A DNA stretch of 64,000 nucleotides from an uncultured cyanobacterium (GCA_963744145.1 CAVUSO010000001.1:4704001-4768000), one strand, 5' to 3'; positions 1 to 64,000 are shown, counted from the first letter of the stretch. Translations and numbers: made by a program. The notes: generated by a model not told the origin, from the sequence alone.

Positions 1-1737
1 TGGTGGCGACAAATTGATGACTCCAACTTGATAAAAAAGCTATCATCCAAATTAATAAAAACCGAGTTACGGGCTATTCGTAATGATTTAAACACTAGCG
101 ATGACAGTTTAGAAATAAAACTCGCTAATTTATTCAATCAATTGGCAGAACTGGGCGAAAACCCGTTTCTCTTGATTCTTGATGATTTTGAATGGAATCT
201 CGAACCCCGTCAAGGTCGATTTATTCTCAAGCCTGAAGTTGCGACAGTTTTGTCAGCATTAGTCTGGGCAATCCAAGAGACGGGAACTGGGCATCGGATT
301 TTGATTACCTGTCGCTATGAGTTTAATTCTGAGTTATTGGAATTTTTCTTCTCACAAGGTCTAGAATCTTTTAAAAAAGCTGAATTAACTAAAAAGCTGA
401 ATCGCCTAGAACATTTTAGTTCTGGTAAGCTCTCTGAATATCTACGCGATCGGGCGCTAAGTTTAGCCGATGGCAATCCTCGTTTACTGGAATATCTCAA
501 TGATGAAGTTTTAGGTAAACCAGATGCAGCAGCTAAATTAATCGAGCTAGAACAAAGTCCTGAACTGTGGAAAGACAAAATTATTTGGGAGGAACTGTAT
601 AAGGTTATTGATGAGCCATTACAACGGGTTATTAGCCATTGCCTAATCTACCAAATTCCTGTACCGATGATAGCTTTAGAAGGAGTTTGTGGCTCTCCCG
701 TAATAGCGTTGGAAAATCCCGTTTTTCGGCAGGGGAGAGCACGGAGCAGGGTAGAAGCTTATCACATAAGCTTATGGAACTTAAATAATTTTTACTTATC
801 ACCGCAAGTACGGGACAACCGAGTTTGTGACGCTCTTCCTAATTACCAACAACAGTTACAACGGGGTCAAAAACTGGGGCTTATTGAAATTAGTCCTGAA
901 ATTCAAGAAGAAAATCAAGTCTATTATGTCTCTCGAATTTTACCTCATATAATTCCCAATATTCGACTTTCTGAAGCACCAGAAGTTTATTCGTTGTACA
1001 AGAATGCTCATGAAATATTACATGAGTTATGGGGAAAAATTTACAATGAAAGTAAAGAAAAGTGGCAGGAGATTTTTCGGTTATTGTTTGCGGATAAAGA
1101 AAATCCAGAGCGATTCAGACAGGGATTCTTTAAAATGTTGGCAGTTCAATGCCATTTAGAAGCAGATGAAGCCTTAGAATCAGAAATGAGGAAACTAAAA
1201 GATGAGTTGTCAACGGAGAATTTTTGCGGTCAACTAGAGAACTATTTAAGTCAAAAAGAATGGAGAAAAGCTGATGAGGAAACTGCTTGGATCTTTTATC
1301 AAATGATGGTGCAGAAAGGCTACAAAAATTGGGATGAGTTATGTAAAAACTTTCCCAATGAAATCCTCAACCAGATTGACCAGCTTTGGGTTGATAACAG
1401 TAAAGGACGCTTTGGATTCAGTATTCAAAAACAAATTTGGGAAAGTGTTAATTCAGAAACACGTAAATCGGAAAAATTTGGAAACCTAATAGGTTGGAAT
1501 AAAATAGTAACAGAAAAATGCAATTGGATGTACTACAACACTTTGCTATTCTCGACTGAAGCTGCCACTGGAAGCCTTCCAGCCCTTTGTTATATGAAGG
1601 GAGAATTCATCAAGACAAATGGTGGAGTTTGGGTTGGTGGTTGGATGTTTTATTGTGTAGTTGGGTTTGGGTGGTTATGTGAGTGTGGGTGGGTTGGATT
1701 TCTTCTCTCACGCAAAGATATAAGTTATAAAATATAG
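1..1737 (+). CDS. NTPase-GUN4 domain protein, 5' part outside the window (paralog of 3563..6427, so probably also CHAT-fused)
   Basis: Frame is open from the window start. Walker B LILDDFE, GUN4-like motifs WRKADEET, IDQLWVDNSKGRFGFSIQKQIW and GSLP. Aligns with the 3' part of 3563..6427 and carries a 46-codon in-frame MITE insertion. Confidence 0.85.
   Translation, partial: WWRQIDDSNLIKKLSSKLIKTELRAIRNDLNTSDDSLEIKLANLFNQLAELGENPFLLILDDFEWNLEPRQGRFILKPEVATVLSALVWAIQETGTGHRILITCRYEFNSELLEFFFSQGLESFKKAELTKKLNRLEHFSSGKLSEYLRDRALSLADGNPRLLEYLNDEVLGKPDAAAKLIELEQSPELWKDKIIWEELYKVIDEPLQRVISHCLIYQIPVPMIALEGVCGSPVIALENPVFRQGRARSRVEAYHISLWNLNNFYLSPQVRDNRVCDALPNYQQQLQRGQKLGLIEISPEIQEENQVYYVSRILPHIIPNIRLSEAPEVYSLYKNAHEILHELWGKIYNESKEKWQEIFRLLFADKENPERFRQGFFKMLAVQCHLEADEALESEMRKLKDELSTENFCGQLENYLSQKEWRKADEETAWIFYQMMVQKGYKNWDELCKNFPNEILNQIDQLWVDNSKGRFGFSIQKQIWESVNSETRKSEKFGNLIGWNKIVTEKCNWMYYNTLLFSTEAATGSLPALCYMKGEFIKTNGGVWVGGWMFYCVVGFGWLCECGWVGFLLSRKDISYKI
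691..820. mobile_element. 130-bp MITE with ISL3-like ends, inserted in frame
   Basis: Imperfect TIRs GGCTCTCCCGTA / TACGGGACAACC. 8-bp direct repeat GAGTTTGT at 683-690 and 821-828. Absent from the paralog, which reads VVCAALPNY. Confidence 0.85.
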
Positions 1738-1790
1738 GCTTTTCAGGTATTTTGTCAAGCTAATTTTTTAGTTATTTTTTTACGAAAACA
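1701..1790 (+). other. Conserved GUN4-gene 3' element, copy 1 (TCTTCTCTCRCGCAAAG, stops in three frames, conserved downstream tract)
   Basis: Matches 6408-6494 (TCTTCTCTCRCGCAAAG ... TTTCAGG ... TTTGTCAAGC ... TTTTTACGAAAACA) although the upstream G/T tracts are unrelated. Confidence 0.8.
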
Positions 1791-1821
1791 TAAATAAGTA
1801 GGCGACTGAACAGCCACCTGG

Positions 1822-1896
1822 CATAGCAATTAGCCATCACAAATTTTTCAGCCACCTGGAGAATTTCTGAATTAGTCGATTTCCGTTCGTCCCAAG
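1822..1896 (-). pseudogene. Remnant of the 3' end of a RAYT/Y1-type tyrosine transposase gene
   Basis: High nucleotide similarity to 6659-6733 (CATAGCAATTAGCCATCACAAA..TTTTCAGC.ACCTGG.GAATTTCTGAATTAGTCG). Confidence 0.75.
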
Positions 1897-2079
1897 ATAT
1901 TAGTAACAAGTTAAGGTGATGGGTAAATTAGTTGCGATCGCACAATAGTATTAAATTTAATTCCTAACTGACAAATAGAAAGCGCGATCGCATTTTGTGG
2001 GAGAGCTGAGGTGCGATCGCGACTCAAAAAAATATTAATCAGGTATTTATTCTGTTAAAATTTTGAGATTGTTTTGAAT

Positions 2080-2502
2080 TTATAACTGAGTAGGAATAAT
2101 TAAATCTATAATCTGATTTTTATTCTGACGATAAACTAGAAAATCACGATCTAATGTTAATACACAACTGCCAGCAATTAACTCGGTCATTCTCACTAAA
2201 CAAGCATCGGCTAAAGACATTGGTACATTCTGATAACGTTGCAGCAGTTGTCTAATCGTTTCGCTGTCATCATTCAGTTGAAAAGGAATTTGAATAATTT
2301 TTCTACTGATTAAATTTATCACTGCGTCCTGACCTTTATAGACATCTTGCAACAGAAAACAAGTTTCTGTTATTACCCCTTCGCAAGTCAATAAATGTGG
2401 TTCAATTATTTTCCATTGTTCAATTGCCCAGGAATGTAGATTTTCTTTTTTATTAATAAATGCAACTAATACTCCTGTATCTAGTAACACTTTTTTTCTC
2501 AT
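2080..2502 (-). CDS. vapC: VapC/PIN-domain toxin
   Basis: N-terminal VLLDTGVLVA plus MSLADACLV and LTLDRDF PIN motifs. Overlaps the upstream small gene by 4 nt. Confidence 0.9.
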   Translation of the reverse strand: MRKKVLLDTGVLVAFINKKENLHSWAIEQWKIIEPHLLTCEGVITETCFLLQDVYKGQDAVINLISRKIIQIPFQLNDDSETIRQLLQRYQNVPMSLADACLVRMTELIAGSCVLTLDRDFLVYRQNKNQIIDLIIPTQL

Positions 2503-2753
2503 TTTTTACCCATTCCTTTTAGATATTCTTTATTCGTCCCTAAATCACCAGGGCCAAAATCAACAGATCCAGCAAATTCTTGGGCTGCTTCATAAGCAGA
2601 GATGGGTTGTTTTTCCTTAACTTGCTGTTTCTCCTGCTTTTGGGTTTTATATCGCAAAAACTCAATAAATTCCAAAACAGTATCCTGCTGTTCTATTGTT
2701 AGCATTTCAAGATAATCTAAAATTACATCTTTTTTATTGATCCCCATACTCAT
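2499..2753 (-). CDS. Putative antitoxin (DUF2281-like) of the VapBC pair
   Basis: 84 aa with VLEFIEFLRYK and C-terminal GPGDLGTNKEYLKG, directly upstream of the PIN gene. Confidence 0.75.
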   Translation of the reverse strand: MSMGINKKDVILDYLEMLTIEQQDTVLEFIEFLRYKTQKQEKQQVKEKQPISAYEAAQEFAGSVDFGPGDLGTNKEYLKGMGKK

Positions 2754-2770
2754 AGTTATATTCTCCTAAA

Positions 2771-3094
2771 TTAAATTAAATCGGGATCGATTCCTTGCGA
2801 TCGCAAATAAGCAGCCAATCGTTCTTTCTGTTGTTGTTCTCGATCAGCTCGTACCGTTTCAGCATCAGTCCGTTCGGTCGGATCAGTTTCACGCCAGTAT
2901 ATCCCACTATCTTGTCCGATCGCATATTGACCATCTGGATGAAGATTTTGGAGTGTAGTTGACCGGGAGTCAGTCAGCAAGATACATTGGGCATGTTCTT
3001 GAAAATTTTTCACGAAGGTGCCGTCAGATTCAGGTAATTGAGTATGATTGGGAAAAGGAGGGGGTAAGATGGTGGGGTCAAGACTTTGGACCAT
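2771..3094 (-). pseudogene. Uma2-family endonuclease with a large internal deletion
   Basis: The N-terminus (PNHTQLPESDGTFVKNFQEH...GQDSGIYWR) joins directly to the C-terminal coiled tail (ERLAAYLRSQGIDPD). The nuclease core present in 7356..8123 is missing. Confidence 0.8.
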
Positions 3095-3232
3095 AGTTCT
3101 GAGCGATCCACAACAGGAATGACGAGATGCTTGATTTAAGTATAGCAATTTGAGATTGAGCAGTTTGTTCAGGTTTAATACTTACTACTAAAAAATTAAT
3201 CCAAACAGCGAATATATAGAGGAGATCCACCA

Positions 3233-3553
3233 GTGAAAATTGAAATTGATGGTCAAGATGCGGTTAGCGCTGCTGAGGAATTGCTGAGAATTGAAGGGCT
3301 TGAAGGTAGTTGTAAAATAGTTGATAAAGTGGAGCGAGAAGGAATATTATTAGCTACGATCGCTACAATCGTAGGGATTACCAGTGGTGCTGTGACCATT
3401 GCTAAAGAAATATATGAGTGGTATCAGAAATACCAGAAATCTCAAGGGGCAAAGGCAAAAATTGAGAAAGTGCTAATTATTGGGTCTAATAATCGTCGTT
3501 TGTTGCTCAAGGATGCGACGGTAGAGCAGATTCAGAAGATTCTAGAAGATTAG
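3233..3553 (+). CDS. Small protein with one Gly/Ala-rich hydrophobic helix upstream of a CHAT protease (EACC1-like partner)
   Basis: SD AGGAG before a GTG start. Segment ILLATIATIVGITSGAVTIA preceded by VEREG. Lies 9 nt before the CHAT gene. The EACC1 resemblance is inferred. Confidence 0.6.
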   Translation: MKIEIDGQDAVSAAEELLRIEGLEGSCKIVDKVEREGILLATIATIVGITSGAVTIAKEIYEWYQKYQKSQGAKAKIEKVLIIGSNNRRLLLKDATVEQIQKILED

Positions 3554-3562
3554 GCAGGAACC

Positions 3563-6427
3563 ATGAAAATCCTCCATATTAGTTTAACTGAACAGGGTAA
3601 GGATTATGCTAGTTTGCGTTACTTTTGGAATCATCCTGCTGATTACAAAGAACACAGATTGTCTCTGGCTGAAATTAAAGATTTAGGCAATCAAGCAGAG
3701 ACTGATTACTATACTCGTATTCCTGTGGATTATGCGATTACTGGACAAGCACTCTACAACTGGTTAGATCAGAGCGATCGCGTGTTAGCCAATGCCTTAA
3801 ATCAGCCCCGTCAGGAAGGATTAGTAATTGCGATCGCGACGGATAAAGGAATGGCAAAGTTGCCTTGGGAATTATTGCATGATGGGAAGTGTTTCTTAGT
3901 AGAGAAAAGACCTGCTATTATTCCGGTGCGGTGGGTGCCTAATGGTCAACCGACGATCACGATCGCTAATTCTCCGCAAAATCGACATCTTAATCTGTTA
4001 TTTATGGCCACTTCTCCTTTAGGAGTTGAACCTGAATTAGATTATGAAGCAGAGGAAGGGAAAATTTTAAAGGCGACCCAGCGTACTCCAGTGAATTTGA
4101 GAGTAGAAGAAAGTGGCTCTTTAAGTGAATTGAGTTATCTGGTGCGGAAACAGGAAAAAGACCCAAACCATCCTGATGTTAGCTATTTTGATGTTTTTCA
4201 TTTAACAGGTCATGCAACTTATCAGGAGGGAAAACCCTGCTTTTTGACTGAAGACGAATATGGCAACCGAGTTGATAGTATTACCACAGAAATACGCGAT
4301 GCGCTGACATCTCCCTTACCGCCTTTAATTTTCCTCTCTGGTTGTCGAACTGGTTATTATTCTGAGGAAACAGTTCCCTCAATGGCAGAAGAATTATTAA
4401 AGATGGGAGGAACAGCAATTTTAGGATGGGGGGAAAGAGTCCGTGATACTGATGCAACAGCAGCTGCGTGTAAATTATATTGGCATTTGTCTCAGGGGGA
4501 AGCGGTTACAGATGCTCTATTTTCTACCTATCAAGCCTTGATTCGACAACAAGCACACGATTGGCATAAATTACGGTTATATGTGGCAAATACCTTACCC
4601 CAGATGTTAGTAACTCCTGTAAACACAAGAGGACGAACACAATTGCCTAAACCGAAATTTAGGGATAGTGATCAGCAGTTAAAAGTGGCAAGGGGTGAAG
4701 ATTTTGTTGGTCGTCGCCGTCAGCTCCAGAACTGTTTGCGAATACTAAAGATAGATAATGACAAAGTAGGAGTATTAATTCATGGCATGGGGGGATTGGG
4801 AAAAAGTAGCATTGCCATTCGACTGTCGGATCGGCTATATGAACATGAAAAAGTTCTGTGGCGACAACAAATTGATGCCTCAAGCTTGATAAAAGAGCTA
4901 TCTGATAAATTAATTAAACCAACGTTACGCGATATTCGTGATGATTTAAACAGCAATGACAGATTATATTTTAAGATAGCTAATCTATTCAATCAATTAG
5001 CAGAACTGGGTGAGAAACCGTTTCTCTTGATTCTTGATGAATTTGAATTGAATCTAGAACCCCGTCAAGATCGATACATTCTCAAACCTGAAGTTGCTAC
5101 AGTTTTAGAAGCATTAGTTAGGGCAATCCAAGATACGGGAACTCAAAATCGAATTATTATTACCTGTCGCTATAAGTTTGATTTTAATTTATTGAATTCT
5201 TTTTTCTCTCAAGGTCTAGAAGCTTTTCAAAAAGCTGAATTAACTAAAAAACTGAACCGCTTAGAACATTTTAGTTCTGATCAGCTCTCTCAAGAGCTAC
5301 GCGATCAATCGCTAAGTTTAGCCGATGGCAATCCTCGTTTACTGGAATATCTCAATGATGAAGTTTTAGGTAAACCAGATGCAGCAGCTAAATTAACGGA
5401 ACTAGAACAAAGTCCTGAACAGTGGAAAAACAAAATTATTTGGCCAGACTTGTATAAGCTTATTGATGAGCCTTTACAACAGGTTCTTAGTCATTGCTTA
5501 ATCTATGAAATTCCTGTACCAATGGAAGCTTTAGAAGTAGTTTGTGCTGCTCTTCCTAATTACCAACAGCAATTACATCGAGGGCGTGAACTGGGATTCA
5601 TTGAAATCAGTCCTGACGTTCAAGCAGAAAATCAAGTCTTTCGTTTCTCTCGAATTTTACCTCATATTATTCCTAATATCCGACTTCCTGAAGCACCTGA
5701 AGTTTATTCTTTGTACAAGAAAGCTTATGAAAAGTTACATCAGTTGTGGGGAAACAAACAAAATGAAAGTCCGGAAAAGTGGCAGGAAATTTTTCGGTTA
5801 TTGTTTGCCGATCAAGAAAATCCAGAACGATTCAGACAGGGATTCTATGAGATGTTGGCAGTTCAATATAATTCAGAAGCAGATCAAGCCTTAGAATCAG
5901 ACCTGAGACAACTGAAAAATGAATTATCAACAGATAATCTTTGCCGTCAATTAGAGGATTATTTAAGGCAACAAGAATGGAGAAAAGCTGACGAGGAAAC
6001 TGCCTGGATTTTTTATCAAGTGATGGTGCAGCAAGACTATGAAGATTGGTCCGAGCTATGCAGAAACTTTCCCTGCGAAACCCTCAAGCAGATAGATCAG
6101 CTTTGGGTTGATAACAGTCAAGGACGTTTTGGATTCAGCATTCAAAAGCAAATCTGGGAAAGTGTGGGCGGACATCCTGATGCAAAATATGAAATATATG
6201 AAAAATTTTGTGATAAAGTAGAATGGAGAAAAGAGGGCGAATGGTTGCTTTATAGTAACCTTACTTTTAATAATAACACTACTCCAGAGGGCTACCTCCC
6301 AGTCCTACCGCTCGCTCGCTTTCGCGAGTTTGGGGGTTGGTTGGGATTTATGGGGATGGGATACAAGGGGGATTGGAGATTTGTGAGGGTTGTTGTTGGG
6401 GTGGGTCTCTTCTCTCGCGCAAAGTAA
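3563..6427 (+). CDS. CHAT protease - STAND/AAA NTPase - GUN4 domain protein
   Basis: CHAT LPWELLHD with His in HLTGHA and Cys in LSGCRT. Walker A GMGGLGKS, Walker B LILDEFE. C-terminal GUN4-like motifs (WRKADEET, GRFGFSIQKQIW, GYLP). Confidence 0.9.
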   Translation: MKILHISLTEQGKDYASLRYFWNHPADYKEHRLSLAEIKDLGNQAETDYYTRIPVDYAITGQALYNWLDQSDRVLANALNQPRQEGLVIAIATDKGMAKLPWELLHDGKCFLVEKRPAIIPVRWVPNGQPTITIANSPQNRHLNLLFMATSPLGVEPELDYEAEEGKILKATQRTPVNLRVEESGSLSELSYLVRKQEKDPNHPDVSYFDVFHLTGHATYQEGKPCFLTEDEYGNRVDSITTEIRDALTSPLPPLIFLSGCRTGYYSEETVPSMAEELLKMGGTAILGWGERVRDTDATAAACKLYWHLSQGEAVTDALFSTYQALIRQQAHDWHKLRLYVANTLPQMLVTPVNTRGRTQLPKPKFRDSDQQLKVARGEDFVGRRRQLQNCLRILKIDNDKVGVLIHGMGGLGKSSIAIRLSDRLYEHEKVLWRQQIDASSLIKELSDKLIKPTLRDIRDDLNSNDRLYFKIANLFNQLAELGEKPFLLILDEFELNLEPRQDRYILKPEVATVLEALVRAIQDTGTQNRIIITCRYKFDFNLLNSFFSQGLEAFQKAELTKKLNRLEHFSSDQLSQELRDQSLSLADGNPRLLEYLNDEVLGKPDAAAKLTELEQSPEQWKNKIIWPDLYKLIDEPLQQVLSHCLIYEIPVPMEALEVVCAALPNYQQQLHRGRELGFIEISPDVQAENQVFRFSRILPHIIPNIRLPEAPEVYSLYKKAYEKLHQLWGNKQNESPEKWQEIFRLLFADQENPERFRQGFYEMLAVQYNSEADQALESDLRQLKNELSTDNLCRQLEDYLRQQEWRKADEETAWIFYQVMVQQDYEDWSELCRNFPCETLKQIDQLWVDNSQGRFGFSIQKQIWESVGGHPDAKYEIYEKFCDKVEWRKEGEWLLYSNLTFNNNTTPEGYLPVLPLARFREFGGWLGFMGMGYKGDWRFVRVVVGVGLFSRAK

Positions 6428-6494
6428 TCTGTAAGATATAACAATTTCAGGCCATTTGTCAAGCTTAATTTTGGTACTAATTTTTACGAAAACA
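6408..6494 (+). other. Conserved GUN4-gene 3' element, copy 2
   Basis: Homologous to 1701-1790. Stop codons occur in all three frames within 6425-6441. Confidence 0.8.
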
Positions 6495-6620
6495 TCGGCT
6501 TTCCGCCAATTCGATACCTGGCACTGTTCCGTCTGTCCGTTTTGGCTGTCTGTCTGTTGTTGGAATATATATTTTAGACAGAATAAAGACAGAATGGCCA
6601 GGTGACCAGAACAACACAAA

Positions 6621-6953
6621 CTAAGAATCATTGAAAAACTGTGCAGCGACCTTGGGGTCATAGCAATTAGCCATCACAAACTTTTCAGCTACCTGGCGAA
6701 TTTCTGAATTAGTCGGTTCCCATTCATCCCAAGGCAATTTCATCTGTCCAGGAATACGTCTTTTCGTTTCCTTTGCACTCAAAACCTTGGGCAGTAATTT
6801 ACTTCCCCAGTGACAACGGTTTTCCGGTTTGGGTTGAGGTTTATATTTCTTACAGAACTTGCGATATTTCTCGGCACATTCATCCAAACTTTTCCCCAGA
6901 GCCAAAAAAGCAGGATGCCACTGAGTTAGTCCATCATCGCTCAATCGGTCATA
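6621..6953 (-). pseudogene. C-terminal part of a cyanobacterial RAYT/IS200-like (Y1) tyrosine transposase, 5' truncated by a MITE
   Basis: YDRLSDDGLTQWHPAFLALG...CAEKYRKFCKKYKP...VAEKFVMANCYDP resembles, from recollection, the C-terminus of cyanobacterial Y1_Tnp proteins. The frame runs into the MITE end at 6954. The HUH core is absent. Confidence 0.65.
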
Positions 6954-7307
6954 TACAGCAGATTCGGTCGTTGATGAAGTACAGTAAGATTTGGCATGAA
7001 TGGCGATCGGTTAAAGTCGCTTGTGAGTGATCTGTGTTGGTTGGGCAGGTTTATGATAGTTATCTGTTTGCAGCAGAATTGATTGGTGAACCTGCCCCTA
7101 CAAATCCCGGTTGATTGTGATCATAAATTCATTCACCTGCCCCTACAAATCCTGTTAATCTTGTAATCCTCTAATCCTGATCGATTTTTTGGTGAATCTC
7201 TGTAGGGATGGGTCTACTGAAATTTTTGCTATTTACCCACTAATCATCACGCACCCACCCCCACCCACAGATCAATCTGCTCAATGTATCTTCATAGTCA
7301 ATTGGTA
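6954..7307. mobile_element. Chimeric MITE carrying REP-like repeats
   Basis: Left end TACAGCAGATTC...TGATGAAGTACA resembles the ends of 16246-16572. Right end TGTATCTTCAT..AATTGGTA resembles the end of 44635-44931. Internal GGTGAACCTGCCCCTAC repeats. Confidence 0.75.
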
Positions 7308-7355
7308 TAAGTAAAATAAAAATAGACACTCCCATCAGGACAAGTGTGAACAACC

Positions 7356-8123
7356 ATGACTTCTGTGATCAAAACGACATCAAGGTTAAGACCAGATTTA
7401 CCCGACCATACTGAATTACCTGACTCCGACGATAACTTCGTGAAAAATTTTCAGGAACATCCTCAAAGTATTCTCCTCACCGATTCGATTCAACCAGTAT
7501 TAGACCGTTTACATCCAGATGGACAATATTGTATCGGACAGGACAGTGGTATTTATTGGCGATTAACTGAACCACCTCTAGATGGAGCTGAAGCACCGGA
7601 TTGGTTTTATGTCCCCGATGTCCCCCGGACACTGAATGGACAACTACGACGATCTTATGTGATCTGGCAAGAATTAACTCCCCCAGCGATCGCGATCGAA
7701 TTTGTCTCCGGAAATGGGAAAGAAGAAAGAGATCCTACTCCCTTAAAGGGAAAATTTTGGGTCTATGAACAAGGAATTAAAATCCCCTATTATGCGATCT
7801 ATGAAGTCCAGAAAGCGAGGGTGGAAGTCTATCAACTCCAAGACGATCGCTATGTCAAATTAAGTCCAAATTTCCAGGGACGTTATCCGATTCACTTGAT
7901 GGGAGTAGAATTAGGAATCTGGTCCGGAAGATATCAAACCATGCAACTACCCTGGTTAAGATGGTGGGATGAGCAAGGAAACTTGTTATTAACGGGAAGT
8001 GAAAGAGCCGAAATCGAGCAACGGGAAAAACAACTAGCCCAACAACAACTTGAACAGGAACGACAACGAGTTGAACGTTTAGCGGCTCAATTACGCAGTT
8101 TAGGGATTGAACCGGAATTATAG
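7356..8123 (+). CDS. Uma2-family (PD-(D/E)XK) endonuclease
   Basis: EAPDWFYVP, AIEFVSGNG, KFWVYEQ and LRWWD motifs with a coiled-coil tail. Confidence 0.9.
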   Translation: MTSVIKTTSRLRPDLPDHTELPDSDDNFVKNFQEHPQSILLTDSIQPVLDRLHPDGQYCIGQDSGIYWRLTEPPLDGAEAPDWFYVPDVPRTLNGQLRRSYVIWQELTPPAIAIEFVSGNGKEERDPTPLKGKFWVYEQGIKIPYYAIYEVQKARVEVYQLQDDRYVKLSPNFQGRYPIHLMGVELGIWSGRYQTMQLPWLRWWDEQGNLLLTGSERAEIEQREKQLAQQQLEQERQRVERLAAQLRSLGIEPEL

Positions 8124-8178
8124 TTGACTCGGTGGAGCCGATCGGATCTTATCTAATCAGCAATGATCATAAAACCTG

Positions 8179-8206
8179 GTAGGGGCATATTGCAATATGC
8201 CCCTAC
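8179..8206. repeat. GTAG-type REP palindrome between convergent genes (possible bidirectional terminator)
   Basis: Perfect palindrome GTAGGGGCATATTGCAATATGCCCCTAC. Confidence 0.7.
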
Positions 8207-8216
8207 TGTCAAAAAA

Positions 8217-9101
8217 TTATTTCCGCTTAATCCATACCTTTAACGATTCAATTCGCAAGGACTGTCCCCTTGTTCCGCAATATTGACCATTGGAACACAC
8301 CGCATAGTCCCCTACATTCTGGATATGAGCAGTGTAAAAAACATCATATTTAGATGCTTCTGGACCAGTTAGCTGAATTGAAAAACCTTCAATTCGTCGT
8401 TCTTGATTTCTCGTCCCAGCAAACTTTCCTTCTTCTAACCATGCTGTATCCCCAATTCCTTGAATATGGGCTTGATATCTCAGACTTAATCCTGGCACAG
8501 GTGGATGGATATTGATCTGAAATCCTTCTAAACGGAGGGATTGTCCACGAGTGCCCACCATTTCATTATCTTTGAATTCCCGATCGCCCAAACTCTGGAT
8601 ATTAGCCAAAATTTTTAGAGATACGTCTGAATTTCCTACTGTACTCAAACCTGTGGTAGTGAATCCAGGAGAAACTCCAGTCACAGCACTTTTTGGGTCA
8701 GGCTCATCAAATCTCGGTAGAATAATCACTTCTGGAGTTGCATCCGGGGACGTGGGTTGTCCAAAAATAAAGATATCCGATTGTGGTGTAGGTGCCTTGA
8801 CAGGTGCTGATATTTGATTCACTGGTGGATTTTGGGCGTCAGTCACCTGATTTACTAACAACTCTAAATCTTTCAGGGCAGAAATTTCCCCAGCTTTTGG
8901 GGTCAATGCTGTTAATGTTTGCAAATGTAACTGGGTAAATTCGGTTTGGTAATTTGCCAGTTCCGCTATTAAATTTCCTGATGGTGGGATACCTTTTGCT
9001 TGAAGTTCTTTACCTGCTTGGGATAGACGCTCTCCCAAACTTGAAAATTTTTCTTTAAGTAGGCTTAGTTGTTGGGACAAATCTTTATGGGCTTGGTTCA
9101 T
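8217..9101 (-). CDS. Coiled-coil protein with C-terminal clostridial hydrophobic-W (ChW)-like repeats
   Basis: Three repeats of the AHIQGIGD..W..G...GTRGQSLRxE type. Confidence 0.75.
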   Translation of the reverse strand: MNQAHKDLSQQLSLLKEKFSSLGERLSQAGKELQAKGIPPSGNLIAELANYQTEFTQLHLQTLTALTPKAGEISALKDLELLVNQVTDAQNPPVNQISAPVKAPTPQSDIFIFGQPTSPDATPEVIILPRFDEPDPKSAVTGVSPGFTTTGLSTVGNSDVSLKILANIQSLGDREFKDNEMVGTRGQSLRLEGFQINIHPPVPGLSLRYQAHIQGIGDTAWLEEGKFAGTRNQERRIEGFSIQLTGPEASKYDVFYTAHIQNVGDYAVCSNGQYCGTRGQSLRIESLKVWIKRK

Positions 9102-9213
9102 AACTCAATTACTTTCACTTAGTTCCGATTTAATTTTGCCCTGTCTCGTTCCAGAGTTATAGGGACATTATATGAATTGAGCTAAATTACCAAAAAAAAA
9201 TTTGTTGCTCTCG

Positions 9214-9257
9214 TCATTTCCGATATATCGCGATATGATATTGATATATCGGAATGA
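9214..9257. promoter_or_regulatory. Inverted repeat, probable PadR operator between divergent genes
   Basis: TCATT(T)CCGATATATC ... GATATATCGGAATGA immediately upstream of the padR start. Confidence 0.6.
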
Positions 9258-9272
9258 AACAAGGACAAATTT

Positions 9273-9887
9273 ATGGGTAGAAGATTTCGGTCTTATTTTT
9301 CTGTACCTGCTTGGGTAGGAGTTGATCAAGAAGAGGAGTTGCTGGTCAATCAATGGTTTGCTCAGAGTAAACATGATGGTAAGCGTTTTATGCAAGAAAT
9401 GTTCGGACAAGCTTGGGGTGATGAACCCCGATCGCGTCGTGGGGACATTAAGTTTCTGTTGTTGGAGCTGTTATCGGAGCAACCAAATCACGGTTATGAC
9501 TTGATCAAGCAGATTGAAAACCGTCATGGGGGGGTCCGTCGTCCTAGTCCTGGTTCGGTCTATCCCACTCTGCAATTACTAGAGGATGGGGGTTATGTCA
9601 CGAGTGAACAAAGAGAAGGAAAAAAGATTTACACAATTACAGATGAGGGAAGAAAGCTGCTCAATGAGCGGATTCCACCAGAACCTGCTACTGATTTTGC
9701 TCAGAGTCCTTTTAGTAACTTTCCCGCTAAATTCCAAGAGTTTCATGCACTCAGGAAAGCTGCAACTGATTTAGCTGCTGCGATTATCCAGGTTTCCAGT
9801 TTTGCTGATCCCGAACAAATGAAACGAGTCAGGGAATTGATTGAAGAAACCAAACGGGATATTTATGCTATTCTGGCAGAAAAATAA
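9273..9887 (+). CDS. PadR-family (YqjI-like) transcriptional regulator
   Basis: RRGDIKFLLLELL, HGYDLIK and PSPGSVYPTLQLLED motifs. Confidence 0.92.
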   Translation: MGRRFRSYFSVPAWVGVDQEEELLVNQWFAQSKHDGKRFMQEMFGQAWGDEPRSRRGDIKFLLLELLSEQPNHGYDLIKQIENRHGGVRRPSPGSVYPTLQLLEDGGYVTSEQREGKKIYTITDEGRKLLNERIPPEPATDFAQSPFSNFPAKFQEFHALRKAATDLAAAIIQVSSFADPEQMKRVRELIEETKRDIYAILAEK

Positions 9888-9996
9888 GTCCTGCGCGTGA
9901 GCATTGGTAATCTTTGTTTACTCGAAGGTATTGTGTGTGTGTTTTCAGATCGTTGAAACCTCAATAAATTAAATCAGGTTAATCAAATTAAAACTG

Positions 9997-11547
9997 ATGA
10001 TGACACCAACAGGAAAAGTATATTTGGTGGGTGCTGGTCCGGGAGATGTTGCGTATCTGACTGTGCGATCGCAACAACTTCTGAGTCAAGCTCAAGTTTT
10101 AGTCTATGATGCACTGGTAGATCGTAATTTATTGGGTTTAGTCCCTCAAAATTGTCACCTGTTTAATGTGGGTAAACGTGGTGGTAAACCTTCTTTAGCA
10201 CAAACTAAAATTAATCATCTCCTGGTAGAACAATGTCAAAAAGGTTACCAGGTAGTACGTCTGAAAAGTGGTGATCCATTTATTTTTGGTCGCACTACTA
10301 CAGAAATTCAAGCTTTAATTGCAGCTAATTGTGAATTTGAAGTCATCCCGGGAATTTCGACCGCACTAGCTGCACCTTTATTAGCTGGAATTCCTTTAAC
10401 TGATCCGGTTTTAAGTCGTTGTTTTGCTGTTGCTACTGCTCATAATCCAGAAGAATTGGATTGGGAAATTTTAGCAAATATTGAGACTTTGGTAATTTTG
10501 ATGGGAGGAGGAAATTTACCAGAAATTATCCATCAGTTACATAAACATGGGCGATCGCTTTCTTGTCCAATTGCGATTATACGCTGGGTTGGTCATCCTC
10601 AACAACAGATTTGGACTGGTACTTTAGGAAATATTATTACCCAAACTCAAAATGAGTCTCTTTCTCCCTGTGTCATTGCGATCGGTGAAGTCGTAAATTT
10701 AAGAACGTATTTACAAATTCCACCCACTCCGGAGTTAGTTCTTATGAATCAAAAAAATTCTCTTTCCCATCCTCTACTGAACAAAACTATTTTAGTAACT
10801 CGTGCGATTAGTCAATCCCATGATTTTCGCGATCTGCTCGAATCCCAAGGAGCAAAAGTAATTGAAATGCCCACTTTAGAAATCGGTCCTCCCTCTAGTT
10901 GGGTAGCTTTAGATCATGGGATTAAACAAATTCATACTTTTAACTGGTTAATCTTAACTTCTACTAATGGGGTAGATTATTTTTTTGACAGATTAAGGGT
11001 TTTAAAGAAAGATATTCGCGCTTTAGCTGGATTAAAAATTGCTGTAGTTGGTCAGAAGACCGCAGCAAGTCTCAAACAGTATCAGATTCAACCAGATTTT
11101 ATTCCTCCCAATTTTGTAGCTGATGACTTAGTCGCAAATTTTCCTGAAGATGTAGCTGGGAAAAAAATTATGTTTCCTCGAGTCGAAACCGGAGGAAGGG
11201 AAGTATTAGTAAAGGAATTAGTGGAGCGAGGAGCGGAAGTAGTTGAAATTCCTGCTTATGAATCGCGCTGTCCCCAAGCAATATCCCCTCTAGCATTATC
11301 AGCATTACAGGAACATCAGGTAGATGTAGTTACTTTTGCTAGTTCTAAAACTGTCCAATATTTTGTGAATCTGATTAAAGCTCACGACGGTATATCGTTA
11401 GAAAATGTTTTAATCGCGTCTATTGGTCCACAAACTTCCCACACCTGTCAAACATTATTTGGAAAAGTAGATATAGAAGCAGAAGAATTTACTTTAGAAG
11501 GGTTAACTAACGCCATCATCAATTTTTTTACTTGCGCGAGTAAATAA
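9997..11547 (+). CDS. cobA/hemD: Uroporphyrinogen-III C-methyltransferase / uroporphyrinogen-III synthase fusion
   Basis: VYLVGAGPGD and RLKSGDPFIFGR. HemD half has ILVTRA, LILTSTNGV, TFASSKTV and SIGPQTS. Confidence 0.95.
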   Translation: MMTPTGKVYLVGAGPGDVAYLTVRSQQLLSQAQVLVYDALVDRNLLGLVPQNCHLFNVGKRGGKPSLAQTKINHLLVEQCQKGYQVVRLKSGDPFIFGRTTTEIQALIAANCEFEVIPGISTALAAPLLAGIPLTDPVLSRCFAVATAHNPEELDWEILANIETLVILMGGGNLPEIIHQLHKHGRSLSCPIAIIRWVGHPQQQIWTGTLGNIITQTQNESLSPCVIAIGEVVNLRTYLQIPPTPELVLMNQKNSLSHPLLNKTILVTRAISQSHDFRDLLESQGAKVIEMPTLEIGPPSSWVALDHGIKQIHTFNWLILTSTNGVDYFFDRLRVLKKDIRALAGLKIAVVGQKTAASLKQYQIQPDFIPPNFVADDLVANFPEDVAGKKIMFPRVETGGREVLVKELVERGAEVVEIPAYESRCPQAISPLALSALQEHQVDVVTFASSKTVQYFVNLIKAHDGISLENVLIASIGPQTSHTCQTLFGKVDIEAEEFTLEGLTNAIINFFTCASK

Positions 11548-11578
11548 AATCAATTCTAACCATAGAACAGCTAAATTA

Positions 11579-11619
11579 GTGCTGAATTGTAGGGTAATAA
11601 TTACCCTTAATTCAGCATT
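11579..11619. terminator. Stem-loop after cobA/hemD
   Basis: TGCTGAATT GTAGGGTAAT/ATTACCCT TAATTCAGCA inverted repeat. Confidence 0.5.
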
Positions 11620-11911
11620 AACTGATTGGGGCATATTCTTGACTAAATAAATATTAGTGTAGCACAAAAAGGCAAATAAAGCAACTATAGAACCGGAAAA
11701 ATAAGAATGAAAAAAAATTCCTACAACCTTTGAGAAATAAGGATTGTAACCTTTTTGATTAGAGATAATTAGTCTAATATTAAGAACTTCACAATAATAG
11801 TTAGAATAATATCATGCCTATAAGAAAAATTAATCAAAAATCTATTGCGTTTATTGAATTTATCAGATAGAATTTGAATGTAAAGATATCTTTGATCTTT
11901 AAGGTTCTAAC

Positions 11912-12997
11912 ATGAAGAAAGGGTTCAAATTACTGATTGCTTTAGTCATTGCTTTCTTTAGCATTACTAATGCTGTAAGAGCAGAAGACTTACCAAAGTT
12001 ACCAGGTTATCAAGCAGATTTAAGCCAAACATCTGTTTCTGGTCTTTCATCAGGAGCATTTATGACGGCGCAACTGCACGTAGCCTATTCTGATAAACTG
12101 ATTGGAGCAGGTATCGTTGCTGGTGGGCCTTTCGATTGTGTGGATTCTAGAACTGACAATCCTAATAATTTTCTGAAAGAAGCCACCACAACTTGCATGA
12201 CGCCAGCAGCAAAAATTTCAGGACCAAAAGGTGAGAAGTTATTTGAGCGATCCCAGAAACTTGCCAGTGAAAATAAAATTGCTGATGTAAACAACTTAAA
12301 AGATGATAAAGTTTATCTCTTCAGTGGTGCTAACGACGAAACTGTTAAAACCATAGTAGTTGATGCAGTAGAGCAATTTTATAAATCAGCTGGAGTGCCA
12401 GAAGCAAACATTAAATACGAGAAAGGCGTAAAAGCAGGTCAGGCTAGAGGTGCAGGTCATGCAATTATTGTAGCTGATGGCCCTGTTCCCTGCGATACTA
12501 CAGCACCACCGTATATTAATGACTGTGATGTTACCCAATCCCATGAAATTCTCAAGCATATTTATGGCAAATTAAACGAGCCAACTACATCAGATCAGCT
12601 TAGTGGTAAATTCATCAGGTTTGACCAGAGCGAGTTTGTTAAGGCTAAGGGAACCAGCATGGATGACGTAGGAGTTGTTTATGTACCTGCTGCTTGTGAA
12701 ACCGAATCTTGTAAAGTTCATATTGCTATTCATGGCTGTAAGCAGGGACAAGCAGTGATTGGTGCTCAGTACTATACGACAACTGGCTATAATGAAATAG
12801 CTGATACCAACAAAATTATCGTTTTGTATCCACAGGTTAAGCCTTCAGGTTCAGTTCCACTTAATCCAAAAGGATGTTGGGACTTTTGGGGCTATTCCAG
12901 TCAAGAACCGGCAAAACCAGTTTTTTATACCAGACAGTCTCCCCAAATGCAGGCTATCATAGGTATGGTAGAACGGTTAGGTCAACCCCGTTCTTAA
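11912..12997 (+). CDS. Secreted poly(3-hydroxybutyrate) depolymerase-like esterase
   Basis: Signal peptide, early lipase box SVSGLSSGAFM, and GIVAGGP, HIAIHGCKQ and NPKGCWDFWGY motifs. Confidence 0.85.
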   Translation: MKKGFKLLIALVIAFFSITNAVRAEDLPKLPGYQADLSQTSVSGLSSGAFMTAQLHVAYSDKLIGAGIVAGGPFDCVDSRTDNPNNFLKEATTTCMTPAAKISGPKGEKLFERSQKLASENKIADVNNLKDDKVYLFSGANDETVKTIVVDAVEQFYKSAGVPEANIKYEKGVKAGQARGAGHAIIVADGPVPCDTTAPPYINDCDVTQSHEILKHIYGKLNEPTTSDQLSGKFIRFDQSEFVKAKGTSMDDVGVVYVPAACETESCKVHIAIHGCKQGQAVIGAQYYTTTGYNEIADTNKIIVLYPQVKPSGSVPLNPKGCWDFWGYSSQEPAKPVFYTRQSPQMQAIIGMVERLGQPRS

Positions 12998-13063
12998 TCA
13001 CCAATAATTTGGTGGTTGAAGAGATGGGAAAATTCATTTTCTAATAAAAGAGGAAATCTTGTT

Positions 13064-13616
13064 ATGTCAAACGAACTGACTAAAGAATTCGTGAAAATAA
13101 ACGAGTTAGCAGTAGAGTCATTTACGAATCTTGCTGCTAGTAATGTTGAAGCCGTGAATAATACGTTAACAACCTTTGTGGTGAATCCGGCTGCGATCGC
13201 TACCGCAACTAAGTCTTCCATCAGGTACTTTTAAAAAGTTAAATGAAATTTACACTCATAGTGTGAATAGCTTGTTTCGTAGCCAAATAAAACTGCTGAA
13301 GTTAGATGTCGTATCTCAGTCCTACAAAGATTTAGGCGAGGTGGTGATCGGTTCAATCAATGACTTGACCAAAAAACAAACTGAATTAGTCACAATCTAC
13401 ACCGATGCGATCGCTTCGTCTTTTGAGAAATTAAACAATGCTACGAAAGTAGATGATCTAGGTTGGATTGCAAGTGATACATCTAAGCTGAAAGAAGCCG
13501 TGCAAGAAAACCTAACAAATACAGCTGCGGTGATTACAAGTATCCAGTCTGGGCTAGAAGCTGTGGCTGAAAGTGTTCTTGATGGACTAGCAAAAGAGGA
13601 ACCAGCAAAAGAGTAA
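13064..13616 (+). pseudogene. Helical (phasin-like?) protein split by a +1 frameshift near 13229-13234
   Basis: ORF 13064..13234 (SD AGAGGA) stops at TTT TAA. The +1 frame is open across the junction (SGTFKKLNEIYTHSVNSL) and continues to 13616. The phasin call is inferred from composition and context. Confidence 0.5.
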
Positions 13617-13804
13617 GGGAAAACAGACTAAAGACCTACTTAGTCTCAGTTTAGCCTGTTCCTATTTGCACTTTCTGCTCATAGATGATCAATAACTAAT
13701 GAAGTGGTAGGGGTAATTATTCCCTCTACCGCTTCAGTTTAAATGTTTTTTTTTAATTTTCTGGTGAGACTGGGTACACATACTTTAGAAAAAAACATTG
13801 TTAC

Positions 13805-14029
13805 ATGAATGAAATCTTTATCCTCACTGATGAATATATTCCTTTATGCAATCTGCTAAAGTTTTGTGGTGTCACTCCGAGTGGGGGTATGGCAAAATCA
13901 ATGATCTCAGCGGGATTAGTTAGAGTTGATGGTGCAATAGAACTACGGAAAACCTGCAAGATTCGTGCTGGTCAAATAGTTAGTGGTGAGGGTTTTCAGA
14001 TTCAAGTTCAGCATCCTGAATGCCCATAG
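13805..14029 (+). CDS. S4-domain RNA-binding protein (YbcJ/YaaA-like)
   Basis: YIPLCNLLK, SGGMAKSMI and VDGAIELRKTCKIRAGQ. Confidence 0.85.
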   Translation: MNEIFILTDEYIPLCNLLKFCGVTPSGGMAKSMISAGLVRVDGAIELRKTCKIRAGQIVSGEGFQIQVQHPECP

Positions 14030-14281
14030 ATTACTTGATGATTGACACTATTTTCAACCGATCTTGTTGCCCTGTCAGAATAACTTAGTAAAGTTGTTTG
14101 ATTTTCCTATATTAAAATCTATTTATAAATAAGCGCATTATCCCGGCGTTTTTGTTTACATATCTTTATGTTTTGTTGGCACTATCAGAGGTTATACTAA
14201 TTGAGTAATGAAATTGCTTAGTTGGGTTTTTATAACCAATTGGGCGATGTGATTATCTAATATAAACCTTTACAGTCGCTT

Positions 14282-15013
14282 ATGAAACTCCAATATTTAT
14301 GTGGGTTAGTGGTATCTTTATCACTTTTTGTTCCAAAAATTGCTAGTGCAAGTACCTATACCAATAATGATAGAAGTTTTTCTTTGTCCCTGAATGAAAT
14401 TCAAAGGACAAATAACAGTTTTTATTATATCAATAAAGGTGATCAGGAGTTTCTGGGAGATATTAACATCGATCATATTTCAGAAACCGGAGACATCGTG
14501 ACTTATGATGGTAGTTTTAAAGAAAGTTTACTGGGCAGAAACAGAAATAAAATAATTTGTTCAGGTGATATTAATATGGTGCGACAAAAAAATGGTGATC
14601 GGGTGGAAATGCAATTAAATCGGATATTTAAAAGTGGGGAAAATTGCCTATCTATGGGACAAACCTTTAATATAAAATTAATAGAATCTTTACCGATCGC
14701 TGACGAAAATGGTGATTTTACTAGAAACAATAGTGATACAGATTTATCAGAAACATCAGGTTTTCTAACTTGGTCAAAATGGGAAATTGTGTCTAGTGAT
14801 GGTGATTTAAATTGTCGCGAAAAACCCGATTCGGATGCTTCTATAAAATCTGTTTTTCATGCTGGGCGCGATCGCATTAGTCCCCTGACCAGAGGAGCTA
14901 GTGCTATTGAATTAATTAATGGTGAAACATGGATGAAAATAGGAACAAAGATGGGAATTTGTTATGTTCGTGCTAATTCTAAATATATTCAACCTGTTTC
15001 AATCCCTTATTAA
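14282..15013 (+). CDS. Secreted hypothetical protein with a possible C-terminal SH3b-like domain
   Basis: Signal peptide and the LNCREKP...W....CYVRANSKYIQPV pattern. Confidence 0.6.
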   Translation: MKLQYLCGLVVSLSLFVPKIASASTYTNNDRSFSLSLNEIQRTNNSFYYINKGDQEFLGDINIDHISETGDIVTYDGSFKESLLGRNRNKIICSGDINMVRQKNGDRVEMQLNRIFKSGENCLSMGQTFNIKLIESLPIADENGDFTRNNSDTDLSETSGFLTWSKWEIVSSDGDLNCREKPDSDASIKSVFHAGRDRISPLTRGASAIELINGETWMKIGTKMGICYVRANSKYIQPVSIPY

Positions 15014-15852
15014 TTTAACTTAAAGCCTAAGTGGTTTAAAGTAGTTCGTAATTGCTCTCGTCCCGATAAAGATTCTGGACCAGCAATGCGTTTGATCGAA
15101 TGTTCAGACCAATCACCATTAACAGACATTTTTTGTTGAGAATAAAAAGTTTTCATAACTTCATTGTAACGACTAATTGCCTCATCTTGAACAGATAAAC
15201 TATAATTTTCTTGGTGCAATACAGCCTGTTGAGGTAAACGCGGTTTAATCTCTGCTGGATGATTAAGATCGGGATATCCTAAGCACATTCCAAAAACTGC
15301 AAATACCTGGGGAGGAAGTTGAAGTAATGCAGCTACTTCTTCTGGATGATTGCGGATTCCTCCAATATAAACTGTTCCTAAACCAAGTGATTCAGCAGCA
15401 ATAGTGGCATTTTGTGCTGCTAGGGTAGCATCAATAGTTGCAGTGACAAACATTTCTAAATAATCCAGTCCCACCTGGGGTAATTCAGATTGATTAGCAA
15501 TATAACTTAATCGGGCTAAATCTGCTAACCATACTAAAAATAAGGGACATTGACGAATATGTGCTTGATTACCAGCTAATTGAGATAACTGTTCCTTTTT
15601 GTTGGTTGTCTCAACTGCAACTACACTCCAAGTTTGGAGATTAGCAGAAGTAGCAGCAGATTGAGCTGCGGCTATAATAATTTCTAAGGTTCCTTTTGGC
15701 AGTGGTGTTGGCAAATAAGCCCGAATTGAACGATGATTCAGTAATGTTTGCAGAGATTCATTAATAATATTTTCTGGCGAAAATGCTTCGGCTCCATAAC
15801 GCTGAACAATTAATTCAGCTAGATTTAAACTTTGCTTCATTGATTTACCCAA
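15010..15852 (-). CDS. NADPH-dependent nitroreductase / FMN reductase (NfsA/Frp family)
   Basis: LLNHRSIRAY, AQSAATSANLQ, AAESLGLGTVYIGGIRN and KPRLP motifs. Confidence 0.92.
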   Translation of the reverse strand: MGKSMKQSLNLAELIVQRYGAEAFSPENIINESLQTLLNHRSIRAYLPTPLPKGTLEIIIAAAQSAATSANLQTWSVVAVETTNKKEQLSQLAGNQAHIRQCPLFLVWLADLARLSYIANQSELPQVGLDYLEMFVTATIDATLAAQNATIAAESLGLGTVYIGGIRNHPEEVAALLQLPPQVFAVFGMCLGYPDLNHPAEIKPRLPQQAVLHQENYSLSVQDEAISRYNEVMKTFYSQQKMSVNGDWSEHSIKRIAGPESLSGREQLRTTLNHLGFKLN

Positions 15853-15940
15853 CTCTACTATATGATCATATTATACTTGGAACTCAGCCATGTCAATATT
15901 TCGGACAGGTTTTGATTAGCAATAAGAGAATAAGGATTTA

Positions 15941-16234
15941 ATGGCGATCGCCTCAGAGCTAAAAACTGTCTGGGCACAAGGAAAAGGTATTCTTACTCTT
16001 CAGGATCTCCCCATTCCACTCCATGGATATGTCTATCGATTATGGGTAATGATCGATCGCGATCAGATTCCTTGTGGAATTGTCAATATCAATACTAAAG
16101 AACTAACTTCTGAGCAATTTTTCCTGCCTATTGATCTCTATGAAGATGGCATATCTGGAGTTTTTATTACCTTAGAATCTTCCCAATTAAGTCGATATCC
16201 AACCGGATCTATAGTCATGCAGAATGTGTGGTAA
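15941..16234 (+). pseudogene. C-terminal fragment of an anti-sigma factor (RskA-like)
   Basis: LQDLP..YVYRLW..CG and ITLE....PTGSIVM resemble the RskA C-terminal domain. No N-terminal or TM part and no adjacent sigma gene. Confidence 0.55.
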
Positions 16235-16245
16235 ATTTTATAATA

Positions 16246-16572
16246 TACAGCATCTTCCAGGTTTATGAAGTATAGCAGTGTTGTTTGTAATGTCAGATGG
16301 GTGAGGTTCATTCAGGTGATCTGTGGGGCAGGGCGGGTTCATTAAGGTTATTTGTGTGTGGCAAATTCATCGGTGAACCCGCCCCTACAGGGGATAAAAA
16401 TATTCGGATCTGGGATTATTTACCAAAAAATCGATGAATTTATGATGATAATCAACCAGGATTTGTAGGGGCGGGTTCACCAATCAATTCTGATCCAAAT
16501 CGATCACCATCATAAACCCGCCCAACCAAACGAGATAACTGAATGTACTTCATCAATGTAGAATCTGCTGTA
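16246..16572. mobile_element. MITE with TACAGCA ends and internal REP-like repeats
   Basis: TACAGCATCTTCC..TTATGAAGTA at left, TACTTCATCAA..GAATCTGCTGTA at right. Internal GGTGAACCCGCCCCTAC / GTAGGGGCGGGTTCACC. Confidence 0.75.
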
Positions 16573-16606
16573 AATTGTAGCGATCGCCAGATATCGGTCA
16601 ATCCGG

Positions 16607-16916
16607 GTAGGGGCTTTCGCATTTCGGCAAATCAATCATTACTTAAACGTTTACCCTGAGTTTACCCTGAGCGGAGTCGAAGTTTACCCTGAGCGTAGTC
16701 GAAGGGGGCGTAGTCGAAGGGAAGAATAATATTACCGAAATGCTTTGCCCTTGCCATTTATGCAACAAACCGATCAACTATATATTATAAAATCCATTCA
16801 GTTAAGATTTTTTGGGATATCTCAGCGCAGAAGAAGGGTGAAGCATTCGGATATAATATTACTAGTTTGATTGTTCAATTGTCGCCCGAATGCTTCACCC
16901 CTACACTTAACTGAAT
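16607..16916. repeat. Cluster of nested REP-like elements
   Basis: GTAGGGGC..GCATTTCGG...CCGAAATGCTTTGCCC contains CCCTGAGCGxAGTCGAAG tandem units. It is followed by a TTCAGTTAAG...CTTAACTGAA shell containing GAAGCATTCGG...CCGAATGCTTC. Confidence 0.7.
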
Positions 16917-16952
16917 CGCAACAGAGGTATCTAATGCAATCTCACCACTCAT
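16912..16952 (-). pseudogene. First codons of a vapC gene truncated by a repeat element
   Basis: ATG at 16952 overlaps the antitoxin 3' end and reads MSGEIALDTSVAI (PIN start motif), then runs into CAGTTAAG. Confidence 0.6.
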
Positions 16953-17151
16953 TAAAATCTACCTGGCGACAGTCTGTGGTAATTGCTCGTTGTAGTTCCT
17001 CCGCTTCAGAGTCACTTAAAATTCCGGCAAATTTGGCAAGGGAATTTTTTTGGCGTATTGCCTTAACCCGATAGAAAAAATCTAGCACTGTTTGTACTAG
17101 GTCATCTGGGGCTTGTTCTAGTTCCTGAATCAACTGCTCAAGATTAGTCAT
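16942..17151 (-). CDS. Orphaned small antitoxin (DUF2281-like)
   Basis: LIQELEQAPDDLVQTVLDF and FAGILSDSEAEELQ. The downstream toxin is truncated. Confidence 0.65.
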   Translation of the reverse strand: MTNLEQLIQELEQAPDDLVQTVLDFFYRVKAIRQKNSLAKFAGILSDSEAEELQRAITTDCRQVDFNEW

Positions 17152-17241
17152 AGACTTTTTTAGGTTCTTTTACCATAAAGCATAGTACGGTTAAAGTATC
17201 TATAGACATTTTAGCTAAATTTGAAGCAAAAACCGACCTGT

Positions 17242-20200
17242 TCAAGTCTCCTCTAACCAAGTTTGAATCGCAGATAATAAATTGGCTTGATGAGGTGGAA
17301 AGCCTTTTAACGGTGCTTCTAGGGGTTCATTGGTTAGCCAGGCGATCGCCAGGGTATCAGTGAGTTGGTAACAAAAGTCGATCACTTCTGGGGTGGGATG
17401 TTCGCAATGGGTAAGCAGGAGGTTGAGTTTTGGTAAGTTGAAGGTTAATTTGCATTGATCAATGCTATAACATAGGTCAGCGGGGGTGGCAACTCTGGGA
17501 TACATTTGCTCAGGAAATGCTTGTTTCCAGATGCGTCTGCACAGGATTTGGGCAATTTCGCCTTCTCTGGTTTCCGTTGCTAGAATGTCGGCATTGATAC
17601 AAACAATTGGCAGATTTTGCAATTTGATGGAAAGTTCTATCTGTTGATTGTCTAGATTATCAACAGTTGAATTATTTCCCACTGGAATCTGTTCGGTAGT
17701 TTCTGGATGGTAGATAGTGGTGGGATGATGCCATGCTTGATAAAATTGGGGATAGGGAAGTTTCATAGCACAGTCCCAAACAACTTTGTAGCATTGATCA
17801 AATCTGTCAAAGTTACTTTTGTAAACTTCATTACTGAGACAGTCTTTTAAAGCTGAGACAACCCCTGCATATTGTTCAGGTGTGGTTAATATTTTCTCCA
17901 AACTGGATACTACTTGCGAACGAGTAGATTCATCCTCAGTGGTGGCCAGAAGTTTGACTAAAGTGTCGATCAGACCACGGGTATTTTTACTGTCAGTAGT
18001 TGACAGATGTTTGACTAAAGCGGTGAATACTTTCGGATGATGTTTGACTAAAATGGTGAGCGCTTCAAGATTTCGAGCAATTTTCTCAAAAATCTTTGCC
18101 GCTAAACGACGGGTATTTTCACTGTCAGTGATTGACAGATATTTGACTAAAGTAGTGAGCGCTTCCGGACGTTTGACTAAAAAAGCAGTGAGCGCTTCCG
18201 GATTTCGAGCAATTTTCTCAAAAATCTCTATCATTTTCCCCAAAATCTCTGCCGCTTGCCGACGGGTCAATTCATTTTCATTGGTTTTCAGAAGTTTAAC
18301 TAAAGCGGTGAGCGATTCCGGATTTCCTGGAACAATTTTATCCAAACTACCTGCCGCTTTCAAACGGGTTAATACATTTTCACTGGTTTTTAGAATTTCG
18401 ACTAAAGCCGCGATCGCTTCCAGATTTCCTGGAGCAATTTTCCCCAAACTATCTGCCGCTTGCCAACGGATATCTTCATCGTCAGTGGTTGCCAGAATTC
18501 TGACTAAAGCGGTGATCACTGCCTGATTTCCTGGATCAATTTCCTCCAATATTTTTGCCGTTTGCCAACGGGTAAATTCATTGTCAGTAGTTGCCAGAAT
18601 TCTCACTAAAGTGGAGATCGCTTCCAGATTTCCCGGAGCAATTTTCCCCAAACTATCTGCCGCTTGTAAACGGATCAATTCATTTTCACTGTTTTTCAGA
18701 AGTTCGACTAAAGCCGCGATCGCTTCCGGATTTCCTGGCGCAATTTTCTCCAAACTATCTGCCGCTTGCTGACGGGTAGATTTATTGTTAGTGGTTGCCA
18801 GAATTCTGACTAAAGCAGCGATCGCTTCCAGATTTCCTGGAGCAATTTTCCCCAAACTATCTGCCGCTTGCCAACGGATATCTTCATCGTCACTGTTTTT
18901 CAGAAGTTCGACTAAAGCAGTGATCACATCCAGATTTCCTGGAGCAATTTTCCCTAAACTAGATGCTGCTATCTGACAAATAACTTTATTTTCATTGGTT
19001 TTCAGAAGTTCGACTAAAGCAGCGATCACCTTCAGATTTTCTGGAGCAATTTTCCCCAAAATATCTGCCGCTAGACCACAGGTAATAAATTCATTTTTAT
19101 TGGTTTTCAGAAGTTTGACTAAAGCGGTGATCGCTTCCGGATTTCCTGGAGCAATTTGCTTCAAACTATATGCCGCTTGCAAACGACAACGAATAAATGA
19201 TGTATCATTATTGGTTGCCAGAATTCTGACTAAAGCGGCGATCGCTTCCAGATTGCCTAGAGCGATTTCAGCCAAATGCTCTACCGCCTCACTAAAATTA
19301 TCTGGGCAATGTTCGAGGATTTCACTAAGTTTTGTAATAAGTTCTGTAATGGCTAGTTGTCGAATCGTTTCTGGTATTATCTCTCTTGCCTCTGCTTCAA
19401 TTCGATAAAAATAAGTTCTCCATTCCCTTTTCTCAATATTAAAATCACCAAATGCCCATTTAATTACCTGTTTAACAATTTGTGAAGCCAGGGAACAATT
19501 TTTAAATTCATTAATTGCTGCTGCTGCTATAAAATAGGGTTGATATTCATAAAAATCTCTGCATCCATCATCAAAATTTACTAACGCCTGAATCAACCTC
19601 TCCTTTTCCTTATTTTCAATATTCTCACGCCCCACCCACAACAAAATGACATGCTTCCATTGCGGCTGAAAAATCCGATATTCTTTCCCATCAATCGGAA
19701 AATCATCATGATCTTTAGGTAAAAAATAATCCCAATCATCCACTGCCAATGCTGCAAAATACTCCTGAAATGTGGCATGATAAAAGGCATACACTGGCTC
19801 CCTAAGATTTTCGGCTGCTACCCCCACCTCATTTAACCAACCCAACCTTAATGCCTGATCTAAGAGCGAATTCTCATTCCGGTTACCCAAATATTGACAA
19901 ATAAACTGATGGGTTAACCGAAACCTTGTTCCCTCTCCATCTAGGGACGCTTTTGCTAACTTTCCTAAACCTGCATTCAAACTATCTATTTCCGTTTTTG
20001 TCATAGGAAACTCTTTTTTCTTCCAATCATACATATAGTCCACAAAACTCTGATACAGCTCGGCAGTTGTATCGGGTAAACTTCCCTCTTGCCAAATCGA
20101 TGATAATAAGGTTAACCGGAGGGGATTGCGGCATAAATCCTTAATCCGTTCTTTCCCTGGGGTTTGCAGTGCTTCCCACAAAGATTCACCTAACTTCATT

Positions 20201-21363
20201 TCTGGTTTTTCCCCAGACAAACTCCGAAACCACCTTTGGTTAAACTGCTGCATTTGTTCATCCTGAAATGGTTGAGTCAGATAGGTTTGAAAACCCTGTA
20301 ACTGGGATGGGTTACCTTGCCACAGATTCAATCGACAGGAGATGATTAATTGAGATTGTGTCACCCAACCTTGCAACGATAAAGCATCTCTAGCTGTATC
20401 GTTCATTTCATCCAATCCATCCAAGAGTAACCAGACTCTACCCTCCTTAAATTTTTGCTCCCAGTCTGCCTTAATTTCTTCGGTGGGATTTATAAAAGCA
20501 TCTTCCAGCCAAATTTCTTGTAAATAGTCCCCCAAGCGTTTATTACCCAAATTTCCGAGGGATATCCAAATCACTAAATCATCGGTTTCTTCTAATAACC
20601 AAAATGCTAATTTCTGTAATAAAGTAGTTTTTCCGGCTCCGGGTTCCCCACTAATAACAAGATTTTTTTGTTTCCCTTGGCTAAGTACTTCCTGGAGAAA
20701 CTCACCGTAGGTAAACCGTTTTTCCACTTCCTGTCGATCATAAAATTCCGAACCGCGCTCTGGAGCGATATCTTGTTTGTGTGCTTCATGGTGATGGGGC
20801 TTCAGTTTAACCAGTGCTAAATCAATAAATAATTCTTCTTCAACTAAATTCCGATTAAACTGGGCTTTTAATAAACTATTACTGCTTAACTGTTTATGAC
20901 TTTCCAACATCCGTAGACAAACATCTTGCCACTCCTCAAGTTTTAGTTGGCGATTTTCTCCTATGTTGATATCAATTGATGGCAAATTTATTTCGTTTTC
21001 AGATTGCCATTGCGGATATTTTTCGTTCCAAAGCCAATTAAAAATATCTCGCCAGGCTTCTTGTCCTTTCGGTGGTCTTGCTTTCTTTCTTTTTTGGCTT
21101 CCTGGGTTTATTGTTTGCGAAGAAATCGGACAATCTTGATTGTCATAAAATTTTTGACAAATGGTCTCTACGTGGTATGTAATACTTTGTTGTATATGCA
21201 ATACTTTTTTTTCTTCTTCAACAATACTTTTTAGGAGAGTCATATTTTCCTTATGTTCATTCTCTTTATCGAACCTTAGCAGAAACATTTTTTCTTTTTT
21301 TTCTGTAATGCCATATTGTCTAGCAATTGTTTTGAGAAAAACCTGCTCTCGTGACTGTTTCAT
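17242..21363 (-). CDS. NACHT NTPase with a HEAT-repeat array and a C-terminal alpha/beta (NCAB1-like) domain; NLR-like
   Basis: Walker A GEPGAGKTT, Walker B LLLDGLDE, NPLRL and FYHATFQEYFAA. About 34-aa repeats (AADSLGKIAPGNxEAIxALVxLL). ATG 21363 preferred over the ORF-track start at 21423. Confidence 0.9.
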   Translation of the reverse strand: MKQSREQVFLKTIARQYGITEKKEKMFLLRFDKENEHKENMTLLKSIVEEEKKVLHIQQSITYHVETICQKFYDNQDCPISSQTINPGSQKRKKARPPKGQEAWRDIFNWLWNEKYPQWQSENEINLPSIDINIGENRQLKLEEWQDVCLRMLESHKQLSSNSLLKAQFNRNLVEEELFIDLALVKLKPHHHEAHKQDIAPERGSEFYDRQEVEKRFTYGEFLQEVLSQGKQKNLVISGEPGAGKTTLLQKLAFWLLEETDDLVIWISLGNLGNKRLGDYLQEIWLEDAFINPTEEIKADWEQKFKEGRVWLLLDGLDEMNDTARDALSLQGWVTQSQLIISCRLNLWQGNPSQLQGFQTYLTQPFQDEQMQQFNQRWFRSLSGEKPEMKLGESLWEALQTPGKERIKDLCRNPLRLTLLSSIWQEGSLPDTTAELYQSFVDYMYDWKKKEFPMTKTEIDSLNAGLGKLAKASLDGEGTRFRLTHQFICQYLGNRNENSLLDQALRLGWLNEVGVAAENLREPVYAFYHATFQEYFAALAVDDWDYFLPKDHDDFPIDGKEYRIFQPQWKHVILLWVGRENIENKEKERLIQALVNFDDGCRDFYEYQPYFIAAAAINEFKNCSLASQIVKQVIKWAFGDFNIEKREWRTYFYRIEAEAREIIPETIRQLAITELITKLSEILEHCPDNFSEAVEHLAEIALGNLEAIAALVRILATNNDTSFIRCRLQAAYSLKQIAPGNPEAITALVKLLKTNKNEFITCGLAADILGKIAPENLKVIAALVELLKTNENKVICQIAASSLGKIAPGNLDVITALVELLKNSDDEDIRWQAADSLGKIAPGNLEAIAALVRILATTNNKSTRQQAADSLEKIAPGNPEAIAALVELLKNSENELIRLQAADSLGKIAPGNLEAISTLVRILATTDNEFTRWQTAKILEEIDPGNQAVITALVRILATTDDEDIRWQAADSLGKIAPGNLEAIAALVEILKTSENVLTRLKAAGSLDKIVPGNPESLTALVKLLKTNENELTRRQAAEILGKMIEIFEKIARNPEALTAFLVKRPEALTTLVKYLSITDSENTRRLAAKIFEKIARNLEALTILVKHHPKVFTALVKHLSTTDSKNTRGLIDTLVKLLATTEDESTRSQVVSSLEKILTTPEQYAGVVSALKDCLSNEVYKSNFDRFDQCYKVVWDCAMKLPYPQFYQAWHHPTTIYHPETTEQIPVGNNSTVDNLDNQQIELSIKLQNLPIVCINADILATETREGEIAQILCRRIWKQAFPEQMYPRVATPADLCYSIDQCKLTFNLPKLNLLLTHCEHPTPEVIDFCYQLTDTLAIAWLTNEPLEAPLKGFPPHQANLLSAIQTWLEET

Positions 21364-21443
21364 ATTCCCTTCACTGCTTTTTACCTTAGCACTGATTGTA
21401 ATTAAAGTGGAAGAAAATGTCAAGAGGAATCCATAAAAATCAT

Positions 21444-21487
21444 TAAATAGAAAATTTCTATTTAATTTCTATTTAATTTCTATTATT
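21444..21487. repeat. Palindrome plus 11-bp tandem repeats in a divergent promoter region
   Basis: TAAATAGAAAATTTCTATTTA followed by repeated ATTTCTATTTA units. Confidence 0.55.
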
Positions 21488-21550
21488 TGCCTAATTTACT
21501 CTCTATTTAAGTTTTTGATAGTTTGGCATTGTCGAATTCAAATAACAATT

Positions 21551-21910
21551 ATGCAGCATATTACAGACATTCTTCCCAAGGTCACAGCTAACTCTCTCGC
21601 TGTAAATAACAGACTGATTGTAGAAAATGCGATCGCCATGTCTAAAGTAACCGTTAATCCCTTGCTCTATTCCCTTGTTTGTCAAGTGCCTACTACCAAG
21701 CTTTCCAAAACCAAACTGCACATCCATAAAATAATCAAACCATGTAGCGGTTACAATGGTTCTCTCTCTAACCGAAATTGGCTTGATCCCAAAGCTAATC
21801 GCTGGTATCCTGAACCTACTCCACAACTTTGCAAACGTCCTCCGCAATGGTTAAATCCTTGGGAGAAAGTGCGATCGCGATCGAAGTTCTTACCCAGAAT
21901 TTCATGTTAA
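21551..21910 (+). CDS. Hypothetical protein divergent from the NACHT gene
   Basis: ORF with ATG at 21551, followed by a hairpin at about 21955-21990. Confidence 0.45.
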   Translation: MQHITDILPKVTANSLAVNNRLIVENAIAMSKVTVNPLLYSLVCQVPTTKLSKTKLHIHKIIKPCSGYNGSLSNRNWLDPKANRWYPEPTPQLCKRPPQWLNPWEKVRSRSKFLPRISC

Positions 21911-22037
21911 TCATCCCGACGGATTGATTTTTACTTCCCCACTCTTCTTAGAAAAATAGGGCTGTTCTATTCATAAGGAATAGCCCTTTTCCTCTCAAAT
22001 TATTAACTTGATTAACTAACTTTTAGGTAAATCATCA

Positions 22038-22256
22038 ATGTTGTTCATTAAAGAAAAACCGGAATTATTTCCTCAAGCGATCGAGGGAATAGTGACCGAA
22101 CAAATTTCGTCAGTGCAACCGGGAAGAATCAAATGTGTAGGAACTTATTGGCCCGCACGACTTTATCAGATGGAATCTCCTATCACCCTAATACCTGAGC
22201 AAGTAGTCTCCGTTGTGGGTCGTATAGGTATTACATTGCTAGTCATACCCCAATAG
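22038..22256 (+). CDS. NfeD-like C-terminal OB-fold small protein
   Basis: GRIKCVGTYWPAR and VSVVGRIGITLLV. Confidence 0.8.
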   Translation: MLFIKEKPELFPQAIEGIVTEQISSVQPGRIKCVGTYWPARLYQMESPITLIPEQVVSVVGRIGITLLVIPQ

Positions 22257-22269
22257 GTTTCAGTTAATT

Positions 22270-22312
22270 GTAGGGGCGTTCGCGCAGCGTGCCGTAGAGT
22301 AAACGCCCCTAC
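22270..22312. repeat. GTAG-type REP hairpin
   Basis: GTAGGGGCGTT...AACGCCCCTAC. The internal TTCGCG.AGCGTGCCGTAG unit recurs at 52990. Confidence 0.65.
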
Positions 22313-22414
22313 AGGTAACTTGCATTGGTTTATGAATCTTATGCTTTAGAGGCTATACGTTGATGTTGGCTGTTTTTAGCTAACTATTATAGTTGATCTG
22401 TTGGCTTTATCTAT

Positions 22415-23395
22415 TTAATATCCCCGCTGATTAAACCAATCTACAGCATCTTTTAATGCGATCGTAATCGGTGTTTGTGATAATCCTAGTTCTTGAACTG
22501 CTTTACTAGCATCATAATACATCGGTTCGATTGCCATTCGCACTCCATCTAAAGGAATTGAGGGAGTTTTACCTAAGTTCGCGAGAATTTTTTCGTCAAT
22601 CCAAGCAATGCTTAAGGGTAACCAATGGGGTACGGATTGCTGTGGTGCTTTTAATCCAGTAATTTGCTCTAAGTAATCTAATAGTGTTTTGAGAGTCATA
22701 TTTTCATAACCCAGAATATATCGATCGCCCGTTTTTCCTTTTTTCCAAGCTAGCAAATGTCCTCTAGCGACATCACGCACATCGATAAAATTTAACCCTG
22801 TATTTACATAAAATGGCATTTGTCTTCGCAAAAAACGTAAAATAATATCTCCGGTTGGAGTTGGTTTAATATCCCAAGGTCCAATGGGACTGCTAGGATT
22901 GACGATTACCACATCTTGTCCAGATTCTACTGCTTGAAATGCTGCTTGTTCAGCCAGAAATTTAGACTTTTTGTAGTGACCGACTAAGTCCTCTAACTTG
23001 CTTTGATAACTTTCTGTTGCGATCGCTCCTTTTTTAACTCCAATTGCCGCGACTGAGCTAGTATAAACTACACGCTCAACTCCAGCTTGACGAGCTGCAC
23101 TTAAGACATTTTTTGTTCCTAATACATTATGACGATAAAGTAAATCCCGATCGGTTTGCCATAAGGAATAATAAGCAGCAACATGAAAAACACATTCACA
23201 ATCTAGCATTTGCTGCCATAAATTTTGATCATTTAGATCCCCAGTCACTATTTCTACGGTTAGATTCTGCAAGTTATCGAGAACACTGTGAGGACGAACT
23301 AAACATTTGACAGTGTAACCTTCATTTAATAACAATCGGACTAAATTGGCACCAATAAAACCCGTACCACCAGTGACAAAAACTTTCTTAGTCAT
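22415..23395 (-). CDS. hpnA: Hopanoid-associated NAD-dependent epimerase/dehydratase
   Basis: VTGGTGFIG, FHVAAYY, YKKSK and GPWDIKPTPTG motifs. Confidence 0.88.
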   Translation of the reverse strand: MTKKVFVTGGTGFIGANLVRLLLNEGYTVKCLVRPHSVLDNLQNLTVEIVTGDLNDQNLWQQMLDCECVFHVAAYYSLWQTDRDLLYRHNVLGTKNVLSAARQAGVERVVYTSSVAAIGVKKGAIATESYQSKLEDLVGHYKKSKFLAEQAAFQAVESGQDVVIVNPSSPIGPWDIKPTPTGDIILRFLRRQMPFYVNTGLNFIDVRDVARGHLLAWKKGKTGDRYILGYENMTLKTLLDYLEQITGLKAPQQSVPHWLPLSIAWIDEKILANLGKTPSIPLDGVRMAIEPMYYDASKAVQELGLSQTPITIALKDAVDWFNQRGY

Positions 23396-26148
23396 GAGGA
23401 TTTTGACGATTGATTTTTCCCAAACCGAGGATAGATTTTATCTACCACAGCATACATCACCGGAATGACAAATAAACTTAGTATAGTTGATGTTACCAAA
23501 CCACCAGCGATCGAGACAGCCATAGGCGATCGCAATTCTGAACCTGCACCGAGACCTAAAGCAATGGGCACCATCCCTAAAATTGTAGCCGCAGTTGTCA
23601 TCATAATCGGTCTCAGACGTACAGGTCCTGCGGTAAGGATCGCTTCATGACAATCTAATCCGGTCTTGCGTAACTGATTAATATAATCTACCAACAAAAT
23701 TCCATTTTTATTGGTTAATCCCAGCAAAAAGATAAAACCAATCAGTGAGATCATGCCAAAATCACTTTTAGTCAAATATAACGCTAACATCGCTCCGACT
23801 AAAGACAATGGTAAAGAAAACGCAATAATTAACGGATCAACCAAACTTTTGAATAACAAAATTAGCACTACCAGAATCGACAAAACCGAGAGTGCTGAAG
23901 TAGTGCCAAAACTACCAAATATTTCCCCAATTCGGGCTGAATCGCTACCCAAATCTAACTTCACACCTGGAGGTAAAATTGGTTTTGCTTGAGCAACAAT
24001 CTGATCGGTAGCATCTCCGAGACTTAAATCTTTGCTTAAATTAGCAGATACATAAGCTACTCGTCGAGCATTTAAGTGTTGGATTTCAAATACATTACCT
24101 TTACCATTTTCTTCACCTGTCGCAGTTACATCAGCAAATCCGGGCAATTTTTTCATTTGCTCTTTAATATCTTTAGCTGCTTGACTGAGGGATTTTAGAT
24201 CATCACCTTGTAAGGCAATTTGGAGAGGTTTTTGACCACCAGTATCTACAAATTGAATATCTTCGACACTGGTATTCACCCCAGCTAAATTCGGTAATTG
24301 TTGCCGAATTTGGTCTTGTACTGCTACAGTTGATCTTGTGCGATCGCTTTTAAGTTTAATATAGAGAGTACCTTTATTTGGTTCACCTTCACGGGAACCA
24401 ACGATGGTAAAAATTTTGTCTACTTCTGGTGATTTGCTCACCACATCTTCGAGTTTTTTTGCTACCTCAAGTGAATCATTTAAAGGATTGGGCATGACGA
24501 TTTGCGATTTCAAATAATCCTCAGCTGATTCAGGAGGTATATCTGAATTGTCCGGTTCTGCGCTATTTGATTGGGAAAGGTCTTGACTTAATTCCTGTTG
24601 AGCAAAAGTTGGCAATGGTGCAGTATAAACAATATTAAATTCTCCCCGATCAAGTTTCGGAATAAACCCTTTTGGAATCAGAGGAATCATCCCCATCCCA
24701 GCAATAAAACTGGATATAGCTAAGGCAATTACTATCTTTTTGTGATTTAATGACCATTGTAATAAATTTCGATAAATATGAGCAATATTTTTGCCTAAAA
24801 TTCCTTCTTGATGAGCAGATTGATGGGGATTTTGTTTAAGCCAAAAAACAGCTAATACTGGTGATAAAGTTCGAGAAACTAGCAAAGAAATGAGTAGTGC
24901 TGCGGAGACAGTCACCCCAAACGGTTTAAAAAATTGACCAATTAGACCACTCATTAATGCGATCGGCATAAATACAGCTACAGCAGTTAAGGTTGCTGCT
25001 GTAACAGTTAAACCAATTTCATTAGTAGCAGTAATTGCCGCTTGTCGAGGTGGTTCACCCAATTCTAAATGTCGAGTAATATTTTCCACATCAACAATCG
25101 CATCATCGACAATAATCCCAATTACTAATGCTAGGGCTAATAAAGTAATAGTTTCTAAATTGAAACCATAACTTGCCATAATCATAAACGTTCCCAATAG
25201 AGAAGTTGGAATCGCTAGAGCCGAAATAAAAGTAGCTCTCCAATTCCACAAAAATGGAAATATAACAATTACCGATAAGACAATCGCTTCAATTAAAGCA
25301 TCAATAGTAGATTGGGTAGCTTGACGAATATATTCTGCTTGGGTTGCTGCTAAGTGTAATCGCACATTGGGCAACTGAGATTGTAATCTTCCGACGGCTT
25401 TTTCTACTTCAGAGACAACATCTAAAGTATTAGCATTACCACGTTTAATCACCTGAAAAGCTAAAGCTTCTTTACCATTAAATCTAACTAATGTTGGTGG
25501 TTGTTGAGGATTGGGAGGAGGAATTTCTGATTTGGCAGTTGGAGGATTATTATTATTCTGAGACCCTAAATCGGCTTCATTAGTACCGAGCAGAATAACT
25601 TTCAGCACTCCAGTCAAATTAGTAATTGCAGGTACAATTTGCGATCGCGCGGTTTTAGTTAGTTCGGTCAGATTCTGAGTGGAACTCTCAATCGTATAAC
25701 TAATAGCAGCTGACTCATTCAGATTGAGCGGAATAATTTTAAAAGCTGCTCCCTTGGGTAAAGTCAACTGGTTCAGTTTTTTTTCCACTTGATGACTCGA
25801 CTCTTCTAGGTTTGTCCCCACAATAAAAGCCACACTAATGGCACTTTGACCCGGATAACTAGAAGAATGGATGTCATCTAGTCCATTCAGAGATTGGAGT
25901 TGCTGTTCGATCGGTTGCGTCAGTTTTGCTTCTGTATCCAGAGCAGTATTAAAAGGACCAGTCGCGTTTACCACCACTACCGGAAAGGTAATATCTGGAA
26001 ACAGCGCGTATTTAAGGGAGGTAAAAGCCAAAAATCCTGCTACAGTTACAGCAATCCAAAACCCCAGAGTTAACCAGGGATAGGCGATCGCTAATCGAGA
26101 AATATTAAATTGTTCTCTGAGGGATGCACTGTCATTTGACTTAGCCAT
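23392..26148 (-). CDS. RND (AcrB/AcrD/AcrF family) efflux transporter permease, short form
   Basis: GIIVDDAIVDVENI, KNGILLVDY and RLRPIMMTT motifs with multiple TM segments. Confidence 0.92.
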   Translation of the reverse strand: MAKSNDSASLREQFNISRLAIAYPWLTLGFWIAVTVAGFLAFTSLKYALFPDITFPVVVVNATGPFNTALDTEAKLTQPIEQQLQSLNGLDDIHSSSYPGQSAISVAFIVGTNLEESSHQVEKKLNQLTLPKGAAFKIIPLNLNESAAISYTIESSTQNLTELTKTARSQIVPAITNLTGVLKVILLGTNEADLGSQNNNNPPTAKSEIPPPNPQQPPTLVRFNGKEALAFQVIKRGNANTLDVVSEVEKAVGRLQSQLPNVRLHLAATQAEYIRQATQSTIDALIEAIVLSVIVIFPFLWNWRATFISALAIPTSLLGTFMIMASYGFNLETITLLALALVIGIIVDDAIVDVENITRHLELGEPPRQAAITATNEIGLTVTAATLTAVAVFMPIALMSGLIGQFFKPFGVTVSAALLISLLVSRTLSPVLAVFWLKQNPHQSAHQEGILGKNIAHIYRNLLQWSLNHKKIVIALAISSFIAGMGMIPLIPKGFIPKLDRGEFNIVYTAPLPTFAQQELSQDLSQSNSAEPDNSDIPPESAEDYLKSQIVMPNPLNDSLEVAKKLEDVVSKSPEVDKIFTIVGSREGEPNKGTLYIKLKSDRTRSTVAVQDQIRQQLPNLAGVNTSVEDIQFVDTGGQKPLQIALQGDDLKSLSQAAKDIKEQMKKLPGFADVTATGEENGKGNVFEIQHLNARRVAYVSANLSKDLSLGDATDQIVAQAKPILPPGVKLDLGSDSARIGEIFGSFGTTSALSVLSILVVLILLFKSLVDPLIIAFSLPLSLVGAMLALYLTKSDFGMISLIGFIFLLGLTNKNGILLVDYINQLRKTGLDCHEAILTAGPVRLRPIMMTTAATILGMVPIALGLGAGSELRSPMAVSIAGGLVTSTILSLFVIPVMYAVVDKIYPRFGKNQSSKSS

Positions 26149-26245
26149 TTGAGGAAATTATTGCACCAAGTATTAAGGGTAGTAGTTATACTAGCGTCCT
26201 GAGAGTAGTTTTGTTACTTTAGTTGATTTATCGGGGACATGAGTA

Positions 26246-27103
26246 ATGAAAATCGGATCTGAAGCCCATAAACAGTTGTTCTGTCAAAGCTTTCTAGAGA
26301 GTTACCTGGAATATGAACCCCAAGCTTTAGCTTGGCCCAATTTAGATCAGGTGACCCTCGATCGCTTACGCAGTATTCCTTTTTGGGAAGAAGCTCTGTA
26401 TACTGAACGTACTGCTGGGGTTATGGTGAGTAGTTTTGCCGAAACCATCGATGACCCCATGATTAAAACCGCGATCGCACTTCAAGGAAAAGAGGAAACT
26501 CGTCACGGTCAGATGCTCGAATTTTTGGTTAATCATTATGATATCAAGATCGGCGATCGCCAGGTTTTGCCAATTCCCGACCAGATCGAACAAGCGTTTA
26601 TCAGTTTTGGGTATTCCGAGTGTCTTGATTCTTTCTTTGCTTTTGGTTTATTTGAAATTGCCCGTCAATCTAGGATATTTCCCGAAGCATTTTTTACGAT
26701 TTTCGATCCTATTCTAGACGAAGAAGCCCGTCATATTGTTTTTTTTGTCAATTGGGTAGCTTATTTACAAGCTAATCGTGGTCGGGGTGCTAGAATTTTC
26801 CGAGCAGCCCATTCTCTCTGGAATTATGGTGGAGCATTGCGTCATCTTTTTGACATTATCAGCGGTACTGGACCACAAAATGAAGGATTTACCGCCACTA
26901 GCGCTGATAGTTTTGATCTTGATATCACACCAGAGATTTTTCTCTCTACCTGTGTGCAAGAAAATAAACGACGGATGAGTAAATATGATCCCCAACTACT
27001 TCAACCGGAACTATTACCGAGATTAGCAACAGTGGCTCAACAAACACTGAACTTATGGCCAAAAAAAGCCCAAGCTGCCAATCATCGCACCCAACTAAAT
27101 TAA
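26246..27103 (+). CDS. Ferritin-like (di-iron) domain protein
   Basis: Two ExxH motifs (EETRH, EEARH). Confidence 0.8.
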   Translation: MKIGSEAHKQLFCQSFLESYLEYEPQALAWPNLDQVTLDRLRSIPFWEEALYTERTAGVMVSSFAETIDDPMIKTAIALQGKEETRHGQMLEFLVNHYDIKIGDRQVLPIPDQIEQAFISFGYSECLDSFFAFGLFEIARQSRIFPEAFFTIFDPILDEEARHIVFFVNWVAYLQANRGRGARIFRAAHSLWNYGGALRHLFDIISGTGPQNEGFTATSADSFDLDITPEIFLSTCVQENKRRMSKYDPQLLQPELLPRLATVAQQTLNLWPKKAQAANHRTQLN

Positions 27104-27111
27104 ATCGCTTA

Positions 27112-27279
27112 TACCAATTCTTGATCAAGCTGCATAGAATTGATCCCCCCAGCCCCCTTAAAAAGGGGGAGCAATCCCCCCAGCCCCCTTAAAAAGGGGG
27201 AGCCGGAATTCTTAAAGTCCCCCTTTTTAAGGAGGATTTAGGGGGATCGGGATCTGTGCAACTTCACATTAAATTGGTA
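27112..27279. mobile_element. MITE with TACCAATT ends, TTA target duplication and CCCCCTTAAAAAGGGGG cargo
   Basis: TTA|TACCAATT...AATTGGTA|TTA. Internal duplicated ATCCCCCCAGCCCCCTTAAAAAGGGGGAGC. Confidence 0.8.
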
Positions 27280-27591
27280 TTAATAGTAGGAACGTGATTT
27301 AATCAGGATACGTTCCTACCAAAATCGGATATCGCGATCGCTCCTAAGTCTGATCTAGGCGAGCGTGATCAAAAATAACTCTGATTAGAGAAATATAGTT
27401 TTCATTATTTAATATTTAAGATATCTTAAAGTTAAGGTCTATAAACATTAACTTAATCATAATATAAATAACATAAAGTTAATCATAGTTAAACTGTTAA
27501 CACCATTAATAAAAATCCAAAAAAAGTGTTATTTATAGACATAAAATATATCAAAAAATATGTTAAATCTATAAAAGCACAAAAAAAATCT

Positions 27592-29976
27592 ATGAAAATC
27601 AAACAGTTATTTATAACTAATAGAGATTATTTCTGGCAAATACTGCTATTAATTCTTACTTATTTCTGCGTTGGAAAAATATCTATATCAATAGGTTCTT
27701 TACCTGGAAACGTAACCGCAGTATGGCCATTAGCTGGAATTAATTTAGCCGCACTACTATTACTGGGATATCGCGTTTGGTGGGGAATTGGACTGGGGTG
27801 TTTTTTTCTAGAATTTTCCATTTATGGACTTACACAAATTGGGATCTTCCTGGAATTAAGCATAACAATAGGAGTTATAGCAGAATTAATTTTAGCTACC
27901 TATTTGATTAAGCGATTTGTGAAAAATCGTTATTTACTAGATCGATCTCAGGATATTTTCTTATTTTTAATAATAACTACTTTGTGTTTTTTCATATCCC
28001 CTAGTATCAGTGTTACAGCTATATGTCTTGGGGGAAAAGCTCCTTGGGAAGCCTATAGCATAATTTGGTATACATGGTGGACGTCAGAAGTAGTTGGGAT
28101 GATTATTTTCGCTCCTATATTTTTAGCATGGAGCCAGAAAGGCGAACAAATTCAAGAAATTATCAAACAAAAGATTAGTGAAGCAACTATTTTAATAGTA
28201 TTAGTAATTACCATTAGTTTAATTACCTTTCGTCTTAGCTATCCCATCGAATATATCTTGATTCCCCTATTAATGTGGTCGGCTTTTAGCTTAAAACAGA
28301 TAGGGGCAACTTTACTAATCGTAATTGTCTCACTGATTTCAATTATCGGCACCGCTCATGGTTTCGGTCCTTTTGTTCGTCCATCAGTTAATGAGTCTTT
28401 AGTATTATTGCAATCTTTTGTAGCTGTGGTTGCTTTAACTACCCTAATTTTATCCGCTCTAATTACTGAAAACCAGCAGGGACAAGCAAAACTGATTACA
28501 GTTAATCAAGAACTAGAAAGATTTAATCAAGAATTAGATTTACGAGTCAAAGAAAGAACAAATGAACTGAAAATAGCTAAAGAAGTTGCTGATAATGCTA
28601 ATCAAGCTAAAAGCGAATTTCTGGCTAATATGAGTCACGAATTACGAACACCTCTAAATGGGATTTTAGGTTATGCTCAAATTCTCGGACGTGCCAAAGT
28701 TATTCCTGAGAAAGAAAAACATCAAGTCAACATTATTTATCAGTGTGGTTCTCATCTACTAACTCTAATTAATGACGTTCTAGATATTGCCAAAATTGAG
28801 GCTCGTAAACTTGAACTTGTACCTAGTGCCATTCATTTACCATCTCTAGTACAAGGTGTGGTGGAAATCTCCCAAATCCGCGCTCAACAAAAAGGTATTG
28901 ATTTTTACTATACTCCAGATCCTAGGTTACCTCATGGTGTTATTGCTGATGAAAAACGTTTGCGACAGGTACTAATTAACCTCTTAGGTAATGCAATTAA
29001 ATTTACTGATCAAGGTAGTGTCACTCTAAAAGTTGAGCCATTAAACTCAAATACTAATCCAACTCTATTTGCTTACCTCCGCTTTTCTGTTGTCGATACT
29101 GGAATTGGAATTAGTGATGAAAATATTCCGAAACTATTCCAAGCATTTCAACAAGTAGGCGATCGCACTCGTCAAGCGGAAGGAACTGGATTAGGATTAG
29201 CGATTAGTCAACAAATTGTCCAATTGATGGGAGGGAAAATTAAAGTAGAGAGTACCTTGGGAGTAGGAAGTAAATTCTTTTTTGAAGTCAAATTACCACT
29301 CAATAAGGAATGGGTACAACAACAAACAAATAAGGCTGGGAATATTATTAGCTATAATGGAGATAAAAAACAAATATTAATTATAGACGATCGTTGGGAA
29401 AATCGAGCAGTAATTGTTAATTTATTATCACCGATTGGTTTTGTAGTTAGGGAAGCGGAGAATGGAAAAGAAGGATTAGATAAAATCAGGGAAAATCACC
29501 CAGATTTAGTAATTACAGATTTAGCAATGCCCGTAATGGATGGATTTGAATTTCTTAAACAATTGCGAAATAATCAAAATTTAAAACATACAAAAGTTCT
29601 AGTTTCCTCAGCATCTGTAGCTGAAATAGATCAACAAATGAGCTTAGATGCAGGTGGGGATGATTTTCTTGCTAAACCAGTTTATGCCCAAGATTTATTT
29701 AACCTCTTAGCCCATCACTTACAAATTACTTGGAATTATGAAGAAGTCGAAATAGCCCAGCAACAAGAAATCATATTTCCCCCAGTAACAGAACTAGAAA
29801 AAATCTACCAATCTAGTAGAATTGGTGATATGGATACAGTGATCAATGAAGCTACTCGGTTAGAACAGTTGAATCCAGCATATCAACCTTTTGTTACTCG
29901 TTTAATTGAGTTTACCGACAATTTTGATGATACTGGTATTATCGAATTTCTGGAACCTATTATGCGATCGCCATAA
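27592..29976 (+). CDS. MASE1-domain hybrid sensor histidine kinase / response regulator
   Basis: Multi-TM N-terminus (AVWPLAG), H-box [16 protein letters not shown]-box [11 protein letters not shown] boxes, receiver [12 protein letters not shown]-track start is 27526. Confidence 0.93.
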
Positions 29977-30245
29977 TTTAATCTGTAAAAATACTTAGCG
30001 ATTAATCTGGAACCTAACTTCACCTTAAGACTGAAACTTCACTGGTAATTTGAATTTTATCTCTGACCACGAGACGGATGAGACGGTCTCAGGACCTACG
30101 TGAGCTTTGGCAAGCTAGAAAACTTAAAAGATGCTGTACAGAAAAATTTTAGGGTTTTCTGTGAAAATTTCTGCGTAATTTTTTGGCACTGGTCCGATAC
30201 GTAAATGAACCTCCTTAAAAATCGTCAAAATTGGTCAGTGTAACT

Positions 30246-30485
30246 ATGGCTAATATGTCGCCTTCCTCTAAACGCAGTAAAAGACGCCAGTTACTTTCAC
30301 TATATGGAAACTACTGTTGCTGGTGCCGTAAGCAGATGAGAAGATCGGAAAGAACCATTGAACATTTAATTCCCAAAAGTCTGGGAGGTTCCAACGCACT
30401 CTCCAACCTACGTTTGGCTTGTTTTAGTTGTAATAATTCGCGGGGCAACAGCCTCATCCCCCCAGTTAGAAAAAATTTATTGTAA
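30246..30485 (+). CDS. Small HNH endonuclease
   Basis: CCWC...TIEHLIPKSLGGSNALSNLRLACFSCNNSRG. Confidence 0.88.
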   Translation: MANMSPSSKRSKRRQLLSLYGNYCCWCRKQMRRSERTIEHLIPKSLGGSNALSNLRLACFSCNNSRGNSLIPPVRKNLL

Positions 30486-30540
30486 TTTTACAGTAAATAC
30501 AGTAAATTGGTATAAGCCACTAGTACCTGTAAAAAATGGT

Positions 30541-31233
30541 ATGGATGATTTAGATAAACGGCTAGCTAATTTAATTACCCAACTACAGCAAGCTCCACCA
30601 CAAACGAGTAAATGGCGATCGGCTATGAATTATTTACTGCGGGAAATTCAGCAACTCCCTGGATTAGTCAAATCTTCTCACCCAGACTATCCGACTGCAT
30701 TAAACCTTACCTTAGTATGGGTCAGCCATAATATAGCTAATTTTCAGCTACGTTCTTCTTCGGTTTCAAAGAGTTTAGAAATCTGGATTAACGGCTATCA
30801 TCGTTGGCGAATTAAAGATTTGTATGCTCCAGATAAAGATGCTGCAATTAGCTTAGATGCTCCGATTCAAGAAGAAGCTGGTGAAAGAACTCTACTTGAA
30901 CAAATACCTGCTTTTACACTTAGCGGTTTGGATGGTTTAATTGAAAATAACCAAAAAGAAACGACTCAACGTATCGGGTTAGAATTAGAGGTATACATCG
31001 AACAAGATCCAGAAGAAAACCTTAAAAATAGCTATCCTCGCTCGTACCCTGAATGTAACTGTCAATTTCTCAGCAAAAGACGAATCCTAAAAGAACCCCC
31101 AGACAAATTTGCAGATGTCGCAAGAGAACTCAATATTAAATACACTACAGTTAATTCTCATTGGCAGAGGAAATGCCAACCATTGCTACAAGAAATCGCT
31201 AAAAATCTGGGATATCAACAGGAGCAACAATAA
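30541..31233 (+). CDS. Sigma-70/ECF-like (HetZ-related) regulator
   Basis: WINGYHRWRIKD (region-2-like), ISLDAPI and a C-terminal HTH (FADVARELNIKYTTVNSHWQRKC). Paralog of 47640..48338. Confidence 0.7.
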   Translation: MDDLDKRLANLITQLQQAPPQTSKWRSAMNYLLREIQQLPGLVKSSHPDYPTALNLTLVWVSHNIANFQLRSSSVSKSLEIWINGYHRWRIKDLYAPDKDAAISLDAPIQEEAGERTLLEQIPAFTLSGLDGLIENNQKETTQRIGLELEVYIEQDPEENLKNSYPRSYPECNCQFLSKRRILKEPPDKFADVARELNIKYTTVNSHWQRKCQPLLQEIAKNLGYQQEQQ

Positions 31234-31994
31234 TGAACAATACAGAAACACCTTTACTAAGAGTAATGCTAGAACCAGAAGCACACAAAATTGCGCGGCA
31301 ATTGGCGGCTGTGCAAGCAACAGTTAATAAAGGAAAGCGAGTTTACTTGAATACTTTAGCTGTTTACGCAGTCTCTACCTATTTAAAATGGTTGCAAATT
31401 AAAACCGATCTGAATAATTCAGATAGCTTTGATCCAGTAAAAACCGCTTTATCCAATGTAGCTGATTTAGTGATTCCTGGTATGGGTAAACTAGAGTGTT
31501 GTCCGGTTTTACCAGGTGAAAAAACCATCTCTTTATCATCAGATGTAATAGAAAATCCCATCGGTTATGTTGCCGTCCAATTTACAGAGAATTTAGACTC
31601 CGTACAACTATTGGGATTTGCGCCAAGTCAAGATCCGTTAAATATTCCACAATTGTTAGCATTAACAGAACTTATGCCTATTGATGCTCTGAGCGAACAA
31701 ATTACTCGCTTGGAAAATGCGATCGCATTTCTAGAAACAGATGACCAAGTAGCAGTGCAGGTGCGTTCTCAGATAGAAACCCAATCTTGGAGTGATATTA
31801 TTAATCAGTTAGAACGCATTTACCGAACTTGTGATGAGTATGAATGGCGGTATGCAGGAGGAGAAATATTAGCTGGAGATGCGATCGCTGTTGATGCTAC
31901 TCGCGAAACAATTCAACAAAATGATAGCGAATTACAAGATTTAGCCGAAATACTAATGGAAAAATTAGCAAAAATTTGGAGAGATATTGTGTAG
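31233..31994 (+). CDS. DUF1822-family protein
   Basis: KRVYLNTLAVYAV, ADLVIPGMGKLECCPV and IGYVAVQ...LLGF. Translationally coupled to the upstream gene (TAATG). Confidence 0.85.
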   Translation: MNNTETPLLRVMLEPEAHKIARQLAAVQATVNKGKRVYLNTLAVYAVSTYLKWLQIKTDLNNSDSFDPVKTALSNVADLVIPGMGKLECCPVLPGEKTISLSSDVIENPIGYVAVQFTENLDSVQLLGFAPSQDPLNIPQLLALTELMPIDALSEQITRLENAIAFLETDDQVAVQVRSQIETQSWSDIINQLERIYRTCDEYEWRYAGGEILAGDAIAVDATRETIQQNDSELQDLAEILMEKLAKIWRDIV

Positions 31995-32106
31995 GGGCGA
32001 AGCATTCGGGCGAAAATTTATCACTTAAATCCGTTAATTTTATATCCGAATGCTTCGCCCTTCTTCGCCGAGATCCCCAAAAATATTCTTAACTGAACCG
32101 TATTGA
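31991..32106. repeat. GTAG-type REP plus CTTAACTGAACCG end motif; the REP supplies the DUF1822 stop codon
   Basis: GTAGGGGCGAAGCATTCGG...CCGAATGCTTCGCCC. The TAG at 31992-31994 is the stop. Confidence 0.7.
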
Positions 32107-32137
32107 TATTTAACACCCTTTGCAATAAAAGACAATT

Positions 32138-35100
32138 ATGAATTCACAACGACGCGAAGATTATTACAGATTGATCTACCAATTATTAACCTGTCGGAAT
32201 GGAGAACAGCCAGAAATTATGATGGCTCACCCAGATTTAATCGATGATGGGTTAGTGGAAGCTCTAAAAGAAATAGCCACCCTGATGATGCAGCAAGGCA
32301 ATCAACAATATGCGAATTATTTAAACTATGTTGCCGAGCATCTGCATTTAGAACCATTTTTTAAAAGTAGTGTTACTAACCCAAAAAATTCTATTCAGGA
32401 ACCATCCCTAAACCCAAACCTCTTAAAAATGCCGATTAATTTACAGGAAATGCTGCAAATTTTCGGGGAAAATTGGGGTGATACGCAAAGACTTTACCAA
32501 CTACTATCTCCCTATTTAGATAAACTGGATGACAATTTTGTTGAGCAGTTTCGTAACTGGATATTTTCTATAAAAAATTCCCAATTCTCAGAAGTTTTAC
32601 ATAACTTAGCAAAAGTAATAAGCAACTTTAGCAGTCTCCTTTGGCATTGTCCTTTGGGGAATAGAGCGATCAACTTAGAAATTGCTCTGATCGGGCGTGA
32701 GTTTTTTGAATTGGTTGTTAGGCGCGATGAATTTCCCGAAGAATGGGCAAATAACCAATTCGATCAAGCCCCTATTTACCGCCATCGGATTCGAGGAAAT
32801 CGTGCTGATAATTTGGAAAAAGCAAGATCGGCTTGTGAGCAAGCTTTGCAAGTATATACTCGAGATCGTTTCCCAGAAAAATGGGCGAGCATACAAAGTA
32901 ATTTAGGTCTAGTTTATAATAACAGAATTGTTGGGGAAAAAGCGGCTAATCTAGAAAAAGCGATCGCTTGCTATGAAACAGGATTACAAGTTGTTAACCG
33001 CACTCAACTTCCTGAAATTTGGGGTATACTTCAAAATAATCTGGGTGATGCCTATTTGAACAGAATTCAGGGTAATAAAACAGAGAATATAGAGAAGGGG
33101 ATCGCTTGCTATCAAGTTGCACTACAGGTGCGTACTCGATCTGCATCTCCCTATTATTGGGCTAGTAGCCAATTTAGCCTTGGTAATGCCTATAATAAAA
33201 GGATTTTAGGTGACAAAAAACAGAATCTAGAAAAGGCAATTTCAGCATATATTAACGCTTTAGAAGTTTATACAATTTCTGATTATCCTGAGCGATGGGC
33301 AGGAGCAAAAAGCCAGCTGGGAAATGTCTACGGCGAAACAGGTCAAATCACTGAAGCACTTGACTGTTTCCGTGCTGCGTTACAAGTCTTTACTCCCAGT
33401 GCTTTTCCCAGAGATTGCATACTAACTGGATCGAATTTAGGCAAAATAGCCTTAGCTGCTGGTATGAAAGCAGAAGCTTTTGAAGGTTTTGCAATTGCAA
33501 TTGAAGCTGTTGAACAAAGCCGCCGTTGGGCTGGTACTGCTGTCCACCAGCAAGAAATTACCGAAGAGGTGTTTGCCTACGCAAACATGGTAGTTTTTTG
33601 TATCATCAATGGAGAGAAAGATAAAGCCAGAGAATATGCCAAGCGTTCTGCTTCTCAAGAAATTTTAAAACTTTTAGATACTGATGAAATTCAACAGATT
33701 TACTCAAAGTCAGAATTTATCGGACGGATATTGCAAGCAACTGCTGAAAATGGCTCAAAACCGGAATTAGTCTATCAAATTTTAGAAAGTAATATCAATA
33801 AATTAGACGATTCTTTTGTTCAGAGCTTGCAAGATATTGGAAATACTTTGGGTATGATGCCATCATTCCAAGCTATTAACGGTGCTGCAACTATTTTAAG
33901 TTTTAGCCATCTGGTTCAGCAATTTGCACAAGGCGATCGCGTAATTAATTTTAAAATTGCTTCTACAGGTTATGAGGTAGCTGCCACTGTTTTTACTAAA
34001 GAAGCTTTTCCCGAACATTGGGAAAATATTCAAAATGCGGTACGAGAACTATTTCATCTTCAACTATTTGAAGCAGTATTAGAAAATAAAAATCCTAAAG
34101 ATTTAGACTCTTTACTAGAAGAAAACAAGCACAAACTTGATGAGCGATTTGCTACTGTATTGCGATTGAAAACAACAGCTAGGCTATCTGAAATGCCGCC
34201 AGAGAATGCAAAGTATATTGCTGAAATTCTTATACATTTGAGTGCTATTATCCAAAATTTTCCCCAAGGTAAAGTGGCAAATAATTTAGAAATTGCCATT
34301 ACAGGGTATGAGGTAGCCTCTACTGTCTTAACTCGCGAAGCATTTCCAGAACAATGGGCTTTATGGCAAACTTTTCTGGGTAATGCTTATCACCGTCGAG
34401 TTAAGGGTGATGCGGCAGAAAACTTAGAAAAAGCGATCGCTCATTTGCAGAATGCCTTACAAATTAATCCCCGCGAAGCATTCCCAAAACGTTGGGCAGA
34501 GATTCAAAATAATTTGGTCATTGCTTACTGCTATCGGATTCGTGGCGATCAATTAGAAAATGCAGAATTGGCAATTGCCGCAGGTATGGCTGCAATGGAA
34601 GTGTACACCCGTGAAGCATTCCCGGAAGGATGGGGAAAAATTCAAAACAATTTGGGTATTGTGTATCGCGATCGCGTTGGTGGTGACAAGGCGGAAAACT
34701 TGGAACTAGCGATCGCTTGTTATCAAAATGCTTTGTTAATCCGTACCCGTGAGGATTTTCCAAAACTGTGGGCGGAAACTCAAATGAATTTGGGATCTGC
34801 CTATCGACATCGGCGCAAAGGTCACAAGGCAGAAAATTTGGAACTAGCGATCGCTGCCAACTTTGCCGCCTTACAAGTTTACACCAAAGAAACTTTTCCT
34901 AGAGATTGGGCTGGCGTTCAAATGAATTTGGGCAATGCTTATCTTGATCGGCAGAAAGGAAATTCCTTTGAGAACCTAAAAAACGCTGCACTTGCCCACC
35001 AAGCTGCCTTAGAAATCTTTACCTTAGATGAATTTCCCCAAAATTGGGCAATGACCCAAATGAACTTAGGAAATACCTATGAATTACAATGGCACGAGGA

Positions 35101-36952
35101 AAAGGCGATCACTTGTTATCAGTCAGCTTTAAAAGTTTTTACACCTACTGCTTTTCCTCTCCTATGTCTCAATACGGGACGAAGGCTGGGCGATGTGGCA
35201 TTTTCATTGAGGAAATGGACGGAAGCAATCAAAGGATATGGTATCGCGATCGAAGCTGTAGAAACCAGTCGCACTTGGGCAACTTCCGAATTTCGCCGTC
35301 AAAAGATTTTGGCAGATGCGATCGACATTTACCAAAACATAGTGCAAGCCTGTATTAATAATCATCAACTGGATAAAGCTATTGAGTATGTAGAACGTTC
35401 TCGGTCTAAACGACTTGTTGATTTAATAGCTAGTAATGACCTTTACTCATCTGGAGAAATTCCTGTTGAAATCCAACCGTATTTGCAAGAGTTTGAATCA
35501 CTACAACAGCGGATTGACAACCACCGAGAGTATTATATTAGCAGCAATTTGGAGGGAAACCAAATCGGCCAAAAGCAACAAAAACGTGCTGCTATACAGG
35601 CTTATAACGAAACAATAGCTTCTCTAGAAGCTGAAAAACAGTTAGTATGGGAACAGATTCGCCGTCTCGATCCGGTACTGGCTGGTCAAATCCAAGTTAA
35701 GTCCCTGGAATTATCATCTATACAGCAACTCATTGACCAGCCCACTACCGCTATTCTTAGCTTTTATACTACTGTCAATGCTACTCATATTTTTGTGATC
35801 AAACAAAACCAGATTACTTTACATAGTTGCGCTAAGATAAGAAAAGTTTTAGCTGACTGGTTAAACTTATATATTGAAAATACAGAACTTTGGAAAGAAC
35901 AGTTGAGTTCGATGCTGGCTGAATTAGCTAAATCTCTGCAATTGCAGAACTTAATAGCACAGCATTTAGAGGAAATTTCCTCACTCATTATTGTTCCACA
36001 TTGGGAGCTTCATCAGATTCCTTTCGCTGCTTTACCCATTGCAGAGGAAGAATATTTAGGAGATAAATTTCTCATTCACTATACCCCTAGCTGCCAAATC
36101 TTGGAATTTTGTCAGCAACGTCCTTCTTTATTAGGAAATAACGGAAAATATGGACTTGTAGAAGATGCTACAGAAGATTTACCTTATGCTAGTTTTGAAG
36201 GTGAACAACTAGCAAATTTGTACAATATTCCAGATAATCTACGCTTAAAAGGTCGTCAAGAAGCTACGGTGAGCAAGTATCAAAAACTGATCCAAAGTGT
36301 TGAGGTTATTCACTCTAGTCATCATGCTCGTTCACGTCTTGATAATCCTTTAGAATCTACCTTGATTTTAGGAGATGGTTGTATTACCCTGGGTCAGTTA
36401 ATGACTCCAGGATGGCGTTTACCTCAGTTATCAGATGTATTCTTATCTTGTTGTGAAACGGGTTTAGGTATAGCTGAAATAACTGATGATATCCTAACTT
36501 TTTCAACCGGATTTTTGTCTGCTGGCGCTAGAAGCGTTATTAGCACTCTTTGGGCAGTTGATGATTTAGCAACGGCGCTGTTTTCGATATTTTACTATCA
36601 GAATCGACAACAAGGTTTAAATCGAATTGAGGCTCTCAGAAAGGCTCAAGTTAGTCTGCGTAATCTTACGGACGAACAGCTGAATAATGTTTACAAACCT
36701 CAGCTAAAACCACTTTTAGCCCAAAAATTAAAGGCATTTCAAACAAGGCGTAAACAGGTTAAACAACAACAAAATGACTATTTACCGGAATCTGAATTCT
36801 ATCAGCAATTAGATCAAGAGTATAAGGAATGCGATCGCATTGGCAAATTAATCTATCAATCCCAAAAAAACTTGGAGTCTTTTTGTCAGGAATTAAAACC
36901 TTTTTCAAATCCTTTTTACTGGGCAGCTTTTATCTGTACAGGTTTGCGATAG
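32138..36952 (+). CDS. TPR-CHAT (caspase-like) protease with two TPR blocks
   Basis: 40-aa TPR repeats (FPExWAxxQNNLGxAY), ERSRSKRL, IIVPH, HSSHHA, LSCCETG, STLWAVDD and PFYWAAF. Confidence 0.93.
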   Translation: MNSQRREDYYRLIYQLLTCRNGEQPEIMMAHPDLIDDGLVEALKEIATLMMQQGNQQYANYLNYVAEHLHLEPFFKSSVTNPKNSIQEPSLNPNLLKMPINLQEMLQIFGENWGDTQRLYQLLSPYLDKLDDNFVEQFRNWIFSIKNSQFSEVLHNLAKVISNFSSLLWHCPLGNRAINLEIALIGREFFELVVRRDEFPEEWANNQFDQAPIYRHRIRGNRADNLEKARSACEQALQVYTRDRFPEKWASIQSNLGLVYNNRIVGEKAANLEKAIACYETGLQVVNRTQLPEIWGILQNNLGDAYLNRIQGNKTENIEKGIACYQVALQVRTRSASPYYWASSQFSLGNAYNKRILGDKKQNLEKAISAYINALEVYTISDYPERWAGAKSQLGNVYGETGQITEALDCFRAALQVFTPSAFPRDCILTGSNLGKIALAAGMKAEAFEGFAIAIEAVEQSRRWAGTAVHQQEITEEVFAYANMVVFCIINGEKDKAREYAKRSASQEILKLLDTDEIQQIYSKSEFIGRILQATAENGSKPELVYQILESNINKLDDSFVQSLQDIGNTLGMMPSFQAINGAATILSFSHLVQQFAQGDRVINFKIASTGYEVAATVFTKEAFPEHWENIQNAVRELFHLQLFEAVLENKNPKDLDSLLEENKHKLDERFATVLRLKTTARLSEMPPENAKYIAEILIHLSAIIQNFPQGKVANNLEIAITGYEVASTVLTREAFPEQWALWQTFLGNAYHRRVKGDAAENLEKAIAHLQNALQINPREAFPKRWAEIQNNLVIAYCYRIRGDQLENAELAIAAGMAAMEVYTREAFPEGWGKIQNNLGIVYRDRVGGDKAENLELAIACYQNALLIRTREDFPKLWAETQMNLGSAYRHRRKGHKAENLELAIAANFAALQVYTKETFPRDWAGVQMNLGNAYLDRQKGNSFENLKNAALAHQAALEIFTLDEFPQNWAMTQMNLGNTYELQWHEEKAITCYQSALKVFTPTAFPLLCLNTGRRLGDVAFSLRKWTEAIKGYGIAIEAVETSRTWATSEFRRQKILADAIDIYQNIVQACINNHQLDKAIEYVERSRSKRLVDLIASNDLYSSGEIPVEIQPYLQEFESLQQRIDNHREYYISSNLEGNQIGQKQQKRAAIQAYNETIASLEAEKQLVWEQIRRLDPVLAGQIQVKSLELSSIQQLIDQPTTAILSFYTTVNATHIFVIKQNQITLHSCAKIRKVLADWLNLYIENTELWKEQLSSMLAELAKSLQLQNLIAQHLEEISSLIIVPHWELHQIPFAALPIAEEEYLGDKFLIHYTPSCQILEFCQQRPSLLGNNGKYGLVEDATEDLPYASFEGEQLANLYNIPDNLRLKGRQEATVSKYQKLIQSVEVIHSSHHARSRLDNPLESTLILGDGCITLGQLMTPGWRLPQLSDVFLSCCETGLGIAEITDDILTFSTGFLSAGARSVISTLWAVDDLATALFSIFYYQNRQQGLNRIEALRKAQVSLRNLTDEQLNNVYKPQLKPLLAQKLKAFQTRRKQVKQQQNDYLPESEFYQQLDQEYKECDRIGKLIYQSQKNLESFCQELKPFSNPFYWAAFICTGLR

Positions 36953-36956
36953 CTGA

Positions 36957-37042
36957 TAGCTCCCAACCCTTAAGAGGGAAGGGGGAGAAAGATAATTCTT
37001 GCTCCCCTTTCCTCCTAGGAGAGGGGTTGGGGGAGAGGTCTC
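36957..37042. repeat. Cyanobacterial intergenic palindromic repeat (second copy at about 58036-58143)
   Basis: AAGGGGGAG...TCTTGCTCCCC...AGGAGAGGGGTTGGGGGAGAGGTC is shared by both copies. Confidence 0.7.
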
Positions 37043-37129
37043 TTCAGCGCGATCGCATTTACTGACTTCATGCGATCGGATTCGCAACTATGTTGAAAAA
37101 TTCAGATGATCAATATTCTTCCTAGAAAA

Positions 37130-37345
37130 TTATACTCCTAGCTTCAAAATATTGCGACGGATAGCATATAACAATCGATTAGCGATCAGTAAATCATCTT
37201 GGCGCAGTGAGTCTGTTAATAAAGTCTCTTTTAATTGCTGCCGCTCTTGATTAGTAATGTATCCGGACAGAATAGCTTTACTAAATATTTCAGCTAGGAC
37301 ATTGTAGGTAGGACGCTCATAGTTAGAAATTGTACAGGTATTCAT
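37130..37345 (-). CDS. Small cyanobacterial hypothetical protein
   Basis: SGYIT..ERQQLK..LL and ANRLLYAIRR pattern. Confidence 0.65.
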   Translation of the reverse strand: MNTCTISNYERPTYNVLAEIFSKAILSGYITNQERQQLKETLLTDSLRQDDLLIANRLLYAIRRNILKLGV

Positions 37346-37597
37346 TTGATTTTCCTTGGTTTTATAAGTTGATTAATCTGCGAGTTGCTGAATTTTATAT
37401 TTTTATTATCCCTTGACTCCCTTTCCTAGTAAGTGATATAGAGTTTAACAGAATGGTGATTGTTTTACCTGTACCAAGTGAGTGATTTTCGGTTTCCAAG
37501 TGAGCCATATCACTAAACTAGCCCAAATGGGTGATACCAGAGGGTTTGGTTGATCGCTCAAACCCTCGCACCACCTAGATCAACCAGAGAATTTCAG

Positions 37598-39430
37598 TTA
37601 GGGTTTCCAACCATTAAAAATATTTGGTCTGATGACAGGAGTAGAAAACATTGCTTGAAAAGCTTGATCGCGCTGGGTCGGAGTTTCTGTGCCCCATTTT
37701 GATAAGCTTTCATAAAAAAAGAAAGATACACCAGAAAAACCTCGATCGCGTACAACTTGGATTTGATTTTGAATGTGGGTAACGGGAATGGAGCGTCCTT
37801 TTAAACCAGTAAAAATGCCGATCGCTACAGGGATATGACTTTTTGCTAGTTTTACTTCTTCCCGCTCTAACTCCGTGATAAATCTCTTCATGTCATCTCG
37901 ATATACTTGGAGGACTAATTCTTCAATCCATCCCCGTCGTTCCCAGGTAAACCAATCCTGTAAAGAAACTGGTAGGGAAAAATGCAAAGGATTAGGAGCT
38001 AGGGAAATAATGCAGTTATTTTTATGAGCTTTGATGGTTTGAAAAACTCGTTCCATGAACGCATTCATTTGATCCGATCGCCATCTTACCCAAAAACTAT
38101 CTTGATAATTATCAGGAGGAAGTTGTTTAGTTTCTTGCTGGTACATGGCTATGGTCGCAGGATCATAACCAAATTCAACTGGTAAGGCAAAATGGTCATC
38201 AAATTGAATGCCATCAACATCATAGTTACTGACAATTTCTGCGATCAAATCAAGCATAAATTGTTGCACTTCTGGATGAAGAGGATTTAACCAAACTCGA
38301 TCATATATACCTTCTTTTTCAATTAAAGAACCGTTGCGACGATGGGTGAGCCAATCGGGGTGACGCTGAACTAATTCAGAATCAGCAGGAGCCATAAATC
38401 CAAATTCAAACCAAGGAATCACACTCATTCCTTTTTGATGTCCTTGCCGAATTATTTCTTTCAGCATATCTCGTCCTTTCGTTCCTAAATCGGGATCGAG
38501 GGATGAATCTAAAGGTGTAACGAGACGTACTGAACGCCCAATCACTCGTTGGGCAACTTGACTGGGATAAAGAGTATAACCCCAATTCCATACAGTAGGA
38601 TAGATGGTATTAAAGTTTAATTGGGCTAGATGTTTAACTGCTTTGGTAATACCCTGTGGAGAAAATAAAACATCACTATCAATATTAGTAATCCAAGTTC
38701 CTCTAATTTCTTGAGATTGAACTTTGGGGGGATTGCTGGTCGGATTAGAGTTAACAATATATTGATTAGGAATTAGCCCGGAAAGCCCTAATGCTTGACA
38801 AAAGAAACTTGCTACTTCAGCACGACTAGCGGGTTGGGTGGGCTGCAAAGTTCTGAGATCAGGATAATTAACCACTAACTGTTTTTCTGTAGCCGCAGCG
38901 ATCGCATTACGGAAAGAATTAGGAATTGCTGCCACATCATCAAAAGCTGCATTTAATATTTGATCACTAGCTTGACTTGGACTATATTTTAATCCGGTCA
39001 CTAAAGCAACCAAAGCTTCACCGCGCTGGATTTTTTGATTGGGATTAAAAACTCTTTCTAAATAACCACTGAGAAATCCGGTCGTATAAGCATATTCAAT
39101 TGCATCCCCAGCCCAATAATTTGAGGGAATATCCACAAATTTAATTGGTTCACGCACCGCCGGGAGGGCTGGAAATGCTCCATTAATCATCACGGCAAAT
39201 TCAGTTCGGGTTAATGGTGCTTCTGGATGAAAAGACCCATCCTGATAGCCATTAATAATATGTCTTTTGGCTAGTTCTTCTATACAAGGTTGTGCCCAAT
39301 GATCTTGGACATCTGGAAATTTTGATTGAGCGGATACGGGAGAGAGAAACAGCGCGATCGCACTCATTAATCCAGCGAAGAGAGCAAATTTAGACCACCA
39401 TTTAGGGAATTTCAGCATATTGAGCCACAA
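37598..39430 (-). CDS. SLH-domain glycoside hydrolase family 10-like (GHL10/DUF187) protein
   Basis: Signal peptide, SLH repeats (FPDVQDHWA, GYQDGSFHP), EIRGTWIT, WFEFG and DGIQFDDHF. Confidence 0.9.
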   Translation of the reverse strand: MWLNMLKFPKWWSKFALFAGLMSAIALFLSPVSAQSKFPDVQDHWAQPCIEELAKRHIINGYQDGSFHPEAPLTRTEFAVMINGAFPALPAVREPIKFVDIPSNYWAGDAIEYAYTTGFLSGYLERVFNPNQKIQRGEALVALVTGLKYSPSQASDQILNAAFDDVAAIPNSFRNAIAAATEKQLVVNYPDLRTLQPTQPASRAEVASFFCQALGLSGLIPNQYIVNSNPTSNPPKVQSQEIRGTWITNIDSDVLFSPQGITKAVKHLAQLNFNTIYPTVWNWGYTLYPSQVAQRVIGRSVRLVTPLDSSLDPDLGTKGRDMLKEIIRQGHQKGMSVIPWFEFGFMAPADSELVQRHPDWLTHRRNGSLIEKEGIYDRVWLNPLHPEVQQFMLDLIAEIVSNYDVDGIQFDDHFALPVEFGYDPATIAMYQQETKQLPPDNYQDSFWVRWRSDQMNAFMERVFQTIKAHKNNCIISLAPNPLHFSLPVSLQDWFTWERRGWIEELVLQVYRDDMKRFITELEREEVKLAKSHIPVAIGIFTGLKGRSIPVTHIQNQIQVVRDRGFSGVSFFFYESLSKWGTETPTQRDQAFQAMFSTPVIRPNIFNGWKP

Positions 39431-39864
39431 AAACCTGATCCTACAGTAGCATTAGTAAAAATTTTACTATAATGGCACTATTAATAATATTGGCCAACCG
39501 CCCAGAATCAGAAATTATCGATTCACAACGGGTCAAAGATCAAATCAGAAAATCTGGTTCAAGCTATCCGAAATCACCCATCTAGGTGATGTAATTAAAT
39601 GAATAGGAATATATCTTCTTAATGTTTAATTTGGCAATATTTAAGAAATTCATAAATTATTACTTCAGCCAAGGAACTAAGTGTCATACTACAACCGTCT
39701 AGCTTCAAGTAGCTTGATTTAAAATATTGCTGGTGCGTTACTTGTATAAGCTAGTCACCTAATCTTGAATCCAATTGCGAGAATCTGCTTGTACATACCC
39801 CAACGAGTCGCGTGCCCACAATTTTTCCACTTGTTTCTTACAGCACCAATTCGTGAGGAGTCTT

Positions 39865-40338
39865 ATGAACGATAATACCCAAAACCACTCTCCTACGCAA
39901 CCACGTCCTCTGGTTCTAGCTTTAATGCTCACTAGTATTCTGGCTTTCCAGGTATATCCGACGCTAACTAACAAAGCAGGTGCTGTTTCTAGTCCTCTCG
40001 AACTCAAACACCAAATCGGCTTGATTAAAAGAGAATTAATTGACCAAAATCTGGCAACCGATTTATCTAATGAGTTACCCCAACAAGTAGCTAATGCTGT
40101 TTTTCAAGATATTTTTCAAAAACAGGGAATTTCTCCACAAGCTCTCCGGATTGTAGCAGCTCAACAAAAAGAATGGCCAAATGGTTGTTTGGGTTTAGCT
40201 GAAAAAGATGTTTTTTGTACTGAAGCCATAGTTCGTGGATGGAAAGTAGTTGTCACTACAGCACAACAGTCTCAATTAGCTTGGACTTATCGCACTAATG
40301 GGTCTGGAACTAGCGTGAAGTTAGAACAGTCTAAATGA
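39865..40338 (+). CDS. Hypothetical exported protein
   Basis: SD GAGGAG, hydrophobic N-region, WPNGCLGL...CTEAIVRGW...YRTN motif. Confidence 0.7.
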   Translation: MNDNTQNHSPTQPRPLVLALMLTSILAFQVYPTLTNKAGAVSSPLELKHQIGLIKRELIDQNLATDLSNELPQQVANAVFQDIFQKQGISPQALRIVAAQQKEWPNGCLGLAEKDVFCTEAIVRGWKVVVTTAQQSQLAWTYRTNGSGTSVKLEQSK

Positions 40339-40366
40339 GATTAAGGATTTGTAATTAATCTTGCTG

Positions 40367-40404
40367 ATCAAGATAATCCGTCTAAGCGGGTTATCTTGTT
40401 TTTA
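40367..40404 (+). terminator. Probable intrinsic terminator
   Basis: CAAGATAATCCG-loop-CGGGTTATCTTG followed by a T run. Confidence 0.55.
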
Positions 40405-40707
40405 TAAGTATGAGTACATCAGTCTGACATTTTTAACTATTTTTAATAGTAAAAATTGCAGCGGATAATTAAAGATTTAGTAAATTATCCAGCTTCTACA
40501 TATATTTACGGTATTAATATTTATACCTATTCTGTTAAAATTCTAAATAAGATCAGGCTGATTGCTATTTTCTAGCGACTGGTCAGATTTTAACTAATTA
40601 GGTGTTTGCTCAAGCCCAATTTAATCAAGGGTGCAAGGGGCTTATGATTTTGAGGATGTCACATCCAATCCCTATTCCCACTTACAGGATCTCATCTGTG
40701 AGGATTT

Positions 40708-40893
40708 ATGCAAAATACTTCCAATACCCCCCTTGAATCTGAGAAAAAAAGTTCTATTATTCTACATAGAATGTTTTTGGCATTAATTTTTACAGGAATA
40801 TTATATATAACTGTTATGCCAAGTATACCCCTATCTTCATCCGCTATCCCTAGGGCTACTAAAGATGAGCTGAAGTTTTCCCTGTCTTTCTAG
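40708..40893 (+). CDS. Small single-TM hypothetical protein
   Basis: SD GAGGA and hydrophobic stretch MFLALIFTGILYITVM. Confidence 0.5.
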   Translation: MQNTSNTPLESEKKSSIILHRMFLALIFTGILYITVMPSIPLSSSAIPRATKDELKFSLSF

Positions 40894-41050
40894 GATCTGA
40901 AAGAGTTGGATCATCGTGGATGGGTCATGGTGGTAACTAGTAGGGCCGATCTGTGAAAATATAAACTCCGGTTTTTTGATCGGGATAGTGTTGTATTTTG
41001 ATCGGAGTTACTTTAAAATTCTGTTCATTAAGAATTTATTGATCAAGTTT

Positions 41051-41653
41051 ATGAATGATCAAATCTTACATCGTGAGTATCTAAAGGCACAATTTCCCCA
41101 ACACCAAAAGCCAAATCGGAGTGTGCAAAGTCAGTTTGCCCAAGAACAAAGTTTTTACTATTTTGCTTATGGTTCTTGTATGTGTCCTGTGGATTTAAAG
41201 CGATCGCTAGGAGAGAATACCTATAATTATGTGATTGGTCCAGCAATTTTAACTGGATATCGGTTAGGTTTTTATTGTCATTATCGTCGTCGTAACTGTG
41301 GTGTTCTTGATATCGTCAAAGATCCCCATGCTTGTGTCCAGGGTGTGTTGTATCGTTTACCTTGGCGACTGAGCGATCGTCTTGATGAGCGAGAGGATGT
41401 TCCTGGTGGTTTATATCAACGGGAAATTATCTCAGTCTATACCCAAAATCAGCTCTATGAAAAAGTTAGAACCTATACAGTAATTAATAAATTGTCAGAA
41501 GAACAAGCTCCAAATGACTGGTATTCCAATATAGTTTTGCGTGGAGCTTCTACCTGTGGACTACCAGAACCCTATTACTGGCAATTATTTAACCATATAC
41601 ACCAATTACAACAGCGTCACTATCAAACTCAACTACATCGTAGCTGCACTTAG
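41051..41653 (+). CDS. Gamma-glutamylcyclotransferase family protein
   Basis: YYFAYGSCM, VQGVLY and LDERE motifs. Confidence 0.88.
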   Translation: MNDQILHREYLKAQFPQHQKPNRSVQSQFAQEQSFYYFAYGSCMCPVDLKRSLGENTYNYVIGPAILTGYRLGFYCHYRRRNCGVLDIVKDPHACVQGVLYRLPWRLSDRLDEREDVPGGLYQREIISVYTQNQLYEKVRTYTVINKLSEEQAPNDWYSNIVLRGASTCGLPEPYYWQLFNHIHQLQQRHYQTQLHRSCT

Positions 41654-41784
41654 GCTCAAATAGGATGTACCTGGACTGATGGTAGGGCGATCGAGAACCT
41701 GACTTTTCCCGTTATTTTTTTTGGCTAGTAATGTTTACAGCCATCACAGAGCTTAAAGTTGTATTGTGCAAGTTAGATATTTAT

Positions 41785-42342
41785 CTACAAAATCTCATCA
41801 ACCCTAATTACTAAATCTGGAAAGGCAAGAGGTGAGATTGAGTTACCGCGTCTGAATTGTTGGATACTTTCATAACCATTAGAACCAGGGTTGCGATAAA
41901 CCTCGACCAATTCGGCCCTGATATCTACGATCCAAAGTTCAATAATTCCTGCTTGACTGTAGAGGACTGATTTCACATTACGATCGTTGTTAATGGTAGT
42001 ATCCGCTACTTCAATTAATAGATATACATCTTGAGGTTGTGGGAGCTGATCCCTGTAACAATCTTCACGCAATTTCAAAATTGATAGATCGGGCTCTGGT
42101 TCTAATCCTCCATTTAGCCTGACCGGGCTTTGCATTACGACAAAAGCACAATTATTTAAAAGGCTGGGGAAAATTCTATTCAATCGAATCAAACAGCTTA
42201 AATGACGAGTACCCATTGGTGCCATAAGAATAATATCCCCATCAATTAGTTCTGTCCGTTCATCTGGTCCAATTATCCCAACCTCACCTAGTTTGTGATA
42301 TTCCTCTACAGTGAATTTTTTTCTTGTTGCAACTATGGTCAT
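41785..42342 (-). CDS. Uma2-family endonuclease
   Basis: FTVEEYHKL, ELIDG, EPEPD, LLIEVAD and YSQAGIIELWIVD. Confidence 0.9.
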   Translation of the reverse strand: MTIVATRKKFTVEEYHKLGEVGIIGPDERTELIDGDIILMAPMGTRHLSCLIRLNRIFPSLLNNCAFVVMQSPVRLNGGLEPEPDLSILKLREDCYRDQLPQPQDVYLLIEVADTTINNDRNVKSVLYSQAGIIELWIVDIRAELVEVYRNPGSNGYESIQQFRRGNSISPLAFPDLVIRVDEIL

Positions 42343-42620
42343 AATTCTCACCATCCTATACTTGCGATCAGCTCGTGATACTTGTTCCAGATTTTGTCTA
42401 TCATACCATTTAAACGACGCAAATACGTTAAATTTTCCGGCTATTCGATCGCTAGATCGTCGTATGTTGTGCCAGGTTTACCCTATTAACTAAATTTTGA
42501 TGGGGATAATATCAAGATTTGTTAACTTATCGCCAAAATTGAGGAATATTTATAAGATTTTGTAAAAATGAATACAGAAAATCTTAGATTTATATTTTCC
42601 CAATGCCACGGAGAAGTTAT

Positions 42621-42860
42621 ATGTCTCGACCAGCAAGTCCCGTTTATTCGTCAGTGCTAGAGGGAGCGATCGCTTCCGGTTGGAGTCCCGTTTGCCACAT
42701 TACCTACAACCGGGATACATGGGTCAAGTTACTGCAAGCTCCAAGTGAGTATGCTGCTTCAGAAGCAAAGTTACTCTGTGAGGAATCCTCCGATCGCTGG
42801 GTCACATGGGTGCCGGATCATGGTGAAGCGGTTCTAGATAGAAGTGAGTTCTATTGTTGA
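42621..42860 (+). CDS. Small cyanobacterial hypothetical protein
   Basis: WVKLLQAPSEYA..EAKLLC...WVTWVPDHGEAVL. Confidence 0.7.
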   Translation: MSRPASPVYSSVLEGAIASGWSPVCHITYNRDTWVKLLQAPSEYAASEAKLLCEESSDRWVTWVPDHGEAVLDRSEFYC

Positions 42861-42890
42861 TTCAGGGAAGTTTTAATTTATACCACTCAA

Positions 42891-43202
42891 TTGACAGATC
42901 AAAAGATCATAAAGGTGAAGGTGATGAATACCGAATCGTTAATAGATTGGGATGAAATGTTTGAGTACCTACCGGGGATGATCGTCGAATTAAAAGACAA
43001 ACCCGGGGTTTTTCATCAGATTGATTACTATGAAGTAATGATGGTGCCACCAATCTGGTTAGTCAATGATCCCCGTCCACGTTACCCTAGCGAATTGCGG
43101 ATTGTGTCGCGTCAAGCAGTCCAAGTTTGTGAATTAGAACCTGTTAGTAGTCAATCGGGTTCCATTCCAAATCCATATACATATATATCTGCAAATTTAT
43201 AA
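42891..43202 (+). CDS. Small cyanobacterial hypothetical protein
   Basis: MMVPPIWLVNDPRPRYP motif. The start may be the ATG at 42924. Confidence 0.6.
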   Translation: MTDQKIIKVKVMNTESLIDWDEMFEYLPGMIVELKDKPGVFHQIDYYEVMMVPPIWLVNDPRPRYPSELRIVSRQAVQVCELEPVSSQSGSIPNPYTYISANL

Positions 43203-44010
43203 CGTTCGTCTTTTTCGCGCCATTGGACAACACCTATTTCACCCAGAACAGAAACAAATTCTTCAAAACTTCCGAGCAGACGATCTGATATCTTATTCCA
43301 GATTGCCTGCAATTGTTCTTTTGATAAAAAAGCTGATTCTCCTTTCAGCAAATCAAAAAATATAGTCAAATAACCATATTCCTCTTTAATTTCCTCACAA
43401 CGTTTTTTTGATGCTTCCCGCAAACCAAATTCTAGGGATTTCCCTTGGAGTAAACGCTCTGTCCGCAATTTACTTGTAGGTAGTCCTTGATAACTTAGCT
43501 CTTGCTCTTTTGCGGCTTTGAGTAATATACTTAAACTGCGAGGAAAATTAGTACCACTTGAGTCTGTTAATCTTTCATAAACCCATTGAGATACTTTTTT
43601 AGCCCGATTTCCACCTCGACGACTTCCCCAAAGAATTTCTAAAACTTTATCAATAGTATCTTCACTAGCTTGATCAATACTTTCAATTGCGATCGGAGAA
43701 ATTCGGTCAACTAAATTCTTAAAATCTTCAGATTGTAGGGTTTGACGAAGTGCTAATCGTAAAAAGTCAATCCGATTCAATTGTAAAATAATATCGCGTC
43801 CAGTAAAATAACTTTTGTTATCAAAGATTAAACGATTCCAAATATCTTCCCTCAAGAATATTTTAAACCTAATTTCTGCTAATCTATGAGCATCACAAGA
43901 TTGAACTAATTGAAATAATCCAGTTAATGCTGATTGTCTTACTTCTCTTTTTTCAGAAAAATCTTCATCTAAATCATCGTAGAGAAACCATAATTTTTGA
44001 GACTTATCCC
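43151..44010 (-). pseudogene. C-terminal fragment of a P-loop ATPase, truncated by IS701
   Basis: The frame extends upstream of the ORF-track start (LWFLYDDLDEDF Walker B, KIFLREDIW) up to the IS end near 44010. No Walker A or start codon. Confidence 0.7.
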
Positions 44011-45277
44011 TATGATTGTCACTCTAGATAAAGTATAATAGGGACAATAAGCTAAAAGTCTCATCTGATATATGGTAGAACCAAAATCAAGCCCTCAAAC
44101 GGTCAGCTTTATCGATGACTATTGTCAATATTATCAAAAGCTGTTTCCAGAAGTGCGAAGCTTTACAGCTTTTAAATATTTGTACATTGGGTTACTTTCG
44201 GAATTAAAACGGAAATCCTGACCAGAAATTGCGAAACTGGTTGGGTTAAAAAATTCCCAATCATTACATCATTTTTTCCAAAACTCACCCTGGTTAGCCG
44301 AGCAATTAAAATTAGCGCGATTGCAATTAATCTTAAAAATTTTAAATGGCAGAGAAATTACTGCGATCGTTGATGAAACAGGAGACCCAAAAAAAGGAAA
44401 AACTACAGATTATGTCAAGCGGCAATATATTGGGAACTTGGGTCAGCTAGAAAACGGAATTGTAGCGGTAACGGTATATGGTTTAATTGATCACTTAACT
44501 ATTCCTCTGACCTTTGAAGTTTATCAACCGCAAGAGCGACTAAACCCAGGAGATAAATATAAAATAAACCACAACTAGCTGGTGAAATGTTAAAAGAGCG
44601 ACCGAGGATGGGATTTAATTTTAAATTAGTTTTATACCAATTAACTATGAAATTGCACTTAATCTGAGGTTGATCTGTTAGGCCAGGGCAGGTTTATAAT
44701 GGTGATCTGTTGGTGGCAAAATTGACTGGTGAACCTGCCCCTACCAATTTTATCCTCAATTTGCGGATTTCTGTAGTAGGGGCGGGTTCGCCCAGATTTT
44801 TGAAATTTACCAATTAATTAGAAAAACCCGCCCGGGTTCACCGAGATGTTTGACATTTACCTACTAATCATCAAAACCCACCCTCACCCACAGATCAATA
44901 TACATCAATGTATCTTCATGGTGAATTGGTATTAGCAGATAGCTTATATGGTGAAAGTGCCAGTAATTTTATTAGTGTATTAGATGAATTACAGCTTAAC
45001 TTTGTGATGTCAATTCGGAGTAGCCACAAGGTGCTGATGGCAAAAGGCCAAAAAGTTCTCAGGAATAGATGGCGGAAATTTGAGCGAGTTTTTACCAATG
45101 GAAAAACCCAAGAACGATAGATAAGAGAAATAATTTTTGGTCAACGTCGTTGTGATCAATATTGGCAAATTACGACAGACAAAGAGGAATTATCTCAGAA
45201 TGAGACTTGGTATGTAATCACCAAAGTTCCGGGGATTAAGTATGAGCAATTTGGTCAATTCTATGGATTAAGAACTT
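44011..45277 (+). mobile_element. Degenerate IS701-family element (transposase pseudogene from ATG 44072)
   Basis: IDDYC..Y..LFPEVRSF, IVDETGDPKKGKTTDYVKRQYIGNLG and VLADSLYG. Premature stops, a frameshift, a MITE insertion and a truncated 3' end. Boundaries approximate. Confidence 0.85.
44635..44931. mobile_element. 297-bp MITE with TACCAATT ends and TTA target duplication inside the IS701 transposase
   Basis: GTT TTA|TACCAATT...AATTGGTA|TTA GCA GAT. Removing it restores KLVLADSLYG. Confidence 0.85.
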
Positions 45278-45430
45278 TCATCCCCCCTACGTTCGGCAAC
45301 ATACTGGATAGATCACTTAAATTGATTTTGAGCGAGGCGATCGCGCGATCAGAATAACCTAGCATGATCAAAATTTTACCATAATTTCAGCCAACTTGCT
45401 AAAATGCGATCGGAGTATTTATGATCACAG

Positions 45431-46483
45431 ATGAACCAGCCTCAAACCGAATTCGATAGTCCGTGGAAAGACATACTAGAACTTTATTTTGCCGATTTTA
45501 TCCGGTTCTTTCTGCCAACAGCTTATGCAGAAATCGACTGGGAACGTCCCCCAGAATTTTTGGACAAAGAACTGCAAAAAGTGGTGCGGGATGCAGAACT
45601 GGGGAGACGATTAGTGGATAAGTTAGTCAAGGTTTGGCGCAAAAATGGTACAGAAACTTGGGTATTAATTCACATCGAAGTCCAAAACCAAGAAGAATCG
45701 GAATTTAGCGAACGAATGTTTGTTTATAATTACCGCATCTATGACAAGTATCGCCGACCAGTAGTCAGTTTAGCCATCTTAGGAGACGAACGCAAAAATT
45801 GGCGACCCCAGGAATTTGGTTATCAATTATGGGAAACCAAAGTTCAGTTTAACTTTAAAGTAGTCAAGTTGCTAGACTACTTGACGCAATGGTCAGAGTT
45901 AGAGACCAGCCGCAACCCTTTTGCTATAGTAGTAATGGCTCATCTCAAAGCCCAACAGACCAAGGATGATCGTCAGGAACGGAAAAAATGGAAATTGATG
46001 TTAATCAGACGACTGTATGAGCAGAACTACTCAAGAATAGATGTAATTAATTTATTTCAATTTATCGATTGGGTGATGAGTCTACCAAGGGAGTTAGAGC
46101 AGGAGTTTTGGCAAGAAGTACAACAATTAGAGGAGGAAAGAAGTATGCCATATATCACCAGTGTCCAAAGAATCGGTCGTGAAGAGGGCCGTCAAGTCGG
46201 GATTCAAGAGGGTCGTCAAGTCGGGATTCAAGAGGGTCGTCAAGTCGGGATTCAAGAGGGTCGTCAAGTCGGGATTCAAGAGGGTCGTCAAGTCGGGTTA
46301 TTAAAAGGGATTGAACTAGGTTTAAAGCTCAAATTTGGTGCTCCAGGTTTAGCCCTTCTCCCGGAAATTTTGGGCATTACCGATCCTGGTCGATTGGAAA
46401 CGATTTTGTTAGGATTAGAAACTGCTTCTACTTTAGATGAATGGCGGACTCTCTATCAGTCCACCAATTCAGATTCAGTTTGA
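45431..46483 (+). CDS. Rpn/YhgA-like PD-(D/E)XK nuclease (transposase_31-related)
   Basis: FDSPWK, VDKLVKV, LIHIEVQ and RMFVYNYRI, with a C-terminal MPYITS plus EG-repeat tail. Confidence 0.85.
   Translation: MNQPQTEFDSPWKDILELYFADFIRFFLPTAYAEIDWERPPEFLDKELQKVVRDAELGRRLVDKLVKVWRKNGTETWVLIHIEVQNQEESEFSERMFVYNYRIYDKYRRPVVSLAILGDERKNWRPQEFGYQLWETKVQFNFKVVKLLDYLTQWSELETSRNPFAIVVMAHLKAQQTKDDRQERKKWKLMLIRRLYEQNYSRIDVINLFQFIDWVMSLPRELEQEFWQEVQQLEEERSMPYITSVQRIGREEGRQVGIQEGRQVGIQEGRQVGIQEGRQVGIQEGRQVGLLKGIELGLKLKFGAPGLALLPEILGITDPGRLETILLGLETASTLDEWRTLYQSTNSDSV
46145..46483 (+). CDS. Probable internal in-frame small protein (RpnS-like antitoxin)
   Basis: Perfect SD AGGAGG at 46131-46136, 8 nt before the in-frame ATG at 46145. 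Confidence 0.6.
   Translation: MPYITSVQRIGREEGRQVGIQEGRQVGIQEGRQVGIQEGRQVGIQEGRQVGLLKGIELGLKLKFGAPGLALLPEILGITDPGRLETILLGLETASTLDEWRTLYQSTNSDSV
46181..46300 (+). repeat. Five 24-bp coding tandem repeats (QEGRQVGI)
   Basis: Consecutive CAAGAGGGTCGTCAAGTCGGGATT units. Confidence 0.95.
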
Positions 46484-46576
46484 GTCAATATTTATGGCGA
46501 TCGCTTTAACTAAAAATCTCTCACCGCGATCGCCAAGCGATAAAAATAAGTTCAAAGTATTAACAAAGATTTAGCA

Positions 46577-47353
46577 TTACCCATATCGAATGGCAACAAG
46601 TAATTCATCAACCCACTGTTGGTCAGACTCCGATAGCTTTGGTAAAGGAACGGGTTGATGATAATCAATGCGAATGTGATAGCTACCGCGCTCATAAACA
46701 CCCAGTACAATAGCTTGTAAATCGACTGCTAATTCTGGCTCATTCGATTTGAGGGGTAACCAGAAGTTGGGGATTGGCTCTCTCAATTGAAATTCATATA
46801 AATCTGCCATTGGTCGAGTAGTAGCTCGGCTCACTACAATCCGATAGTCGCTTATTTCTTCTACTCCAATCATGGGCATAGGTGTATTTTCTCGCAGTAA
46901 ATCAATCTCAATTAGGTGAGATGAACTGCTCAGTATGCGTTGTCTTTTCTTCTCATAAATAGTTCGTCCTTCGCCTTTGCGCTTATTTTTGGGTGATAGT
47001 ACCTCAATTACAGTAATCACCTGATGAGTGCCCACTTCCCGCACTTCTAAATAGCGCTCTTTTACTTCAATTGACATCGGGAGTCGGATTTGTTTGGGGA
47101 GAGGTTGAGTAGCGATCGCTTGGGTCGCGATCGGAGTTTTTGAGGTTGTCAGTACAATAGCATCGGGGATTCCCACCAGTAATTCATGATGATCGTCATC
47201 TAGATAAGTGCGAGTTTCGATCGCTACATAGTACATGGGTTGTAGAGCGGGAGTAAGTGTATCAGAAATTGCCACAATCAATCGGTTGTGAAATTCGTGC
47301 CAGAGGGCTGATAATTCCAGATAGGGGTTCATCCCAGGAAATGGGGATGGCAT
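46577..47353 (-). CDS. DUF4058-family protein
   Basis: MPSPFPGMNPYLE, IEVLSPKNK and HLIEIDLLR. Confidence 0.85.
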   Translation of the reverse strand: MPSPFPGMNPYLELSALWHEFHNRLIVAISDTLTPALQPMYYVAIETRTYLDDDHHELLVGIPDAIVLTTSKTPIATQAIATQPLPKQIRLPMSIEVKERYLEVREVGTHQVITVIEVLSPKNKRKGEGRTIYEKKRQRILSSSSHLIEIDLLRENTPMPMIGVEEISDYRIVVSRATTRPMADLYEFQLREPIPNFWLPLKSNEPELAVDLQAIVLGVYERGSYHIRIDYHQPVPLPKLSESDQQWVDELLVAIRYG

Positions 47354-47423
47354 CGATGAAACTCCCATAGGATAAAGATTCTCAATTAATATATCCTAAT
47401 ACCTAAATTTGTGCCTTGGTGTT

Positions 47424-47602
47424 ATGAATTTGGCTATCAGTTATGGGAAACCAAAGTTCAGTTTAACTTTAAAGTAGTCAAGTTGCTAGACTACCTGACT
47501 CAATAGCCAGATTTAGAGACAAACCGCAATATTTTTGCTATAGTAGTAATAGCTCATAGCCCAAGAAACCAAGGATAATTGCCAGAAATGGCAAAAATGG
47601 AA
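47424..47602 (+). pseudogene. Degenerate internal fragment of the Rpn gene
   Basis: Near copy of about 45812-45992 (TATGGGAAACCAAAGTTCAGTTTAACTTTAAAGTAGTCAAGTTGCTAGACTAC) with a stop and a small deletion. Confidence 0.8.
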
Positions 47603-47639
47603 CATTTTCAGGAAGAATCCCTTTAAAACTTCTACATTT

Positions 47640-48338
47640 ATGGATAAACAGCTATACGAACTTATTACAGAAGTGTGTCAACACCCCTTGAAAAACCTGA
47701 AAAGACGAAAGACGATCAATCTGTTGCTGATCGAAATTCAAAGATTACCAGGATTACTGAAATCGTCCCATCCAGACTACTTAGACGCTTTAAATCGGAC
47801 ACTAGAGTGGGTAAATCAAAAACTTTGTCAAGACTTCAATCCTGATCAACCCTTGGTGCAAAAGCGTTTCCAACAATGGGTCAACAGTTACTTGTACTGG
47901 CGAATTAGAGATTTATACTCATCAAAAAAAACCGCTCTTAGCTTAGATCCACCCATAGGAAACGATCGAAGCGAAACTTCTCTAGTATATCTGCTATCAA
48001 AAACAGGTTTTGAACCTTGTCCTACACTTACTGGAATTGATGGTTATATTGAAAAATTAGAAAGAGAGCAACAGCAGGTGCTTGGGCTAAAATTAGAACA
48101 ACATATTTTGGCAGATCCAAATGGAAAATTGCAAAATTGTCATCCTAAAAGTTATCCAAATTGTAACGCTCAATTACTCAGCACTAGAGTTCTATTAAAA
48201 GACCCACCAGATAAATTTAGCGCGATCGCACTTGAGCTTTCGATCAACTACCAAACTCTCAAATCACATTGGGAAAGAAAATGTCGTCCTCTGTTGCAAG
48301 AAATTTTACTAGAATTAGGATATAAATCTGAGGTTTAA
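47640..48338 (+). CDS. Sigma-70/ECF-like (HetZ-related) regulator, copy 2
   Basis: LPGLLKSSHPDY, WVNSYLYWRIRD and HTH FSAIALELSINYQTLKSHWERKC. Confidence 0.7.
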   Translation: MDKQLYELITEVCQHPLKNLKRRKTINLLLIEIQRLPGLLKSSHPDYLDALNRTLEWVNQKLCQDFNPDQPLVQKRFQQWVNSYLYWRIRDLYSSKKTALSLDPPIGNDRSETSLVYLLSKTGFEPCPTLTGIDGYIEKLEREQQQVLGLKLEQHILADPNGKLQNCHPKSYPNCNAQLLSTRVLLKDPPDKFSAIALELSINYQTLKSHWERKCRPLLQEILLELGYKSEV

Positions 48339-49132
48339 TGATGAACAGCACAGAAATACCACTGATCACAGTTCCGTTAGGTCGTGAATTTCATGCTAGA
48401 GCAAAGGAATTGACTACCAAAGCTATGCAACTAGCAAATCCAACCAATAAACATCAAATAGGAAAGCGAGTTTATCTGAATACCTTAGCAGTTTATGCTG
48501 TTGATAGTTATCTGAGATGGCAAGCATACCAAGCAGATTTTAGTCAAAGTAATAGCAGCGATCCTATTTTATGTTCCCGCTGGGATGTAGCAGATTTAAT
48601 GATTCCTGGTATTGGTAAATTAGAATGTCGTCCGATTGGGGAAGGGGAAACTGTTTTGACTCTACCATCGGAAGTGACAGAAGACCGGATTGGGTATTTC
48701 CTAGTACAATTGGGGGAACATTTAGACTCAGCAACTCTATTAGGATTTGTGCCAGCTTTTGCTCCTTCTAACTTACCAAAACAGATCGCGATCGCTAACC
48801 TCCAGTCTCTTGATGCTTTTCTAGAGTATCTTGATCGATTGGAATTAGCCAACAATTTTTTCCAAGGAGATGATCCAGTTGCAGTCCGAGTCCGGGAGGT
48901 GTTGGAAAATAATCCCTTTTCAGAAATAATTGCACAATTAGAACGCATTTGGCGAAGTGAAACTGATCCTGAAAAACCTTATGCTATAAAAGATATCCTT
49001 GCTGGTAGTACAGCGGGTTTAAAGACCGATCGCGAATCTATAACTATTGATGATGAACTTGAAATTGAATTACTAGAACTAGCGGAGAGTTTAATAGAAA
49101 AATTAGCAGAAATTTGGGATTATCCTACATAA
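48338..49132 (+). CDS. DUF1822-family protein, copy 2
   Basis: KRVYLNTLAVYAV and ADLMIPGIGKLECRP. TAATG coupling to the upstream gene. Confidence 0.85.
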   Translation: MMNSTEIPLITVPLGREFHARAKELTTKAMQLANPTNKHQIGKRVYLNTLAVYAVDSYLRWQAYQADFSQSNSSDPILCSRWDVADLMIPGIGKLECRPIGEGETVLTLPSEVTEDRIGYFLVQLGEHLDSATLLGFVPAFAPSNLPKQIAIANLQSLDAFLEYLDRLELANNFFQGDDPVAVRVREVLENNPFSEIIAQLERIWRSETDPEKPYAIKDILAGSTAGLKTDRESITIDDELEIELLELAESLIEKLAEIWDYPT

Positions 49133-49181
49133 AAATAGCTACTTAGACTGGATCAATATCAAGAAATATATCAAAATACCT

Positions 49182-52100
49182 ATGGATAAACAACGCCGAC
49201 AATTTTATCACGATTTTCTAAATAAAGCCGCACAATTTATGCAAGAAAATGGGATTAATCAACAAGAAGTTTACCCTTTTCTAAATGAAAACTTAGATAA
49301 ACTAGATGATAATTTACCCAGCATCCTACAAGAATGGTCGGAATTAATGTTGTTAATGATTGGGCTAAATAAAGCCCATCAAATGGCTACATGGATGAAT
49401 GTTTTTGGCGAGTTGATTTTTAATTTTCCTGGGGGTAATAGAGCAAATAACATAGAAATAACTATTGCTGCTTATAATATTGCTTCCCCATTCGTTAATC
49501 GCTATCTAGAACCAGGAATTTGGAGTGTCGTTCAAATTAATTTGGGAATTGCTTATCACAAACGAATTAAAGGCGATCGCTCCTTTAATATAGAACAAGC
49601 TATCCAATGCTATCAAGCAGTTTTACAAATCTGTGTTCAGCAAAATTTAACCACTGAGTATGGATATGCTCAAATAAATTTAGGAAATGCTTACTTTGAT
49701 AGAATCCAGGGAAATTGGGCAGAAAATATCGAGCAATGTATACAAGCTTACGAAGCAGCTTTACCAATTTATACCTACTCCACATTTCCCAAAGAATGGG
49801 CAGCTATACAATGTAATTTAGGGGTAGTTTATAAAGATAGAAGTATAGGCGATCGCGCTCAAAATTTGGAGATGGCTATTAGATCTAGTGAAGCAGCATT
49901 GACAGTTCATACCCGAAGTGCATTTCCTTTAGATTGGGCAAAAAATTACAATAATTTAGGCAATTCTTATAGAGAACGAATTGTTGGGGAAAAAGCAGAT
50001 AATTTAGAAAGAGCGATCGCTGCATTCCAAGCCACATTGCCAATTTACACCCAACAGAATTTCCCAGAAAAATGGGCAGATACTCAAAATAATTTAGGTA
50101 CGGTCTATTCGCAACGGCTCAAAGGTGAAAGAGCCGAAAATTTAGAGCAGTCTATTTCTTATTATCAAGCAGCTTTGACAGTTTTAACAAAAGCAGAGTT
50201 TCCCCAAAAATGGGCAGCAATTCAAAATAATTTAGGAGTAGCCTACAGTAGCAGAATTAAGGGCGAGATTATTGCCAATATAGAAGCAGCGATTAGTTGC
50301 ATTCAAGCATCATTGGACGTTTATACCCGTGAGGGGTTTCCCGAAGAATGGGCGCAATGTCAAAACACTTTGGGGAGTGCTTACTTCGATCGAATTAAGG
50401 GCGATCGCGCTGAAAACATAGAGCAAGCAATTAAATATTACAAAGCAGCTTTACAAATTCGTACCCGCGAAACATTACCCAGGGATTGGGCGATGTCTCA
50501 AAATAATTTGGGAGCAGCTTATTTAGCTCGAATTAAAGGCGATCGCGCTGAAAATATAGAGGAGGCTATTCAATCCTCTAAAACAGCTATGCTTGTTTAC
50601 ACTTATGAAACAATGCCTGAAAATTGGGCAAATGTTCAACTCAATTTGGGTAATGCCTATAGTAATCGAATTAATGGAGAAAAAGCTGAAAATTTAGAAC
50701 AGGCAATTCGCTACTATGAAGCGGCATTATGTGTATATAATCGCTCTGCTTTTCCTCAAAAATGGGCTGAAATTAAAAATAATTTGGCTATTGTATATGT
50801 TGATCGAATTGAAGGCGATCGAGCTGAAAATTTAGAACAAGCACTTGCATGTTGTCAAGCAGCATTACAAGTTCAGACTCGCGATACTTTACCTCAATAT
50901 TGGGCAAATACGCAAATCAATATGGGTAATACCTACTCTGATCGGATTTGTGGTGAAACTTCGGAAAACATAAAAACTGCAATTATTTGCTTTCAAGCAG
51001 CTTTACAAGTCTACACTAAAGAATCCTTTCCCTACGATTGGGCATTAATTATGAACAATTTGGGAAATGCTTATAGAAAGTTGAATAAAATTGATGAAGC
51101 GATCGCCTATTTTCGTTTAGCTCTCGAAATTAATACACCAATTGCGAACCCGAGCGAATGTCTCACAGCCGGAAAAAACTTGGGTGATACTGCCTTTAAC
51201 GCTCAACGTTGGGCAGCAGCGATTGAAGGTTACGATCTGGCTATCAAAGCTATAGAAACTAGCCGTTCTTGGACAAGTACTGAAGCGAGGAGACAAGAGA
51301 TTTTAAAATCAGGCATTTTGGTTTATGCTAACTTAGTGCAAGCTTGCATTAACTGCGGACAGTTCGAGCAGGCGATTGAGTATGCAGAGCGATCGCGATG
51401 CCAACGTTTAGTAGATTTGATGGCAAGTAATAACTTATCATATAATAGAGAAAATGACTCACAGGTTTATAAATATTTGCAAGAATATGAAAGACTACAA
51501 AAGCAAATTGATGCTTACTATAAGAACAATAACCGAGATTTTGGTAAAGTTCAAAATTTAACTGAAAATCGAGCTGGATTACAACCAGATGATAAAATTA
51601 TTCAGAATTGGGAAACTCAAAAACAGCAAATTTGGGAACAACTTCGGCGTTTAGATCCTGTTCTAGCGGGTCAAATTCAAGTCAGTCCTATATCTTTAGA
51701 TGCAATTCAAAAATTAATTGACTATCCAACCGCAATTTTGAGTTTTTATACGACACCTGATGGAATTCATATTTTTATAGTACGACAGACTAAAATTACT
51801 TACCACAGATGTAATAATTTAGATGGTGAAACATTTTCAAATTTAGTTCATGACAAATGGTTAATCATTTATTTAACTAAAAAAGAGGAATGGAAAAATA
51901 GTTTAGTATCAGTATTAAAAGAACTAGCTGAACTTCTAAATATAGAAAACTTAATTAGTCAGCATTTAAGTGGTGTTGAAGAACTGATTATTATACCCCA
52001 CTGGTTTCTGCACTCTCTTCCATTTGCAGCGTTACCTATTGACAATGATCAATATTTGGGAGACAAGTTTTTAATCCGTTATATTCCCAGTTGCCAAATT

Positions 52101-52949
52101 TTGGAATTTTGTCAGAAACGTTCTCAAGTAGACCAAACCCTAACCTATGGTACGATTGAAGATGCTACTGAAGATTTACCCTGTTCGAGTTTTGAAGGTG
52201 TTCAAATTGCTCAACTGCATAATATTCCCCGTTATTTACGCTTAAGTGGTCGCACAGAAGCTACTGTCAATAATTATCGTCAGTTAGTTAAACAAGTGCA
52301 AGTGATTATTAGCAGTCACCATGCCCAATCTCGCTTTGATAATCCTCTAGAATCTAAATTGATTTTATCAGATGGTAGTATTACTTTAGGACAACTATTA
52401 ACACCTGAATGGCGATTTCCCCATTTGGTGGATGTATTTCTTTCCTGTTGTGAAACAGGTTTAGGTTTGACTTTATTAACAGACGATGTTTTTACCCTTG
52501 CTAGTGGATTTTTGTGTGCAGGTGCTAGAAATGTAGTTAGTACACTTTGGGCAGTTGATGATTTAGCAACGGCGTTATTTTCGATTTTTTATCATCAATA
52601 TCGACACAGAGGCTCCTGTCGTCCAGCAGCTTTGCAACAAGCCCAGGAAGAACTACGCACCTTAAGCGGGGAAACCCTCGCTACTATTTACCAACCTCAA
52701 ATAAATTTGCTATTGAATGAGAAATTTCAGCAACTAGATCGGGCACGTAAAGAAGCAAAAACTCATCGCGATCGCTACCCGAAAGATACCCCAGAATATA
52801 TGCAATGGGATGAAGAATACAAACAGAATTTTAACGCTAGCGATCGCATTCGTCAGACCAAAAAAAGACTTCAAACTATCAGTCAAGAAGCATTTCCCTT
52901 CTCTCACCCCTTTTACTGGGCTGCGTTTATCTGTTCAGGTTTGCGCTAA
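49182..52949 (+). CDS. TPR-CHAT protease
   Basis: 40-aa TPR array, SSHHA, LSCCETG, STLWAVDD and HPFYWAAF. Confidence 0.93.
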   Translation: MDKQRRQFYHDFLNKAAQFMQENGINQQEVYPFLNENLDKLDDNLPSILQEWSELMLLMIGLNKAHQMATWMNVFGELIFNFPGGNRANNIEITIAAYNIASPFVNRYLEPGIWSVVQINLGIAYHKRIKGDRSFNIEQAIQCYQAVLQICVQQNLTTEYGYAQINLGNAYFDRIQGNWAENIEQCIQAYEAALPIYTYSTFPKEWAAIQCNLGVVYKDRSIGDRAQNLEMAIRSSEAALTVHTRSAFPLDWAKNYNNLGNSYRERIVGEKADNLERAIAAFQATLPIYTQQNFPEKWADTQNNLGTVYSQRLKGERAENLEQSISYYQAALTVLTKAEFPQKWAAIQNNLGVAYSSRIKGEIIANIEAAISCIQASLDVYTREGFPEEWAQCQNTLGSAYFDRIKGDRAENIEQAIKYYKAALQIRTRETLPRDWAMSQNNLGAAYLARIKGDRAENIEEAIQSSKTAMLVYTYETMPENWANVQLNLGNAYSNRINGEKAENLEQAIRYYEAALCVYNRSAFPQKWAEIKNNLAIVYVDRIEGDRAENLEQALACCQAALQVQTRDTLPQYWANTQINMGNTYSDRICGETSENIKTAIICFQAALQVYTKESFPYDWALIMNNLGNAYRKLNKIDEAIAYFRLALEINTPIANPSECLTAGKNLGDTAFNAQRWAAAIEGYDLAIKAIETSRSWTSTEARRQEILKSGILVYANLVQACINCGQFEQAIEYAERSRCQRLVDLMASNNLSYNRENDSQVYKYLQEYERLQKQIDAYYKNNNRDFGKVQNLTENRAGLQPDDKIIQNWETQKQQIWEQLRRLDPVLAGQIQVSPISLDAIQKLIDYPTAILSFYTTPDGIHIFIVRQTKITYHRCNNLDGETFSNLVHDKWLIIYLTKKEEWKNSLVSVLKELAELLNIENLISQHLSGVEELIIIPHWFLHSLPFAALPIDNDQYLGDKFLIRYIPSCQILEFCQKRSQVDQTLTYGTIEDATEDLPCSSFEGVQIAQLHNIPRYLRLSGRTEATVNNYRQLVKQVQVIISSHHAQSRFDNPLESKLILSDGSITLGQLLTPEWRFPHLVDVFLSCCETGLGLTLLTDDVFTLASGFLCAGARNVVSTLWAVDDLATALFSIFYHQYRHRGSCRPAALQQAQEELRTLSGETLATIYQPQINLLLNEKFQQLDRARKEAKTHRDRYPKDTPEYMQWDEEYKQNFNASDRIRQTKKRLQTISQEAFPFSHPFYWAAFICSGLR

Positions 52950-52980
52950 CTCTTACAGCCTTAACTTGTCATCAATGAAT

Positions 52981-53243
52981 GTAGGGGCGTTCGCGAGAGC
53001 GTGCCGTAGGCATAGCATTCGGGCGATAATTAATCGCATAAAACCATTAATATTATATCCGAATGCTTCGCCCTTCTTCTTTGCCGAATCCATCAAAACA
53101 TTCTTCATTGAACCGGATTTATATATAGTTGATCTGTTGGTTTCATAGATGGTGAGGGCAAAGCATTTCGGTAATATTTTCTTCGTTTCAGTAATAATTT
53201 ATTCGCCGAAATGCTTTGCCCCTAAGGTTAACTGAACTGGATT
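52981..53243. repeat. REP/MITE cluster between tandem CHAT genes
   Basis: GCATTCGG...CCGAATGCTTCGCCC and GGGCAAAGCATTTCGG...CCGAAATGCTTTGCCC hairpins with TGAACCGGATT and TTAACTGAACTGGATT ends. Confidence 0.7.
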
Positions 53244-53259
53244 GGCACTTAATATAAGT

Positions 53260-53320
53260 GGAAATTGAATTACTAGAACTAGCCGAGAGTTTACTAGAAA
53301 AATTAGCAAAAATTTGGGAT
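53260..53320 (+). pseudogene. Duplicated 3' end of the DUF1822 gene
   Basis: GAAATTGAATTACTAGAACTAGC.GAGAGTTTA.TAGAAAAATTAGCA.AAATTTGGGAT matches 49061-49120. Confidence 0.85.
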
Positions 53321-53385
53321 GATAATATATAATAAAATTAGCTAGTCAATCTGGTGAAAAATTAGAAATATATCAAAGGTTAACT

Positions 53386-56300
53386 ATGGATGAGAAACGC
53401 CGACGAGCTTATCACAATTTTCTAGATCAAAGTATATATTATATCATTACTGAAAATGGTTCTAATCAACAAAAATTTTACCAATTTTTAGCAGACAACT
53501 TAGATCAGCTAGATGATAATTTACCCAACTTATTAGAAGAATACTCAAAAGCACTTTTGTCAATAGTTGCGTCTGACGAAACCATTGATATCGCCAATTG
53601 TATGGGAACTTTTGGCGATTTAATTGTTAATTTTAATTTAGGTAATAAAGCCAATAATATAGAAATTGGTATTGCTGCTTACAATATTGCTCTTCCACTT
53701 TTGAACTGCTATTTAGAAACAGAAAATTGGGTGATTATTAAACATAGGTTGGGAATTGCTTATTCCAACCGAATCAAAGGTGATCGTTCTTCCAATATAG
53801 AGCAGACTATTAAATGCTATCAAGCCGTTTCAGAAATATGTACCCAGACAAATTTAACGTCTTATTGGGCAACAAATCAGTTAAATTTAGGAAGTACTTA
53901 CTTTGCTAGAATTGAGGGAAATCGAGCGGAAAATATGGAGCAATCGCTCCAATGTTACCAGGCAGCTTTACAATTTTATACCTACTCAGCATTTCCCCAA
54001 CGCTGGGCAGATACGCAAAGTAACTTAGGGTTCGCTTACCAAAAAAGGATTAAGGGCGATTCCTCTCTAAATTTAGAGATGTCAATTAGCTGTAGCAAAG
54101 CAGCATTAGATGTCTATACTCAAAACGCATTTCCTTGGGATTGGGCTAGAACTCATGAGAATTTGGGTGATACTTACCAAAAACGACTTGTTGGTAAAAA
54201 ATCAGATAATTTAGAGCAAGCAATTTCTCATTATGAGGCAGCGTTGAGAGTTTTTACAAAAGAAGAGTTTCCCCAAAGATGGGCGATAATTCAAATTAGT
54301 TTAGCTATAGTCTACCTACAACCAATTAGGGGCGAGATAGTTGCCGATATAGAATCAGCTATCCGTTATAATCAAGCATCATTGGAAGTTCATAATCGCG
54401 AAATTTTTCCTGAATTCTGGGCACTTATCCAAAGTAATTTAGGGGTAGCTTATATAGATAGAATTAAGGGCGATCGCGCTCAGAATTTGGAGCTAGCGAT
54501 TAGTTATATTAACGCAGCATTGGAAGTTTATACAAGAAGTAGATTTCCTTTAAATTGGGCAAAAAGTCATCAGATATTAGGCGATATTTATCAAAAACGT
54601 GTTGTTGGTAAAAAATCAGAAAATTTAGAGACTACTATCGCTGCATTAGAATCTGCATTGCAAGTCTACAACAAGCAGGATTTTCCAGAAGAATGGGCGC
54701 GTACTCAAAATTATTTAGGTACTGCATATAACGAGCGGATCGAAGGTGAAATCGCCGAAAATGTAGAGAAGGCAATTTCTTATCATGAAGCAGCATTGAC
54801 AGTTTTTACAAAAGCAGAGTTCCCGCAGCAATGGGCAACGACTCAAGATCATTTAGGAACAGCCTATGGCAATCGAATTAGGGGCGATGTAGCTACCAAC
54901 TTAGAAACACAAATTAGTTATTATCAAGCATCATTACAAGTTGACGCTTATGAATCATTTCCCCGTCATTGGGCGTTGACTATGAACAATTTGAGTACGG
55001 CTTACCACCGCCGAATTAAAGGCGATCGCGCTGACAATATAGAGCAAGCAATTCAATATGTTAAAAAGTCTTTACAAATTTATACCCGCGAGATATTGCC
55101 CAAAGATTGGGCGAGGTCTCAACAGAATTTGGGGGTATATTACTTTGATCGAATTAAGGGCGATCGCACTGAAAATATAGAGCAGGCTATTCAATACTAT
55201 CAATCGGCTATGCTTGTTTACGCTTCTGAAGCAATACCTCAAGATTGGGGAAATATTCAATTCAATTTGGGTAGTGCCTATGGTGTGCGAATTGCTGGTC
55301 AAGAATCTGAAAACTTAGAACAGGCAATTCGTTACTATGAATCTGCGTTGCTCGTTCATACTCGCTCAGAGTTTCCCCAAAAATGGGCTGAAATTAAAAA
55401 TAACTTGGCTAGGGTATATTTCCAGCGAATTGAAGGTGATCGAGCTGAAAATTTGGAACAAGCTATTGAGTGTACCCAAGCTGCTTTGCAAGTTCAGACT
55501 CGCGATGCTTTTCCTCATGTTTGGGCAGATAAACAAAGCACTTTGGGACAAGCCTATTACTTGCGAATTTGCGGCGAAAAGTCTGAAAACATAAAAGCAG
55601 CGATCGCTTGCTATCAAGCAGCTTTACAAGTCTACACTAGAAAATCATTTCCCCGTGGTTGGATGTCTATTATGAACGGGTTGGGAATCGCTTACAGGAA
55701 GTTAGAAAAAATTGATGAAGCGATCGCCTATTTTCGTTTAGCTCTCGAAATTACTACCCCAATTGCGGACCCGATTGAATGTCTCAGATATGGAAGAAAT
55801 TTGGGTGAGACTGCGTTTAGCGATCAACGTTGGGCAGCAGCAATTGAAGGTTATGATCTGGCGATCAAAGCTATAGAAACTAGCCGTTCTTGGACAAACG
55901 TTGAAGCGAGGAGACAAGAGATTTTAAATTCAGGCTTTATGGTTTATGCTGACTTAGTGCAAGCTTGCATTAACTGCGAACAGTTCGATCAAGCAATTGA
56001 GTATGCAGAGCGATCGCGTTGCCAAAGTTTAGTAGATTTGATGGCCAGTAATGACTTATCATATAATAGCGAACTCGATCCACAAGTTTATAAATATTTG
56101 CAGGAATATGAGAACATACAGAGGCAAATTGATAACTACCATCAGACTAACAATTCTGGTAATAGCCGAGAGTTGAGTATTATTGAAACTTTGACTGGAA
56201 ATCGAGCTGGACTAAAACCAAATGATCAAACTATTAAGAATTGGGAAACTCAGAAACAACAAATTTGGGAACAACTTCGGCGTTTAGATCCCGTCCTAGC

Positions 56301-57582
56301 GGGTCAAATTCAAGTCACGCCTATACAGTTAGCTGCAATCCAACAATTAATTGACTATCCAACAGCAATTCTGGGTTTTTATACGACCATTAATGCAATT
56401 CATATCTTTATAGTACGACAGAAGAACATCACTTATCATAGTTGTAATAAGCTGGATGGTGAAACATTTTCAAAGTTGCTTCATGATAAATGGTTAACAC
56501 TTTATTTAACTAACAAAGAGGAATGGCAAAATAGTTTAATATCTGAATTAAAAGAACTAGCGGAACTTTTAGATTTAGAGAACTTAATTAATCAGCATCT
56601 AAGTGGTGTTGAAGAACTCATTATTATTCCCCACTTGTATCTGCATCTTCTTCCATTTGCAGCGTTACCAATTGAGAACAGTCAATATTTAGGAGACAAA
56701 TTTTTAATCCGCTACATTCCCAGTTGCCAAATTTTAGAATTTTGCCAGAAACGTTCTCAAGTAGACAAACCCCGAACCTATGGCACTATTGAAGATGCTA
56801 CTGAAGATTTACCCTGTTCGAGTTTTGAGGGTGTTCAAATTGCTCAACTGCATAATATTCCCCGTTATTTACGCTTAAATGGTCGCACGGAAGCTACTGT
56901 TAACAACTATCGTCAGTTACTTAAAGAAGTGCAAGTGATTATTAGCAGTCACCATGCCCAAGCCCGCTTTGATAATCCTCTGGAATCTAAGTTGATTTTA
57001 TCAGATGGTAGCATTACTTTAGGACAACTATTAACACCTGAATGGCGACTCCCCCATCTAGTAGATGTGTTTCTTTCCTGTTGCGAAACAGGTTTAGTTT
57101 TTACAGCAATAACAGACGATGTTTTTACCCTTGCTAGTGGATTTTTGTGTGCAGGTGCTAGAAGTGTAGTTAGTACACTTTGGGCAGTTGATGATTTAGC
57201 AACGGCGTTATTTTCGATTTTTTATCATCAATATCGACACAGAGGCTCCTGTCGTCCAGCAGCTTTGCAACAAGCGCAGGAAGAACTACGCACCTTAAGC
57301 GGGGAAACCCTCGCTACTATTTACCAACCTCAAATAAATTTGCTATTGAATGAAAAATTTCAGCAACTAGATCAGGCACGTAAAGAAGCAAAAACTCATC
57401 GCGATCGCTACTCCAAAGATACCCCAGAATATGTGCAATGGGATGAAGAATATAAACAGAATTTTAACGCTAGCGATCGCATCCGTCAGACCAAAAACGG
57501 ACTTCAGGTGATCAGTCAAGAAGCATTTCCCTTCTCTCACCCCTTCTACTGGGCAGCTTTTATCTGTTCTGGTTTGCGCTAA
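53386..57582 (+). CDS. TPR-CHAT protease, tandem paralog
   Basis: Longer TPR array. CHAT domain nearly identical to that of 49182..52949. Confidence 0.93.
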   Translation: MDEKRRRAYHNFLDQSIYYIITENGSNQQKFYQFLADNLDQLDDNLPNLLEEYSKALLSIVASDETIDIANCMGTFGDLIVNFNLGNKANNIEIGIAAYNIALPLLNCYLETENWVIIKHRLGIAYSNRIKGDRSSNIEQTIKCYQAVSEICTQTNLTSYWATNQLNLGSTYFARIEGNRAENMEQSLQCYQAALQFYTYSAFPQRWADTQSNLGFAYQKRIKGDSSLNLEMSISCSKAALDVYTQNAFPWDWARTHENLGDTYQKRLVGKKSDNLEQAISHYEAALRVFTKEEFPQRWAIIQISLAIVYLQPIRGEIVADIESAIRYNQASLEVHNREIFPEFWALIQSNLGVAYIDRIKGDRAQNLELAISYINAALEVYTRSRFPLNWAKSHQILGDIYQKRVVGKKSENLETTIAALESALQVYNKQDFPEEWARTQNYLGTAYNERIEGEIAENVEKAISYHEAALTVFTKAEFPQQWATTQDHLGTAYGNRIRGDVATNLETQISYYQASLQVDAYESFPRHWALTMNNLSTAYHRRIKGDRADNIEQAIQYVKKSLQIYTREILPKDWARSQQNLGVYYFDRIKGDRTENIEQAIQYYQSAMLVYASEAIPQDWGNIQFNLGSAYGVRIAGQESENLEQAIRYYESALLVHTRSEFPQKWAEIKNNLARVYFQRIEGDRAENLEQAIECTQAALQVQTRDAFPHVWADKQSTLGQAYYLRICGEKSENIKAAIACYQAALQVYTRKSFPRGWMSIMNGLGIAYRKLEKIDEAIAYFRLALEITTPIADPIECLRYGRNLGETAFSDQRWAAAIEGYDLAIKAIETSRSWTNVEARRQEILNSGFMVYADLVQACINCEQFDQAIEYAERSRCQSLVDLMASNDLSYNSELDPQVYKYLQEYENIQRQIDNYHQTNNSGNSRELSIIETLTGNRAGLKPNDQTIKNWETQKQQIWEQLRRLDPVLAGQIQVTPIQLAAIQQLIDYPTAILGFYTTINAIHIFIVRQKNITYHSCNKLDGETFSKLLHDKWLTLYLTNKEEWQNSLISELKELAELLDLENLINQHLSGVEELIIIPHLYLHLLPFAALPIENSQYLGDKFLIRYIPSCQILEFCQKRSQVDKPRTYGTIEDATEDLPCSSFEGVQIAQLHNIPRYLRLNGRTEATVNNYRQLLKEVQVIISSHHAQARFDNPLESKLILSDGSITLGQLLTPEWRLPHLVDVFLSCCETGLVFTAITDDVFTLASGFLCAGARSVVSTLWAVDDLATALFSIFYHQYRHRGSCRPAALQQAQEELRTLSGETLATIYQPQINLLLNEKFQQLDQARKEAKTHRDRYSKDTPEYVQWDEEYKQNFNASDRIRQTKNGLQVISQEAFPFSHPFYWAAFICSGLR

Positions 57583-57701
57583 CTCAAGGCATTTGTCCAG
57601 GTATGTTTGCGCTTGGGCGCTAGATTCGGAGGGCGCTGAAGCGCTACTAGGTGCCTTTTTTGGTGCCAGTCGGGTAAGTCTGATTTATTTTTCCAAAAAT
57701 T

Positions 57702-57734
57702 TGCATAATTCTGCGACTACACCCTGGTTAATAG
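57702..57734 (+). promoter_or_regulatory. Bipartite motif TGCATAA-N17-GGTTAATAG, copy A
   Basis: Same boxes and spacer at 60543 and 61040, each upstream of a + strand gene. Confidence 0.6.
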
Positions 57735-57799
57735 AAGAACGCAGTTGGCCAACTTGCTTCTCCAAAAATTTCAGATTTACCTTAACGGAGAAATGAGCC

Positions 57800-58003
57800 A
57801 TGATATCTACAATTTTATCGTCTTTCCTCATGTTTGGCATAATTGTGCCTTCACATCAGGGAAGCAATATTACGCATGAGGAACAAATTTCAGCATCTGA
57901 TCAAGTCCTATCCCATCACCCGCAATTAGATATTTTTCAGCATGAAACAAAAAAAGATGGGAATGGAGATGACGATCCCATTGTTCCCCCTAATCGACGC
58001 TAA
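57800..58003 (+). CDS. Small putatively secreted peptide
   Basis: GGAG upstream, hydrophobic N-terminus MISTILSSFLMFGIIVP and polar tail ending DDDPIVPPNRR. Confidence 0.6.
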   Translation: MISTILSSFLMFGIIVPSHQGSNITHEEQISASDQVLSHHPQLDIFQHETKKDGNGDDDPIVPPNRR

Positions 58004-58035
58004 TTCAGGGCTGTTTCAATCTCCCTTCTAACATA

Positions 58036-58143
58036 GCAGACCTAACCCCCCAGCCCCCTTCCCTGCAAGAGAAGGGGGAGCAATTAATATGATTAATTCT
58101 TGCTCCCCTCTCCTCCCAGGAGAGGCGTTGGGGGAGAGGTCAA
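58036..58143. repeat. Intergenic palindromic repeat (same family as 36957-37042)
   Basis: GACCTAACCCCCCAGCCCCCTTCCC...GGGGGAGAGGTC. Confidence 0.7.
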
Positions 58144-58147
58144 ACAA

Positions 58148-60151
58148 TTAATTATTGATCGAACTCAAACGTTGACGTGCGTTAATTTTCCAAATATCTA
58201 ATTCTGGCAGTCTCCAATTTATTCCTTGAGTTTTATGATCGCTTTGGTTATATTTGAGAAAATTTTCATAATAAACTAATGCTTCTTGGATATTTCCTTG
58301 AGCCTCCTTCACTTGTGCCAAAAGATAATGTGTTGGTGAATAAACCTGATTTAACTCCAGGGATTTTAAAAGCTGTAACTCAGCTTCATTATAGCGATTT
58401 TCAAGAAAATAAGCCCACCCCAAATTTTTGGACAAAGCTGCTAAAACTAGATCATCTTTGACTTTTCCTAAAATCGGCAATATCAGATTAATTGATGTCT
58501 CTAGATTTCCAGAGATAATTTCCAACCGAGCTAAATTACTAATAGCAGCATAAGCCCCTCGATTATTAAATTTGGCAGCAATTTGATAGTGATTTATTGC
58601 CTTAGCTAAATCTTGCAACTGTTCATAAGTAGCTCCTAGGTTATAGTGAGCTGGAGCTAAGTCAGGATTAAATCTAATCGCTTGGCTTAAGTAATATTTA
58701 GCAGTTTGAAACTCTCCAGCTAAATAATTTTTATGACCAACTTGATTAAAATATTTAGCAAGCAATTGATGAGTTATGTATTGTTTTATTTCTGGATTTA
58801 GAGTAAAAATATCTTCTACTTCTGGAGAATCTTTTACTAAAAACTCTTCCCTAATCAGTGACTCTAAAGCAGGTTGCAAATCAGACATTTCTCCCGCAAC
58901 AGATAGATTTGATTTTAAATCATTGCAACTAACTGGTTTATTTTTTAAGGCTAAATAACAGAGGATGTAATTCTCTATATCTGATAAATCAGCACTGTTT
59001 TTTTGCAAAAAATCTCGCAGGATATTCTGGATAATTAAAGTAGCTTGCTGGATAAATTGGGTGAAATTTCCTGAAAATATGTGATCAAAGTTAGTGGTGA
59101 CTATTTTTAAAAGTAAAGGATTATTACCATAGAGTTGGAGTAACTCAGAAAATAGACTATTTTCCGGACTACTCGAGAACCTTTTGGCTGAATAGATAAT
59201 TTTTTCGACGCTTTGCTCATCTAAGCCATTTAATGGTAATACTTTAATCTTGGAGTTTTCTGTGGTGATAAAAATAAGTTCTGGGTGGAGATACCAACTG
59301 ATAAGTAATAAACAACTTTGATGGGGTGATGTTACTATTTGGTGAAATAGCTCTGCATAATTTTCGTATCCTTGTTGATAGCAATTACTACTTTGAAGAA
59401 TGCTATCAACTTGATCTAATATTACCAAACACCGTGCCGAACTTAGGTATTTGAGTAATAAACCGATTCTGGTTTCCGTATTCTCTAGTAAGTCGGTTTC
59501 TGGTTGGGGAGATAGGAATTTAAGTAAATCGTTTAAAATATCTGACATCAATGGGCGTTCTTTGAGCGATCGCCAAATGCAATAATCAAACTCACCTTGA
59601 ATTTCTTGTACTGTCCTTACAGCCAAGGTGGTTTTACCAATTCCTCCTATTCCTAATAGTGCTACCAATCGGTAAGCATCCTTAACTATATATTGTTTTA
59701 AAACGGTAAATTCAGGATTACGACCATAAAAAATAGGGACATCAGGTGCATCACCCCAATCTATCCGGGGGTTGATTTTCGCGATCGCTGTTTCTGGGTA
59801 ACTACCTTTACTAATAGATGGGGTAACATCCTCAATAGTAGACTGTACTGGATCAGGTTGAGCAGAAATCCCATCACTAGCTGTACCATTAGTAAAATTA
59901 GTAACCTGTCGTTGGTATTGAGAAAGGAGGATTTGCTGTAATTTAGCCAATTTTCCTGGTCCTCGTCCCCTAATCTCAAATTTCTTGTAAACCTCACCTA
60001 GTCTTTTCTGAAGCGCTTCTTTACTGATATCCAATTCTTTAGCGATCGAGTGCATGGGTTGACCTTTGAGGGCTCTGGAAAGAGCTTCAAATTCGCTGTC
60101 GGAAACACGAAAATTTCTAGCTAGATTTTTTAAAAAGTTTTGGGGAATCAT
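58148..60151 (-). CDS. HTH - NB-ARC - TPR protein
   Basis: N-terminal HTH (IAKELDISKEALQKRLGEVYKKF), DWGDAPDVPIFYGR, Walker A GIGGIGKTT, GNNPLLL and C-terminal TPRs. Confidence 0.88.
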   Translation of the reverse strand: MIPQNFLKNLARNFRVSDSEFEALSRALKGQPMHSIAKELDISKEALQKRLGEVYKKFEIRGRGPGKLAKLQQILLSQYQRQVTNFTNGTASDGISAQPDPVQSTIEDVTPSISKGSYPETAIAKINPRIDWGDAPDVPIFYGRNPEFTVLKQYIVKDAYRLVALLGIGGIGKTTLAVRTVQEIQGEFDYCIWRSLKERPLMSDILNDLLKFLSPQPETDLLENTETRIGLLLKYLSSARCLVILDQVDSILQSSNCYQQGYENYAELFHQIVTSPHQSCLLLISWYLHPELIFITTENSKIKVLPLNGLDEQSVEKIIYSAKRFSSSPENSLFSELLQLYGNNPLLLKIVTTNFDHIFSGNFTQFIQQATLIIQNILRDFLQKNSADLSDIENYILCYLALKNKPVSCNDLKSNLSVAGEMSDLQPALESLIREEFLVKDSPEVEDIFTLNPEIKQYITHQLLAKYFNQVGHKNYLAGEFQTAKYYLSQAIRFNPDLAPAHYNLGATYEQLQDLAKAINHYQIAAKFNNRGAYAAISNLARLEIISGNLETSINLILPILGKVKDDLVLAALSKNLGWAYFLENRYNEAELQLLKSLELNQVYSPTHYLLAQVKEAQGNIQEALVYYENFLKYNQSDHKTQGINWRLPELDIWKINARQRLSSINN

Positions 60152-60542
60152 TGTAATAAGCTACTACATAAGTAATATAAACAGCTATTTTACCTAAAAT
60201 TTCTCGCGATCGAGGAGTACGCTCTTCTCCCAGAGAAATTCCTCAGTTATTTTCAATTGTAATGGTTTTTTCTCATTTTAATCAGTATGACAGAAGTATT
60301 TATCTTGATTAACCATAGATTTTTTGCTAGAGTAAAACTCTTGTCCATAAATAAATACCACCATATTCGAGCCGAAGGAGATAAATAACCAATCCCTTTG
60401 GGTGATTAACTCATTTTTAATGAGATTTTTTTCTCAGATAGTTGACATTTGCGGAAAAAGCAGTTAGGCTTATCTCAGTTAGAGCAGAAGCAGTGGTCGG
60501 ACTAGTGTCCTCTAGCAGACCAGAAACTTTCTTGTGTGTGTC

Positions 60543-60575
60543 TGCATAATTTTTTGGCGTTGCCCTGGTTAATAG
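60543..60575 (+). promoter_or_regulatory. Bipartite motif TGCATAA-N17-GGTTAATAG, copy B
   Basis: Identical boxes and 17-nt spacer, upstream of the gene at 60671. Confidence 0.6.
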
Positions 60576-60670
60576 TTGGAAGTTTAGATTAAGGAAGATG
60601 TACAGAAATATGCTGTTCCTAAACAGGAAGTTAGAAAAATGCGATCGCGAGGTTCACACAGGAGTAAACT

Positions 60671-61021
60671 TTGATTAAGTTTGTTGGACAAGTCGAATTA
60701 CGCAACCGTCGTTGCGTTTATTATCAGGATAATTCTTACAGAGTAGAGCAAGTCAATCCAAATAGAGAACAAGTAACTTACTCTTATGATATTCCTGACA
60801 CAGCGGTTGAGTATCTATACAATGAATTAAAAGGTTGTAAAGTTACAAAAACAGATGCTGCTAGGGTTCTTCAACGAGTTGCGATCAGCTTGGAACTTCC
60901 ATTTACTCACGGCTGGAAACTTGACTATTACGCTCAGGAAGCATTAATAGTTCTGGTAGCATTAGGTAAAGCACGTTTAAGTCAAGAATACCGAAGTTAC
61001 TTTTACACCATTGTCTCCTGA
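60671..61021 (+). CDS. Hypothetical protein
   Basis: SD AGGAG before a TTG start, 116-aa ORF. Confidence 0.7.
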   Translation: MIKFVGQVELRNRRCVYYQDNSYRVEQVNPNREQVTYSYDIPDTAVEYLYNELKGCKVTKTDAARVLQRVAISLELPFTHGWKLDYYAQEALIVLVALGKARLSQEYRSYFYTIVS

Positions 61022-61039
61022 TTTGGTTTTCCAAAAACT

Positions 61040-61072
61040 TGCATAATTTTTTGACCTGATCCTGGTTAATAG
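61040..61072 (+). promoter_or_regulatory. Bipartite motif TGCATAA-N17-GGTTAATAG, copy C
   Basis: Identical boxes and spacer. The upstream flank CTGATTT..TTTTCCAAAAA is shared with copy A. Confidence 0.6.
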
Positions 61073-61143
61073 TTAGAAGTTCGGAGTTGAAAATTTAAAA
61101 CTCAGACATCCCGTCAGTCAACACATAAATATTGAGGTATAAA

Positions 61144-63318
61144 ATGTTTAATATCCCAGCTACTTTTGGTGCAGTTATAACAGAGCTTAGAGAATACAGA
61201 GGTTTAAGTAAATCCCAATTGGCAGAAAAATTTAATATTGATGAGGATATAATTGACCAGATTGAGTCTGGAGAATTACCAAGTATTTCCGACGCTGAAG
61301 ATATTTTAAATAAAATAGGGGTTGAAGATTTAAACAGTCTTGAAAAATTTACCAATCAAAATTATGAAATTTTACCAAGACCACCTTTTTATCATCCTGA
61401 TCGAGATGCTCTATACTTAGCAGAATTAACTCTTCGCAAAATTAGAGATTTTCGTCATCAGCAAAAAGAACCACCTAGACTACTTGACCAACGAGCAGAA
61501 ATGCTTGAAAAGAGGCTTAAAGAAACACTTTCCGATCATCTTTATCCATTGAACTATTCTATCGCCTATATTGGACAAATTGGTGTTGGAAAAACTACTG
61601 CTATCTGCCAACAATACGGCTTAATATCTGAGGAAACAGATAAATTTTTATTAGAAACTGGAGGAGGAGGTACGACTATTTGTGAAGTTAGAATTAAGCA
61701 AGGAAATCAATATTCTATTTATGTGGAATCTATAGAACAGAAAGAAATATATGAACTATCAAAAAGTCTTTGTGCAAGTTTTAGTCAAAATTTACCACAA
61801 AACCAGTCTCAAGGTGTTTCTAAAGAAATAGAAAGAGCTTTACGTAATATGGCTAAAGTTATAAAACCCAAACCTCCAAAATCTCCAAAATCTCCAAAAT
61901 CTTCAAAATCAACTTCTCAGCAACTACATAACAATAATAATATAACTCAAAAACCAATAGAAGATCCATTAAAACAGCTTGCAGAAAGCTCAGGAAATTT
62001 TGAGAAATTATGTGGAGAATTTATAGAAAAATTATCTCTATGGAAAAGAACTCAAACAGAAATATTTTATGATGAATCAGATAAAATATCAGGTTGGAAA
62101 TGGTTACAAACGAACTTTAAAAATATTAACAATGGACGAGATGAACGTTTTTCATTACCTAAATTAATAACTATCACTGTACCAAACGATGCACTGAATA
62201 TATCCACTATTTACAAATTTGAGATAATTGACACTAAAGGAATTGATCAAACTGTTATTCGTCCCGATCTTCAAAATTGTATTAACGATAGTAAAACGCT
62301 TATAATTCTATGTTCGCCTTTTAATACTGCCCCTTGTCCATTAGCAGTTCAAAAAATTATTAGTGAGTTGAATGAAACTGGACGCTCAAATGCTTTGAAA
62401 GAAAGAGTTAATATTTTGGTATTGCCAAGAACAGGTGAAGCGATCAATATGAGAAGTGATGATGGTGAGCAGACGGAGGATGATGATGATGGTTACAGAA
62501 TGAAATCTGAACAGATAGAACTGGCACTTAGACGTATTAATACAAATCATATACCTCCTATACATTTTTTTAATTATAGTTCAGACGACCCCGATGATTT
62601 TAATGAATTCATTATTGATAATTTATTAAAATTTCGACAAAAAAAGATTGATATTATTAATGAAACGGATAGTGATATAGATAGTTTAATACAAAATCAA
62701 GAAGAAGAGTATTATAGAGCATCTTGGGAACAGGTAACAAGAAGAATAGAAAATTTCATAGAACGACATTCTGAATTACCTCATGATAATTGGAGAATCG
62801 AACAAGATTTACTTTCTGCAATTGTAGAAACTCACCCTAGAACACTATGGGCATCAATGCGACGCAGAGGTGAAGAATACTTATACGTTTATGACCTGCT
62901 TAATAATAGTGCAAGAAAAGAAGCTGTTAAATGCACTAACAATATATTAAATCGTTTAGATGAGCTAGTGCAGGATATGCTTGGAGATAACGAATTGCAA
63001 CCAGTACATCAATTCCTTAGAGGTTTAAATGTTTTTATTGATCTTGGTCGTAATAATTTTTTAAACGCAGTTGAAATAATCACATCTCAAGTTTTTCGTG
63101 ATGAGCTGTATAATGATGATTGTATTTGGGATGAATGTTGTGGGCTATGGGGACAAGGAAGAGGATTTCGAGATAGAATTAAAGAAAAATTTTATTATTG
63201 GTTTACAAATTATGATCATATATATCTTTATGATAATTTAAAGTCTGCTATCAATAACAGTTGGAAAAACAAATTTTTAAATGAGCTTCAGAAAAAAGTA
63301 GAACTTTTCCAAGAGTAA
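61144..63318 (+). CDS. XRE-HTH fused to a dynamin-like/TRAFAC GTPase
   Basis: HTH LREYRGLSKSQLAEK..IDQIESG, G1 GQIGVGKTT, G2-like TTICEV, G3 IIDTKG and a helical C-terminus. GAGG precedes ATG 61144. Confidence 0.75.
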   Translation: MFNIPATFGAVITELREYRGLSKSQLAEKFNIDEDIIDQIESGELPSISDAEDILNKIGVEDLNSLEKFTNQNYEILPRPPFYHPDRDALYLAELTLRKIRDFRHQQKEPPRLLDQRAEMLEKRLKETLSDHLYPLNYSIAYIGQIGVGKTTAICQQYGLISEETDKFLLETGGGGTTICEVRIKQGNQYSIYVESIEQKEIYELSKSLCASFSQNLPQNQSQGVSKEIERALRNMAKVIKPKPPKSPKSPKSSKSTSQQLHNNNNITQKPIEDPLKQLAESSGNFEKLCGEFIEKLSLWKRTQTEIFYDESDKISGWKWLQTNFKNINNGRDERFSLPKLITITVPNDALNISTIYKFEIIDTKGIDQTVIRPDLQNCINDSKTLIILCSPFNTAPCPLAVQKIISELNETGRSNALKERVNILVLPRTGEAINMRSDDGEQTEDDDDGYRMKSEQIELALRRINTNHIPPIHFFNYSSDDPDDFNEFIIDNLLKFRQKKIDIINETDSDIDSLIQNQEEEYYRASWEQVTRRIENFIERHSELPHDNWRIEQDLLSAIVETHPRTLWASMRRRGEEYLYVYDLLNNSARKEAVKCTNNILNRLDELVQDMLGDNELQPVHQFLRGLNVFIDLGRNNFLNAVEIITSQVFRDELYNDDCIWDECCGLWGQGRGFRDRIKEKFYYWFTNYDHIYLYDNLKSAINNSWKNKFLNELQKKVELFQE

Positions 63319-63519
63319 ATATGCGGCATCGCAAAGATCCCATTACTGATTGAAGTTAGCGATCACAAATAGATAAATTCCCTAGAAAATCTGCGGCACT
63401 GAGGCAAATCAAATTGACAATGACGCAATTAGAAAAATGCGATCGCTCGTACTCTTGACAGAAGCTATCACTCAGTGTGATAAACTAGAACTAGAAGCAG
63501 GATTAATTCACAATGTTCT

Positions 63520-63554
63520 TTGACACTCCCACCTCTAAAGGGGATGGAATTCTT
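63520..63554. mobile_element. Possible IS200/IS605-type end hairpin remnant
   Basis: TTGACACTCCCACCTCTAAAGGGGATGGAATTCT: TTGAC followed by an imperfect hairpin, fused to the truncated xisH. Confidence 0.5.
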
Positions 63555-63589
63555 AAGAGATTTCGCTCTTAGTATCCCTATTGCTATGC

Positions 63590-63807
63590 TCATGTATGAT
63601 TTTCATGCCGCTCTCGGTCAATACATTGTATACCGAAATCTCATTCAACTTACCGCGACCGAATATATGTTATATTTGGCAATTGATGATGTCGTATACA
63701 AAGAGTTCTTTCAACGTAAGGCTGTACAAGTAGTTACTCATCAGAATCAGCTTCTTTTAATAGTAGTTGAAATGGAAAAAGAGGAAATTAGGCAATGGAT
63801 AAATTAG
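63590..63807 (+). pseudogene. xisH: XisH-family protein, 5' truncated
   Basis: YDFHAALGQYIVYR...LYLAI...EEIRQWIN. The N-terminus and the EIKSF catalytic motif are absent. Confidence 0.8.
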
Positions 63808-63992
63808 AATACTATCGCAGCTACATTACTATGTATCTTCGCATTAAAAATGGCAAAATTTGGGTTGAAGAAGATTGGACGGATTTGGGTGTAGTTGACG
63901 ATTTATTAGCAGCAGAAATTCCTCAGAGTGATATAGTTTTAGAATTTCATCATCCCAGTAAACGACCTTTCACAGAATTTGCTACAGCTTGA
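63795..63992 (+). pseudogene. xisI: XisI-family protein with an internal deletion
   Basis: MDKLEYYR..I joins directly to LRIKNGKIWVEEDWT...IVLEFHHPSKR. Only 65 aa. Confidence 0.8.
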
Positions 63993-64000
63993 TGAGAAAC

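Follow-up and report, generated by a model that had tools for sequence, protein, structure and literature searches.

The two GUN4-domain genes in the window, by which we mean the whole stretch of 64,000 nucleotides analysed here, share an ending that is a conserved nucleic acid and not a peptide motif. The motif that they share forms the gene-side end of a longer element, about 92 nt in all, which in many cyanobacteria fills the gap between a gene with a C-terminal GUN4 domain and a convergent, conserved gene for a Y1 (HUH) transposase-like protein of the RAYT type. This Y1 neighbour gene beyond the element, decayed in the window, is new here.

The motif, TCTTCTCTCRCGCAAAG, lies at positions 1701–1717 and 6408–6424, and there is no other match in the window at three or fewer mismatches. 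Shuffled sequences give an expectation of 0.26 matches, and 2 of 100 shuffles also reached two, so that the window by itself is only modest evidence. Both window proteins belong to the GUN4 family (PF05419), with scores of 90.1 and 104.5 bits against a gathering cut-off of 29.2. Pfam places the domain at residues 410–535 of paralog 1 (E 1.9e-25), of which the protein database holds a full-length twin of 1005 aa (P0070), and at residues 795–916 of paralog 2 (E 7e-30), together with CHAT (E 5.8e-18) and AAA_16 (E 3.8e-9) matches. The preliminary description held that the two paralogs read the motif in different frames, and they do, gene 1 ending in GFLLSRKDISYKI and gene 2 in GLFSRAK, the latter at a TAA stop (6425–6427) inside the element. 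Its readings of the unused frames, each closed by a stop, are exact (FSHAKI and SSLTQRYKL in copy 1, LLSRKVICKI and SSLAQSNL in copy 2), as is its figure of 13 nt for the difference between the upstream tracts, which are 117 and 104 nt when counted from where the GUN4 domain ends (GSLP, 1570–1581; GYLP, 6290–6301) to the start of the motif (1699; 6406). The unit that it delimited at 6408–6441 is indeed conserved as DNA, but the true unit is larger, being the element of about 92 nt. The features of the window are collected in Table 1.

Table 1. Features of the two GUN4 loci in the window, with positions counted from its first nucleotide
Feature	Position	Strand	Basis or remarks
Paralog 1, NTPase-GUN4 protein	1..1737	+	5' end cut by window; terminus GFLLSRKDISYKI, then stop
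Variable tract, copy 1, 117 nt, G/T-rich	1582..1698	+	Between GSLP (GUN4 end) and motif
Degenerate element copy 1 (motif and stops), frame class B	1699..1757	+	Profile positions 3-60, E 0.12 within window
Short Y1 transposase-like remnant, residues 216-244 only	1823..1906	-	tblastn with L003 and L005 proteins, E 1e-3 and 5e-4
Paralog 2, CHAT - AAA_16 NTPase - GUN4, 954 aa	3563..6427	+	Terminus GLFSRAK, then stop
Variable tract, copy 2, 104 nt, G/T-rich	6302..6405	+	Composition
Degenerate element copy 2, frame class A, contains 6408-6441	6406..6463	+	Profile positions 2-62, E 0.0019
Stretch after copy 2, absent after copy 1	6496..6624		Paralog alignment; by-eye comparison with L003/L004 downstream sequence
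Y1 transposase-like remnant, C-terminal half (residues 141-253)	6633..6968	-	BLASTP, tblastn

The two window tracts are 39% identical to one another, against 85% for the sequence upstream of them, and the composition at copy 2 is A 0.13, C 0.16, G 0.41 and T 0.30 (6290–6405, including the 12 nt of the GYLP codons). When the window is searched with a profile of the element, the best two matches are the two motifs, and in copy 2 a deletion of 5 nt takes out the second arm of the small hairpin present in the element. The larger transposase-like remnant, whose open frame is 6621–6944, is 57% identical to the gene product of locus L003, which is intact at 256 aa (BLASTP, E 2e-44). A Pfam scan of this remnant gave no match, and the catalytic half, with the HUH motif and the tyrosine that characterise Y1_Tnp (PF01797), is absent from both window remnants. 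In the stretch between the element and the larger remnant lies a stray fragment (cgatacctggcac) that is similar to the C-terminus of the transposase. Both window copies are fossils of the system, since both transposase-like genes are fragmentary and the element is without its small hairpin.

To place the motif among relatives, we used 80 loci fetched with the Y1 gene, the best-scoring 80 of 494 matches, a sample in which intact transposase genes are over-represented. GUN4 C-termini of the types LFSR, LLSR and SSLA had been named in the preliminary description, and tabulation of the termini with the underlying DNA recovers all three. In 56 of 67 of these loci the GUN4 gene reads the motif, 19 times as LFSR, 14 as LLSR and 23 as SSLA, which is compatible with equal use (chi-square p = 0.34); the remaining 11 genes of the 67 stop upstream of the motif, which is still kept downstream. 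A separate set of protein tails (98 distinct last-30-residue tails from 120 homologues, classed by regular expressions) comprises 30 LFSR, 24 LLSR, 23 SSLA and 21 of no class. Use of essentially one frame is thus absent from both tabulations. Because the frames are used about equally and the motif is retained behind genes that stop early, we conclude that conservation is at the nucleic-acid level, as had been suggested from the two window copies. That the C-terminal peptide is functional, and that one of the window copies owes its frame to a frameshift mutation or to an error of sequencing, is on these grounds very improbable indeed. Within each class the peptides do look conserved, for example LFSRVETCKL and SSLASRLVKCNI, as such a peptide would require, but the near-equal use of three frames in two independent sets, the early-stop genes and the fact that the three classes are overlapping readings of a single DNA consensus refute it.

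The consensus of the element begins TCTCTTCTCTCGC[A/G]TCGAGACTTGTAAAcTGTAACATaTAAGG. Within it lie three stop codons, 7 nt apart and one per frame, at positions 25, 32 and 39 in 56, 56 and 50 of 62 loci, respectively, and all three frames are closed within 60 nt in 60 of the 62. This spacing shows selection for tolerating frame-random junctions. Searched against 91 sources, made up of 90 loci plus the window, the profile has matches in 79, usually one per locus. A collection of plasmids contains the element in six records, and the five that were cross-checked have it at or adjoining a Y1 gene or remnant; five of the plasmid matches lie under an annotated protein whose gene has, or turned out to have, a GUN4 domain, and the sixth (NC_010632.1) under no listed feature. 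The plasmid loci L002 and L006 retain the first ~40 nt of the motif and have no transposase gene downstream. The gene-side edge is blurred in at least 6 of 67 loci, where the profile match, and with it the conservation, starts only at element position 11–17. No structure was predicted when a consensus fold of the element was computed with DNA parameters on both strands, and its sole hairpin has a stem of 4–5 bp; the hairpins of IS608 and of REP sequences are longer. An Rfam search of positions 1–9000 of the window returned two sub-threshold chance matches only, none at the motif, and promoter and terminator scans did no better than on shuffled sequences.

The neighbouring gene is for the most part intact, with an unbroken Y1 reading frame in 75 of the 80 copies (best 80 of 494); L003 (Nostoc flagelliforme pNFSY08) and L007 (N. 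edaphicum pNe_2) also have intact copies. Its product has His59, His61 and Tyr121 invariant across 45 aligned sequences, and intact relatives belong to Pfam Y1_Tnp (PF01797; E 8e-19 and 1e-17). Searches of the PDB by sequence with one Y1 protein and with a profile gave no match. A fold search did: the model, moderately confident overall (mean pLDDT 66) and good for residues 1–125, matched in Foldseek 4ER8, the Escherichia coli REP-associated tyrosine transposase bound to a hairpin, and then the IS200, IS608 and ISDra2 transposases (2F4F and the 2XQC/2VJV series). Sequence upstream of the Y1 gene shows no conservation. On its other side, 69 of the 75 loci with at least 700 nt beyond it have a convergent GUN4 frame ending less than 1 kb away, and when 69 partner frames were scanned with Pfam, 68 proved to carry GUN4 at the C-terminus; the 80 neighbourhoods (best 80 of 494, as for the preceding counts) contain no third recurring gene. 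From this pairing, the Y1/HUH gene convergent with GUN4 is a candidate for the enzyme acting at the putative recognition site. The host proteins join TIR, caspase, kinase, NACHT, CHAT or AAA_35 regions to a C-terminal GUN4 domain, architectures that are immune or conflict-type. The similarity between copies within one genome covers Y1, element and GUN4 domain and does not extend to the N-terminal parts of the host genes. Most such pairs are old, because 10 of 11 are only 72–88% identical; the exception, L060/L062 of Xenococcus PCC 7305, is 99.75% identical, and both contigs end just past the gene. Decayed remnants occur also in L004, L008 and L009. The literature searched, most subscription journals lying outside it, contains no description of the element, of the tract or of the pairing of Y1 with GUN4.

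Between the last GUN4 codons (GHLP) and the element lies the variable tract, 15–195 nt in length (median 59 for 54 tracts), with lengths modulo 3 split 15/23/16 and a composition of G 0.37, T 0.31, A 0.17 and C 0.16. Seventeen locus pairs have flanks with 80% identity or more on both sides, and in all 17 the identity of the tracts is just 19–57%. Synteny extends over 3.6 to about 10 kb in the pairs L034/L036, L049/L057 and L021/L061, whose tracts are unrelated, and L010 and L015 match on both sides right to the edges of tracts that are themselves unrelated. Comparison of these sequences indicates that the tract is replaced as a whole between syntenic loci with flanks about 87–97% identical. 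The G/T-rich sequence continues past premature stops, as in L053 and L033, and G-run 5-mers are enriched ~2.5-fold over the expectation from the tract's own base composition. The tracts of L003, L007, L032 and L037 are examples that are not G/T-rich, and those of some close protein pairs (P0029/P0035 and P0040/P0044) are conserved. Tandem duplications of the tract and the GUN4 3' end are present in 5 of 54 loci, and a search for a template of the tract within 6 kb on either side found no matches except local duplications of the GUN4 3' end. In a general set of GUN4 proteins, not scored for the presence of a transposase, 33 of 38 pairs have less than 50% tract identity, many of these pairs being non-independent. 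Tracts in this general set are thus equally divergent, and L002 and L006 have no transposase gene; both observations count against tying turnover to the Y1 enzyme. Partial copies of the motif in the tracts, considered as footprints of staggered cuts, were rejected: 2 of 52 tracts contain them, the expectation being 1.2, and 361 of 1000 shuffles scored as high. Contig ends, inspected in tabular form as a sign of population heterogeneity, show no asymmetry, 5 of the 80 loci (best 80 of 494) ending less than 700 nt after the gene and 4 before it.

We propose that the element is a putative cis site of the adjoining Y1 enzyme. At the gene-side edge of this site one strand would be cut again and again, imprecise repair or synthesis of filler would rewrite the tract, and the triple stop would make any outcome at the junction tolerable to the host gene. 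The Y1 enzyme would then be the cause of tract turnover. A cis site of this kind, with turnover by cleavage and repair under the tolerance conferred by the triple stop, is the best explanation that we can offer and probably, though by no means certainly, the right one. The rewritten tract may diversify the C-terminus of a sensor, or may be tolerated scar tissue.

Several other readings deserve consideration. The Y1 gene and the 92 nt might constitute a homing or one-ended mobile element, an IS200-like transposon end that inserts after GUN4 domains, with the tract as junction filler and the triple stop limiting the harm. Such an element would account for a sole conserved end on the 3' side of a transposase-like gene, for the near-identical Xenococcus copies with contigs breaking just after the gene, for the frequency of decayed remnants (in the window and in the three loci named above) and for within-genome copies that have everything in common except their host N-terminal parts. 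The second end is nevertheless not conserved, and the age of the other within-genome pairs speaks against it. Moreover, L034/L036, L049/L057 and L021/L061 keep the transposase-like gene and the far flank with the tract alone replaced, which favours in-place change over re-insertion, and we consider a mobile element unlikely. The conserved DNA could instead be a regulatory 3' signal for convergent genes, namely a terminator, an antisense promoter or a protein site, placed beside a G/T tract that is unstable through slippage or G-quadruplex-type structure, with the Y1 gene a passive neighbour. A sigma-70-like site (TTGACA, an 18-nt spacer and TATCTT) on the minus strand at 6462–6433 is directed into the motif, and the tandem duplications, the enriched G-runs and the turnover seen in the protein set of unscored transposase status all sit comfortably with this possibility. 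Against it, promoter-like matches are no commoner than in shuffles, a terminator-like hairpin was not found in L017 and no consensus fold is predicted; slippage fails to account for unrelated tracts between loci about 90–97% identical over the region aligned, and the strict pairing with a Y1 enzyme gene is left unexplained. This explanation too strikes us as unlikely.

Exchange of tracts as cassettes among GUN4 paralogs, by homologous recombination with the GUN4 3' end and the element as arms, is suggested by the several such genes per genome and by the mosaic look of the window paralogs, which begin to diverge within the GUN4 domain, ~130 nt ahead of the tract (44% identity between 1449–1570 and 6166–6287, 85% upstream). 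However, none of the 54 tracts matches the tract of another locus, duplications of the GUN4 end being the only matches, and a G/T-rich composition indifferent to stops is unlike that of shuffled coding cassettes; we therefore regard cassette exchange as quite improbable. Diversity-generating retroelements (DGRs), in which a reverse transcriptase would rewrite the tract from a template repeat, invite comparison since in cyanobacteria they diversify C-terminal domains, and the proteins concerned have N-terminal regions of the same kinds as here, as described in PMC7517822 and PMC7159879. As in DGR targets, hypervariation is confined to the very last stretch, at the 3' end, of multidomain genes for signalling or conflict proteins (kinase, caspase, CHAT, TIR), and a conserved DNA signal delimits the variable part on the 3' side. 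The differences are decisive in our judgement. The scanned open reading frames of the window include no reverse transcriptase, and the 80 neighbourhoods (best 80 of 494) hold no other recurring gene family; no template copy was found within 6 kb on either side; and tract length and frame vary, in contrast to the adenine-specific substitutions at constant length made by DGRs. That the tract is a DGR target is accordingly a vanishingly small prospect.

Cleavage and repair at a Y1 cis site has its parallels in the RAYT/TnpA-REP systems, in which, as here, a conserved and apparently domesticated low-copy Y1 HUH gene adjoins a cognate-type non-coding element. The best structural match of the modelled Y1 protein, 4ER8, is itself the RAYT–REP hairpin complex of E. 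coli, and diverged within-genome copies are also a feature of class 2 as described in PMC6006769. The present system differs in that no palindromic REP stands on both sides of the gene and the element is not dispersed within the 12-kb loci, where neither REP nor REPIN flanking palindromes were found but, as a rule, one element per locus, nothing upstream and no predicted consensus hairpin fold. A further difference is that the 3' end of a protein-coding gene runs into the element, beside which a hypervariable tract lies. Scores of 70.7 and 68 bits against NCBIfam NF047646 (REP_Tyr_transpos) fall below the cut-off of 80. The signature of TnpA-Y1 subclass 2.1 (RAYT group 1, 'TIRYT') in the table of PMC6006769 was matched by eye, a resemblance rather than a placement in a clade: NHVH, WE and Y-I-H-x-N-P, a length of ~250 aa, a C-terminal extension and no REP nearby. 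For this subclass that survey (Quentin et al. 2018) names neither a partner gene nor a cognate site on the DNA, and the word 'GUN4' is absent (0 occurrences) from its main text.

Transposases of the IS200/IS605 family (IS608, ISDra2) share the enzyme fold of the Y1 protein. On the transposase-sense strand, the element has its small hairpin and conservation stops ~7 nt later, an arrangement that resembles the right end of IS608, where cleavage takes place a few nucleotides 3' of a hairpin. Unlike those elements, which have two hairpin-bearing ends, the system is without a left end, the 3'-side element alone being conserved, and its hairpin is the short one described above. Several near-identical copies per genome were not found, Xenococcus excepted, and the Y1 gene is ~100 codons longer than the matched IS200-type transposases (125–165 residues). 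Simple-sequence contingency loci likewise have a low-complexity tract within a gene, where changes of length shift the reading frame. The GUN4 tracts, in contrast, consist neither of homopolymers nor of short tandem units, they change by replacement and not by growing or shrinking, and their frame shifts do not turn the gene off, because the triple stop follows the tract.

For the annotation of this family, the finding carries a warning: GUN4 'C-terminal motifs' such as LFSRVETCKL, SLLSRRDL and SSLASRLVKCNI are readings of one DNA element and not peptide signals, and the last 10–60 residues of GUN4 fusion proteins should not be treated as homologous. More broadly, a large class of domesticated Y1 transposases to which no function has been attached, resembling the RAYT group 1/subclass 2.1 enzymes listed without a cognate site in the 2018 survey (PMC6006769), acquires a testable partner in the form of one DNA element and one gene family. 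Tentatively, and as a possibility that we rate well below the cleavage and repair scheme itself, the system may represent a second kind of diversity generation that does without a reverse transcriptase. A domesticated Y1 enzyme would cut a fixed 3' site of immune-type sensor genes (TIR, caspase, NACHT, CHAT or kinase with GUN4), the tract would be rewritten de novo as filler that is rich in G and T and unrestricted in length, and the conserved triple stop, with its codon for each frame, would have evolved as a device that renders every outcome translatable. A possible new route to localised hypervariation would then be open to NLR-like and TIR/caspase conflict proteins of prokaryotes, at the very position on which DGRs act in cyanobacteria.

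The two NTPase–GUN4 paralogs of the window, copy 1 and copy 2, end in a common motif that includes the 17-mer TCTTCTCTCRCGCAAAG, which is read as ..FLLSRKDISYKI in copy 1 and as ..LFSRAK in copy 2; no further site for this 17-mer was found in the window at up to three mismatches. The unused frames of both motif copies close exactly as set down in the preliminary description, and the 13-nt length difference claimed there is also obtained on measurement: from the last conserved GUN4 residues (GSLP or GYLP) to the motif, the variable G/T-rich tract spans 117 nt in copy 1 and 104 nt in copy 2. In a DNA alignment of the copies, identity is 85% in the upstream segment, 44% in the second half of the GUN4 domain, 39% in the tract, 72% over the motif and some 90 nt beyond it, and 79% in a minus-strand stretch farther along.

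Features of the window referred to in the text
Feature	Position	Strand	Remarks
Copy 1	1–1737	plus	5' end cut by window edge
Copy 1, insertion	691–820		46 codons, in frame; inverted repeats 691–711 and 800–820
Copy 1, GSLP	1570–1581		last conserved GUN4 residues
Copy 1, motif start	1699		
Copy 1, 17-mer	1701–1717		
Y1 remnant	1823–1906	minus	residues 216–244; piece after copy 1
PIN-domain gene	2080–2502	minus	between the paralogs
Small upstream gene	2499–2753	minus	overlaps PIN frame
Copy 2	3563–6427	plus	954 aa; CHAT + AAA_16 + GUN4 domains
Copy 2, GYLP	6290–6301		last conserved GUN4 residues
Copy 2, motif start	6406		
Copy 2, 17-mer	6408–6424		
Extra stretch after copy 2	6496–6624		129 nt
Y1 remnant	6633–6968	minus	residues 141–253; 57% identity, E 2e-44
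Uma2-family genes	7356–8123; 41785–42354		putative endonucleases; first just past transposase remnant
HemD fusion gene	9997–11547		tetrapyrrole methylase/uroporphyrinogen-III synthase
NLR-like conflict genes	17242–21423; 32138–36952; 49182–52949; 53386–57582; 58148–60151		
DUF1822 genes	31233–31994; 48338–49132		each ahead of a TPR-CHAT paralog

With the last 175 residues of copy 2 as query, 260 relatives were recovered. The 120 of these that were listed join GUN4 to kinase, caspase, CHAT-NTPase, TPR or vWA regions and come from many cyanobacterial genera. Three classes of C-terminus occur among them, ..LFSRVETCKL, ..SLLSRRDL and ..SSLASRLVKCNI, which are overlapping readings of a single DNA consensus. 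Tabulation of these C-termini among the relatives listed places 30, 24 and 23 of 98 distinct tails in the three classes; 21 lie outside all of them by regular expressions, a few still with variants of the motif. The proposal that all three frames of one motif are in use is upheld at the DNA level, where 56 of the 67 loci possessing both a GUN4 gene and the element read the motif, divided 23/19/14 between the frames (p = 0.34 against equal use). In the other 11 the GUN4 gene ends ahead of the motif, and tract and motif are still kept. The smallest cyanobacterial proteins listed in PMC9529120 include a 15-residue 'protein', MGVSSLASRLVNCNI, which looks like an annotation artefact, being the element in one frame.

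Alignment of the intergenic regions revealed that the motif is the gene-side end of a conserved element of ~92 nt, which reaches to the stop codon of a convergent gene for a Y1 (HUH) transposase-like protein of the RAYT type. A profile of the element matches 79 of 91 sources (90 loci from related genomes and plasmids, numbered L001 onwards, and the window), generally once per locus; in L031 and L035, additional copies adjoin additional GUN4 genes, and in L023 two copies stand in tandem. Within the window the profile gives its top two matches, with E 0.0019 and 0.12, at the two motifs. Stops occur at element positions 25, 32 and 39 in 56, 56 and 50 of 62 loci, within three tandem heptads (TGTAAAC TGTAACA TATAAGG), and all three frames are closed within 60 nt in 60 of the 62. 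In a plasmid collection the element is present in six records, all from Nostoc. The five elements cross-checked lie at or beside a Y1 gene or remnant, and in five of the six records the annotated protein covering the match was already, or turned out to be, a GUN4-domain gene, one of them under the label 'WD-40'; the sixth record, NC_010632.1, has no annotated feature under the match. The gene at 599–3532 of L090 (Nostoc sp. HK-01 plasmid1), annotated as a WD-40 repeat protein, comprises AAA_35 and GUN4 according to Pfam, with the element at its end. No Rfam family matched at the motif when positions 1–9000 of the window were scanned, and promoter and terminator scans remained at chance level.

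Conservation starts at element positions 11–22, around ..GAGACTTGTAAA, in L014, L050, L051, L064 and L070 and in the GUN4-less L025 and L042, which may denote a second, inner edge of variability beside a small hairpin. Tandem or partial second copies of element or motif were seen in or beside the tract at L023 (6775–6944), L045, L056 and L019 and in the protein homologue P0014, whose C-terminus is ..SLFSRRKTFISLFSRKDL; these are anecdotal, with no enrichment over shuffles.

In plasmids of Nostoc flagelliforme (L003) and Cylindrospermopsis (L005), a 'transposase' gene of 250–256 codons, convergent with the GUN4 gene, lies 66 and 89 nt past the GUN4 stop. Both Y1 remnants in the window are without the catalytic half. 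Species-representative genomes, scanned once with three aligned Y1 proteins, gave 494 relatives, of which the best 80 were used; every named organism among these is a cyanobacterium, and the frame is intact in 75 copies. A convergent GUN4 frame ends less than 1 kb away in 69 of the 75 loci, among these best 80, that have at least 700 nt past the Y1 gene. Of 69 partner genes scanned with Pfam, 68 carry a GUN4 domain at the C-terminus; another two were left out of the scan because of internal stops. The N-terminal regions of the partners (AAA_35, TIR_2, protein kinase, caspase (Peptidase_C14), NACHT, CHAT, EAD1 and KAP NTPase in Pfam) have the architectures of NLR-like and conflict systems. No recurring third gene was found in these neighbourhoods. 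Two Y1 copies from Xenococcus sp. PCC 7305 (L060 and L062) are 99.75% identical from 41 nt ahead of the start codon, and both contigs stop 19 nt past the gene; nothing else in the set points to recent copying.

The Y1 genes of L003 and L005 match Pfam Y1_Tnp with E ~1e-18, and the score against the NCBIfam RAYT model is under the cut-off. His59, His61 and Tyr121 are shared by all 45 Y1 sequences aligned. The AlphaFold model (mean pLDDT 66) is good for residues 1–125 and poor for the C-terminal extension; the predicted fold most closely resembles that of the E. coli REP-associated tyrosine transposase on its REP hairpin (4ER8), followed by the IS200, IS608 and ISDra2 transposases. The signature NHVH/WE/YIHxNP and the length agree with subclass 2.1 (RAYT group 1, TIRYT) as presented in PMC6006769, which gives no REP-like partner for this subclass and does not mention GUN4 in its main text.

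The 54 tracts whose left edge could be defined are 15–195 nt long (median 59), with lengths distributed 15/23/16 modulo 3, and are composed of G 0.37, T 0.31, A 0.17 and C 0.16; some, such as those of L023, L044 and L073, are nearly pure G/T. The bias climbs across the final 60 nt ahead of the element and is kept in untranslated parts past early stops (L053, L033), and is therefore not a requirement at the protein level. Within their own loci the tracts have no matches elsewhere, save for tandem duplications taking in the GUN4 3' end (5 of 54 loci). Where both flanks of a locus pair reach at least 80% identity, as they do in 17 pairs, tract identity is in every case 19–57%. The pairs L034/L036, L049/L057 and L021/L061 are syntenic for 3.6 to ~10 kb on either side, and L010/L015 match up to the tract itself from either side; in all four the tracts are unrelated and differ in length. 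At the protein level, tract identity is below 0.5 in 10 of 10 transposase-linked pairs and in 33 of 38 general pairs, the latter being partly non-independent. The motif is wholly absent in three of the five general pairs with a conserved tract.

We conclude that a DNA element closing each frame with a stop occurs in tight pairing with a conserved gene for a Y1 enzyme, and that the tract adjoining it is rewritten in place. The Y1 enzyme would work on the element in single-stranded DNA, and imprecise resolution of the cuts, or filler synthesis, would produce a new tract. The G/T bias could derive from a biased filler polymerase; alternatively, C and A could have been deaminated on a frequently single-stranded strand. 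The order on the transposase-sense strand is gene, small hairpin, ~7 nt and conservation edge, a layout that we take to resemble a right-end cleavage site, as in IS608.

An ordinary insertion sequence is unlikely, since there is no conservation upstream of the Y1 gene and identity within genomes is no more than 72–88% for 10 of 11 pairs. A strict RAYT–REP system is unlikely because flanking or dispersed palindromes were not found in the loci. A DGR is very unlikely: no reverse transcriptase was found among the window ORFs scanned or as a recurring gene in the 80 neighbourhoods, no template was found within 6 kb on either side of the tracts, and the tracts vary in length.

Other genes in the window deserve mention. 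The PIN-domain gene and the small gene upstream of it have the layout of a toxin–antitoxin pair. NLR-like conflict genes are dense, comprising one NACHT-HEAT-NCAB1 gene, three TPR-CHAT paralogs and one NB-ARC-TPR gene. GUN4 domains bind porphyrins, and the HemD fusion gene lies ~3.5 kb from the GUN4-domain genes; its closeness is probably a coincidence.

The insertion in copy 1 relative to copy 2 (GSPVIALENPVF...RDNRVCD), flanked by 21-nt inverted repeats that are 76% complementary, has the appearance of a small MITE-like element that inserted without closing the reading frame. The extra stretch after copy 2, absent after copy 1 in the DNA alignment, has GTCTGTC-type repeats and sets the transposase remnant apart from a stray fragment of its own C-terminal coding end (cgatacctggcac); it is possibly another small insertion. 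Against the element profile, copy 2 has a 5-nt deletion by which the small hairpin TCTCG-NNN-CGAGA loses its second arm. Both window copies are relics, as is evident from the truncated transposase-like genes, the eroded element and the extra stretch after copy 2 alone. The differing frames are thus the normal state of this GUN4 gene family rather than a mutation in one copy.
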